DNA of 63,755 nucleotides, filler included, from Conidiobolus incongruus B7586 (lineage: Eukaryota): assembly GCA_000697335.1 (NCBI GenBank). It is 12 parts of 12 records of this genome, joined end to end, with 100 filler letters (N's around TTAATTAATTAA, not from the genome) between each part and the next. Parts side by side here need not be neighbours in the genome. Positions count along the whole stretch, not along the records: positions 47,782 to 56,849 come from JNEM01004121.1; 11 more parts are not named here. One strand, written 5' to 3'. Shown here piece after piece: positions 1 to 63,755 of the stretch (positions within the stretch are counted from its first letter, which is position 1; every line of letters begins with the position of its first letter). Made by a program: the position numbers and the translations under genes. The notes under the pieces were generated by a model. It was not told the DNA's origin, searched no databases, and was given only the letters and a program-made list of their open reading frames with translations.

Positions 1-1715
1 TATTAATTTAATATTAATATTATTATATATTATATAATAAATATATTTTAATATATATAATAATAGTTATATTGGATAGTAAAAAAAATTCAAAAAAAGA
101 TATTATAAATTAATTAATTTTATATATTAATTATTTAATTTCAATTTAAAATATTTTTAGATAACAAAAATTTACAAAATATATAAATAGAGTTAATAAT
201 GATAAAAATATTAATTTTGTATAACTCATTTATTTTTAATAATATATATTAAAAACACCTATATATTTTGATTTTAATATTTTAAAAGTATTTATTTTCC
301 TTTTGATTTTTATTTTATATTATTTTTAAAATATATTATTATTGAATTATTTTTGAAATATATATTAAATATAAATTAAGAATATGAAGTGATTATTTTA
401 GAATTCTGAGTATATTATATCAATATCAAAACAATAGATATCTAATACTGAATTACAAATTATTCAATCATTTTGATAAAAATTATTATTATATTAATTA
501 AACTATTAAATTAAAGTAATTATATTGATAAGTATACCCTGGATTTAATTGATTGTTATCTTTCAAAAGTTAAATGCCGATCTCGATTAAAGAGTTAAGG
601 AAGTAGTATTTGACAGGCTATAACATTTACTGAATCAACTATTGAAATAACTTATCAACAACCATCTTATTATAAATCACAACATAATATTAAAAATTAA
701 TCAATTGCGACCAATAACCTAAAAACAACGATCAATACACTAATGATCATTATGAACAAATTCAAATATCGTAATTCATTTATAAAACTACGGTTATTTT
801 ATTAAATTAATATATGGTGAATAAGAATATTACTAGTTCAGACTATTTTATTTCGGATTTAAATACTTCCAATATAAATAACATAATCGAACTGTAAAAA
901 TGTATATTGGTAAATTGACTAAATTTAGGTGAAAACTTAATATTCGGTTAAATGTAAGCCACATATAAATAATAATTTTATTCTAAAGTAATTTAAAAAT
1001 TTTCACATTTTGAATATCAATATAAAAATTTATTTATTTATTTAATTGAAAATAAAAATCTATTATATTTAAATTAATTCGGAATTTTTAAATTATTAGA
1101 ATTTTCCGTAATTTAAATAATTTATATAATAAATTGTATTTAAATTTTTTTTGGTTTTTAATATATTATTTAATCACTTAATTTATCGAAGTTTCATTAA
1201 ATTTTAAAATTCATTTTTAATTAATATTGAGATAATTAATATAAATTATTTGATAGTTAAGGTAATTTTTAATATCGTTAGAGTATTAAAAGGATGCATA
1301 ATCTTGACTGAGATTTTAATATGCATAACGATTATCAGCGATCAATATATTTTATTCAAAGCTTTATATTAGAGAATAATGTTACAATCCTATAGTATCC
1401 TAATATATTATATCATACTTATTGTTTAATATATTCCCCAATAAGTAATTGATGATCGAGGCAAACCTTGTAATAAGATGATTTGTTAATTATTAAACAT
1501 TTCAACAATATCAACTTGATTAGGCATATATTTTGGGATGACTTGGGTGTTAACAGAAAGTTTACGTAATTTAATCCAAGAAATGAAAATAAATTAAACA
1601 GATTGAGAATTTAAATATAATAACATATTTTGAATTTGGTATAAATATATGGCTCTAGACGATATAGTCATATTAAAGTTAATCAATTAATACTATATTT
1701 ACTTGCATTTCAAAC

Positions 1716-2354
1716 ATGTCAAATATCTCATCTCATCTGTATCAAGTTGATCAATTCTCCAAGCCAGTTCAACCATTTAAACCAAGATATGAAACTGGAA
1801 TTGACACTGGAGTATCGGTTACGGTAATCAACAAGGACAAAGTGATTTTGGAGATTAATGGAAGATATTCCGGCTACAAAGTTAAGAAGTCATCCTCCAA
1901 AGATAAGCTTCAAGCTGTGTTCTCAAGTTCAAAAGCATTTTCTTTAGTTGTTATTTTTTATTTAGTAGATCAAGAGCTATTAGATTATGCTTCTCCTATT
2001 CGCAAAAACTGGCAAGAATCAACTCTTGACGATAAGACAAAGATCTCAGTGAAGGATATAACATATGATAAAACTGATGCTCTTATGGTGGAACCCTTCT
2101 TGGAATACGAAAAAATGATCAATCAAGAGAAACTGCACAGAAAATTAGGAGAAGATGTCGATATAATAGATGGGGCCTCAAACTCTTTTTATCACCCTCA
2201 TATTCAAGGTTTGATTTTGAATGGAATTATTACTAAAGTGGATACAAAAAAGAGATCCATTGGTCAATTTTTAGAGGAAGAAATAAGTGATAAGTATGGA
2301 GTTCAATTTTACTATGGTACTGGATTTCCCGATGATTATTTTGTGATTTTGTAA
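1716..2354 (+). pseudogene. Truncated, degenerate beta-lactamase-family (serine hydrolase) paralog
   Basis: The 212-aa ORF aligns by eye with the N-terminal half of 6710..7918 (LYQVDQF, GVSVTVI, AVFSSSK, GLILNGIITKVD, VQFYYG). The LRHQAG motif has decayed to TYDKTD and the C-terminal half is missing. Confidence 0.7.
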
Positions 2355-4939
2355 ACCATAACAAATTCACAATTATTACAAGATTCTATTTAAACTTATA
2401 ATTATTCAATGAATATACATTTAACAATAAAGATAACTTGCATTATTTATTAATTATGTATTTTTCTGAATCAAATTTGTTAAGTTTTTAAATATAAGTC
2501 ATTATTAACACTTTCAATTGAAATGATATTATTCTAATATTTAATTAAAGTTTTTTAATTTTACTATTATGTATTTAATCTTAAAATTTAACTCTTAATA
2601 TCGAAGCTATTATTATTATTTTAAATAGTAACTAATAACCACTATATAAATAATTTCTTAATATTTGAAAATGCCAGTTATATTAATTTACAAGAGGTTG
2701 ATGATTTGTGTAATAAAGAGTAAAAGCAATTTTCTATTACTTCATATATATTTTTAATAATATAATTAAAAAGTGAGTTCAATTTTAAAAAATGTACTCC
2801 AAACACTTTGGAATATTCTTTTTAAATTATATGTAGGATTTGAATTGATATTAATAACTTTGGAATTATAATATCAATTAACTTTATAATGCATTTTCAC
2901 TGATTTATCAATTTACTTCAATACAATAGTAAATATCTCATAGTAAAATCTTTTTCATAATATGCATTGAATTTCCAATCAAATATATTTATAAGTCGAA
3001 TATTTTTGTAAATAAATTTGAAATTAGTAGTAAAGACAATGATTTAGATTGAGTATAAATTAAATACTATTTCAATTATTAAAAATTAATTAAAAAAATA
3101 AATATTTTAATATATTCTCTATTATCAAACTAATACCAGTTCCTATATTATTAATTTATGTAAATATTCCAAATATAACCAAGCAAGAAAAAAATTTTAA
3201 ATATTATTATCTACCCAATTATAACATGTTTGAATTTTGAATTAAATATCAAAAACTTTGGTAAAATATATTTTATTGCTTTAAATTATTGTATAGTTTA
3301 TTTCATTTTTAATAAAGAGTTATATATATATATATCAAAATTCATACATATAACAAATTCATAATAATAATTGGAGATCAATATAAAAATTAATGCTATT
3401 CAACAATTCTATCGGCTTTAAATTAGAAAGATTAGAAATCTCACCTACTCTGGTTCTAATTTAAAATTTATTATTATGAAATATCATCAGATATTATTTA
3501 TAGTAATTATTTTTAGATAATTCAAGAGTTTCATTAACTTGAGCATCAGCGTTAAATTTAATATATGTATACAACATAATATTGCTACAAACTTGCTACT
3601 AAACATTAAATTTTTATTAATTTCAATCAAATAAAATCATGTTTACAATTTGAAAAAGACCTTGTCATATAGGCAATGATGTTTCAATTATAACTTTATA
3701 CAATCTTATTAAAATAATCTTAAATCACAGAAATCAAATGCTTGACACGATATTTATTAAATGATATAATTATGAAAAAAATATAAGAATATAATATTGG
3801 TATTAATTATTAAGAAAATTGCATAATATAATTGTTTAGATCAATATATACATATCCATATGGATTAAAGTATATTATCGGAATTATGGTTTATTTTGTC
3901 CATGATTTAGTTAATTGAAAAAAAAATTTTTTGTGATATATAGGCATGAAATTATCAATGCGCATTGATAGATGCAAATAAATTAAGTAGGACTATTTTG
4001 AATAATCATTAGAAATCGGTAAATATATCCTTAATTGATATGAAATAGCCTTGAAATAGCAACATTCATAATGAAAATACTTAATAAAAGTTATTGATAA
4101 ATTGTATTCAAATGATATAGTCTAACTATTGAAAAATATATTGTTAATTTGACCGAATTTACCTTAAAAGATCAAGATCTATTTATTATAATTAATTATT
4201 GTGAATATTAATTATTCTATAAATTATATAATATTTACTTAAATCACAAAAAAGGAATATAATTAATATTTAACATTGTGATATAATTCGAAATTATCAA
4301 TTGAAATGGATACTAAATACTAGGGACTGTGAAAATCGAAGAATTTACCCTAAATCAACCTAATATTTTTCGAATGAATTAAATTTAGGATCCGATCAAT
4401 TTCCAAATATCACAGTATTTAATAGATTAGATTTTTTAATTTAATCATAAAATTCTAAATTAGTTAATATTAATTAAAATAGTTTAATATTTCTTCAATT
4501 AGGCGAATATCAAAAAATATAATTGTCAATTTTATTAAATCAAATATTTCAATTTATTCCTAATTACTAAATTATTTATTGAAGAGATGAATGCTAAAAA
4601 GATATTAATAACGTGACCAATAAAGTACTTTGAATTTTGATTATTTATAAATTTGGCAATTATAAAATGAGAAAATTTTTTTAATTAGTTAATTTGTTTT
4701 TTAATATTAAAATATAGACAAGTAACAATTTTTAATAGAACTATTAAATTCCAATGATAAGATTATTATTAGCAAAAATTTATTAAATTTAACATCTCAT
4801 AAAATATACCAAAAAATTGCTCTAGTATTTGATATGAAAATAAATATTTAATATATAAAAACAAATACTCAACTTAATATAGATAGATCTGTTGAGTCAA
4901 TATAGCTATTATTAAATTATTCAAGCTCTACTAAGTTTA

Positions 4940-6155
4940 GGAAATTGATCAGCTTGATATAACTGATATGGGATATCTGACATATTCAAAATCTGATTAA
5001 AGTAGTTGAAAAGTTTAAATCGCATTTCGAAACTGACATTGATGTTGGCGCCTCCGTTACTGTGATCCACAAAGACAAGATAATTTTGGAAATTAGTGGG
5101 GGGTATGCCGACTACGAGACAAAGACAGCTTACACCAAAGATACTGTAAAAGTTGTGTTCTCCAGCTCCAAAGCTATTACTTTGGTCGTCATCGCTTACT
5201 TGGTAGGTCAAGGATTGTTGGATTATGATGCGCCAGTCAGCAAATACTGGCCCGAATTCGCCCAAGCTAGTAAGGAGAATGTATAAATCAAGGATGTTAT
5301 GCGTCACCAAGCTGGTGTCCCTTGGGTAGAACTCCCCTTGGAATACGACGAATTGATCAATCCTGAAAAATTGTACAAGAGACTTGCTGAACAGCCTCAC
5401 GCCTTTGGTGGAGAACCCAGGCGTTGCTACCATGCCGCTATACAAGGTTTTATTTTGAATGGTATTGTAACTAGAGTCGATCCCAAGAAAAGAACCATTG
5501 GCCAAATTTTGAAGGAAGAGTTCACTGACAAGTTGGGTGTTGAATTCTACTATGGTATTAGGGATGATGAAGCATTGAAGAGAAAGGCTTTTTGGTACCA
5601 AGGTCCCAAATCTGTCTGACAGCCTAATAACAGTACCGATCTATCATATGATTCACCTTCCTTCTACGCTGAATTGCATAAAGCATTTCCATCAATTGCT
5701 GAATCTATGAACTTGCCATTATTTCGTGGTTCGAGTGAAGCACCTGCAAACCATCCCAATATTCATATTGTTGAAATGCCATAAGGAAATGGTCACACCA
5801 CTGCCACTGCATTATCTAAAATCATGTCCCAAGTAATCAGTAGCTAATCTGTCATCTCTGAAAAGACAAGAAAATTAATGCTCTAAGATTCCTTAACGCT
5901 CAATGATGAAGCAGTAAATATCACCTCCACACTCACAAAGTGTGGTCTCGTTAAATTTGACTATCCCGAAGTCAACTTAGAAGTATATGGAGGTACTGGA
6001 GTGGAGCTGGAGGCAGTTTAGTGATTATCCATCCCGAATCCGAATTCACTTTCGCTTATCTCACCAACGCCAACTATTTTGTTCCAATTGGATATGGCAG
6101 AGGCTTTGATTTATTGAAAGTTTTTTATAATGAGTTTAAACAATTGAACAAATAA
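4940..6155 (+). pseudogene. Beta-lactamase-family pseudogene (full length, disabled)
   Basis: Collinear with 6710..7918 (FSSSK, MRHQAG, CYH, GNGHTTA, LEVYGG, GRG). In-frame stops at 5284, 5617, 5782, 5845 and 5884, a frameshift near 6000, and the first 15 codons inverted (4940-4997). Confidence 0.9.
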
Positions 6156-6709
6156 TTTTTATTTATTTATTTTATTGAGTATTACCAATATTATTTTTAT
6201 TTATAATAGATATATATATATATATTTAAAGTATATCTTTAACATATTAATATTATAATTAAATATCTAAATTATTTAAATATTTGAATTAAATTGAAAT
6301 AATTGTATATATGGAACAAGTTTAGACATTTCTTATTTTAATTTTATAAATTACAAATATTTTTTGAATTTCAAATGCTTATTTTAACCATTTTCTCGGT
6401 CAAACTTTTATATAAATAATGTCCATAGTTACCTGATCATTCAAAGCAAATTAAATTTCAATTTTGATTACAAATTTTGTTGAATCATTATAGATATCTA
6501 TATTTAGATTAAATAATAAATATATGCAATTAATATTATAAAATGATTTTTAACCCCAATTTTCATTGGTTTGAATATTATTCAATATGAATTTTTACAT
6601 TTTTACAGAATCAATTTGCGGTCTTTAAGTGGTTTTTATTGAGATATTAATAAAAATATTATTATCATTTAAATTAGTCACAAATATTCATTAAAATAAT
6701 ATTAGAAAA

Positions 6710-7918
6710 CTATTTCTTTTGCCCTTCGGATTTGTATAATTGACTAAAATCTTCATAAAATGATTTCAATAAATGATATCCTCTGCCATCACCTGATAAC
6801 GTCTTCTCTCTTCCATTCATAACATAAGCAAATGCAAACTGAGATTTGGGATCGAAAACAACAAGGCTGCCACCGTATCCAGCTCCCCCATACACTTCCA
6901 AGTTCAATTCAGGATAGACAAATTTAATTAAGCCACCTTGAGTGAGAATGGTATTAAACTCAGTTACTTCATCCCTCAACTCCAATGCATCATCCAGCAT
7001 CAACTTCCTAGTCGATGCAGAAATTGGTGACTCATCACTCATCATAAGTGACAATAGTTTAGCTAATGATGTTGCCGTAGTGTGTCCATTCGCGGAAGGC
7101 AACTCGATATTGTGAAAATCAGGAGAATTGGCAGCTGCAACGCTTGAATCAAAGAACAATGGCAAAATCATAGTTTTAAAAATGAGTGGTATTTCTGTTA
7201 AATATCCTGTCATTATATTTGCTGCTTCATTTATTGGAGATTGAGTGTCATTGGATTTCCAAACTAATGAAGGATTGTCATACCAAATCGCTCTTTTTTT
7301 TAGCACTTCTTGGTCTCTAATTCCATAATAAAATTCAATATCATATTTATCGCAGAATTCTTCTTTCAAAATTTGTCCAATAGAACGTCCCTTGGAATCT
7401 ACTCGAGATACGATTTCATTCAATATAAATCCACGTGTGACTGCGTGGTAGCATCTTACAGGCTTACCATCAAATACATGGCGCTGAAGCTCAATTGCTT
7501 TGCACAATTTCTGTCGATCGATTATTTCTTCGTGAGATAAAGCGGGTTCAAACCAAGGAACACCAGCTTGATGACGTAACACATCCTTGAGGGTGACCTT
7601 GTCTTTTCCGTTTTGGCCAAATTCAGGCCAGTATTTGGTAACGAGTGCATTATAGTCAAGCAATCCTTGGTCTACCAAATAACCAATAACTAATGTAGTA
7701 ACAGCCTTGGAACTTGAAAAAATTGCTTGTAGTGTATCCTTTTTGTATGGTATCTTATTCTCAAAATCTGAGTAACCTCCACTGATCTCCAAGATAATTT
7801 TACCTTTATGTATTACAGTTACAGAAGCTCCTACGTCGATTCTAGTCTCAAAATGAGATTTAAAAGTTTCGACTACTTTAGGGAAATTATCAGCTTGATA
7901 TAATTGAAGAGGAATCAT
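6710..7918 (-). CDS. Beta-lactamase-family serine hydrolase (class C/esterase-like), 402 aa, intronless
   Basis: SxxK motif (FSSSK), LLDY..V.KYWPEF, LRHQAG, YH, LPSANG and G-x-G-x-GG motifs typical of the beta-lactamase/transpeptidase-like family. Confidence 0.92.
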   Translation of the reverse strand: MIPLQLYQADNFPKVVETFKSHFETRIDVGASVTVIHKGKIILEISGGYSDFENKIPYKKDTLQAIFSSSKAVTTLVIGYLVDQGLLDYNALVTKYWPEFGQNGKDKVTLKDVLRHQAGVPWFEPALSHEEIIDRQKLCKAIELQRHVFDGKPVRCYHAVTRGFILNEIVSRVDSKGRSIGQILKEEFCDKYDIEFYYGIRDQEVLKKRAIWYDNPSLVWKSNDTQSPINEAANIMTGYLTEIPLIFKTMILPLFFDSSVAAANSPDFHNIELPSANGHTTATSLAKLLSLMMSDESPISASTRKLMLDDALELRDEVTEFNTILTQGGLIKFVYPELNLEVYGGAGYGGSLVVFDPKSQFAFAYVMNGREKTLSGDGRGYHLLKSFYEDFSQLYKSEGQKK

Positions 7919-8983
7919 TGAAAGTTTCAGTAATGTTTAATTTGATTAATAGAATTTGTGATTTTTAAGATTTGTTAAATAACCAAGGTTTTGCAAAAAA
8001 AATATTCAATTTATATGTTGAGATGAATCAATAAAGTATTAGACCACCCAAAATGCATTAATTGGGAAATATTACTCCTATATTTTTAGGTTAATTAATA
8101 AAATCAAAATTGCAATTATATAAAATTTATGTATTCAGCATCCAAGTTAGCCATTCAGATAAAATTTAAACTATTAATATTTATGCGAAAATTAAAATCC
8201 ATACAAATTATTACAAATAATTCAGATTAAAATATATAATTAAATCATGGAATTTAGATTATTTAATATTCGCCTATTAATATTTATCATTAATTATAAA
8301 AAGAAATATTTCCAATAGTTATTTTCTTAAATTTGACATTAATAGCTATTAAATCATATATTCTCAGATTAATAATATATTATAATATTATTAATTAAAA
8401 TATTTATATCAGTACAATAATTAATTAAAATTTATATTTTAAAACTGAAATTAAATATAAATATAAATATTAATAAATATAATATAATAATATATTAATT
8501 TTATAAATTAAATATTTTTCAATATAAATAACTTTTGCTAGATTTTTGGCAAGCTTTGGATTTTTAAAAAATAATATTTTAATAAATATTAAAATTTGAA
8601 ATTTTATAAACTAATCCATTTTTTTATAAGAATTTTTATATTATGAATATAATTTTTAATTATATAAAATAGTTATTTATATAAATATATTATAATTTGG
8701 TGAATATATTTAATAAAATAATTTATTTATTATATATATATATATATTTATAATTATAATCTTTGATAATATTTAAGTTTATAAATTTTATAATTATATT
8801 TAAATATTTAAAATTTCTGATTTAAAATTATAATATTAATTTATAGAAATTGATTATAAATAGTATAAAACTAAATATTATTAGTTTATAAAGAAAAAAT
8901 CATAAATTTTTTAATATCTCTTTTTTCAAAAATATTTCTAGTTTTGAAAAATAAAATTTTAATAATATATAAAAAAATAAACA

Positions 8984-9083
8984 NNNNNNNNNNNNNNNNN
9001 NNNNNNNNNNNNNNNNNNNNNNNNNNNTTAATTAATTAANNNNNNNNNNNNNNNNNNNNNNNNNNNNNNNNNNNNNNNNNNNN
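8984..9083. other. Artificial scaffold gap linker (N-run + TTAATTAATTAA + N-run, 100 nt)
   Basis: The same linker, with stops in all six frames, recurs at 19255, 25067, 32582, 33735, 40487, 41657, 42897, 45784, 47682 and 56850. Confidence 0.97.
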
Positions 9084-12000
9084 GTTAAATATATTAAAAA
9101 TAATAAATTTTTGCTAATTATTCTTAATTAGAAGATTTTTATAATTTTAAATATTTTAGAAATTTTTTTATTAATTAAATAAAAATATTATATTCTATTA
9201 TAATTTATTATAATCAACCTTTATTTATAAATATAATATTTATTGATTAAAATTCATAAAAAATTGTTTTGATTTAATTTTAATTAAGGATTATATAAAA
9301 ACATTATAATTCATTGATTATAAAAATTAGCTATAATATCCTTGAAATTTGGATATATCTAAATAAGCCATTTTTGATTATATCTAGTTTAGTTTTTTAA
9401 TTTTAATTTAAATTATATGGTATTTATTTTATTTTTTATTAATTAAATGTAAACTCTATATATAATATATTTCAATAACTAATATTAAAATATTTTAATA
9501 TTTATTAAATAAAAAAACTTCTATATATTTTGTTATTATTTTATTAATTATAAAAGTTTTATTTTTAATTAATTTTTTTAGTCTAAATAAATTTTAAATA
9601 ATTTCTTTTTAACTTTGAAATTATTTGCTTGGCAATAAATAGTAATTTTAAACAAATCATTATCTTTATAAGCTCTTTGTGAATTTAAAATAATTTTAGA
9701 AAATAAAGGATGATAATTTAATAATATTATAATAAAGGTTTTTATATGATTATTTTTGGTTTAATCATAATTGTTTTAAATAAAAATTTTTAAAAGATAA
9801 TTAACTATTGACAATAATATTATAATTTAATAATTTAATTATTCCATAATATATATCCTTTAATTTACTTTGTATATAATTTTTTTTGAAACTAATAATA
9901 TTGCAGGTCTTTTAAAAAGTAAACTTGCAATAAGAATCACATAGATTCGATCAAACTGGGCAAGGACGACTAAAAAGATACATTAAAGGGTTTTATTAAA
10001 ATATCAACGTGTAGGGCTTAGCCTTAATCAAGATGATCCCTGAGCAAATAGGTACCCAGTAACTATTTTATAGTATGGTTAGTCCTTTGCCAATGTGTTG
10101 AAACTCTAATTACTATTATAATCTAGAATTTTCCATTGTGCAAGGATTGTTCCTAGTATTTGTGAGTGAATTACATTCAGAATCATGACAGACGGTTAAA
10201 GTTGAAAGGCAAGCGGACCTCCCAATCCGCGACAATATGTTTGAAAAACAAAATTAAAAAATTTCCCAATTTTTTGATTTTGAGGAAATAATATAATAAT
10301 TTAGCATAATACTAATATTTATTATTTAATTAATATAAGAGTTTTTAGTTTTTAATATATTATAGAAGTTGATTCAGCTTATATAGGTGATCTCTTTGGT
10401 ATTGAAAAATATTGACAAATTAAATTTTCCAAATATATAAATTAATTTAAATATTAATTTAAGTGCCAATCAATATATATTTAATATTAATATATTCAAA
10501 ATAAATTATTAAATTATTTTTACAAATCAATATCAAATAAATATTAACTTTATTATCCATTATATAATATTAATATTTTAACTTGACCTTCAAATTTTAA
10601 TGTCATTATTTCTGATAATATATTCAAATATATATTAAATACTTTCAAAATTTATCACTAAATAGTATAAAAAAATAGACAAATTTATTAATTGGATTAA
10701 AATTTAAAAAAAAATTAATGATTATTGATTAATCAAAAATATATAATAAATCTCTGAATTATGAATTTATAATAAATTTTTCAGGAAATTTAATTAATTT
10801 TATTAATAAAGATATATAACTTTATAGTAAGTTATGATTTATGAGTAAAATTAAAATATTTATTTAAATTTGATCAAATAAACTATATTGTTAATAATTC
10901 TTAATTATAAATTTTCAAATATATCAAATTATCATTATTGTTTGAATATTAAGATTATATTTATCTTGTGATATAAATAGATCTATTTAAAAAACTCAGC
11001 TTATATATAGGTCAATTAATATCAATGGGTTAAATATAGGTTCAGGGATATAAAAAATTTCCATATATCATAATTATATATTAAAAGATATTTTTAGTTA
11101 TTCAGTTTTCTCCTATATCTATTAATTAATAGAAAACTATTATAATGTTATTATAGTTTAATCTTTATATATTAAATATATCATACCTTTTGAAAATAAA
11201 AAAATATCAATATAAAAGAGTAAAAATTAAGTTAATTGCTAAATTTTACTTGCTTGATATTTATAGTAATTAAAATAGAATATTTAAGAATAATAAATTT
11301 AAATTGACTTGATTTATTGATATTCAAATCATTACTGGATTTTAATAATAAATACCAAATAACACAACTTGAAAAATAAATTCATGCTAATATTTCACCT
11401 AATAGATATTATTTATAATATTGAATATTATTATTATTCAAATTATATACAACTCCTCTGTTATAGTTTTTCATAAATTTTTAATATTATATATATATTT
11501 TAAGAAATTATTTTTCTTGAAAAATTGGCTGTATTTCATTTTCATAACTATTCTCCATTATAAACAAAATCTATTCTATACTACTATTAATATTGTAGTA
11601 ATTATTTATATACTGGGCTATATTATTTGAATCGAAAATAAGTAAAATCTATAACTTGAATTTCTAAATATCGAATTAGAATATAAAAACTCATAATATT
11701 AAAAAATCTTGCTATACATTGATTGTATATATTTTAATTTTGATCTGTGTATTTATTGATAATATAAATCAATCGATCCTTAGTTTTATATTTTGAATAA
11801 TTAACTTGGAAAAGAATTTTATTTTTGAAGATAAATATCGAATCAAGGTCTATTAAATCTTTATAGTATTTAAAATATGATCTAGTAATATGTGAATGTT
11901 TTTACAAAATATTTCCACGAGATAGGAGTCCAGTCTCATAAATTATCCTCACACTAACTCAATGTAATGGCCATTCTTCCCTCACATATAGATTCACTCA

Positions 12001-12961
12001 CTCTTTGTTCATTGATTGGCTATTCACCCAAACCACCGCAATGCCTCATAAATCACTTTATATCACCTATACTCTAAATACCAGGATTTGGATTATTCAT
12101 CCAAAGATAAAACCGATCAGGGTCTTCCTTTATACTTGACAAAATCAATAAAGCACCTTATCAGCCCATCTTATAGCCGAATTTCCTGGAACACCCCTTT
12201 TTCTTAATTCTGATCATAACAGTGTTTTCTCAAGTAGTGTTAATGATTATTAAATTTAAATTTTGAGCTTGATTTTTGATTATTTTCACCCGCATTTTCG
12301 GAAGATAATATTTATGAACTTTTTTTTTAAATGTGAGTATTTAACCTTGAATAATATTTCATCAATTTCAAATGAAATGATCTATGGAAAATTATATAAT
12401 ATATTAAATTCAAAAAATGAGGTTCATACAAACAATACATCAGCTGATAAATATCATTTATAAATCAGAAATATAATCCTTAATGGCTAAATAGTTTAGA
12501 CTAAAAAAACTTGAAAATGTAATTTAACATTAGCAATCTGGAATAAATTTTCAAAATTTTATTGAAAATTTGATAAACTAAGAAAAAACAATTGAAAAAT
12601 TTTTTTAATAATATTGGTAAAATATTGAATAAAGGTTAAAATAAGATATTGTTTCGTAAGGAAGGCAGTTTTAGAAAGCAATGGTTTTAATATTTATTGT
12701 AATCAAATACCTTGCAAATTCTAAGTATTATCTTTGATAAGATTTTAAAACCTAGTTCTCAATTTAAAATTACTGATTAATTTTAATATTTGAAGAATTT
12801 AATAATATAATGCAATATAGAAATAAAACATATAATAAAAATAAGATAAAAATATAAAAGTGAGAATTAATAATAGTGTAAAATTTTATTTAATGAAAAA
12901 TTTATTATATATAATATTGAAAAATATTGTTATACTAAAAATTTTTGAAAATTGAATATAT

Positions 12962-15046
12962 TTAGCATCCCTTTTTGGGACAAGCAAAACTGGTAGAATA
13001 ATCTGATTGAACCATACCGCAAATTTCAAAGACGGCTTGAACGACACCACCAATACCTTCACCAGCAATCATACCGGAGGCAAGAGGGATGTTGTAGTAC
13101 TTATGAGATTCGGGGTTGCGCTTGGCCCAGATTTGTTCAATAATAAGACCATAGAGGGAAGCCAACAACAAATAAGGAGAAGGATTGACCAAGGCAATAC
13201 CAAAAGCATTCCAGTTGGGGACCCAGTGGGCATATTTCTTCAAAAGCGTGCGCTTAAGAACAGTGGAAACAATAGTAATGATACCAAATACCAAACAGGC
13301 AATTCTAGAAGAAGGAGGGACAGAGGCGGAGATATCTTTAGTCAAAGCTTCAGCAACACCCTGCCAGGCAGCAACTGATGGAGCTTGGAAAGGACAGTTT
13401 TCATCTTCATCAGACATTATGAGGAAACAAGGGTAAGCCTTACCGAAGACCCAAAAGATAACAACAGCAACAACGACACCAAAGATGGAACCAACGATTT
13501 GGGCGTAGAACTGGGATCTTGGAGAAGCTCTCAATAAGTGACCAGTCTTTAAATCACCAACCATATCGACAGTTTGAGCGGCACAAGAAGCAGCAACGTT
13601 GCCAGCAATAAGGTTGACCTGTAAGTCCATGTTAACACTTCCATGTTTAAATGGAGCAAAGATGAATTGAGAAGTCTTGCCAATGACACCAGTAGGGTTG
13701 ATATCGGTTTCACCGGAAGATTGTGTAGCAACGAAAGATAAAATAAAACCAAGGATGACAGCAAATAATCCCAAGTACCATTCAATAGAAAAGTAGACTT
13801 TCAAAATGATAATCGTACAGATGGTACTAACAGCAATACCACTACCCCATTGCCAGCCGGGAATTTGTTCGGTTTGAGGGACGGGATCATAATCACTGCC
13901 ATCACTATTACCAATTTGCTTAGGAGTACCACCAACTAACTTAGCGACAATATTATAAAGAGACAAGAAAGCTCCCTTGAATCCGTTGTAAACAGTCTTG
14001 TATTGACAGGCCAGTTCAGTAAAACTAGCACAGATCATGATAACAACACCAGGCCACAATAACCACAGTTGAGGGGTAATAGTTCCATCAGTACCGACTG
14101 CGAATTGCCAAGGAGATTTGTGATTAACGATGCCTTCGGTGTAATAGAAGAGACAGGGAGCAACGATACCCCAAGCGAAGATATTACCAGCCGTAAGAGA
14201 TAAGACGGCGTTAGTTCCCATCATCATACCAGCACCGATGAAAGCAGTGGTAAGCTGAATGTGCCATCTCCACATAGAAGAGATATCCATTAAAGCTTTG
14301 GAGCCAGCAGCTTGGCCAATCCAGTATAAGGGATGCAAATCAAGGATGAAAGGTACGAAATAGGATAAAATCTTGTAGAAGGTAGATCCGAGGAAAGACC
14401 ACAAGATGACCTTTCCTTGAGCTTTTCCCTTATTGGATTCTTCAGAATTACCACCAGGAGCTCCATGTAAAGTTCTGACGGTGACAGCAGCAGCGACAGG
14501 GGAAGGGAATACGAGCTTTTGTTGGATGACGAAGTATTTCCTGAGAGGAATGGCAAAGAATAAGCCATAGAAAGCAGCAGCAGTAGTCCATAAGAACATC
14601 ATATCCCAAATACCATCAATATCTTTTAAGATTCCCAAACGGAAAAGAGCGGGAATGGCAGTAAGATAACCAGCTGAAAGACCACCAGCAGCTGTAGCAG
14701 CAGTTTGGACAGTACAATTTTCTTTGATACCGAACGCACCACCACCCCAAGAAGGAGGAAGTTTTTCCATTGGCTTCAAAATAGTGAAACCGAGAATGGC
14801 ACCGAAGATGGAAGCACCAAAGGTCCAACCAGATTTCAAACCTATATACATGTTACTAGCAGCAACAATACATCCAAGTAGAGAACCAATGATAGTAGCT
14901 CTCCATGTGAATTGATATGGAATACCATCATCGGGTTCTCTGTCATCAAGAGGATCAATTTCGGCAGCCCTAACGGCGTATTTTGAATCTTGTTCTTTGT
15001 TATTATATTCGAATTTTTCGTTAACGGGTAAGTCAGCTTGACTCAT
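12962..15046 (-). CDS. OPT-superfamily oligopeptide/metal-chelate transporter (YSL-like branch), ~694 aa, intronless
   Basis: FTWRA..IG, NMYIGLKSGW, ENCTVQTAA, FPSPVAAA, GETDINP, GDLKTGHLL.ASPR.QF and ASGMIAGEG motifs; many TM helices. First ATG (MSQADL) is at 15046; the ORF track starts at an upstream GTG. Confidence 0.93.
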   Translation of the reverse strand: MSQADLPVNEKFEYNNKEQDSKYAVRAAEIDPLDDREPDDGIPYQFTWRATIIGSLLGCIVAASNMYIGLKSGWTFGASIFGAILGFTILKPMEKLPPSWGGGAFGIKENCTVQTAATAAGGLSAGYLTAIPALFRLGILKDIDGIWDMMFLWTTAAAFYGLFFAIPLRKYFVIQQKLVFPSPVAAAVTVRTLHGAPGGNSEESNKGKAQGKVILWSFLGSTFYKILSYFVPFILDLHPLYWIGQAAGSKALMDISSMWRWHIQLTTAFIGAGMMMGTNAVLSLTAGNIFAWGIVAPCLFYYTEGIVNHKSPWQFAVGTDGTITPQLWLLWPGVVIMICASFTELACQYKTVYNGFKGAFLSLYNIVAKLVGGTPKQIGNSDGSDYDPVPQTEQIPGWQWGSGIAVSTICTIIILKVYFSIEWYLGLFAVILGFILSFVATQSSGETDINPTGVIGKTSQFIFAPFKHGSVNMDLQVNLIAGNVAASCAAQTVDMVGDLKTGHLLRASPRSQFYAQIVGSIFGVVVAVVIFWVFGKAYPCFLIMSDEDENCPFQAPSVAAWQGVAEALTKDISASVPPSSRIACLVFGIITIVSTVLKRTLLKKYAHWVPNWNAFGIALVNPSPYLLLASLYGLIIEQIWAKRNPESHKYYNIPLASGMIAGEGIGGVVQAVFEICGMVQSDYSTSFACPKKGC

Positions 15047-15913
15047 TTTGAATTTCAATAAAAGGTTCACTTAAAATACAAATCAATTGTAAAGAGAGAT
15101 TAATCAGAAATTAGTTAAAAGAGAAGTATTGTTCAAACAATGAAATATAGTAAGATACAAACAGAAATAAATAGTATCTTGATTGCAAGAAGTGGTTAGC
15201 AATCAGAGAAGTAGTGGGGAATGTTAGTAAAAATAAGGTAAATTTCAAATTGAATTAATATGTTGTGATAACTAAAAGTAAAGCAACTATTGAGTTTAAA
15301 TACTAAATTTCTACTAAGTTTCAAATCAATATCTATTCCCTCTATTGTAAGAGAAAAATTCACATCGTTTGGATATGAAGGCATATTTACTATTATTGAT
15401 ACCTCAATTATCTGACATGAGTCAACTGGTGGATATCGTTCTCACTAAAAATAAACATCATATGACAATTTGGACTTTACCCTCCTGGGAAAAAATTTCA
15501 GTCAAATTGGTTAATGTGACATACAATCTGGTAAATCCATTGCTAATCAAATTATTATAAAAAAACTCTTTTTTAACCCATTAAATTTAAAAGGTAACCG
15601 ATGTATGGATATATTTATATCACATGATCCCTAAAATCATATGAAAAAAGACTATTATATACTTAAAACATTAAATATGTAATTCCTAAAATTTGAAACC
15701 ATTGGCTAAAAAGTTTAATCTTTTCTTCAAATCAAACTAAAATTTTATCAGATAATAATATTATTATTATTATTAAAAAATTAATATAAATAATTGAAAG
15801 TGTAATGTATAAGAAAAAATGATTTTAAATTATTCAAACCCTTTAAAAATATTATTTTTTATTAATTATTAAAATTTAAGTTGAAATAAAATTATTGAGA
15901 TATTAAAAGTCAA

Positions 15914-15944
<31 letters not shown>

Positions 15945-18900
15945 TAATCATTGATTTTTATAATATTAGTTAATCAACTCAATAAATGTTAATATTTTCA
16001 ATTATATTAACAATTTAAAAAAATTTATTTCAATTTTTAATATAATTTGGCGAAATTAAATAGACTAAATATTAAATTATCGCCAAATTAGTATGTATTA
16101 AATCACTATTATTATTACTCTTAAAAATTCAATTTAATCGACTGATTTTGAAAATTAAATATATTAAGTAAATTCCCTAACAAAAATTAATAAATCTCCA
16201 ACTTGAAATATGATCTTATCAATAGAAATAGATAACAATATAATCTTAATGGGGTATTTTATCCCTGTTAAATGGATATTCCTCAGGGTCTTATTACCAA
16301 ATTTGACAATGACCTCACAGTACATCTGAATAATTTTTGGACAATTTACCAACCTCTTTTAAGCTTGTGACATGACCAAAATGAATCAAATGATCTAGTT
16401 AACCATAATTTAGCCAATCAAATAGCGACCAGTGAGATCAGCATCTGTTCAAATAAAATGATGCTAAATATTAATTGTTATTAAAATAATCCTTCAATCT
16501 TTAATTATTTTTTTAATATTTCATATCTTCAATTATATTAGTGATTCTATTAAAGCTATTATAGCATTGAATAAATTTACGTAGTTCAAGTTATATTTAT
16601 CCTAAGCTCTTCACATTCTCACCTCTATTTAAAGTCCAGAACTTAATCAAAAAAATTTTTGCGGGATAGAAAATATATATATATATATCAATTGTGAGAA
16701 AATTGGGACTAAACTCAAATTATTAAGTTTTTTAAATCCAAATTAATTCCCTTTAAAAAATTATTTTCACTTGAAATAAAAATTTATTCATAACATCCAA
16801 ATTACTAAATTAGGTAGTGACTTTACTATTTTGTGTAGCTTCAATATTTTGATTAAGGTCTGGACATATTTCAATAATAGTTAACAGATCAAATAACTTA
16901 TAGAATTTGAATAAAAATACTTATTAAAAATAATTAATTTCACTAACATAATACCGAATAATTGAGGATTTTTGATATAAATTGTTGTTACTTAATCATA
17001 TGATATATAGTTTACCAATTTCAGCAGCATAAAATTAAGTGATATTATATTCACATTTTATTAACTTTTTTTGAATTAATATATATAAGAGTATAGAGTA
17101 ACTGAATATATTTAACTTATATAAGCAAATGTATTCAAATGATATGAAAATATATTAAGATTTGATATATAGAAAACAAAAATAAATTTGAAAAAAATAA
17201 TTATAAAAAAATGTCAATAAAAGTGTTATAAATAAAAAAACTTGGCAATGTACTGGTTGAATCGTTATAATATCCTCAAATGTATATAATAAGGTTTTTA
17301 ACATTGATTATTTGGTTATTTTTGTGAATTATGTTCCTATATCAGAGTAAAATAGTGAGTGATATAAATATTTATAAAATAAGTTCAAAAATAACTTTTA
17401 TTTAGATATTTTTTATCATTTAATACTCCCTTAATAAGATTAATATGCAATAAGATAACGATTTGATAATAACTATGTATGTTTTATGTATACCTTAGTT
17501 CGAAATGGTTTAATAACCACATGCAATTGAAATTTAATAATTTTATCAATTTACTATCTGAGGTTAAAGGGATAGATATAAGTTGACTCACTATTGATAT
17601 CATTATATTATCTTCAATGAAAGTAAATGGAATCAACAAATAATGCTCGTTTGAATATGCTATTTTGATTTTAGTAATATAGTTGAGACTTTCTATTTAG
17701 TATCATGATTACAATAGTATTATATTTTGGCGAAAATTTATTTAAAGGACTAAATATTTAAAATAGAAATCAATAAAACTTCTCCAAAGCCACTTAAAAT
17801 CGGGAAATGGTTTTATAAAACAAAGATCACTCGGATTTATATTATATCATAACATACTTAAAATCAATTTAAAACACTCGATATTTTTTCAATTAATAGA
17901 AATAAGGTGTATTAATTTGAATCACATTATCAAAATTTTATCATCTAGTATCCGTACTTATCAACATTTAATCCATATGACACAAGTGTTAAATTGAATA
18001 AATTTTGGATAATAAAATGAAATTATGTAAAAAAACTTAACGGCTATGGTAAAACTTTTTAAAATGATTATATGAAAAGCTTGTCCGAATATCGAGTTAT
18101 TAAACCAGTATCTAAAATATAAAATTCACACCTAAGAATTTGATATTACACTAGATATGTAACTTTACATATTTTTATTAAGTTTTAATCTTATCTTTTA
18201 TTAATAAAACGATTAAAGTTTTTATAATAAAATTATTCCTTAAAAATTATATTTAATTGAATAATAATTAATCCTTAAAATTAAATTTTTATCAAATGAA
18301 TATTATAATATGAAATGATATTGAAATATATCTAATAAAAATTATATTCTTGAAATTATATCTAAATTTGACCAAAATAATGTTTTATAATATTGGATAT
18401 ATTATAAATTTTTCCGCTTAAGATGAGGTGGAATTTGAATCGGAGTCAGAAGTTTTTAAAATTATTGAAATTGTTAGCAAGTTAAATGAAAATCCAAATT
18501 TCTTAAAATGTTTCTTAATTTTATATTTTATTTACGTCACTAATTATTATGTTTAATTTTAAATTTTTAAGGAATACTTAAAATTTAATAAATTTTGATA
18601 TGTTATCAAATAATCATCTCATTAAAATTAGATAACAAAATAAATTAAAATATTAAGTATTATATTATCAAGTAATTGATCACTATCAAAACTAAAGATA
18701 AATTATTTATAAATTATTCTCAATTTATTTCCAAAAGGTTTTAGAAAAAAAGGAATTTAAAATCACCTGATATACGGTAATTTTCAATTTAAATCCACTA
18801 GGATTCATGTTGTCGTTTAATTCCTAATTTTAAATAATTTTATTAATTGAGGAAATATTGAATGGGGATGATGTTTTATTTGACCATACTGGGATATTCA

Positions 18901-19525
18901 ATGGTAGTAGTAATTAATGAAGTTTTGGGTAAAGATTTCTTTAATACTTAATGGAGTTGATCTAATATTGAATCTGACCATTTTACTAATAATTTCAAAA
19001 TATTAATAATGGAACGATATTAAGTATATAATTCAATAATTAATAATAAATTTTAATATATTTATTTTATATTAACTATACTAGATCATATATTTTTTAG
19101 AAATTTATTGACTTTACTCCTTGCATTTTTTTTTGGATATTTAAATATATTATTTAATGAAATTTAATATTATTTAACAATATAATTTTTATATTTTTAT
19201 ATTAATTATTTATATTATTATATAATTTTTTCTTTTTTGATAATTTTTTTATTANNNNNNNNNNNNNNNNNNNNNNNNNNNNNNNNNNNNNNNNNNNNTT
19301 AATTAATTAANNNNNNNNNNNNNNNNNNNNNNNNNNNNNNNNNNNNNNNNNNNNTAATTTTAAAGATTTGATTTTTTAATTAAAAAAGCTATTATAAATT
19401 AAATATAAAAAATTTAATAATATATATTATCCTATATATTATATATACTTTTTATTAATATAAGTTAATATTTTATTTAAAAATCAGAAATAAAAATTTT
19501 ATTATTTTTTTCAAATTTAAGATAA

Positions 19526-20824
19526 TATTACCTTGAATTTAAAATAATAAGATATTTTTTAATTTTTAATTTTTCAAATATATTATTAGTTTGAAATAAA
19601 TAAATATTTACAAAGTTAAGAAAAGATTATATATCTTTAATATATATATAATAATTTTTTTGATTAAAAAATTAATTTTTAAAATTAGTTGTTTAAATTA
19701 ATTATATTTAAATTAAATAATAATTATCAAAAGATTTTTATTTTTGTATCAGTAAAACTTAACCATAAACCCTCTAAAATTATTTAATATTTACAGGTAG
19801 CTTTTAGTAATGAAGTATTATTTAAATTAACAATATATCACTAGATAAATTACTGTAAAGTTAAAAGAGAAATTATTTAATACCTATTAAAATTTAAAAA
19901 AATAAATTCAACTATTACTTTTTTAATTATTAGTAAGATGAAAAAATATATTGAAAAGCACCTTTTTATTTTAGTTAGAGAATTTTCTAAGCACTTTAAT
20001 ATTAAATTTATAAGTATTTTATATATATTAAAGTTTAAACCAGATTAATAAATAAAAATACAAAATAGGTACCTTATAATTTAACTAAAACTTAAAAAAA
20101 AGCTAGAGTAATTATTATTAAATAATATTTATTAAAATATTACTAGAAGCTTAAACTTTTATATTAAAAAATTACAATTGATGAATATTAAATCTTTATA
20201 TATAATTCTTTACTAAAACATAAATCAAAATATTAGATTAAATTAAATTAATCCCCTCTAAAAATGTATTTAAATAAATATTTTATTAATAAGTGAATAT
20301 TAATCATTATAATAGATTACAATGGTAAATGCTACTTTTATTTAATTTTTAAAGGAAAATCAATTAATAATAAACTTTTTATTTTTTTTAAATATTTCTA
20401 ATTAGTGTTCTTAATATAATTTGAGAAAATATATTATTTTACATAATAATTATAAAATATATAAATTTAACATTATAAAAAACTTTCTAATTAAAAATAA
20501 CTAAAAAAACTACTATATCTAGTATATTCTTTAGATTATAACCTATGTTATTATAATTGCTTTAGGAAATTAAAAAACCAACTTACAAGAAAGAAAATTT
20601 TTACCAAATATTTTAATTAATTTGTGAAATATTAAATTTCAGTTTTTAATAAAAAGGACTATTTTTTAGATATTAGATCTTTGCTAAAAGTATGGTAAAA
20701 AAGTTATTAATAGTAAAAGAAACTATTAAATTAATATTATATATTTATTTATATATATTATATATTAAAATAATAATTTATTTTGAATTTTAAAAATTCC
20801 CATTATAAAAAATACAAAGTAATA
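19526..20824 (+). mobile_element. Full-length but degenerate mariner (DD34D) transposon, ~1.3 kb
   Basis: Imperfect ~40-bp TIRs (19526-19570 and 20783-20824) with TA ends. Relic motifs: *VPYNL (WVPHEL) 20066, ITIDEY*I (ITGDEKW) 20171, LHNN (LHDNA) 20439, YSLDYNLCYY (YSPDLAPSDY) 20525, VW*KVI (RWQKVI) ~20690. Confidence 0.85.
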
Positions 20825-21459
20825 ATTTTAATATAATTATATTCAATCTTAAATTATTAATTAAAATTACATTAGTATAAAATAATTCTAAATAAATATA
20901 TTGTTATTTAATCTGAAAGTATTTATTTTTATATATGTTTTATATTTAATGAATCTTTTTAAGACTATAATATATTTGAAAATAAGAAATAAAAATTTAC
21001 CAATTTCTTAAATTAATATTATAATATTATATAAAAGAAATATATTATATTTTGAAATATTATATATTTAAATCAGCATAAATAGTTTAAAGAAATATAT
21101 AAAATAATAATACTTAATAGCTTATCTTATTTTAAAAAATTATATGATAAATTCTGTACTAGGAATATATTACTAAGTATTTTCATCAGATTTGAAAAAT
21201 TTAGATAAAACTTAATTCCTAATTAATGGATATTTAACTAATTGTCATTTTTATTAATTATGAAAAAATTATAATTAAATATTAATAATATCAAAAATAT
21301 AAATTAATGTAATTCTTACTAATTAAAGTAATAAATTATTAATTTCAGCAAATTATATATTGATATTATTCTATATTTATTTTATAAAATTTCAAATTTT
21401 TTTAAAAAAATTAAATTTATTAATATAATTTAAAAACTCTATATCAACTAAATTCGACT

Positions 21460-23457
21460 TATATGATTCATAGTGCTGACTCTCTTTAAATTATTCCTTT
21501 GTTTTTGCTACTTGCACTATAGCCTTTAGTCTTTTTGACACTCAAATAAGGTAACTTTTCAACATTGCCAACCTGTTGTAATAGTGTGGAGTCTAACAAA
21601 AAATTTGTAGGAACATTCAAATCACTTTACATCATAACTCTCAATTTTGGAATCATTTGGGAATCCAATGGTGTAGGTAAGTTATAAGTTTTCGTTGTAA
21701 TATCATTAGATTTCACAATACCAAAACCGATGCACTCGCAAAGATCTGGAGGTGGATATGGGGCGTTGGTGGGTGTCACATACTTGGGGATTTCGTTAGA
21801 ATCACGGTCTGAGGTAGTGGTGGATATGAAAGAATCTGGGAATTTAAAGGTGTAGAGAGCTACTAAACTGAGGTTGAAAGCGTACAAAACTTGACTGAGG
21901 TCTAAAGCATCGTCTTGAAGTTGCCATAGCTCGAGTTGTTAGAATGGAATAAAGTGGATTGGCCAACTGAAGATTGGCGTAGAATCCCATTTGTTAAGGG
22001 TGGGGCGTTTGAGAGAGTAACTATATAGAATAAGGTCGCAATGATCGACAGGTTGAAACTTTTTGAATGTGTAACGATTAGTTTGAGGAAAATCAATAAG
22101 CTCCTGAAGCGTTGAGGATAGGAATAAACAACAACTATTTAGATTGGTATTCAAGGTGTCCAAATGTAAAGACAAATCACTCTTATCACCTTCCGGAATG
22201 GGATTCAAACTGTATTCCAACTGCTAAATTGAATCAATGGAGAGTTGGAATGACAATTGACTCGACTGATTGGTATCGAATGGAATTGAACTAGATGCGT
22301 AGGTTACAATAATTCCGTGAGTTGATCAACGTATCCATACCCATACGCCGGACCCAACCATGTGTGTTCACGATCAACAGAATTCTGTGACTATTGCCAC
22401 TCTGTTTCAATTCGTTCAGTGTCAAAAACTACTGGATCAAAGTCTGACACCCCTTGGTGAAGTATTCAGGATTCAATTTGACGTTGTGGTCCTCCAAGTA
22501 AAATCCCGCCAAAGGTTGTCTCAATTGGCTAAAGTCAGGCCCCAATAATGGTGTATCAATGAAATGTAAAGTAATATAACCACTAGGAACCAATTGAGTC
22601 TGACCAGGATCCGTATTTAGATAAGCAACTTTACTCCCACTACACAATAATTTATTTACCATATATCTAGCCAATGTACTTTTACCAAATCCCTTTGCCC
22701 CAACAATTTGAATAATTTGTAGTCTATCAATTTGAAAATCTTCAAAATATCATTAACATAAATTCATAATTAGATTAATCAAATTTACCATATAATTTTA
22801 AATTTTTATCAAATTCTTCAGCAGTAAATTGCCATTATCCAGGTAATTCAAAAAATAAAAAATTGGAATTGGAGTTATCAAATATAGAGATTTTATACAA
22901 GTACAAAACAGTTTTTGACCTAGATGGCTTTAAAAGTTTGATTAAATTTTTTATCGATTAATTATAATTTTTTTATTAAAATTATAATTTGAAACTTTTT
23001 TAAATTCTTCACTGTTCTTACAATTTAAAAAGTTCTCTAATCTCAACCTTAATTACTAACATTTCACTACAATATTCCTCTCTCTGCACTCTAAAACTTT
23101 AACAAATTTCAATGTTATCAAACTACTAGTCTTAGAACTCGATACTTCAAACATTGGCAACCTTTCAAACTTCTCGTGGGACTCTTAAGTACCGTTTATT
23201 TGATAACCGAGACAGTTTAATCCACCAAAGAGGACTGAGAGTTAGCTGTGGCCTAAAATTATAAAGTACTATAATGGAGTTAGTAATTGAGTTAATTAAA
23301 ATTATATGATTATTACTTCAAGAGGTTCAAGACCTACTAAGGCTATTGTGTTGCTGTTATTTTAGAGGATGTTAGAATTCTGTCGTTCGGAATTTGATAT
23401 TGTTGGAGTGAAATTATTTAGGGGAGCTATTTGTGTTGCACTGGTGTCTATATTCAT
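21460..23457 (-). pseudogene. GRC3: Polynucleotide 5'-hydroxyl kinase GRC3/NOL9 (Clp1 family) pseudogene
   Basis: Walker A IVGAKGFGKST (~22677-22710), YLNTDPGQ, IVNTHGWV, and C-terminal AFNLSLV and ECIGFGIV motifs. ATG at 23457; short introns ~23269-23316 and ~22740-22788; several in-frame stops (e.g. 22429) and frameshifts. Confidence 0.85.
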
Positions 23458-23637
23458 AGTTTATTATGTGTTATTGTCTACTATTTATTATTATTGTCAA
23501 AGTTTTGTTTGGATTGAGATGAAAAATTAATAAGTTAAGACCTCAAATCATATATTATCAATGCTTAATAAACATTCACAAGAATTACTAGATAATGACT
23601 ATATATAAAGCCAAAGGATGTTGATAAGGATGAAAAC

Positions 23638-24495
23638 ATTACCTTGAATTTGAAATAATGGGAAATTTTTTAATATTTGATTTTTCAAGCATATTATTAG
23701 TTTTAAATAAATAAATATATACAAAATAAACAAAAGATTATATATTTTTAAATTATATATATATATTATACTTTTTTGATTAAAAAATTAACTTTTTAAA
23801 ATTGGTTATTTAATTAAGTTATATTTAAACTGATTAATAATTATCAAAAGTTTTTAATTTTAGTAATAATAAAACTTAACCACAAACCCTCTAAAACTAT
23901 TTAAAATCTACAAGCAACTTTTGGTAATAAAATATTATTTAAATTAACTATTTATTATCAAGTAAATTATTTTAAAGTCAAGAGAAAAATTATTTAAAAC
24001 CTATTAAAATTTAAAAAACTAACTTTAATTATTACTCCTTTAATTTTTAATAAGGTAAAAAATATATTGAAAAGTACTTTTTTATTTTAATTATAGAATT
24101 ATCTAAGTATTTTAATATTAGTTTTATAAGTATTTATATATATTAAAGTTTAAACTCAAATTAATAAATACAAATATAAAATAAATATCCTATAATTTAA
24201 CTAAAGTTTAAAAAAAGTTTAAATAACTATTATTAAATAAAATTTATTAGAAAAATTATTAAAATTTAAGTTTTTATAATAAATTATTACAATTAATGAA
24301 TTTTAAATCTTTATATATAATCATTTACCAAAATATAAATTAAAATACTAAAATAAACTTAATTAACTTATTCTATTAATCATTTTAAATAAATATTTTA
24401 TTAATAAAGAAATGTTAATTATTAGAATAAATTATAATAATATATGTTGCTTTTATTTAATTTTTGAAAAAAAATTAAATAATACTAAACTTTAT
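23638..24495 (+). mobile_element. 5' part of a second mariner copy
   Basis: Direct repeat of ~19527-20375, including the left TIR (attaccttgaatttgaaataatggg) and the ITINEF* motif (~24286). Interrupted near 24497 by another repeat. Confidence 0.85.
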
Positions 24496-24499
24496 ATAT

Positions 24500-24790
24500 T
24501 AACTTAAAAAAATAAGTTATAAAATCAAAAATATATACTTTTTAATTAATAACTAAAACAATTATATATATTAAATAATTTAAAATTATATTATATAGTA
24601 AAAGTATAGTTATTGATAATAAATAAATATATTGATATATATATAATAAACTATTAGCAAAAATTTTAACCATTAATATTTAACTAAGGTAAGTTATAAA
24701 TTTTTAGGTTTTTAAGATAAAAAAATATATTTAATAATATATAATTTTATCTTTTTTCTTATTCTGTTATTATTTTATATAATATTTTAT
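24500..24790 (+). repeat. Dispersed repeat family (probable DNA-transposon end)
   Basis: gttataaaatcaaaaatatatac...actaaggtaagttataaa matches the reverse complement of ~33450-33734 and, in forward orientation, ~41460-41656. Confidence 0.7.
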
Positions 24791-27700
24791 TGATATATTG
24801 ATTTTCTTATTAATATTATTATGTTTAAATCCTTTATAAAAAATTTATTTGTGTATTAATTTACTTTATAAAAAATATAAATTAACTTATGATTTTATTA
24901 AAATTACTAATATTAGTTAATTTATTATGGTTAAAATGATTAAAAATAATAATAAAAATACAATTAAACTTAAATTTAAATATTTTTAGATTATAAATAA
25001 ATATATTAAAAAGTATATCTATAAGTTAATTAATATAAATATAGTACTATTATAAAGATATAATAANNNNNNNNNNNNNNNNNNNNNNNNNNNNNNNNNN
25101 NNNNNNNNNNTTAATTAATTAANNNNNNNNNNNNNNNNNNNNNNNNNNNNNNNNNNNNNNNNNNNNCTTAATTTCATAAATTATTGTATATTTTAATATA
25201 AAATCAAAATATGTATTTTATTAAAAAATAATTATTAATCATTAAAATCTTTATATTTTTTGTAATTTAAATATAAATTCTAATTAAAAATATATTTTAA
25301 AAATGATTTTAATTTTAAAGAAATTTTTATATTAAATAATGATATATATATTGCTAATAATGTTCCTTTTATTCTTAATTGATATAACTTATTTATATAA
25401 TAATAATTTATAATTGGATAATAATTAATCAAAACCAAGTAAATAAATATTGATAATTATGATAATATTCATAGTTGATAGATTTAAATAAAAAAGTATT
25501 ATATTATATTATAAATATTACCATTCAATTAATGCATCTATTTAAATATAACTATTGTGATTTGTAATATATTTTGAAAATATCATTATTACCAAGATAC
25601 TTGTAATATAATTTAATAAATAGAATTATTAATTCTGGTCTTTAAAATTTGCTTTCCATTGTTACATTGTAGGAAAATATCTAATTTGTCACTTTGGGTT
25701 TAAATAGTTCATTCAGTGAATGACACAGGGTTTGATTAAAATCTAACAGAGAGAACAAATAATATCGTTTGATTATTGGTCAATAAAGTCAGTCTACTTT
25801 AAAAATAATATTGACTCAACTCTTGAATCAAGATGGATGGAAATTTTTGGGGTATAAAACATTTTAAATAGTATATAAAATAGCCTAGTCTAATAGATTT
25901 AAAAATATAAAATTAATTTGAATTTAATTTTTTTGAACCTAATATAATAATTTATCATTATTTATTCCTCAAACAATAATTGATAATTATATAATTAAAG
26001 ATTTTAGTTTTTTTTCACACATTTTAGATTAATTTGATTTATTTAATAGTGAAAAGTAATATAAAATTAATATTATTTTACAATATTGATATATGATTCA
26101 AATTTTTGATAAATTAATAATTAAATTTAACAAATTAATTAATATTGGTGATGTACAAGTACACAAAATTTATTTATATTAAAATATTATAATAGTTAAA
26201 TGTTACAGAATATATCCGAACAAGTTATTCAAATTCTTGAAGGACTTCAGATTCTAATTGGTGTTCATGTTTGAATATTAATGTCATACTATCAAATTAA
26301 TTTAGTGAAAGTGGTCAACAATTTCATCATTTTCGTCTATCAATTTAAACTAATGAATGAATAACTTTTCTTGATCTATGAAATAATTCATGACGATCAA
26401 CAATAAACACATCTATTCAATTACACAAATAATTTTAATCTGAAATTTTATTTTTTATATTTACTTTAGTGAAGATAGCATAAAATTTGTAATCTTAATG
26501 TTAGCCAATTAGTGATACTTGTATTAACTTAAAGCAATAAATGAATTAAAACCTATATTTCGCCCACATTTCACTTGAGAAATTATCTAAACTTCGAATC
26601 AAATCTGAAAACTGATATAAAAACGAAGACTAAATAATAAAATAAAAGTATTATTATAGTTTCAATATTAGGAGATTATTTAAATTTATTTAAAATACTG
26701 GTTTTGAAGGGTATATTCTATCATTTTCTGAGGTCTCAAATTATAATTTTCGAGAATATTCTCAATATTAATAAAAGAAATAAATATAAAAGTTTTATAG
26801 TTTTAATTAAAAAAATTTTTTAATTTAAATAATCTTATTTTTTTAATAATTTATAATTTTATTAATTAAGGATATATTGATTCAATATTTCCTTATCTTT
26901 TATAAATGTTTCTATATATAAGTGATATCAGCAATACTTACAGTATTAACCAATACATCAAACTAAATTCCAATTTGAAAAGTCTGATCATTTTTTCTAG
27001 TTTTTTTTTGCATTTAGCACACCTGGAAGGAGAGCATTAATGGCGAGTTGAAGCATTCGAGCGATAATGATCTGAAGTAAGTTGCTGAAGATGAGGGGTG
27101 AGTACTCGACAACTCAGGTAACGTCTAATTGCGCGAGTATTGGATCGAACGGTCTTTGATCAACTGGCATTAATGCTAGATTACGAATCATTTTTAAGGT
27201 GATTCAGTGTAAGAATAGTTTATTAGGGATTAATAGTAGGTAATATGAGGTAGAAAGGCGTCATCGTTAACGTGTTTATAGTAGTATTAGGTTTTATTCT
27301 TGACGTTACTAATCTGAGATCGTAACCGTGTGTCATATATTATTATTCAGGGAAAATTATGTACCTTATGCATATTCTAAGGGAATTTGTATATGAGTCC
27401 GAGGAAACCGGTTGATATTTCAGGATTGTGACAAATTTGAAAAAAACTGTGAGATATAATGCTAATTAGTTAAATTTTAGGTGAGAACCGCTTGTTAATT
27501 TTAATTTATTATTTATAATATAATATTGATTTTATTTTATTAATCACTATTCAATATGACTGATATTGATCACATTTTCCTAATGGAAAATAGATGAAAA
27601 TAAAGTAATTGAAATATCGCAGTAACGGATAATAATGGGAACGGAGGATTGGCCTCTAAGCCAAGATTTAAATCAGGTTCCCAGCTCATATGTGTAAAAT

Positions 27701-27862
27701 CAAAGATTGATCTCTTACACTGTCCTCATTGCTTGGGTGAAACCGTTGTAATTGTAACTATAAATATATTTTTAAAATAGTATAAATACTAGATCACTAT
27801 CTAATTTGGTGATTATTTTTCATTTAATATACTTTAAGTTGTAGTGAATACAAAATCTTATC

Positions 27863-28255
27863 ATGAAATTTAATACTCAATTAGCTTCTATTGCCATTGT
27901 TTTGACAGCTGTTCAATCTCAAGATATTGGCAATATTTTCCAAACTGCAAAATCTGCTATTGAGGGTGTCGTTCCAGGCGCTCAAAGTCTGTTAACAGCT
28001 GTTGGAGATGTCATCAATCCTCAGCACTCTTCTACAGCTACAGTTATTTCTCCAACACCTACTTCTCTTTCCATGATTGCCACATCCACATCCGCATCAA
28101 TCGTGTCTTCCACCCAAGGTGTCAAATCTAGCACTACAGGAGCTTCAGTTTCAACTACAACTCCAAATAGCGCAAATAGTATCACTGCTCCCAGCAATTT
28201 TGTTTTCGTCGTTGCAGGAGCCGCCTTTGCAGCAGTAGGTAGTTATTTAATATAA
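27863..28255 (+). CDS. Small secreted Ser/Thr-rich, probably GPI-anchored cell-surface protein
   Basis: N-terminal signal peptide (MKFNTQLASIAIVLTAVQS), S/T-rich stalk, NSANS omega-like site and hydrophobic C-terminus. TATA-like tataaat near 27781. Confidence 0.85.
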   Translation: MKFNTQLASIAIVLTAVQSQDIGNIFQTAKSAIEGVVPGAQSLLTAVGDVINPQHSSTATVISPTPTSLSMIATSTSASIVSSTQGVKSSTTGASVSTTTPNSANSITAPSNFVFVVAGAAFAAVGSYLI

Positions 28256-30801
28256 TAAAATATAATTTTTATATTCATAATTATATTCATGTATTTGACA
28301 TGTTATTAATTAATATCCAAAAATAATTAAAAAAAATTAATTCCATTTTTTAATTTTATATTTAGATCTAGTTTTTACTTTTCTTATTTGTTGATTTTTA
28401 TCAAATAACTATTTTCCAAAATTGTATTGTTTTTACTTTCAATCATATTTCAACTAAATCTATTTGCTATCATTACTAAAAGAAGTTCAAATTGAAGAGC
28501 ACTTCAAACCTTTGTGAAATGGATATAATCTACAATTATCGCGGCTATCTGGATTTTCGATGAAAATAACAACTCTTTTATTTATTTTACTAGTGCAATT
28601 ATTTATATAGAAAAATTATCTCTTTTATGAAAATAATCTAAAAAAATGTCTATTTTAGTTTTTTATATTACATCATTTGAATAAAAATTTGATAAATTTT
28701 AATTTAAAATTTATTAATGAGCGATACTTGAGATAACATTGATAAAATTATTAATTTAAACAGTATAATGAAATAATATGAATATATATATTATGTTAAC
28801 GCAAGCTTTAATCGATGCCATTATCTAATTAATACATTATATCAATCGGAATATGTTTTTCTAATTAGTATTATTCACAAATCACAAAAACTGAAATTTT
28901 CTTGGCAAAATTACTATTGTATTTTCGCAGTCCATCGAGTAAATTGTATTGAATAGTAGATTTTGATTAAGGTGTGAAATAACATCATAATTATCCCCAT
29001 TTTTAAGCCACTCTAATTTACAATGTATAGCATTATGTCGATACTATTGAAATATAAATTATTCAATGAATAAAATTGCTATTAACATGAAAGTAGTGAA
29101 ATCAAATTATTGAATGAATTTAATATTATTATATCATGTAAAAATTATATTTAACTAATATTATTTAAATATCAAGTAAATTTATTGCGATAAGTAATAT
29201 AAATAATATTTATGTTGCATCACCAATTGGTGTAACTCCCAAGAGTTCATTTTTAATTAAATTTTGATATCAGGACTTTATTATGAAATATAGAATAATA
29301 ATGAAGGAAACTGAAAAGACAAAAATAATCATTAGAATATTAGAATTTTTTAGTAGCATCAAACCTTTATAATGATATTAAACATCTTGAAAACATACAA
29401 AATCAATTTAATTTTGTTTTTAAGAGTATCAGTTTAATGAGAATATATTTAATTTTGAATACTTGGCAATTAGAAAAAATATATTTATTAATTCTAATAA
29501 TAAAAGAGTTTGGATGAATATATATTCAAGTACTAGATGATTTTATTATAACTACTTATAAAAAACTATAAAGTCAAAATTTGTTATAAGTTCATCAATC
29601 AAATTGATATTATTTGTCATTAATATTTGGAAAGTGATAAAAAAACTATAATAGCTAATTGATATAAAAAATCATTTTTTCTATTATATGATTTTACAAT
29701 AGAGTTAATATAAAATTGCCAAAAAGACTATTGAAAAATCAAATATATTCAATTATCCTCAAAAATATTAGGGTAATATATACATAAGCGACTGTAAATT
29801 TCAAAGAAACAAAAACTAGTATTACTTGAAAAAGAATTCAAAGTTTATATTTCAACTAATTTACTTATGGAATAAAATTAATTCACAGATAAGCTTATTA
29901 GATATTATATTAAATCTTTTTTTTTGCTGATTTTGTTAAAATACATTTGAATTTAATATATTCCTTACAAATAAAAATTATTAAATATATATAGTCAATC
30001 ATTAAAAAATTTACCTATTTTCTCTATCTAGTATTCTATCATAAATAGTCATCTTTATTATATTGTGAACTTTGAGAATTATCCTCTCAAATTTAATATT
30101 ATCAACAGTTAAATATATTTTTAGTTATAATATAAAAGACAAGTTCAAAGAGTAAATTTTGTTGTTAAATTGGTGTTAAAATTTACTTTATAATTACAAC
30201 TAGGATATATTGATATTAAATGACGATATAAATAAGTATAAATTAAATATTCTAAATTAAATATTATATATACTTAAATATTAAAATTATATTTCAATTA
30301 TAATAAAGCAAAATTCATTAATATTATAAATTTAGAATTTTATTAGGTATTAAAATAATTATTATGAAAAATTGTGAAGTATAAAATATAATATAAAAGA
30401 TTTAAATACAAATATTAAAGTTGGCAATAATTAGTTTTAAAGTTGAGTTGAATCAATCAATAAACAGTTATAAATAGAAATTATTTATCTAAACTAATCA
30501 TAATTAAATATAATATAATAATTTTTTCATAATTCTAACCAGAATAGATTATACTAAATTATGCAAACATTTTAATAAATATATTACTAATTGCAAATTT
30601 TACCAAAGCCTTGTTAAAGAAAAGGAAATTATCAATGGTCATTATAATTTATGTGTGCAATTATAATATTAAAATTTATTATATTAATTAATTGTTCAAA
30701 ATATTTAAGTAAATGAATTTAAAAAGGTTAAAAAATTTTGACAAAAAAAAACTAATTTTTAATAATTCATACTATTAATTATATTATCAAATATATATTT
30801 A

Positions 30802-31746
30802 TTAATTTGAAAAAAGATATTGAAAAAATTTCTTCCATTTTGTTTTGAATTTCAAAAATGTCATACTAAAAGCATCTTTGATTTCAGGTTGAAATAAAAT
30901 AGTAACAATTGGATTCACTGATGCTGTAACATTTGCAAGGATATATACTACTGCTTCAACGAAAGGTGGTCTCTTATATCCATTTACAGCTTTCAATATC
31001 CATGTAGTATACGATAACATAAAACTTACATTGTAAATAAAGAATACCAATATTAGTTGGAGAACTAGTTTGATTTTCTCTTTACAAATAATATTTAACA
31101 TATTTTCGTCATCATTGATTTGTGCTTCTCGTTTCATTTCGTTTAATTGTTGATTGGCTTTCCATCCAACTGCAAAATAGCAAAAGGTAGTGATCCAGCA
31201 TAGAATGAATAGCATAAATGGGACAATATATGTTACAATAGTAGAAATGGTATTTGGTTTCAAAAATGGTATGCAAAATAAATAAGATGGACCTGGACTA
31301 GCGTCTTGGTTGATTGCACCATAAGTATAGATTATAATAGCAGGTGATGTTGCAATAAATAAAATTAGGAGCCAAAATTTCAATTTTTTCTCGATCTGAT
31401 GACAAAAAATCAAATATCTGAGTAAAGATAACATTGCTACAGAATTAATTTCAACTCTGATTATTAATTGATGTATAAAAGCATAAGCATAACATGGGGT
31501 TGTTCCGGCACTGAACCAGGTGTAGCCTAAACCTAATTTTGCTATTGAAACTATTAATAACTCGACACCATTAAAGAATTCAATAAAACAGAAAATTAAA
31601 ATTAGACGGATTTCAGTTGAGCTTAAAATAGAGTTTTTCCATATTATATATATTATTAGTATATTAGATATTAAAGTAAACAGAGCTTGTACTAACGATA
31701 TTGAATTGAAAGTGTAATTAATAAAATCTAAATTATTGATATCCAT
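30802..31746 (-). CDS. Seven-transmembrane GPCR-like receptor (class A-like), intronless
   Basis: Seven hydrophobic segments; TM1 Asn (SNILII), Cys before TM3 and in ECL2, LLRY at the DRY position, NPIVT in TM7 followed by a helix-8-like segment. Confidence 0.85.
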   Translation of the reverse strand: MDINNLDFINYTFNSISLVQALFTLISNILIIYIIWKNSILSSTEIRLILIFCFIEFFNGVELLIVSIAKLGLGYTWFSAGTTPCYAYAFIHQLIIRVEINSVAMLSLLRYLIFCHQIEKKLKFWLLILFIATSPAIIIYTYGAINQDASPGPSYLFCIPFLKPNTISTIVTYIVPFMLFILCWITTFCYFAVGWKANQQLNEMKREAQINDDENMLNIICKEKIKLVLQLILVFFIYNVSFMLSYTTWILKAVNGYKRPPFVEAVVYILANVTASVNPIVTILFQPEIKDAFSMTFLKFKTKWKKFFQYLFSN

Positions 31747-32681
31747 TGTTATTAAACATATTTTGTTGAAAAATAAAGTAGTCTTCTAAAGGAGTTGATC
31801 GATTTAATATATCCATGTTTCGTTTTAAAGTGAATATTTATAATAAATTTCAACCTATTTTATTAAGGTTTTTTTTGGTTCATTTGAAATATATTAGATA
31901 CTAAAAAAGCAGTTTAAACGATACATATCCAATAATTTTTTGTAAGAAATGTAATATCTTTGCACCATTAATAAATTGTTTTATAATTCAACCAATTGGT
32001 GAAGAAATTTATAAATGAATCATATACAATTTAGTAATTCAATTTTATTGAAATTTTAACACTTGCAATTAAATAGTTAAAATTTGCTTTATTTAGCCAC
32101 ATTTTGTGTTCTTCCAGTTTTAAATTAATATTCAAGATTTATAATTAGCAAATAAATTCATTTGAATAGTTTAAAATTGTACTTAGTCTACCTAGTAAAT
32201 TCTGCCCCACTTGAAAAATTCAAAAAATTTAAAACAAAATCCAATCAAATTGTGAATTTAAAGACCAAAAGTTTTAAATAATAAATTATAGTATATTAAC
32301 TTATCATTTATCAATTTATATTGTAAATATAAATAATACATTTTTTGTCCACTATATTATAATTCAAATTTAATATTTAATCTTGTAATATTTTGCAAAT
32401 CAATTTAATATTCATTATTTTTATTAAATAAATAAATATTTGATTATAAATTTAATAAATCAATATTATTTAATAATTATTATATTATTAAAATTTGAAA
32501 TTATATTATAAGTCAAAATTATAAAAATATTCTTTAATCTTTATAATATATAATATATAAATTTTATAATTAAAAACTATANNNNNNNNNNNNNNNNNNN
32601 NNNNNNNNNNNNNNNNNNNNNNNNNTTAATTAATTAANNNNNNNNNNNNNNNNNNNNNNNNNNNNNNNNNNNNNNNNNNNN

Positions 32682-33734
32682 TTATATTAATTTTTATTAA
32701 TTAATTTATAAATATATTCTTTATTTTATTTATTTATAATTTTAATATATTTAAGTTAAAGTTTAAATATATCTTTAATAATATTCTTAATAATTTTAAT
32801 AGATTAACTAAAATTATTAATTTTAATAATACTATAAGTTAATTTATTTTTTTTATAAAATTAATTAATATATAAATAAATTTTTTAGAAAGGGATTTAA
32901 ATATAATGATATTAATAAAAAAATCTAATATATTTATAAAATTATTATAATATATTTGTATTTACCCAACTGCTATATAAGTTTAATTATAAAACATTAA
33001 TAACAAAGGAACTCTTATTTTCTAACTATTAGTTTAATAAGCCCCTTTTCCTCTAGATTAATATAAATATCTTATCCACTTAAAATATTAACTTTAAGTA
33101 AAATATCTTTATTAATTATTAGTAAAACCTATTTATAATAAATATATTATTATTATTATTAAGAATAATCTTCCTTGAATAATACGGAAATAGTTCTTTA
33201 TTATATCTATATTTAAAATAATTAATAAATTTAACCTTAACCTTCTATCACTTGCTCTAAAATTATATATATTACTTTTTATTTTTTTATTTATATTAAC
33301 CTTCTTTTATATTATCCTAGGATTTTTAATTAATAATAAGATTAGATTCCTATATAAGATATCAACAGTTATAATGACATTTTATATATTTAATAAGTTA
33401 AAAAAACATTATTCTTGGCTTTCTAAATCTCAAATCAATTTATATTTATTTAGTCTTGATAAAAATACTATATAAATAATAACAAAAAAATAAAAAAAAT
33501 ATGGTTATATATTGAAAAATATATCCCTTTATTTTAAAAACCTGTAAATTTATAATTATTTCTTATTTAAATATTAAAGGTTAATATTTTTGATAATAGT
33601 TTACTTTATATATTTAAATATATTTATTTATTATCAAATAATATAGCTTAATTATATATTATAGTTTTAGATAGTCTAATATATAAAATTATTTTAGTTA
33701 TTAATTACAATATATATATTTTTGATTTTATAAC
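32682..33734 (-). mobile_element. Possible degenerate IS630/Tc1-like DNA transposon
   Basis: Carries the 24500-type repeat end at ~33450-33734. A faint relic LEEKGL (~33040-33058) resembles the xLxERGL motif of fungal IS630-like transposases. Confidence 0.35.
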
Positions 33735-33834
33735 NNNNNNNNNNNNNNNNNNNNNNNNNNNNNNNNNNNNNNNNNNNNTTAATTAATTAANNNNNNNNNN
33801 NNNNNNNNNNNNNNNNNNNNNNNNNNNNNNNNNN

Positions 33835-34620
33835 TATTTCTAAATTTAAATAAATTAAGTTATAAATAAAATTTAAAATAATAATAAATAAATTTAATAT
33901 AATTAGTTATTAGTTTTCTAATAGATTTTTATCAGATTTATTATTATTACTACATAAATATAATAGTAAAATTTTATTGATATAATATAAAAAAAACTTA
34001 ATATAAAGGTAATATAGCATAGAATATAATAATATAAAATAGGATATAGTGTGAATATATAAACAAAGTTTAATTAAGCTTTAAATTAAAATGAGTCACT
34101 AATATATTAAGATTTATATTAGGTAGTGTTAATATATGGTAATATTAATAGAATATAATTTTAATCTTAAAAATAATGAAAAAAAAAGAAATAGTAAGGA
34201 TTGAGAAAAAAAAGAAAAACTAAGTTTATTAAATAATTTAATACTATTTATATAATCAATTTAACTATATTAATATAAATTAACTATATTATTTATAATT
34301 AATTGAATTAATAAGAAATATATATCTGAAATTAAAAAACTACTTATTTAACAATAAAAGTATAAATAAATGATAAAATATATAATTAATTAAATTTTAT
34401 AGAAAGATATTTAAAAATTTAAAAAATTTCTTTTTTAATATTTCTTTAATAAATTTCTTAAATAAAACATATTTTTTAGATTTTTACAAATAAGTATAAT
34501 AATTAATATTATTTTTAATATTTCTAAAAATTCTTTAATTATTTCTTTACTAAGTTAATTTATATATTTTATATATAAATAAAACTTTTCATTATATATT
34601 TAAATTTACTAATATAATTA
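33835..34620 (-). mobile_element. Additional LTR copy plus 3' (chromodomain) end of a related gypsy element
   Basis: 33835-34410 resembles the LTR region ~39800-40282; 34410-34620 resembles 34990-35210. Confidence 0.75.
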
Positions 34621-34621
34621 A

Positions 34622-37600
34622 TATTATAAGTATAGTGGTAAATACCAAAATAATATAGAAAAAGACTTAATATAAGAGTAATGTAATATAGAATATAATA
34701 CTATAATATGGCTGTAGTATGCAAATATAAACAAAGTTTAATTAAGCTTCAAACTAGAATGAGTCAATGATATATTAAGAATTATATTAGGTAATATTAA
34801 TATATTATAAAATTAATAGAATATAGTGTTAATTTTAGAAATAGTGAAAAAAAAATAATAAGAATTGAGAGGAAAAAGAAAAACCTAGTTTATTAGATAA
34901 TTTAATATTATTTATATAATTAATTTAATTATAAAAATATAAATTAATGATATAATTTATAATTAATTAAATTATATAAAAGTATATATAAGGATTTAGA
35001 AAATTAATCTTTTAACATTTCCTTAGTAAATTTTTTAAAAAAAACTTGCTCTTTAGATTTTTATAAATAAGTATAATAAGTTGAGATATTCTTAATATTT
35101 TCTAAAGATTCTTATATAGTTGCTTTAATAAAATAACTTATTTACTTTATATAGAAATAAAGTTTATTCCTAAAAGATTTAAATTTAATTATATAATTAA
35201 TATAATATTCTTTTTCTATATTTTAATTAATAATTAAATTTAATTTTAAGATTTTGATCAATTAGGAAAAATATTAAAATCTTCAAAATAAGGTTTGATT
35301 TTAAAAATGTGAAAGGTAAAGTTGGACCTTAAAATTAAAAGTAATTCTAAAGTAATATTTTCAAAATTTGAATTAATAGATTAAATTTTATAAGGACTAT
35401 AATATAATAGCAAGTATTTTAAATTTAAGCTAGATTTAAGTAAAGTAAGTTTAAGGGTAAATTATTCTAAGTATATAAACATATTAGTTTTATATTTAAG
35501 AGGATTCTTAGATAACTTTAAATATTGTTATTCTATAATTGTTTAATTTTCTTCTAAGTTAAATTTAATAAAGGAATTAATATATTTGATATTAGATTAA
35601 AATTCAATAATATTTAAAAAAAAGTTAATTTAAAGTTTTAGGATAATTATTAAATTAAGATATTTATTATAATTAATGAAATAAAAGTATAAACCTGTTA
35701 ATTTATTGATAAAAATATTGAATAAATATTAAAGTTGGTAGATATAAGTACTTTAGTTTGACTGATTAATATTAATATAAGCTCTAATCATTTGATTTAA
35801 GGTTTTAACAGTTTTTTCAACAAGTTTATTAGTTTAATAATAATTAGCAATAAATATAGCTAGATTAATCTTAAAGGAAAAAGATAGTAACTTTTAAAAT
35901 TAAGAGTTAAATCATATATTTCTTTTAGATATAATAGTTTATAAAATTTTATGATAGGTAAAAATATTAGAGAATAATAGTTATATAATATCTTTAACTA
36001 TAGAACTTTTGAAACAAAAAATAAAATAAGCATATTTAAAGAATAAATCAATTACAATTAGTAAGTTATTATAACTAGTTATTAATTTAAGAATTTCTAT
36101 AAAATTAAGTTGGATTTATTATTAAGTTTTATTAGGGGTATATAGGAGAATAAGTTTACTATATTTTTGTTAGGTATTATATTTAATTTTTTAATATATA
36201 TCACAAGTATTAGTGTATTTCTAAACTAATTTAATTAAAAAAGGCTAGTAATATCTTATTTTAATTTTTTTAGAAGTTTTTAATTAGTTTTAATGTTTTT
36301 TAACAGATAAGTTATAATATTCATTAAATATTGCTTATTAAATTTTAGGAATATTAGAGATATATAAACAATTATTATAAAATAGTAAGTTATCAGTAGT
36401 TTTAAATATTTTTACATATTTTAATTAGTTTTTTAATTGTTTAGAGAGTTTTTTTAATTAAAATCAAGAAATTATTATTTAGTAGTGTTTTTTAAATTAG
36501 TTTAATAAATTCTTTATTTCTTTCATTAATAATTATTAAATTAATATCTTTTGGGATTTGTAATTAAAATAAAAATTTAGGTATCTAAGATTTTTTAACA
36601 AAGTATCTATAATATAATTTTATTATCTTAAGAGATATTAGATAAAAAAAATAAGCTTAAATAGTTTTAATCCATCTAATTTATTTTCTTAATAAATACT
36701 TTTAATTGTTTAAATAGATAAGTGATTTATAATTTGTAAGAATTAAAAAAAAGTTATAAAACAAAAAATATTAATGATTTTTGATTATTTCTATCAAAGT
36801 AAAGAGTTTTTATTTATAAACTAGGTATTTTAATTTAGCTGGCTTTATTTTTCTTAATTAGAATATTATAAACTTTAAGATAGTATTTATAAAATTAAAT
36901 CTAACTTATTCTCCCTTATTTATTATTTTATCTTATAATTAAAAGGTAGAATATAAATTAAATTCAAATTAAACTAACTATGTACTAATTACAAAAGAAT
37001 TAAAGTTAGTAAAAATAATATTAGGTAGTTTAATATCAAAAATAAATAAAATAAGAGCAATGGTAATATAAAATATTAAAGTATTTATATAAAAAACATA
37101 TAGTGGGGTTTATTCAAAAAAAAAGTTTTCTTTGAAAGATTAGTTAGAAAAGTTATAAATTAAACAAAAAAGTCAATGAAATTTTTAAAGTAATTTAATA
37201 ATTTAAGTATAAATAAGTTAATCTTTGTTTATAAATATAGTGAAAATCTTTTATATTATTAAATTTAGTTAGATTAATACTAATTCCTTAAGAAGATATA
37301 ATATAATTATAAAAGGAGATAGAAAAAGCATTAAAAATATATTTTGATAGTTTTAAAGATAATTTATATCCTTGAATAATTTATAAAACTTAATTAACAT
37401 ATTAAATATATTTTTCTTTAGTTTTGAAATAGATTAAGATATCATTAAAATAAGTAATAATAAAGCTATTAAAGATAAAGTTGAAAAGGGAATTGATAAA
37501 TTAAATAAAAGTTGTAGGGGTATTATATAATCTAATGTTTATAATAGTAAATTTATAATACTTTAATAAAATATTAAAAACAATTAAAAGAATAGAATTT

Positions 37601-40282
37601 TTTTCAACTTTAATGTTATAATAACTATTTCTAACATTTAACTTAATAAATATAATAGATTAAAATAGCTTATCTTTAATAACATATAAGTTTAATAATA
37701 GATTTTTATCTTTGATGGTTTTAAAGTTTAAAACACAATTATTGATATATAATCTTTAACCACCATCAGCTTTTTATATAAAGAAGATAAGAGATTTTTA
37801 TAATTAGGAAAAAGGTTTGATATATCTATTTTTAAGTAATTTTTAGATTTTTTCTTTTAAAGTTTGATATTGTTCAAAAGATAAATGATAAGTAAACTTT
37901 AAGTATAGTTATATACTTAAAAGAAGTTTAATTTTATGTTCAATATTATATTTAAAAGGAAGTCTACTTATAAGTTCAAAAACATTAGCAAATTAACTTA
38001 TTATATTATATAAAAAATAGTTATTAATTATAACTTCATTAAAATTAACAAATAAAGTATTAATAAATGAATAATAAATAAATATATATCTTTATAAATT
38101 ATTAAGGTTATTAATCATTTTTTACATTAGTTTTTATTAATAATAATAGAATTATTTGATATAATTATAAAGTTAATATTAAGTAAAATATTTAGTGGTT
38201 TTATAATAAGATAAATTTTTTAAGATTAATTTTATTAATTTCTTTTAGAATATAAAATAAATAAATTTATAATATTTAAAATAATACTTATAGATAAAAA
38301 ATTATAATATTCAAACTAATTTTAACCTAATATAAAACTATAGCCAATATTACCAATTAAGAATTTAATCTATTAAGAGTATTTAGAAATAATAATAAGT
38401 ATTTAGATATAATATTAAATGCTTATTCTATTAAATTATTATTATATTTAATTATTAAGTTGTTTTTTTAAGTAGGTAAAGGTAGTTTTATAATAATAAA
38501 AGAAGAAATAATATAATTAAAACAATTAAAGTTAATTAAAGCATTAATAAGTATATCTATAAAATATTTAATTAAAACAAATAATAAAGTGATAATTATA
38601 GGTAAATAATCATATAATAGATTAATTATTAAAATATTTCTAGTTTTTAATAGTTTAATTATTTAAATCTCTCTAATATATATAGTTTAATTTGTAGAAT
38701 CATTGGTTTATTAGAACTTTTATAGATTAAATTAGAATCTGCTAACTAATTATAAAAGAGGTAATTCTAAGATAATATTATTATTATTCAGGTTTGATTT
38801 ATAATTAGTAAATTGGGATTATTGAGAATTAAACAAATATTACCTTATAAGAAGATACTTATCAACTTTATAGTTAATTTATATCCTTTAATAATAGTAG
38901 CAACTTTTATTTGCTTTTAAATAAACTTTAATTTCTTTATTAAAAATTTTCTGATAAAGCTTTAAAACAGAAAAATTTATCATTTAAAATTAAAGTAAGT
39001 TAAAATAAATTTTAAAGAATTAATTCTTAAGATAGAAAAATTTAATTAGAAAGTAAAAGATATCATTAATCACAATTTTTATATTACAAATGTTAGAAAA
39101 AAAACATATTATCAAAATGTTCCTTGTTAATTAATTAGAATTTTATTTAAGGGTTCAGATATTATAATAGCTTATAGATTTATTCTTCTTCAATAATATT
39201 TAATATATTTATACATATCTCATTAAATTGCTCATTTAATTACTTTGAAGAAGTTTTTTATTTAAGTTAAGTAAGCTTTTCTTTTGCTAATTAAACTTAA
39301 TCTTTTAGGTAATATCTTTCTTTAAAAGTTTTTTCCAACTAATAAAAGGTTTATATTCTTATAGTCAATTATCCTCTTAAAGATTCTTTAGGATTAAGCT
39401 TATAATAAGTTAATTACTAAGTTTAAGTAAACTTTTCTAAAAAAGAAATAGTTAATTTAAAGATATTCTTTAAATCTTTATTAAGAATTAAATTAAGATT
39501 ATTTTTTTAATTTTTAAAATAGTTTTTAAACTTGTAAAGATTTTTAAAGCTATTATAAATAGTTAGTTTGTCTTTAAAAATATTAAAAAGATGGTTTAAT
39601 ATATTAACTATAGTAAAATAACCAGTTTATTAGATTTAAGCTTTTTCAGTTATGTTTTTCTTAACCAAAAGTTATTTAATATAAGCTTCTTAAAAAGCAA
39701 CAAGTTTTTAAAGATTAAAGTCTTAAATTCACTTAGTAATTAATCTATTATTATTATTAAAATAATATAAGAATTTTTTTTAATGGTATTATATTATATA
39801 ATATTAAATTAGAGTAAAATAAATTATAAATAGGATTTAAAATAGCAACAAATATATTTGATATAAGTAATTATTAATTTCTACTAGGTTTTTAATAGTT
39901 TTATTATTCCTATTATATAAGCATGGTAGTAAATAATAATAAAATATAAAAGAAAACTTAATAAAAGAGTAGTGTAACATAAAACATAATACTATAACAT
40001 AGCTATAGTATGTAAATATAAACAAAGTTTAATTAAGCTTCAAACTAGGATAAGTCACTGATATATTAAGATTGATATTAGGTAATACTAATATATTCTA
40101 ATATTGATAGAATATAGTTTTAATCTTAGAAATAATGAAAAAAATAAAAAATAATAAAAATTAAGAGAAAAAAAACCTAGTTTATTAAATAATTCAATAT
40201 TATTTACATAATTAATTTAGCTATAAAAGTATAAATTAATGATATAATATATAGTTAATTGAATTATATAAAAGTATATATA
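34622..40282 (-). mobile_element. Ty3/gypsy chromovirus-type LTR retrotransposon, near complete, hypermutated
   Basis: Direct LTRs ~34622-34990 and ~39800-40282. Minus-strand relics in gypsy order: RT (KADGG*RL ~37760; YFNDILIY = YxDD at 37441-37452), RNase H (ILTNYKSL = TDHxSL ~36720), integrase Zn finger (RYY*P, TCDIY*K ~36200-36260), integrase core (LIVIDLFFKYAYF ~36030; ISKRNI*F ~35920; TNKLVEKTVKTLNQMIRAY ~35780-35835), YSPYKI (GPY/F) ~35390, chromodomain (YIK*ISY...TI*ESLEN ~35100-35155). Confidence 0.9.
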
Positions 40283-41099
40283 AATTTAGATTAATTAATA
40301 AATATATTTCATAAATAATAAAGTTAGTAAATATAGATATCTTAATTTAACAGATTAATATTATTATAATCTTTAATTATTTATTCTTAGGTTTTAATAT
40401 TTTATTCAATAAGTTCATTAATTTTTTATAATAATTAGAAATAAATATAACTAAGTTGATCATAAAATAAATAGATAGTAACTTTTNNNNNNNNNNNNNN
40501 NNNNNNNNNNNNNNNNNNNNNNNNNNNNNNTTAATTAATTAANNNNNNNNNNNNNNNNNNNNNNNNNNNNNNNNNNNNNNNNNNNNTATTTTCTTTCCTT
40601 TTTTATATAAATTTAATAAAATATCAATATCTATAATATATATTAAAAATTAAAATATAATACCTAATTAAGATATATTTAAATTAATATTCTTATAATC
40701 CTTAAATAAAACTTAAAATTAAATCTAAATTAATTTGATAAAATATTCTTTAATTAATAATTATTGACTTTTTAAGTTAAGTTCTGGTTAAAAAGATTAT
40801 ACATATTATGAATCTTTGAGTTACCTTATATTTCCATAATTTATAATCAAAATAAAGTTAAATTATAATAACTTGAGGATGAATTAATTAGATAAGATAC
40901 TTGTGAGGAATAGTAATGAAATATATCTTTTATTTTTATTTTTAAAAATAATAAACAGATTTTTCCCTTTTTATTAAAGAAATATAAATCCTTTTGTAAT
41001 ATAAGTGTCAGATTCTTATAATTTCTCCAATAAGGTCAAAATGAATGAATCCTTAATAATAAAATAGTAAAATAGTGAAGTAGCTAATTAACTTCATTT

Positions 41100-41430
41100 T
41101 TAGCTAATAATTTGACAATAATTAATTATTATGTCTTATTAATTAATTTTATTACTTAATATATTTATTTTCATCTTATTTAAAAAAACTATAATTAAAA
41201 CAATTAGAAAATAATTATTATTATATTTTTAAATATATTTTTAGTTATTATAAAGTCCTTTAAATTAATATATTTAATAAAGATATATGATTTAACTTTT
41301 AATTTTAAAAACTATTATTTATTTTTTTGAAAATTAACCTAGCTATATCTAATATTAATTATCATTATATAAATAAGCTTGGTAAAAATATTATTAAAAT
41401 TTTAAAATAAATAATCAACAATATATTTAT
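41100..41430 (+). mobile_element. Gypsy integrase fragment, opposite orientation
   Basis: 41270-41420 matches the reverse complement of ~35780-35930 (gatatatgatttaacttttaattttaaaa...aacctagctatat). Confidence 0.7.
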
Positions 41431-41459
41431 ATTTACTAACTATATATATATATATATAA

Positions 41460-41656
41460 ATTAACTTGCAAAAGTGAGTCATAAAATCAAAAACACCTAT
41501 ATTTTTACTAATAACTTGATTAATATTTAATGAAATAAACCTAAATTAAATAATTAAAATCTATTATATTGATTAGTTATATATATCATTAAATGATGAT
41601 ATTTAGCTATTAATTGGCTAAAATATAAACCTTTAAATTTTACCTAAGGTGAGTTA
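41460..41656 (+). repeat. Copy of the 24500-type repeat next to a (TA)n tract
   Basis: gagtcataaaatcaaaaacacctata...acctaaggtgagtta resembles 24500-24700. Confidence 0.6.
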
Positions 41657-44600
41657 NNNNNNNNNNNNNNNNNNNNNNNNNNNNNNNNNNNNNNNNNNNN
41701 TTAATTAATTAANNNNNNNNNNNNNNNNNNNNNNNNNNNNNNNNNNNNNNNNNNNNATTTTTATAGGTTAGTATATATTAAAAACTCAAACTATAATTAA
41801 ATATAAAATATACACTTATATTTAAATATATATTATTATTTTGTAATTAAAGACAAAATATATTAATTTATAAATTTATTTAAAAATAAAAAAATCAGTG
41901 ATAATATTATATTTTAAGATATTATTAGCTTATAATGATGTTATTTATTTATATATGTTAGATTTTCATCTATTGAATTATATTTCTTATAATCGTGTTT
42001 TTTCACTATATTTTAAATTAATTATATATAGTTTTTTCTAGTACATTATTCTGATATTTTTGATATAGGAAAATTAATATGAAAATTTTAATTATTTTTA
42101 ATATCTATTAATAATAATATATTTCTGGTCAATTTAAAGATTTAATTTAAAATTTATTGTTAAGAAATATATTAGTTTAAAAATATTTTTAAAATTTGAA
42201 TTTTTTATAGTTATTTTATTATCATTTATTTTATAAATTTGATTGAGCTAATAATCAATAAATATAATCAATGTTATAAATATTATATTGGGTTATATGA
42301 TAGCGGAGTTTATATATAAACAAAAGTGGTAATATTTGAGTCTATCTTTTTATTCTATATTAATTCAACAATAGGCATTTTATATTTCAGAAATATTTTG
42401 TAAACTAGGAAGATTTCCTTAATACTAAGGTTTATAAATAAATATATAATCAAAAAATGACAGATAATTGAGTGAATATAGGACAAGTCAAAATTATTTA
42501 TATAGATGATAATAAAGTTAATAGTTGTCAATATTATCAATTAATCAAATATTTTTGATTAATAAATAGTAATTAAATTAAATTTTTTACTATAAAATTA
42601 GTATTCAAAGTAGTATTCTTTTATTAATATATTATCTTAATATCCATTAACTATATTCATATTTAAATTTATATCTATATATCAAAATAATTAAATAATA
42701 TTATAGGTCCAAAAATAAAACTCTTATTAGTTAATTTTATTTTTTCATTATTATAAGTTTTTAGTAAATTTTTATATTAGTTTAAATAATATATTTGAAT
42801 ATACAACTTATATTAGTTCGGAAAGGTATATAGATATATAGTTAATTTTAATTATAGATAATAATAAATATAATTATTTAATTTCATAATTAAATTNNNN
42901 NNNNNNNNNNNNNNNNNNNNNNNNNNNNNNNNNNNNNNNNTTAATTAATTAANNNNNNNNNNNNNNNNNNNNNNNNNNNNNNNNNNNNNNNNNNNNTAAA
43001 ATTATAATTATAATATAAAAATTAAAATTTATAAATAATCTAATTATTTAATTAAATTTATATTTTTTAAACTTTTTTACTAAATTTAATAATATATAAA
43101 TATTATCTGTAATTTAAAAATAAAATCTTAATAAAATATATATAGATGTTTTGTAATAAATTTTATCATTAATAATATTTTATATATTTATATTAACTAA
43201 TAGCATTATATATATATTCAATTCAAAATATTAAACATATTTTTTAATTTAACAAGATATGCTTAAAATTTGTATAAATTTAATAAAAAAAATTAATACA
43301 ACTTTAAAAAGAATTTAAAAATAATGTCAGTGATAAGATTAATAATTAATATAATTAAAATAACTCAATCTTATTTTACCCCAATAATAATTCCAATGTT
43401 TGATATTAATTGAATATTGCGCATTAGAATAATGGCAAATTATGTATATATTTCAAAATTTAATATATTATGATTCAATTATATATTGTGAGTATATTAA
43501 AATCACATTAGATTGATCTATAATTGAATCTAAATTAAAACTTATTTCACTTAAATACTACACTACATTAACCCTATATACCTATTGATATTTTAGCCAG
43601 AATTAATAAAATGGTTAATTCAAAAAATTAAAATCATCAATTTAAACACTTATTAGTATCAATTGATGTTATATCTTATTAAAATTTAGAAATAATAGAT
43701 TTATAAAGATAAAATTGATATAAATTCAAGGTAATAAGGATGCGGTTACAGTATTATCAATATCACTCAAAATATATAGCTATGAACTTAACGAATAAGT
43801 CTACTCGATATTAAAAAAATTTAACCATTTCAAAGGAGCTTCTTAATATTGATCTGTATTGGATAAAAACATTAATGACTCAAGTTTTGATCAAAGATAT
43901 ACGCATCAATTAACTCATTTGACACTACATAAAAAACTCGACAACTTGATTATCTCGATCAGATAATAAAATTTTCTTTGCTTCCTCAATTACCATCTTG
44001 GTTAAACATTTCAAGTTGGCGAATCCAAAATTTGTCGAGATATAGTTTGCATTGACATTAAGATTAATTGTAATAAATCATGATAAATTATAAGATATAT
44101 TTAATTAATAATAATAATTCCAATAAACATTCTTGATATTGATATAAAAAAATACAATTTTTAGACTAAAAATAAGCTAAAATCAAACAAACGTGCATAT
44201 ATTGAAATTATATTTTGATATACATTAAGTTTACTATGTAATTATAATTTTATTTCCAACCTTAACATATCATATGCATATAATTCTATTCAATAGTGAT
44301 GTATAAATCTCATTTTGGAAATCTCCGAATATTGAGTTTATAAATTTACAACCATTTAACTATTGTAGGTAGTATATTATTTAATATTATAAATGAGTTA
44401 ATTCATATCTTATTATGTAATATAAATAAATTAGACTAGTTTAATATCAATTAAAGTATGATTTTATTATAAATTTTTAGGAATATCTTTATTATATTGC
44501 TAATATTGTTCAAATGATTTAAATTAATCATAATCGATTTATAAATTATAGTAAAAGTTTTTTTTCAAAATCACCGAAATGTGAAATTGTTTGCATTGAA

Positions 44601-46199
44601 ATATGCCATTTACGAAATAACATTTTAAAATAAATAATAATTAACATGATTATTTTATTATAATTTTTGGTATCACCCTTTATAATTTCCTTTTATATCA
44701 CCTATTATACATCATTTTATTATATATTAAAAAAGCCGAATTAAAATCATATTTAACTTACATTTTGCATTTTATTAAATATAAAAGTGTAAATTATAAT
44801 TCTATATTAAAAACTAGGGATATTAATAATACTAATCCATATACTTTCATTTTATTTGTTCATTCCAAAAGATTCAGATTATTATCAAATTGCTAATGAA
44901 ATTGATGATATCTCACAGTTAATACATGATTATTTGATGATACTCTGTATCAAATCTCATTTCATTTCGATTTTTTAATTAAACTATTAATTATTAAGTA
45001 GGATAGTTTAATAAAATTCTATTTACAATTATGACTTTAAGATACAAGGTTAATAACATTAAAAATATATCATTAATATATATCTTTTGACTTAATATTA
45101 AATAATTAATGTGTGAAATATTAGGGCTATATCCAAGATGCTTATTTAAGTTTTTATGATATTATACTAATAACTATGATTTTTTTAGATTATGGCTAAA
45201 AGTAAATACTATTTCAATATATTTTTTGCCTTTTTTATCATAATATCCCAAATTTCTATGGTATTATAAATCAGGTTGGTAAATAAAGTCCACAAGATTA
45301 TTAGTATTGATGTTATAATAGTAATACTTAAATAATGCATATTATTTAAATTAATAATCATTTAATTTAAAAACTAAATTTTAAAATTATATATAATCTG
45401 ATATTAAATTTAGTTAATTAAATGAGTGAATTCACTAACTCCTAAGATATATAGCTGATATAAGAAATATAAATCAACCAAATTTTAAATAATTAAAATT
45501 GAAATCTTATTGAATTATTTTTACAAATTTGTAAATTAATTAATTAATTATCTAATTTTATATTAATTTAAAAAAAATACTTAAAAAAGTTCAAAAACTC
45601 AAAAAGGTTAATAAATTAACTTTAATTAGATTATATGAAATATAATTTCAATTTTTATTCTTTAAAATATAAAAATTTACAAAATTGATTTTAATAAATT
45701 CTAATAACTATATAAATGGAATTTTATTTAATATAGATAACTTTCTTAAAATTATATTAATTATATATTTTAATTCAATTTTANNNNNNNNNNNNNNNNN
45801 NNNNNNNNNNNNNNNNNNNNNNNNNNNTTAATTAATTAANNNNNNNNNNNNNNNNNNNNNNNNNNNNNNNNNNNNNNNNNNNNAAATTTTTTTTGTTATT
45901 GAAGCTATTCAAACATAATATATTTGGTATATTTTTAAAATTCCTAAATAAATTTAATAGTAACTATAATATAATTTATATTGAAATAAGGGTTTTTATT
46001 AATATTTAAAATTCTTATTTTTTTTAAATTTTAACTTTGAAGTATTATTATTAAATTAATTTAAAAATAAATATTATAATATATATAAATAAAATTATCA
46101 TATATTATATTTTGAAAAAATATTTCTCTTTAGTATTAGTTTTTATTAAACTTTATTAATAAAATACCTAATAGTGTTTTTTATATATTTATCATTTTC

Positions 46200-46720
46200 A
46201 AACTATTTAAAGTAAAAGAATAATTTACGTAAAAATTAACAACAATTAATTAGATAGTTATATTAAAATTAATAAAGCTATTATTATATAAAAGTATATT
46301 TTATTATATATTAATTTTATCTAATTGATATTAAATTATATTATCTCAGTTTTTTATTCTCCTGTAATATTTATTATATCCTTATATATAATAATATTAA
46401 AAATAAATTATCAAATTATATAATGGCTATATTAAAAAATAGTTATAAATAAGAATCAAATAAATTTCATTATATAAAAATAACTTATATAATGTTTAAA
46501 AGGTTTTATTAAATATTGAAATATAATGCTCAATCTGATCAAAATAATCCTTAAGAAAATATATATTTAATTATAATAAATAAAGTTATTTAACTTTGAA
46601 TAATATATTAAGGCTATAATTAAAATTATTTTCGAAAATCCAATAATATAAAGATATAATATAACTTATATGATATTTTGAACAACGCTAAAGAGTATAG
46701 TTAAATGGTGAAAAAAATAA
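46200..46720 (+). mobile_element. Degenerate Tc1-like transposase C-terminal relic
   Basis: NAQSDQNNP*ENIY at ~46525-46566 resembles PxQSPDLNPIENxW. Boundaries are approximate. Confidence 0.45.
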
Positions 46721-47781
46721 TTTTATTTATAATATTACCAAGGTTTCTAACATATAATATCCTTGTTAATATATTTGTTTGAAAATTTACTAATTATACC
46801 TTATTAATTGTTTTTTATATTATTTTATTGATTTCTCTAATTTAATTTTTGTATTATAAGATATTGTTCTTTTATTCCTATTATTAATAATTTATATCTA
46901 TTATTGGTTATCTTTGTTAATATATCCAAGTATTAAATTATTTATTTAGAAAATATATATTTTTATTTTATATTCTATAAATATTTATATTATATATTAT
47001 ATATTTGCATTATTTGGGCTGATTTTAATAAAAAGTTTTATTAATTTATTTGGATATTTATGGTTATTATTTTGAAGGTTTTATAACATTATTATCTGTT
47101 TTTTAAGTATATATATTAACCTATAAAAATAAATTATAGAATTAAAATTACTTATTTAGTAATCATTTAATTAAATTTGATTATATCGAACTAAATTATA
47201 AAATTAAAATATTTAATTTAATTTTATTAAATTGATTATTTGATATAGTATAAAAACTTATAGTTGAAATAAAATGAACTATAATTTTATAGTTTTTAAT
47301 TATAATAAGAAAACTAAAGCTTAATATATTTACCCTTTGTTTTTTTAACTTTAGTGAATTTTTGAAATATAAAGTCAATTAACTCTTATATTAAGTAAAA
47401 TTGACTTTATTTTAAGCTTTTTTATTATATCATCAAAATTCATTTAAATTTTTTATTTGGGAGGGGAAGATATAAATGAATTTTATATTTTATAATTATT
47501 TAGTTATATTCAAATCAAAAAATTTAAACAAAACTTTATTATTGTTAATTTGTTATTGGGTATTAAAGACTATATTTTAATAAAAAATAAATATATTAAA
47601 AATAATTTAATATTTATTAAATCAATAATATTGAAATATTTTGTTTAATTGGTTATTTAAGAATATTTTATTATATTTTAGNNNNNNNNNNNNNNNNNNN
47701 NNNNNNNNNNNNNNNNNNNNNNNNNTTAATTAATTAANNNNNNNNNNNNNNNNNNNNNNNNNNNNNNNNNNNNNNNNNNNN

Positions 47782-48099
47782 TTAAAAATTATATAATATT
47801 TTTCAATTAAAAATCATTAAAAAAGCTACCATATTTATTATATTGACTAGATTATAATTTATGTCATTATAATTGCTTTAAATATTTAAGGAATTAATTT
47901 ATAAACAAGGAAATTTTTAAAAAAATTTTATTAGTTTATAAATTAATAAATTTCAATCTAATAACAAAAATTTTTTTATATTAAAAATTTACCAAAAATA
48001 TGGTAAAAAGTTGTTAATAGTATGGAGTGTATTGATTTTATATTAAAATGTTTATTTATTTTAATCTCAAAAAATTCTTATTTAAAATTCAGAGTGATA
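47782..48099 (+). mobile_element. 3' end of a third mariner copy
   Basis: Matches ~20450-20824 (tagattataatttatgtcattataattgcttta; atatggtaaaaagttgttaatagt) and ends in a right-TIR-like sequence at ~48065-48099. Confidence 0.75.
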
Positions 48100-49307
48100 A
48101 ATGAAATATTATATGTAAATTAATATAAATCTCTAAAATTTCCAATAAAACCAATTATTAATACTAAATCAGTTAAAATTTCACAAGTTGTTTCATAAGT
48201 TTTTATCAAAGATAATATCATATATTATAATAAATTATATTCAATCATGTTTTCATATATTTGAAATGAGATGTATTTTATTATTTTTAAATTTTATTTT
48301 TTATAAACAGTTCAAATAAATTACAAATAATCCTTATGATTATATTTTTAAATTATAATCTAAAAAATTAATTTAACATTATGAACGTAAAACTAAAGTA
48401 TTTATTAAATAATTTTATGAAAAATTATTTTAATAATTAAAAATTTAAAAATATATAGTATTTTTGGTAATATAATTTAAAAAAAATAATTAATCATTAA
48501 AAATCTGGCACCATAAATTTTTAAAAATATTTAAAATTTAATAAAATTATATGAATTTCCGAAAATAGAAAATATGAAATATGAGAATATGATTGAATAA
48601 ATTAACCTTTCAAAAATTTAGCATTGAGCTGAATTATGAAATAGAATATATTTTGATAATAAATGGATTAATTTGGAAATTAATAAAAGCATAATTAAAT
48701 CAGAAAAAATGATTCACAAATTTTAAGATTTATGCTTCTTGTACTAAATAAGAAAACTAATGATTTGTGCACTCATTAATGTGGTTAAAAGTCAAAAATA
48801 AATTTCTTGGTTCATAAATCCTAATTTTCATTATTTTAAATGCAAGTATTTTTGAATTTGAGGGTTGTTATAAATAGTTGATTTTGCCAAAATACTAATT
48901 GAGGCTAGTCATTAAAATATCAAATGTCATGCCATGAAAAATTAAATAAACTGTTGACAGTTGATTTTATCATTTTGTTAATATTCAAATCCTAAAACAA
49001 TATTTTAATTTTTATCATTATTATTATTAAATGTTCTACAATTTATAAATTTATTAAATATCACAAATAATAAATAAATAAATTATTAACTGATATATCA
49101 TCATTATTGACATATTATATAATAATTATCAAAGTAGGGAATATGAATGATATGTGACTTGGTAATGCATAAAAATTTAAACCTTGTTAATTGTTTCAAT
49201 ATGACATAATATATTATTAAAAATTATGCTGATGTAACGTAATCTGATTATATAAATACGTTTATGAGAATTAAAAATCTGATCAATTTTTTCATATTAT
49301 TTTAAAA

Positions 49308-50844
49308 ATGATTCCAAGAGGAGTAAAAATTCTTCCTGATCCAGAGGTACTGCCAACTAACTTTTCGTTTTCTCCTCAATGTCAACTACCAATAAACAGT
49401 CATCTATTATTGTTTAGTATCTTGGCAAAATTCTCGTTGTTAGCGTTTCATATTATTTTATCATCAATTAGTTTATATATTGGAAGCTTCCTTTATTATT
49501 TATCTATAATATTTCCTAAGTTCGAGAATTGGAAATATTTTATGCAGCATGGATTGGGAGTAATGATAATTAGCATCTTACATATATTCAATCCTACATC
49601 TCTAGTTATCTCTAGAGGTGAAGGAGTCGAGAAGACTGAATTATTTGACTATTTCAAAAATCCCCCAGACTATTACCCCAAATTGAACATGGAAAAAAGA
49701 GCCATTGTGATAGGGAATCATCAAGTAAGAAAATAAGTTGATATTTATTGAATGTTATTAATTTGATATATCAATTAAAATTAGCTATACAATGATTGGA
49801 TGATATTTTGGTAATGATTTATATTTATTTTAATATCTGTATCTAATTGAGTAATTAGGGCAATTGCATACTTCAACCAATTGAATGAATACATAACAAT
49901 TAGTCTCAAAAAATCTTTGTCAAATATTCCATTATTTGGCTAGTAAGTGACATTAAAGTTTATAATTAATCCAAATTATTAACTCTAATATTAATAATTA
50001 TAATTAATATTATATTGATTATATAGTGTAAGTGAATTATACTTTCAGTATTTAAAAATTTTTAATAATTATAATAGGCATTCGAATATATGAAATGGGT
50101 TTTATTTGAAAGAAATTGGAAAAATGATCAAGATCATTTGAATGAAAGACTCACTCATTTGAATAGCTTAAAAGATCGTCCATGTTGGTTTATAATTTAT
50201 CCAGAGGGAACTACTTTATCAGAAGAGACAAGACTTAAATCTAAAGCCTATGCTGAAAAAATAGGCAAGGTATACTATTAACTATCAATTTTAGGAATTA
50301 ATTGCTGATATTCAAGATCTTTTAGCGTCCATTTCATCATTTGCTATTACCTAAATATATGGGTCTATATTTTAGCATTAACAAGCTTAAGGAAACTGTG
50401 GACTATGTTTACGACTTGACTATTGGTATACCTAATGTTCCTGTTTACACTTCACCTCAATGTACATTTACATTGAGTTCAATGTATATATCGGGTATTG
50501 CACCTCGTCAAGTGTTCATTCATCTTCGCAAGTTCAAAATCAGTGAAATACCTATTGGATCAGAAGAGGCATTTTCAAATTGGCTATATGATCGTTGGGA
50601 GGAAAAGGATGAATTATTGGACTATTTTTATCAACATAAACACTTTCCTCTAACCAATAATGATATCGATAATTGGACAAGTGATGGTGTTAATAGTGAG
50701 AATATTGAATTCCCAACTGTTTTGAGTTGTAGAGTTGATTTATTCGAACTTATCGTATTATGGTCGTGGAACATATTCTGCATGTATGGTATATATTATT
50801 TGATTTCAATATTATTCACACAATTTGAAAATTATTGGAATTAA
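49308..50844 (+). CDS. Lysophospholipid acyltransferase (LCLAT1/Cst26-like), paralog 1
   Basis: Inferred exons 49308-49724, 49785-49810, 49859-49942, 50027 (1 nt), 50078-50269, 50326-50844. Motifs NHQ-LYNDW (HxxxxD), LKKSL..IP..G, FERNW..D, YPEGT, LLLPK, YDLTIG and WLY.RW.EKD. Confidence 0.9.
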
Positions 50845-52134
50845 ATATAAAATAAATCAAACATATTAAAAATATATTTTCATCATATATTTGATGTATT
50901 GATATATAATGTGTAATTGTTTATTGTTGATAACTTATCAATTTTTCCTTTGATATTGTTCATTATGTTTCAAAATTCTGATTTCAAAACTTTATTTTGA
51001 TATTATTCCTATTAAGCATTGTCAAAATCCCGATATTAATTATTATCCTTAGACCTCTCTTATCCAAATGTCAAATAAATAAAAATATAAAAATATATAT
51101 ATATAATGGTTTTTTTGTTATAATTCAATGATTTTGAACATTTTCTATCAGAAATTATTATAAATTTAAAATATTTATTAATTTTAGCTTAAAAAATTGA
51201 TCTATTTGGGCATGTAATCAATATTAATATATTTTTTCTTAATATACTGATATTAATAATGTATTTCAATATAAGTATGCCTGGGATTGATTAAATATGT
51301 AATCTAATAGATATATAGGTTAAAATCAACGATTAATAATGGATTATATTTATAATTCTATGTCAAATTTAATACTAAAATTCAAAGTTTATCTTAGGCA
51401 TTTTCATTTTGATCTAAAATTTGCGAATATTAGATAATATGAAAAATATTTTTTTTAAATATTCTAAAAAAATATCCTAGATCCAATTTAAAAAATAGCT
51501 CTATAAACATACTGAATATAATATAAGAATTTATATGGAATCTTGTAATAAAAAGATAAGAAAAATTTAATTCTGCATTATTTTAAAATAATTATTAAAA
51601 ATAAAATTGCTAAATTATGTTCAATAAATATTAGTGAGGTCGTTATATTTATGAAATAATATCAGTATTTATAATAAATGATTTAAATTTTATTTGATAA
51701 ATTTTTATTTTAGAATTGAGAATATCCAATAATAGTTTATTAATCTAACTTAGTATTGCTTCTAATTTATTATAAAATAATGTATACTACAAATTGCTTT
51801 TTAAAAAGTATTTGATTAAACGATTATAGATAGATGGATTAAAATATATTTTAAATCTTAACATTCAACAAATATTAATTATCCTGTTTAATTCCAATAA
51901 TTAATATTTTTGATGAGCTTTTATTTGGTTAATAGTACTTTTTTTTGAATTTTCACCCAAAATTTTTCACTATTTATAACCGATTCAAAATTTATACTTG
52001 TCAGTATAATTAATTAAAGATGCTCATTTTGAACTCGTTAAGCAGATTTAATCCTGAATCAATTTAAATTCTAATTTATAAATAAGATAAATAGCTTGAA
52101 AATACCGGCCAAAAAAGTTTCTATAATTTCTGAA

Positions 52135-53600
52135 ATGAAAAAAGTTAATAATAATTCAGAACCTGAAAATAAACCAGATAGTTTTTGGTATGTACCTCAA
52201 TATTAGCTACGTATTAATAGCCATAAGATATTATTTAGTATTTTGGTAAAATTATTTTCTTTTTAAGTGTCCATATCGTTGTGGTATTATTCTCTTTATA
52301 TATTGCAAGTGATCTTTCTTATCTATCTCCAAAGTCTTTAAAGCTGGAGAATTACAATCATTTAATATAATGTGGTTCATGTGTTTTGATATCAACTGTT
52401 TATATATTTTTAATCTTATAACTTTAGTAATTACAAGAAACGCTGACCTTGATAAAGCTAGACTATTTGATTATTTCTAAAATATACTAGATTATTAACC
52501 TAAGTGAAATTTAGGAAAAAGAGCTATTTTAATGTCAAACCAATAAGTGACAAATCAATGTTTATATTGGATAATATGCATATATGTTGTTAACATAAAA
52601 TACCTTTATTAGGATTGAACGATATACTATTGACCTTTTTAAAGTTATATTATAGTTTATAAACTTAATATGTAATTAATGTGATTTCTAGTTAAATTAA
52701 TTATATGAATATATTATGATTATCCTAAAAGAATCTTTATCAAAATTTCCAAACCTTGGTAAGTAAAGGTTATATTAAAAGGGATTGAATAATATTATTT
52801 GTTAAATTTTCCCAATAATAACTGATAATTTGTTAATATTAAATGATAATATTATCATTGTTATAAGGCTTTGCAAACTAATAATTAAATAGATTAAGGA
52901 TTTGATATATTAAATTGGTTTTTCTAGTTAGAAATTTTAAGAGTGGTAGATTATATAAATCAAAGACTTTCAAATCCAAACAAATTATAAGATAGCTTGT
53001 GTTAGTTTATAGTCTTTCCTGAAGGAAAGACCATATTTGAGAGGAAAATACTTAATTCGAAATAATTTGCTGAAAAAATACAAAGGTAATTCAGCTATAT
53101 TTACGATAAAAAGATCCTTCATCTGGGTACATATGATCTTATTGACCAATTAATATTACCAAAATATAGGAAATTATACATGAGTATAAACAAGGTAAAA
53201 GACGCTGTCGATTATATCTATGACTCCACAATAAGTTTATCCAATATCTTTGTATACAGTTGTTCTTATTGTACTTTACATTAAGTTCAATATATCTATT
53301 CAGAATTTCTCCCCGTCAAGTATTTGTTCATATTTACAAGTTTAAACTTGGTAAAATTTATATCTAGCCTGAAGAATTTTGTAATTAATTATATATTAAT
53401 GGATAAGAAAAATGAATTATTACATTTTTTCTACAAGTAGAACATTCCAAACTCACACACTTATTTAATCAATAATTTTAATAATTTTCAATCATTTTAA
53501 GTCATCTAACAGATTTAATATAAATGGTAAATTTAATATTGTTGAATAATCTCTGTAGAATTGAGATCTCTTATTCTATTAGGTTGATATTCAATAAACG
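52135..53600 (+). pseudogene. Lysophospholipid acyltransferase pseudogene, paralog 2
   Basis: Relics KRAILMSNQ* (~52520), ILKESLSKFPNLG (~52722-52760), FIVFPEG (~53010) and LILPKY...DYIYDSTI (~53150-53235), with many stops and frameshifts. End is approximate. Confidence 0.85.
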
Positions 53601-54789
53601 CAATAATTTTTATATCATTTTTTATTACATTTATTTATTAATTTTAATAAATATCCAAATATTTCAATGAATATTAATGCTATATAATTTTAATAAACAA
53701 TTATATAATAATTTAGATTTTTGAAATATATTAAATGGATTTTTTTATTCTATCAATAAATATACAAAATTTAAAATTAAATATGGGTTGTTTGATTTGA
53801 AAAATTTTATAAGCAATAAATTTCAAATATAATCTAAAATTATATGTCCCATTACAATTATCAAATTAGAATAAATAATACTCATGGAATATATATTAGT
53901 AATTATATTTAAAAGATAAACAAATAGCAATAGATCACGATATTATTTAATGAATAGATAATAAGATTATTGCTATCATTTATTTATAAGTATTTTGATC
54001 ACTTTGAATATTTAATACAAATATTTTCAAACAAATAGTTTTGTAAATCCAAGTCAATATTGAATAAAATACAAAAAAAAGTATCCTTATATCAATTTGA
54101 TATATAGAATCCTAATTTAGCAGTCCATGCAACATCCAGGTCAAAATATTCCAAGAAATGGGTTGAAAATAGTATTGTATTATTAGATGAATATACATTA
54201 AATTTTGAAGGAATTAGTAAAAATTGGAAATAAACTCATAAAAACAATTGGAGATATTTTATGTATATATTAATAGCTATTTAAAAAATTTGAGCATTTA
54301 CCAATTAGAATTATACTGTTATACAATAATTATAATTAAATTGAAAATTTAATCAATATTAAATTTTAAATTGCATAAATTAATCAGAATTCTAAAGTAA
54401 ATTTTAAATTAATTCATTTAAATTTTTCCATGATTTTTTATCGGAATAATTGTACCAAAATTATTACTATTGAAAAGGGGTCCAAATATTATTTAGTTTA
54501 GTTAACCAATTCATACATATAAGTGTCCTTTTATTAATTAATTACCTTGCAAAATTAGTTAGGATACACTAAAATTTATAAGAATATTTTATAATTATAT
54601 GAATTTCATATTGGATCATAAATTAAGGGAACTCAATTAAAGTGTGAAAGGAGTGATTATTAAAAAATTCGTGATGTCAACATAAAATCTTAGTCAAACC
54701 TAATTAATTGGTGAAAAGTATAAATAATGAATTGAAAACTTTAATTGATTAATTTTTAAACTATTAATAAAATTAATTAAAAAGAAAAG

Positions 54790-56276
54790 ATGGTTAAAGG
54801 AGAGCCTGAGATATTGCCAGATCCACGACCTTTGCCGGATCAATTGAGTTTTGATACTCAAAACATACTGAATTTTAGAGATTATTGGACCCTGATCAAA
54901 TTATTCGCGGGATCCGTATTACTGTATACACATATTGTGGCAAATACTATCCTGTTTTACTGGCTGACGTACTTGGACGCTTTGAAGCCCATCATTCCTC
55001 AAATTGAGCAGTTGCCGAGATTCTTGCTGGGTGCTTATGGTGTGCTGGTAGTCGCTTGCTACCAACTGTTCAATCCAACCAATTTGATACTGACGAGGGG
55101 TGATGGCGTCTCTCCCGAAGAGTTTCAGGATAATGACAAGTTGGGTAGAAGGTTACAATTTTGTGATAGATCTATTTTGGTTAGCAATCATCAGGTAATT
55201 ATTATTAACTTTTTATTAGTAATCTTTACGATTAATATATATGTTAGTTGTATACAGATTGGGGTCTCATTGGGTATTATTCATCAACATTACTTTACTA
55301 TAATATAAATCTTATTATAATTTAGGTGTTTAGCTTACTTCAATCAAAATTATCACAGTTATAAAATAGTATTAAAAAAATCTATTGAATCAATTCCAGT
55401 AATTGGAAGGTAAACCTTTTATAATTTAAAATTGATATCATATTAATTGAGATTTGAATTAATTAGGGTATATATTTAAATTAATTTTTAGGTAGAATTG
55501 ATCAATTTATTATTATATTTTTTAGACTATCAGATACTTTGGTCATATTTATATCAAAAGAAATTGGGAACAAGACAAATCAGTTCTGATTGACCAATTA
55601 AAAAAGATTAATAAGAAACCTAATGATGATTTGTGGTTTGTGATTTTCCCCGAAGGTACGACTTTAGAAGAGGATACTCGTATTAAATCGAGACAGTTCG
55701 CTGAGAGGATTAATAAGGTAATTTATTAAAATTTGATTACAAAGTGATATTAATGGTTATAATTATATATAGAAAGAGTTTCATCATGTATTATTGCCAA
55801 GATCTTTAGGACTTTACCACGTCTTAAGCAATACCAAACCTACAGTGGAATATTTATATGATTTGACAATTGGGTTGGAGAACCTGCCCAAGTATTCATC
55901 CCCATGCTATGTACACACTGTTAATTCGATGTTTGTTTCTGGCACAGGTCCCAAAAACATCCACATCCACGTACGCAAATTCAAAATTTCAGACATTCCA
56001 ATGAATAGCGAATCTGAATTCGGCAATTGGCTTTACTCTCGATGGGCAGAGAAAGACGAATTGCTGGAACACTTCTATAATTATGGTCAATTCCCCACAT
56101 CAAATACTGTTGAAAATATCTCAGGAGAAAGCGAACCTATAAAGGAATTCCCAAAGATCTTGAGTTGTAGTGTGAACCATATTTCTGAAATTGTCTACCT
56201 TTGGGGCTCTACATTCATATTTCATTTTGTAGCTGTCAAACTCTTATTTTGGTTGATATCATTTTTCCTCTTTTAA
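54790..56276 (+). CDS. Lysophospholipid acyltransferase (LCLAT1/Cst26-like), paralog 3
   Basis: Inferred exons 54790-55194, 55248-55273, 55326-55409, 55467 (1 nt), 55526-55717, 55773-56276. Internal exon sizes (26, 84, 1, 192 nt) equal those of paralog 1. Motifs NHQ-LYTDW, IKRNW..D, FPEGT, LLPR and YDLTIG. Confidence 0.9.
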
Positions 56277-59200
56277 CTATTCTTATCATTATAAAACTAT
56301 ATCATATATTAATTCAATATATTAGCTAGAATTTCAAAATCTATTATGTATAATTCATAATTTCTCTTTATAATATAAATATAATTGAATAATAATTTTT
56401 CAAGTATATTATTATACGATATATTAATTTTAATTAATATAAAATTAAATTAGCAAAAAAAATAGTCAAAAATAATTTTTAAAGATTTTAAATTGATATT
56501 TATTATAATCCTTATTATAATAGATTTAAAATACCTAAACTTATTTTTATTTAAATATTTATTTCAATTTTTTATATCAATATATTTTTGGTTATTAATT
56601 AAATTATTAAGTTTATTTTTTAGTTTAAGATTAGGTAAAAAAATGATAAAATATTGATTATTATTTTATAATCAATATATTATTATATATCTTATTATAG
56701 TTATAATATAATTGCTTATTTTATATATTTATTAATCTGATAATAATTTTGGAAACAATTAATAGAAATTTTTTAATATAAAAATACCCAATAGATAATT
56801 TTAAATGATAAAATATTTATTTTTAAATAATATATAATTTTATTTATATNNNNNNNNNNNNNNNNNNNNNNNNNNNNNNNNNNNNNNNNNNNNTTAATTA
56901 ATTAANNNNNNNNNNNNNNNNNNNNNNNNNNNNNNNNNNNNNNNNNNNNAAAAATATAATATAATATTTATTATAGATAATTGTCCTTTAAAATTAATTT
57001 ATATTTTTATAATTGAAAAATTAAATATTTTGTATTAAAATTTATTGATAGTCTAGTTTAATTAATATATATTATATTTATGTAAATATATTTATTAATA
57101 TCAACCTAATTATATATAATTTTTGTTAAAAGGTATTAAGATTCTATTATCTTAAATAGGTATAACATTATTTTAATATAATTAAATTAACTAGATTGTT
57201 AATTAACGGTGAGTTATAAATTTTATATAATAAAAATCAAAATATTCTTAATGATTTTCATTAACTATTTAAAAGATATTTAATAGCATTTGGTCTTTTT
57301 TTGCATTTTATTATAATACATATTGATTATGAAGTTTTAAAAAACATTCAAACTATTTTTTCATTTATATCATATAATAGTATTATGTTAATTTAAAGGC
57401 TTTGCTAATAATCTGTTAATTTATAACAAACACAATATCAATAGTATTAAATTATCTGGAATTGGAATTAGAATATTCTGAATGTTTGACTATAATAAGT
57501 ATATATTTTATATCAATCTTCTCAACTGATAAAAAAATAATTTATATAATTGAATGATATATATATATATATATATTATATTCATGAAATATGGTGTTAT
57601 AATCATATGAACTATGGTATATGATTTAATATACAATATTGTTATCTGATGTAATCAACATCCCTTATTTTTATCAATATTTTTTGGATTTTCAAACAGG
57701 TGCTCAAGTATTCAATCTTGGATATTAGAAAAAACGATAGTAGTAAAAGTATAAGCTACATTAATACAAAAACGACGAATTGAGTTAAACTTAGTACAAA
57801 ATTAAAATTATTCAAAATACAAAAAAATTCTAAATTTTTATATTATCAATCAAGTATATTTGAAAATTGCTTGAGAACTGAGGAATAAGGGGTTAGGTAA
57901 GTTAAGGACCTTATCCCACTCTTCATTCAACAATTACGTCATTATTAATCTACTAATTTTACTCAAATATCAACTTCCTAATCAGATAATATAAATATAT
58001 AAATATATAATATTTGATGTGATTAGGAGAAAAATGTATATTTCAATTGCGATAAGAAAATAGTGTAATTCAGATATCATTCTTATTGTTAATTTTATTT
58101 TTTTTCCTTAAAAAATTATGATATATTTCTAATAAAGAATCATAATATAAAATAGTATAAATTATTTAATGATAACCAGTACATATAAGTTTGTGATTAT
58201 TATTATTGTAATTTATTTATTTGGAAATGATATGTGAAAGCTTGGCCTTTTAACAGGATAATAACCAAATATATTCAAGAAAACAGGCCTTAGTTCGTGG
58301 AGATTGATAAATATACCTCGAAATACAACTGAATAAATTTTTAACAATAATTTATTCTAATCATCTATTATTCAATTAAAATATTTGAACTGTTAAAATA
58401 TAGACTATTTTGGATAGTACAATTTATACAAAAAAATATGCTAATGTAAAATTATTGTGGATTGTTTATTTTTATATTTTCCAGATTTGATCTATTTTTT
58501 TTTCACTTTTTATTTAAATAACAATGGATTTATAATAAAAAAAGTGAATAAAATTCAATTTTTTAGAATAAATTTTTTTTATTTAGAATATTCAATTAAA
58601 TATAAAATATTTAAAATTTGAATTAGTAGATATATAATAATAATAATAATAATAATAATTTATAATACAAAAAAGAAACTCGGCAAAACTTACTATTACA
58701 ACTTTTACCAATAAAAACAATAATAAAATTAATCCATTTAAAACTTTTGATGGGACTTAAGATATCATTTTACAGATTCAATCCATTTTCCTATAAAATC
58801 AATTGTTCTTCTAATTGGAAATTATCTGATGGAAATTTTCATATATAAATAAATATATATGGAGGACTTTGTATCATTTGTAAAAATTTTCAAAATATCT
58901 TTTAAATATTAGAATTTTAATAAGTATTTAGTATAATTAACAATATTTTAATAAAAGTATAATATTTTTTTAATTTTTTTATATACATTAGTGAAAATTA
59001 AAAAATATTCTAGTTTAATAATAAATAGAGATGAGAAAATTAGTTAAAATTAATACTTAATGAGGATGAAATAAAATTTTTCTCATTATTAAATTCTCTC
59101 AAATGATTTCAATATTTGTTAAATGCTTTATATTCATAAATTCACCTTAAAAAGTCAATGTTTTTGGCCTAATTGGGGTATATAGAAATTATTTAATCAA

Positions 59201-59938
59201 CATGATGTTGCATATAATCACTAACTTAATTTTAATATTATTTAAGATAACAATTAAAGTGTTTATTTAAATTTTAAGTTATAATTTTTAAATTATTCTT
59301 TTCAGTATCAAATGTTAAATTAAATGATTTGATTAAATACTGTTATTTCGGATATATTTTATATAAATTTGGTTTGATTCAAATTGATAACTAGTAATTC
59401 TACGATATGAGAATATAATATAGTTTTTCATTATATATAATTAAGTATTCTACCTTATTTAAATTATAAATATACTTAATTGATTTAATTTATACTATTT
59501 TCAATAAAATTAGTTCAAATTATTACAAATTATGATAATTAATATAAAAAAATTAAATATAAATTAATATGAATTTTTAATTTTATAAAATTAAAAATGA
59601 CATTTTATTTGATATAAAAAAAGAGTGAAAATAACCAAATAACCTATAATAAATTAAAATAACTAATATATATATTTCAAATTATTTAAACAAAGCTTAA
59701 TATTTTAAGGCATAAATTGAAACATTAATTTATGATTACAACTGATTAATATGGAATTATTCAATAATCCCACAATAGAGAATATTTATTCAGCTGATAA
59801 TTTGAACCTTAAGCAACCTTCTCATTGGATTTGAATATAAATGTAAATAAACTCCTCCAAATCCCTGAACCCTCTTCATTTCCATTTCTTCCCCAACAGT
59901 TACCAGCCATTATAGAAATCAAATCACTTTTAATTAAC

Positions 59939-60697
59939 ATGTATGACAGCCTCAGTGGCCTACATATTGAGTTAAATAATCTAAAAGTCAGTATTGATAA
60001 ACTTGAGAACGAAGTCGATGAACTGTGCAACAGAATAAGGATACTGGAAGCTAAAGAGGATCATCAAACAATTACAGAGAGAGAAACGATTAAATTAGAT
60101 GATCTAAGAATAGATCGATCCTACTTAAGAAAGAGGATCTTTCAATTGAGAGAGGAAAAACTTTTAATACTCAAATTTATTTCTAGACAAGAGGAAAAAT
60201 CCTCAAAGCTCACCTCACCTATAACACAGCCACTTTATCCTCATCATAGAAGTGACAGCCAGGATCACGCTCCCATGACTTTCATCCCTTCAGCAGCCCC
60301 CAATTCACCTCCCTTCACCAACTCACACTGGGATACAAACGAGAGTCTAGCACTAATTGCAGAATATGACAAGCTTTTTCATGGGTTTAAAGGATGCACA
60401 CGGAATAAAGATCTTTGGGCAGAAATCTCAAATAATTTAGTAAATAAGGGAATTAGACGAGATTGGAAACAATGTAAAAATCGATGGAGATTCTTAACAG
60501 ATAAATACAGAGAAGACTCTAGACACCCTCACTCGATTCAAACTAAAGACAAGCACGTTTGTGAGTTTTTCGACCAGCTTCATGCAATGTACTCTAAATA
60601 TAACTCCTTTCCTTCCGCTAGGAGAATCAATAACCAGGCGAAGCCAGGGTCGGGGGTGAATCTGGGGATGAAACGGCCAAGTTCTTCCATGTCTTGA
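59939..60697 (+). CDS. Coiled-coil + Myb/SANT-like (trihelix) DNA-binding protein
   Basis: C-terminal W..NESLALI....LW.EIS..L...G..R.WKQCKNRW..L..KY...CEFFDQL is the Myb/SANT-like signature; N-terminal heptad coiled coil. The frame is open from 59812 and the first ATG is 59939, so the true start is uncertain. Confidence 0.8.
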   Translation: MYDSLSGLHIELNNLKVSIDKLENEVDELCNRIRILEAKEDHQTITERETIKLDDLRIDRSYLRKRIFQLREEKLLILKFISRQEEKSSKLTSPITQPLYPHHRSDSQDHAPMTFIPSAAPNSPPFTNSHWDTNESLALIAEYDKLFHGFKGCTRNKDLWAEISNNLVNKGIRRDWKQCKNRWRFLTDKYREDSRHPHSIQTKDKHVCEFFDQLHAMYSKYNSFPSARRINNQAKPGSGVNLGMKRPSSSMS

Positions 60698-63600
60698 TAC
60701 TTATTTTGATAGATATTTATTTTTAGAATTGATATTTTTCGGCTTTATTTTATTTTGCAACTGGATTGTGTTTTCTTCAAATTTTTCACCTTCTTCCAAC
60801 TTCCCACTCCCATTCAATGCAATATTAAATTAACATCTCCGTCCCACCATTAGTAATAGTAACACGATCATACTTGCACCTATATCCATCCAATTTCCTA
60901 ATATAAACAATCTTTAATAGTTTCAAATTCTAATAAATAATCATCCAATCCATCATAGTTGATAGTTTGAGTTTGCTTTAACCTCTTTCTGATTCAAGCC
61001 TCATAATTCATCTGTACACATTAATATTGGAATCTATGATATCATCAGTGGTTGAAATTTATTCCATATTCGCAATTTGATCAAGGTCACTATTATGCTT
61101 AAGTACTACGCAGTATATTAAGAACTTAAAATAAATATATAAAAAAAATTAACGAATTAATTTAGAATAAATTGATTAATAAAAATTTAATTAGTTAATT
61201 AATTTTCGTAATTTATAAAAATATAAATTTATAAATTTTTACGAAAAATTTAAGCAAATAATTAAATTTTAAATATTAAATATCAATTTTGGCAACTGCC
61301 GTCTATAATATTTTAAGGGTTACACTGATCATACCATGAATAATTACCTCAAAACTAAAGCACAAAGCAAATCTTAATGCCCATCAAAATATTGATAAAT
61401 TTACTAATGATTAATTAATAATTCCTTTTAATTTTTATTCTTTTTTTTAATATAAATGGAAAAAATTAAAATTTTTAAATTAAAATATATATGTGTGTGT
61501 ATTTATATTGTTTTTAAGTTAAACATCATTAAATAAAAGAGAATAAAAGTAAAATTTTAAACCAATACACCTATTAAAAAAATTGTAACTAGTTATTTAA
61601 TGGACTGGTTTTTTAGGCCAAGTTGTAATACTATTGTCATTCTTAAAGATTATACATTTTCCCATTATATTTTGATTTGTATTACTTTTTTAATAATCTA
61701 TTAAATTATCTGAGAAAAATATTTTAAAAGATAGCTATATTTTTTTTAAAAAAAAAATAATATTTAAACTAGATTGAATACGCCAAAAATGATCATTACA
61801 ATATTAATATAATACAAATTATCAATATTTAATAAATATTAAAAATACTTGAAAACTGTGTTATAAATCGGTATTTATTCACTTTAATTTAGATAAACGG
61901 ATTTTTATCTATTAATATTAAAAATATATTTTTATATATATGTATATTTCCAGAATAATCTGGCTTTAAAATTAATTGAATATGAAGAGGATCCTATTTT
62001 AAATATCAAAATATTATAATATTTAAAAAGAATATATAATTTTATATCATTAGATGTTAAATTTATTTTATATTTGCATAGTATACTGAATATTAATTTA
62101 TCGAGCTATTAATGATTATATAGTTATTAGTAAGAATAAATAACAATTAATTTATTCTAGACATTTAAATATATTTTTTTCTACTTTATTATAATGCAAA
62201 AATATTTAATTTAATTTAATTTAATTTAATTTTTATTTTTGGAAATAAATAATAAAAGATAACTTTTTTAGGGTTTAATTACGAGTTTTGTTAAATTTAA
62301 TTAAGATTTTTTTTATTAAATTGTAACATTATAATAATTAATAAAATTTAATATAGTAAATTTTTCTTTTAAAAAAAGAAATATTTTGTAATATAAATAT
62401 TCAGTAAATATTATTAAATTATTACATCAGATAACTGTTATAGTTAGATCATTTTTTAACAAAAAGAATATTTTATGTACTACAAAATAAATAGACGGCA
62501 AAATATAGTTTTCCAATTTGAGTATATTCTAAATATGTTCTATTATGCTTTGCTTTGTAATATTTCTATTTTTATTTAATAATTTAAAACAAAATTCTTA
62601 TTTTAAAATTTTCAAATTAAAAATATTTTTTTAATTAATGTAATTGATCCTTAATTAAATTAAAATTTACGTTTTTTGAGTTAAATAATTTTTATATGTA
62701 TGCTTTTGATAATGTGGCTATAGTAAATGTTTTATTTTAATATATTATTAGAGATAAAATATCACAATCAGCTCTATTATTAATATAATGATGTTAAAAT
62801 ATTATTTTTGAATATTTAACAATTAAAGTATATTCATTTTAAGTAATATTTAAATATAAAATTAAATATAATTGAATAAAATATGTTATTAAATCTAAGC
62901 TTATGTCACATATAATGCTAATTTTTATGATTTATGAATCTTAATAAAATAATTTTTAATATATTTTTTCTGAATTATATTGTTTTATTCATAAGAAAAA
63001 TTTATATAAATTGAAATATATGCTATCAAAAACAATGCTATAGCTATGGATAAATGTTAAAATCAATTAATTGGAGTGTATTAAAGTTATTCATAATAGT
63101 GATAGTTTATTAACACTAGAGTTACATTAATTTCTTTATTAAATAATTTCTGACCTTTTTTTCTAAAAATCTCTATAACGCAATGATTCTACCTTTTAAT
63201 GTGATTTAATCTGTAGCATTTAAATTATTTTTAAATAAATCTGAGATAGTTCAAAATTGAAAAAGTAATCACCTCAAGTATTAAAATATAATATAATATT
63301 AATTTCATTCAAAATTTTCATTGAATTATATTTGTGAGTTAATTAAGTTTTAAATAATTTAATATTATATTTAGTAAAATATAATATTTGCTTAATAAAA
63401 TAATAAATTTCTTTGTTTATTATATATTTTTATCATTTTTAAATTAACTAAATTTTAAAGAAAAAAAATTTTCAAATATTATTATAATTTAGTTTTTTTT
63501 ATAATATTTAAATCAATATAAAATCCTTGTATTTATAATATAATATTATAATTCGAAACTTCTTTTTTTATTTATAATAAATTAAAATTAAATTATTATT

Positions 63601-63755
63601 TATTAAGAATTTTTTATGAAATCATAAAATATTAATATTATCAAATTATATTTTTACTTGTATACTAATAAATAGGACAAATAAATTATTAATACTTTAT
63701 TTTTAATATAGTTATATTAAATAATATAGCCATATTTATATAATATAATATAATA

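Follow-up and report, generated by a model that had tools for sequence, protein, structure and literature searches.

Exons of a single nucleotide have been described in both fungi and plants. The CYP621A P450 genes of Fusarium contain a 1-nt exon that was confirmed with SRA reads (Nelson and Syed 2026, PMC12940212), and a long-read annotation of Coprinopsis cinerea includes thirteen 1-nt exons (PMC12230235), which may include one in a gene of the family treated here. In plants, the 1-nt exon of Arabidopsis APC11 was demonstrated by cDNA and mutagenesis, with sequential removal of its two introns being proposed (Guo and Liu 2015, PMC4674806), and the 1-nt exon of VPS55 has a strong donor, GTRAGT (Yu et al. 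2022, PMC8831610). The GPAT/AGPAT acyltransferases, the subject of the present analysis, carry HxxxxD, F..R and PEGT motifs, and motif II contributes to acceptor binding (PMC4280512). We found no microexon reported for this acyltransferase family in the literature covered, which excludes most subscription journals and patents.

We analyzed a stretch of 63,755 nt (the window) from Conidiobolus incongruus B7586, AT-rich eukaryotic DNA with gaps, in which a tandem array includes the acyltransferase paralogs P1 and P2. Our main interpretation, based on genomic sequence, is that T50027 of P1 represents a real, constitutive 1-nt exon, the third codon base before motif II, likely dating from the ancestor of Zoopagomycota and Mucoromycota (probability of about 0.92). 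The CYP621A and P1 cases are alike in several respects. Both are fungal, both have a frame-required base between AG and GT that annotation misses, the gap is about twice the usual intron, and the case is made from orthologs and an intronless length marker. However, the CYP621A base is the middle of an invariant Gly codon, is always G and occurs in one genus, whereas the acyltransferase base would occupy the third codon position, be T or G, span two phyla and be deduced from DNA. The features shared with APC11 and VPS55 are a constitutive single base, long conservation, a strong donor and loss by intron loss in some lineages, but here the gene is unrelated, the organisms are fungi and the exon is predicted from DNA. 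The Coprinopsis annotation shows that one-base exons recur in intron-rich fungi; Coprinopsis is a basidiomycete. Fungal stwintrons resemble the P1 gap in having two U2 introns within a short interval that are removed successively. In a stwintron, however, the inner intron interrupts a splice signal, leaving nothing in the mRNA, whereas the P1 gap would keep one coding base. The novelty of the present case is its apparent age, changing base and systematic mis-annotation, not a new kind of gene structure.

P1 consists of six exons (49308-50844), and all five introns have canonical GT-AG boundaries:

49308..49724, plus strand: P1 exon 1, from ATG to NHQ of acyltransferase motif I
49785..49810, plus strand: P1 exon 2, 26 nt, completes HxxxxD
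49859..49942, plus strand: P1 exon 3, last letters GGC TA, phase-2 end (codon TA-)
49943..50026, plus strand: P1 intron A, 84 nt, GTAAGT...ATAG, 13% GC
50027..50027, plus strand: predicted one-base exon of P1, a T that completes the Tyr codon TAT
50028..50077, plus strand: P1 intron B, 50 nt, GTAAGT...ATAG, 14% GC
50078..50269, plus strand: P1 exon 5, phase-0 start, encodes motifs II (F..R) and III (YPEGT)
50326..50844, plus strand: P1 exon 6, to TAA; Pfam Acyltransf_C at 57.3 bits (cut-off 26.5)

As read in the DNA, the P1 gap has its inner AG at 50025-26, followed by the T at 50027 and a GTAAGT that starts at 50028, and it closes with AG at 50076-77. The outer sites are canonical, and one base separates the inner AG acceptor from the GT donor. 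This agrees with the preliminary description, in which the T lay between an AG and a consensus GTAAGT with introns of 84 and 50 nt, the next exon started at 50078 after an AG, and skipping of the T gave a TAG stop. The end of exon 3 had likewise been given correctly as GGC TA, but position 49943 is the donor G, the first intron base, and the last exon base is 49942. With the T included, P1 is open and codes for 412 residues: FGYAFEYMKWVLFERNW. If it is left out, TAG follows at once. Retention of the whole 135-nt gap, a multiple of three, does not repair the frame, and a one-base shift of an outer splice site, whichever of the two is moved, brings in a G and makes TAG. The missing base therefore has to be a T or C from within the gap.

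AG-N-GTAAGT occurs a single time on both strands of the window, at the P1 gap, and was seen in 7 of 20,000 dinucleotide shuffles of the P1 interval; any AG-N-GT was present in 6.0% of these shuffles. P1 and P2 have six undisputed introns, of 48-60 nt, so that the P1 gap of 135 nt is about two introns in length; the P2 gap measures 116 nt. No distant branch point could be picked out upstream of the microexon, because these introns hold too many candidates.

The array also contains P2 and a decayed copy, P3, which lies between P1 and P2 and is more closely related to P1:

52137..53613, plus strand: P3, decayed third paralog with stops, frameshifts and lost splice signals
54790..56276, plus strand: P2, 403 aa, six-exon layout like that of P1
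55410..55466, plus strand: P2 intron A, 57 nt, GTAAAC...TTAG
55467..55467, plus strand: predicted one-base exon of P2, a G that completes the Arg codon AGG
55468..55525, plus strand: P2 intron B, 58 nt, GTATAT...TTAG

P2 is 42% identical to P1. Exon 3 of P2 ends in AG, and base 55467 falls, ungapped, into the alignment column of the P1 microexon. The P2 microexon donor, GTATAT, is weak, and YAG-N-GTA was found in 0.65% of shuffles of the P2 gap. Exon 2 has 26 nt in both paralogs (49785-49810 in P1, 55248-55273 in P2).

The matching gap of P3 (52763-52897) is also 135 nt long, lacks AG-N-GT and ends in AA, the acceptor being lost in this decayed copy. Foremost among the rival explanations, yet itself very unlikely, is that P1 has only recently become a pseudogene, or that its transcript mostly skips the exon and is degraded; the 135 nt would then be removed as one intron, the mRNA would carry a stop and the site would be a relic. 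Decayed gene copies do occur in the window, P3 of the same array among them. P1, however, is otherwise open over 412 residues, keeps HxxxxD and PEGT and has five canonical GT-AG introns, whereas P3 has lost its splice signals. Moreover, relic or not, the P1 site would once have been a working 1-nt exon.

The encoded proteins provide a length marker at this codon. P1 displays GPAT/AGPAT motifs I (HxxxxD), II (F..R) and III (PEGT) as HQLYND, FERNW and YPEGT. P2 has HQLYTD and FPEGT, with motif II diverged to YIKR. PF16076 (Acyltransf_C) matches both P1 (57.3 bits) and P2 (61.4 bits; cut-off 26.5). When single exons were searched, PF01553 matched P2 at 23.7 bits (cut-off 23) and a P1 fragment at 15.1 bits, under the cut-off. 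Both domains are likewise found in the named homologs. P1 and P2 are thus similar to the GPAT/AGPAT family with an Acyltransf_C domain in motifs and in PF16076 plus PF01553, but differ from these homologs in being tandem and fast-evolving, with about 39-44% identity to their closest relatives. They may be LCLAT1/Cst26-like acyltransferases (yeast Cst26/Psi1; LCLAT1 is the mammalian label). The homolog search with the last exon of P1 gave 1 match among 234 candidates, and no homolog match resembled the window's own protein (best 140 bits).

The LK..S...IP and R.W motifs lie 27 residues apart in all 92 anchored homologs (120 taken; 28 without the pattern) and in 97 of 99 anchored proteins of a second set (172 taken; 73 without the pattern, many of them fragments). 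Once the extra base is counted, P1 and P2 have the same spacing of 27. W is the split-codon residue in 74 of the 97 proteins with the 27-residue spacing. All seven site-spanning full-length Logan ORFs from early-diverging fungi (P0121, P0272, P0307, P0320, P0429, P0461 and P0473), which are probably transcripts, show the same spacing. Furthermore, the intronless metagenome locus L001 is contiguous across the codon, and bacterial PlsC (5KYM) is ungapped at the site in the profile alignment. Without the 1-nt exon base, P1 would keep neither its frame nor the length seen in intronless and transcript-derived homologs.

For both paralogs, every GT/GC donor and AG acceptor near the gap was combined into solutions with one or two introns, and the open ones were scored against a profile of 120 homologs. 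Among 62 open solutions for P1, the 1-nt exon ranked first (246.6 bits; runner-up 240.3), and none of the top 12 was a single-intron solution. If the outer sites are kept, no internal exon other than the 1-nt exon restores the frame of P1. The shortest single intron from the same donor (to 50166) costs about 30 residues, including motif II. Among 50 open solutions for P2, the 1-nt exon was again the best (246.8 bits). The fallback for P2, one intron to 55533, is open with three residues lost (237.0 bits), and a 16-nt exon restores the frame likewise (237.1 bits). In the preliminary description, the other AG/GT sites tried by hand gave stops or frameshifts. Other open solutions for P1 do exist, as the count of 62 shows, but they delete or replace conserved residues. 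It is also very improbable, and ranks just behind the pseudogene explanation, that one intron to a further downstream acceptor, or some other internal exon, yields a shorter or altered open protein. The many open solutions, and the P2 single intron that costs just three residues, speak for it; against it, every alternative scores below the 1-nt exon, the leading P1 solutions include no single intron, and the spacing is fixed across homologs, ungapped even in comparison with PlsC.

A metagenome scan yielded 33 loci, and we examined the best 10 of them; the other 23 were left out as weak matches (26-32% identity, E 5e-6 or worse). Two Mortierellaceae-like loci, L003 and L009, have a W codon split into TG, intron, G, intron. 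In L003 the one-base exon is at 526, between introns of 253 and 113 nt; in L009 it is at 2399, between introns of 282 and 122 nt. YAG-G-GTAAGT is present in both and appeared in 2 (L003) and 3 (L009) of 10,000 shuffles. There are 3 AG-N-GT sites in all in L003 and 2 in L009, with chance rates of 47% and 63% of shuffles, and the frame-restoring candidates number 11 and 12 in all. No intron is present at the site in L001, L002, L004, L007 and L010, again among the 10 loci examined. AT-rich L006 has a single 185-nt intron (577-761), four bases upstream of the intron A position in phase 1 of a Gly codon, which is either a different intron or a slid one. L008 begins within an intron with the same acceptor and L005 begins downstream, so that both leave the site uncovered. 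As to other introns, the one after NHQ is common to P1, P2, L003, L004 and L009, and the one after the 26-nt exon 2 is missing from L003 and L009.

In four genes, a single base separates two GT-AG introns at the same codon, T in P1 and G in P2, L003 and L009; genomic DNA with this layout outside the window comes from two genes, L003 and L009. Most fungi have W (TG|G) as the split codon; P1 has Y (TA|T) and P2 has R (AG|G). GTAAGT is the microexon's own donor in three of the four genes and the upstream donor in one of the four. The closest named relatives of P1 and P2 are Entomophthora muscae and Neoconidiobolus thromboides. In a quick tree, whose deep branches are weak, P1 and P2 group with Neoconidiobolus and Entomophthora (SH-aLRT 98), which assigns the window to an Entomophthoromycotina-like fungus, and L003 and L009 fall inside Mortierellomycotina (SH-aLRT 100). 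The comparison with orthologs in other fungi proposed at the outset has thus turned up the layout at the same codon in L003 and L009, and the original reading of a genuine 1-nt exon is backed by frame, homolog spacing, paralog P2 and two distant fungal loci.

The recurrence of the layout bears on two further explanations. It is extremely unlikely that the missing base comes from a non-canonical splice site, a stwintron, RNA editing or a ribosomal frameshift. In P2, L003 and L009 a one-base slide yields the same G, and therefore their mRNA would be indistinguishable from that of a non-canonical slide. In P1, however, TAG results from either slide. A [D1,2] stwintron requires a G in front of the inner GT and a T behind the inner AG, whereas P1 has A before its first GT, the three genes with G have G after the inner AG, and full removal breaks the frame. 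None of slide, stwintron, editing or frameshift explains the conserved consensus donor inside the gap. Stop-codon reassignment, considered because of nearby in-frame stops, is not indicated either: open genes of the window end in TAA, TAG and TGA, and by eye the stops of the decayed beta-lactamase copy face different residues of the intact copy, which also contradicts reassignment. The least probable explanation of all is a one-base assembly error at the exon edge. The scaffold is indeed a gapped draft (968 N), but the one-base deficit and the internal site recur in P2 and in two unrelated metagenome contigs.

Public gene models break at this codon. Among NCBI proteins of early-diverging fungi, 25 of 69 show an insertion, deletion or break there, although odd models tend to cluster apart and the proteins are not independent of one another; ten of the 69 came from the query alignment (five broken), and without them the count is 20 of 59. 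At a control intron, the one after NHQ, 3 of 69 early-diverging models are broken. In Dikarya 7 of 121 were flagged, all of them pattern misses that proved normal on inspection, which leaves 0 of 121. Broken models were distributed as follows: Mortierellomycotina 10/12, Glomeromycotina 3/5, Endogonomycetes 3/3, Basidiobolus 2/3, Mucorales 6/26, Kickxellomycotina/Dimargaritales 1/15, Umbelopsis 0/2 and Entomophthorales 0/3. In eight Mucoromycota 90% clusters, 38 of 50 NCBI models are broken among the members listed (for Rhizophagus, 15 of 20 members were listed), halves of split genes being scored twice and an Absidia cluster, with 2 of 2 models normal, standing outside the count. Site-spanning Coemansia models are normal in 9 of 9 cases among the members listed (15 of 23).

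The shapes of these annotation errors fit two splice sites one base apart. Models with W-stop, T-stop or S-stop ends are consistent with read-through of the phase-2 donor, and those with W-V... insertions or a G-M restart with the phase-0 donor and acceptor. For Glomeromycotina, Mucorales and Basidiobolus, the broken protein models suggest the layout.

Taken together, we consider it likely that the one-base exon has been kept since the ancestor of non-flagellated land fungi, some 700 to 1,200 million years by the dates in PMC12592215. It would persist in most Mucoromycota and some Zoopagomycota orthologs, with its base drifting freely as a third codon position, and would explain the mis-annotation in Rhizophagus, Rhizopus, Mortierellaceae, Lichtheimia and Basidiobolus. 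The same source gives crown ages of 1,252-796 Ma for Zoopagomycota and 1,213-678 Ma for Mucoromycota; by these dates the split of the two would predate land plants. The match between the Entomophthoromycotina-like and Mortierellomycotina genes is most simply explained by shared descent, independent gains at two adjacent positions being formally conceivable. Both introns appear to have been lost in Dikarya and were probably lost in most Kickxellomycotina.

As for mechanism, introns A and B would be recognized singly by intron definition and removed one after the other, because two spliceosomes cannot share one base. The donor strengths (GTAAGT in three of four genes versus one of four) hint that intron B is perhaps spliced first. 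As a third codon position, the base would drift with its codon. Skipping in P1 leads to an immediate stop, and therefore selection would maintain efficient inclusion. Since skipping also removes motifs II-IV, strong selection on inclusion is expected. Skipping may also serve as regulation. The T of P1, which neither flank can supply, offers a natural tag for splicing order.

The occurrence of the predicted exon in both P2 and distant fungi, of which the preliminary description said nothing, is more interesting than a lone P1 exon. If confirmed, it would be among the oldest one-base exons described, with two introns that were neither lost nor merged in two fungal phyla. The genes would also provide a natural series (T and G; introns from 50 to 282 nt) for studying how the spliceosome handles such exons and in which order. 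On the practical side, many public gene models of mycorrhizal, oleaginous and mucoralean fungi appear to truncate or split a lipid-remodelling enzyme or to lack an internal part of it, and a single rule would repair these acyltransferase gene models.

The rest of the window contains several other genes. Beta-lactamase-family genes lie at 1683-2354 (plus strand), 4981-6150 (plus strand) and 6710-7918 (minus strand). The minus-strand copy alone is open (402 aa) and matches PF00144; the other two are a partial gene and a copy with several in-frame stops. A CLP1 P-loop kinase gene at 21490-22750 (minus strand), presumably Grc3/Nol9-like, contains frameshifts and in-frame stops and is either a decayed copy or an assembly problem. 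The region at about 32000-48000 has 11-16% GC, is gap-ridden and almost without ORFs, and contains diverged repeat copies, seen by eye near 34050, 34720 and 40020, for example; it possibly represents heavily mutated transposon remains. A 314-aa hydrophobic intronless ORF (30802-31746, minus strand) looks like a seven-helix receptor by eye and has no Pfam match at E 0.01. An OPT oligopeptide transporter of 694 aa without introns is encoded at 12962-15046 (minus strand), and an ORF at 59813-60697 (plus strand) combines a coiled-coil-like stretch with a Myb/SANT-like DNA-binding domain (PF13837).

Follow-up and report, generated by a model that had tools for sequence, protein, structure and literature searches.

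Can a single nucleotide serve as a coding exon? The question is raised by the third of three acyltransferase genes in Conidiobolus incongruus B7586, where one G (G55467) lies between two short introns. The sequence of the locus makes it likely that G55467 is a real one-base coding exon, the base completing, as its third letter, an Arg codon of a lipid acyltransferase of the Cst26/LCLAT1 type. All positions refer to the window, the whole stretch of 63,755 nucleotides (filler included) that was analyzed.

An acyltransferase gene in three tandem copies

Eukaryotic and very rich in AT (GC content of 11 to 33% per 2 kb), the window holds between 49.3 and 56.3 kb an acyltransferase gene in three tandem copies, here called paralogs 1, 2, and 3. 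The features used below are as follows.

49308..50844, + strand: paralog 1, intact gene of 412 aa with six exons like paralog 3
49308-49724, 49785-49810, 49859-49942, 50027, 50078-50269, and 50326-50844, + strand: modelled exons of paralog 1
50027..50027, + strand: candidate 1-nt exon (T) of paralog 1, third base of a Tyr codon; its omission gives an immediate TAG
49943-50026 (84 nt) and 50028-50077 (50 nt), + strand: introns around T50027
52100..53500 (limits approximate), + strand: paralog 2, decayed, with in-frame stops and eroded splice sites
54790..55194, + strand: exon 1 of paralog 3, 405 nt, terminating in N-H-Q of acyltransferase motif I
55248..55273, + strand: exon 2 of paralog 3, 26 nt, containing the D of HXXXXD; equal in size in paralog 1
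55326..55409, + strand: exon 3 of paralog 3, 84 nt, its last two bases (AG) starting the split codon
55410..55466, + strand: intron 3 of paralog 3, 57 nt, GT-AG, phase 2
55467..55467, + strand: candidate 1-nt exon (G) of paralog 3, third base of an Arg codon at the Trp position of the family G-W-G
55468..55525, + strand: intron 4 of paralog 3, 58 nt, GT-AG, phase 0, containing a nonproductive AG/GT at 55490-55493
55526..55717, + strand: exon 5 of paralog 3, 192 nt, with the motif II Arg and motif III FPEGT; PF01553
55773..56276, + strand: exon 6 of paralog 3 to the stop, PF16076 (Acyltransf_C)

The exons in the window match PF01553 and PF16076. The latter scored above cut-off in the last exons of paralogs 1 and 3, and exon 5 alone gave 23.7 bits against PF01553 in paralog 3 and 15.1 in paralog 1 (cut-off, 23). 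Both modelled proteins carry the HXXXXD, motif II Arg, PEGT, and C-terminal Acyltransf_C that mark the GPAT/AGPAT group. The Cst26/LCLAT1 label of paralogs 1 and 3 is a putative one that follows a preliminary description of this DNA. Like yeast Cst26p/Psi1p and mammalian LCLAT1/AGPAT8, the two proteins combine PF01553 with PF16076 and motifs I to III, as defined in PMC4280512; this likeness is one of architecture and motifs, and the tree described below contained no named yeast or human protein.

A quick tree with SH-aLRT support, built from 48 core sequences, joined paralogs 1 and 3 as sisters (SH-aLRT, 98) and grouped them with homologs from Entomophthorales (91), so that the host gene is likely that of an entomophthoralean fungus. 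The best profile matches of the two last exons were proteins of Entomophthora muscae and Neoconidiobolus thromboides, and homolog searches with the window exons returned two, zero, and one proteins, all distant. Between paralogs 1 and 3, pS is 0.79, which is saturated, and pN is 0.41, giving a pN/pS of about 0.5. Paralog 2 retains the phase-2 donor after G-AA, and no AG-N-GT was recognizable in it; its decay is too far advanced for it to count as a third copy of the exon, and it was discarded as such.

Two peculiarities of the paralog 3 protein were also seen. A Gly (55248-55273/55326) takes the place of a Trp that is present in 60 of 60 aligned homologs (W166 of P0003), and its helix upstream of motif II reads R-T-I-R-Y against W-G-M-Q-F in the family. 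As judged from sequence, these changes may reflect altered specificity or relaxed selection.

A single base between two complete introns

The junctions proposed in the preliminary description proved correct: exon 3 ends at 55409 and is followed by a GTAAAC donor at 55410, the middle reads TAG-G-GTATAT with the G at 55467, and a further TAG ends at 55525, with the exon resuming at 55526. G55467 is thus preceded by AG and followed by GT, with a complete, usable GT-AG intron on each side, and the coordinates bear out the sizes of 57 and 58 nt given earlier. Also as claimed, the flanking exons match in size between paralogs 1 and 3 (exon 3, 84 nt; exon 5, 192 nt), as does exon 2 (26 nt), and the same layout recurs in paralog 1 at the identical codon with another base, T50027. 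Both introns fit the array, in which 9 of the 10 introns of paralogs 1 and 3 measure 48 to 60 nt (the remaining one, 84 nt) and all 10 modelled acceptors end in TAG. Branch-like words (YTRAY) lie 21 and 32 nt before the 3' end of intron 3 of paralog 3, but such words are frequent in AT-rich DNA and therefore discriminate poorly and carry little weight.

Each of the two composite intervals contains exactly one AG-N-GT. In 100,000 shuffles, an AG.GT that leaves two usable introns arose by chance in 6.5% of cases for paralog 3 and 3.8% for paralog 1, and the stricter YAG.GTA in 1.3% and 0.9%, respectively; in AT-rich background segments of 32-48 kb the rates were 2.8% and 4.5% for AG.GT and 0.5% and 0.75% for YAG.GTA. 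Either site by itself is weak evidence; both together would be expected at about 1e-3 (loose pattern) to 1e-4 (strict pattern), taken as the product of two separate rates. A microexon of any other size is ruled out by the single AG.GT per composite intron together with the fixed protein length.

It had been argued that the site was retained independently in two diverged paralogs. Retention at the same codon is confirmed, whereas independence is not: because paralogs 1 and 3 are sister genes, the putative exon is a single shared inheritance kept through synonymous saturation, and two origins are not implied.

A fixed protein length before motif II

Further support for the exon comes from the length of the encoded protein. 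Among 152 homologs, 84 could be scored for motifs, and in 84 of 84 the Gly of P-x-x-G and the Arg of R-x-W lie 13 residues apart; the 68 unscorable proteins (28 without PEG, 37 without the upstream motif, and 3 without R-x-W) include models of different length. Of the 80 metagenome loci examined, which were the best among 301, 79 also have a spacing of 13, and the remaining one is interrupted by an intron farther on. The value recurs in 16 of 17 bacterial loci (the exception has 14), and in the solved PlsC structure of T. maritima (5KYM). The only product of paralog 3 that gives a spacing of 13 is the one containing the microexon, in agreement with the G-to-R spacing reported at the outset.

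Skipping the base shifts the frame, and including it restores both the conserved spacing and a gap-free alignment. The alignment check suggested earlier was carried out with an HMM of 89 homologs and favored the microexon product, which scored 272.9 bits against 264.8 for the product of acceptor 55533 and 257.6 for that of donor 55399, that is, 8 and 15 bits more than the alternatives shorter by 3 and 4 aa.

In the Entomophthora homolog, as modelled by AlphaFold (mean pLDDT, 89), the corresponding Trp falls in a seven-residue helix (192-198; pLDDT, about 97) that directly precedes the strand and Arg of motif II, a motif tied to acceptor binding (PMC4280512). The fixed length would be explained by the place of the split codon within this short helix ahead of motif II, and the routes that lose 3 or 4 aa would be predicted to delete about half of that helix. 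The bacterial homologs (L081-L097; Thermoanaerobaculia, Deltaproteobacteria, Bdellovibrionales, and Oligoflexus) share the G-W-G helix and the spacing.

Alternative splice routes

The two in-frame alternatives named in the preliminary description, acceptor 55533 (loss of 3 aa) and donor 55399 (loss of 4 aa), do exist. Altogether, six in-frame single-intron routes are available to paralog 3 (losses of 3, 4, 12, 14, 34, and 37 aa) and four to paralog 1 (20, 20, 32, and 32 aa), and such routes need introns of 116 to 127 nt. When the exon is skipped, paralog 3 loses its reading frame and paralog 1 meets a TAG at once; intron retention leads to stops. Since the smallest single-intron loss in paralog 1 is 20 aa and skipping there runs into TAG, paralog 1 cannot do without the exon; paralog 3 most likely retains it by descent.

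The alternative that survives best, though an improbable one, is that paralog 3 mainly uses one long intron (55410-55533 or 55399-55525) and that its AG-G-GT is now a relic or is used to a minor extent. Both long introns are in frame with canonical sites: acceptor 55533 is a CAG, and donor 55399 reads GTAATT, the same hexamer as the donors of introns 1 and 5 of paralog 3. The drift of this copy at conserved positions (Gly for the invariant Trp; R-T-I-R-Y) might also mean that constraint has relaxed. Against this, about half of a seven-residue helix of constant length in bacteria and fungi alike would be lost, the introns would have to be 124 to 127 nt long in an array where 9 of 10 are 48 to 60 nt, and the internal sites have outlived synonymous saturation in paralog 3 while becoming unrecognizable in the decayed paralog 2.

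It is very unlikely that paralog 3 has recently become a pseudogene or is hardly expressed, its inherited site no longer mattering. A decayed sibling lies next to it, other genes in the window have in-frame stops, and an invariant Trp has been lost; yet its 403-aa product has an open frame, all ten splice sites, HXXXXD, the motif II Arg, and FPEGT are intact, and pN/pS is about 0.5 although pS is saturated.

The weakest alternative, to which we give hardly any credence, is that no one-base exon is involved and an identical mRNA results from slippage of the outer splice sites by one base, recursive splicing at 55490-55493, editing, or frameshifting: paralog 3 needs a G, both outer intron ends are G, and intron 4 has an AG/GT, but a slip requires a TA donor or TA acceptor, the recursive route yields the frameshifted skip product, and paralog 1 lacks AGGT and needs a T that slipping cannot provide. 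The AG/GT at 55490-55493 is present, as had been pointed out, but the support for recursive splicing then attached to it did not hold up, since every route through it gives a stop or the frameshifted skip product; the site is missing from paralog 1, its like arose in 5% of shuffles, and it is not the conserved, productive AG/GT that recursive splicing calls for. In a fully spliced paralog 3 read carrying the G, inclusion would be visible with the source base ambiguous, because both neighboring intron ends are also G (slipping via noncanonical TA ends), whereas the T of paralog 1 would be unambiguous.

Proposed splicing and ancestry of the exon

We propose that each of the two introns flanking G55467, at 57 and 58 nt, would be recognized by intron definition and that the two would be removed successively, because two spliceosomes cannot flank one base (the model of the APC11 and plant microexon papers). 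Skipping would lead to a frameshift with a stop about 20 codons on. The identity of the base would be irrelevant to splicing, and the exon would have arisen probably when two introns came to sit one base apart; a regulatory device is disfavored.

The exon would be older than the duplication that produced paralogs 1 and 3. The split codon encodes Trp in 57 of 84 homologs, Arg in paralog 3, and Tyr in paralog 1, and the base would have changed along with its codon, from TG/G (Trp) in the family to AG/G in paralog 3 and TA/T in paralog 1. A differing base is unsurprising, because it occupies a third codon position and APC11 tolerated A>T and A>G. If the ancestor was TG/G, the paralog 1 line would have had to change the exon base before the exon 3 base, as the reverse order would have created a stop codon.

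A possible split codon in other early-branching fungi

Comparison of 161 proteins, 94 of which reach from NH to PEG, suggested that the same codon troubles gene models elsewhere. All seven indels of at least 2 residues between NHQ and R-x-W begin or end at the W/G boundary (within one residue), and four further models pass directly from NHQ to G-M. There were no indels in the 24 columns after NHQ or in the FPEGT block; the LLPR-YD block had eight, seven of them at one position. The broken models comprise 11 proteins in 8 clusters and are named Mortierella (three), Linnemannia, Diversispora, Gigaspora, Bifiguratus, Sporodiniella, Mycoemilia, Smittium angustum, and Furculomyces, so that public models break at the split codon in Mortierellaceae, Glomeromycotina, Mucoromycotina, and Kickxellomycotina. 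Intact models occur in the same phyla (E. muscae, Neoconidiobolus, Dimargaris, Phascolomyces, and Smittium megazygosporum).

Some of the broken models would need a phase-0 acceptor before G-M and others a phase-2 donor in the codon of the Trp position, and Mortierella sp. GBA39 and the Smittium/Furculomyces pair appear to rejoin inside an Arg codon. In one model (P0054), the frame is shifted throughout exon 3 (58.4 bits; 0 of 1000 shuffles; one of eight registers tried) and is left exactly two bases into the split codon. A phase-2 donor combined with a phase-0 acceptor is the signature of a one-base exon, and since models from Mortierellaceae point to both, the same exon is indirectly suggested there.

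An intron in the split codon was found in 0 of 80 metagenome loci (the best 80 of 301, a set biased toward intron-poor genes), and these loci contained no third genomic copy of the exon. A first metagenome scan for homologs gave no match, and scanning prokaryotes and viruses added 17 bacterial loci plus 1 divergent locus. One metagenome locus (L064:2639-2730) shares introns 1 and 2 and the layout of the 26-nt exon 2, and its G-W-G is without an intron.

The breaks tip our judgment slightly toward an ancient exon, present in the Trp codon (TG/G) of the common ancestor of Zoopagomycota and Mucoromycota, persisting in Mortierellaceae, arbuscular mycorrhizal fungi, Mucoromycotina, Kickxellomycotina, and Entomophthorales, and lost in intron-poor lineages, with the gene misannotated across early-branching fungi. 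If so, this would be among the oldest one-base exons in fungi, and its natural swaps (G and T) would show how a split codon can evolve while avoiding a stop. If the model breaks share this cause, a lipid-remodelling enzyme would be misannotated in oil-producing Mortierella and in mycorrhizal fungi.

Relation to known one-base exons

The closest published case is that of the Fusarium CYP621A P450 genes, which have a 1-nt exon (Nelson and Syed 2026, PMC12940212). Both are fungal nuclear genes with AG-G-GT inside an apparent double-length intron, a phase mismatch of the flanks, constant motif spacing, and intron-free homologs that serve as length markers (PMC12940212). The CYP621A base stands second in a Gly codon, reads G in every copy, and is supported by reads (PMC12940212), whereas that of paralogs 1 and 3 is a third base, differs between the paralogs, belongs to an entomophthoralean-type fungus, and is predicted from sequence.

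In Arabidopsis, APC11 has a constitutive 1-nt exon that is still spliced after A>T and A>G changes, and sequential removal of its introns via intron definition has been proposed (Guo and Liu 2015, PMC4674806). As in C. incongruus, a base essential for the frame sits between two spliceosomal introns; APC11 differs in being a plant gene with an upstream intron of 333 nt, tested by mutagenesis, for which no in-frame bypass is described (PMC4674806). The 1-nt microexons of plant APC11 and VPS55 are conserved, and read data back intron-by-intron removal of plant microexons (Yu et al. 2022, PMC8831610). They likewise are missed by annotation, long conserved, and lost in some lineages or paralogs; these are gene families other than the acyltransferase (PMC8831610), and the term acyltransferase is absent from the main text and the six supplements of PMC8831610 that were searched.

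Among fungi, a long-read-based annotation of Coprinopsis cinerea lists 13 one-nucleotide exons in 13 genes (PMC12230235). One-base exons thus appear rare yet recurrent in fungi, although C. cinerea is a basidiomycete (PMC12230235); PF16076, IPR032098, and CST26 had no match in the five supplements of PMC12230235 searched. A literature search lying outside most subscription journals found no published one-base exon in the acyltransferase family or the entomophthoralean lineage and no published intron-length figure for Conidiobolus.

The exon of paralogs 1 and 3 would therefore add a gene family and a fungal lineage to a short published list, and it leaves knowledge of the splicing mechanism unchanged. 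The tandem pair may serve as a natural experiment, with one site, two bases, and an in-frame bypass in paralog 3 and none in paralog 1.

Other features of the window

Ambiguous letters occur at 11 places in the window (for example, 56850-56949), as pairs of 44-N runs around 12 called bases (968 N in total); no N run lies within paralogs 1, 2, or 3. Five of five intron-free ORFs tested had no match in the protein collection, and no protein derived from transcripts of this fungus turned up there. Intron-free genes include an OPT transporter (12965-15046, - strand) and a Myb/SANT-like protein (59939-60694, + strand). A hydrophobic 314-aa ORF of receptor-like appearance (30805-31746, - strand) and a Ser/Thr-rich 130-aa ORF (27863-28252, + strand) are also intron-free and had no Pfam match. 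Three similar ORFs of the beta-lactamase family lie at 1683-7936, where PF00144 was tested for 6713-7918 only, and the copy at 4981-5619 contains an in-frame stop. The coding region of a CLP1_P protein (Clp1/Grc3-like kinase) at 21489-22749 (- strand) is interrupted in frame by TAG at 22429-22431 and TAA at 21939-21941 and 21627-21629, which may reflect a pseudogene, unrecognized introns, or an assembly error.
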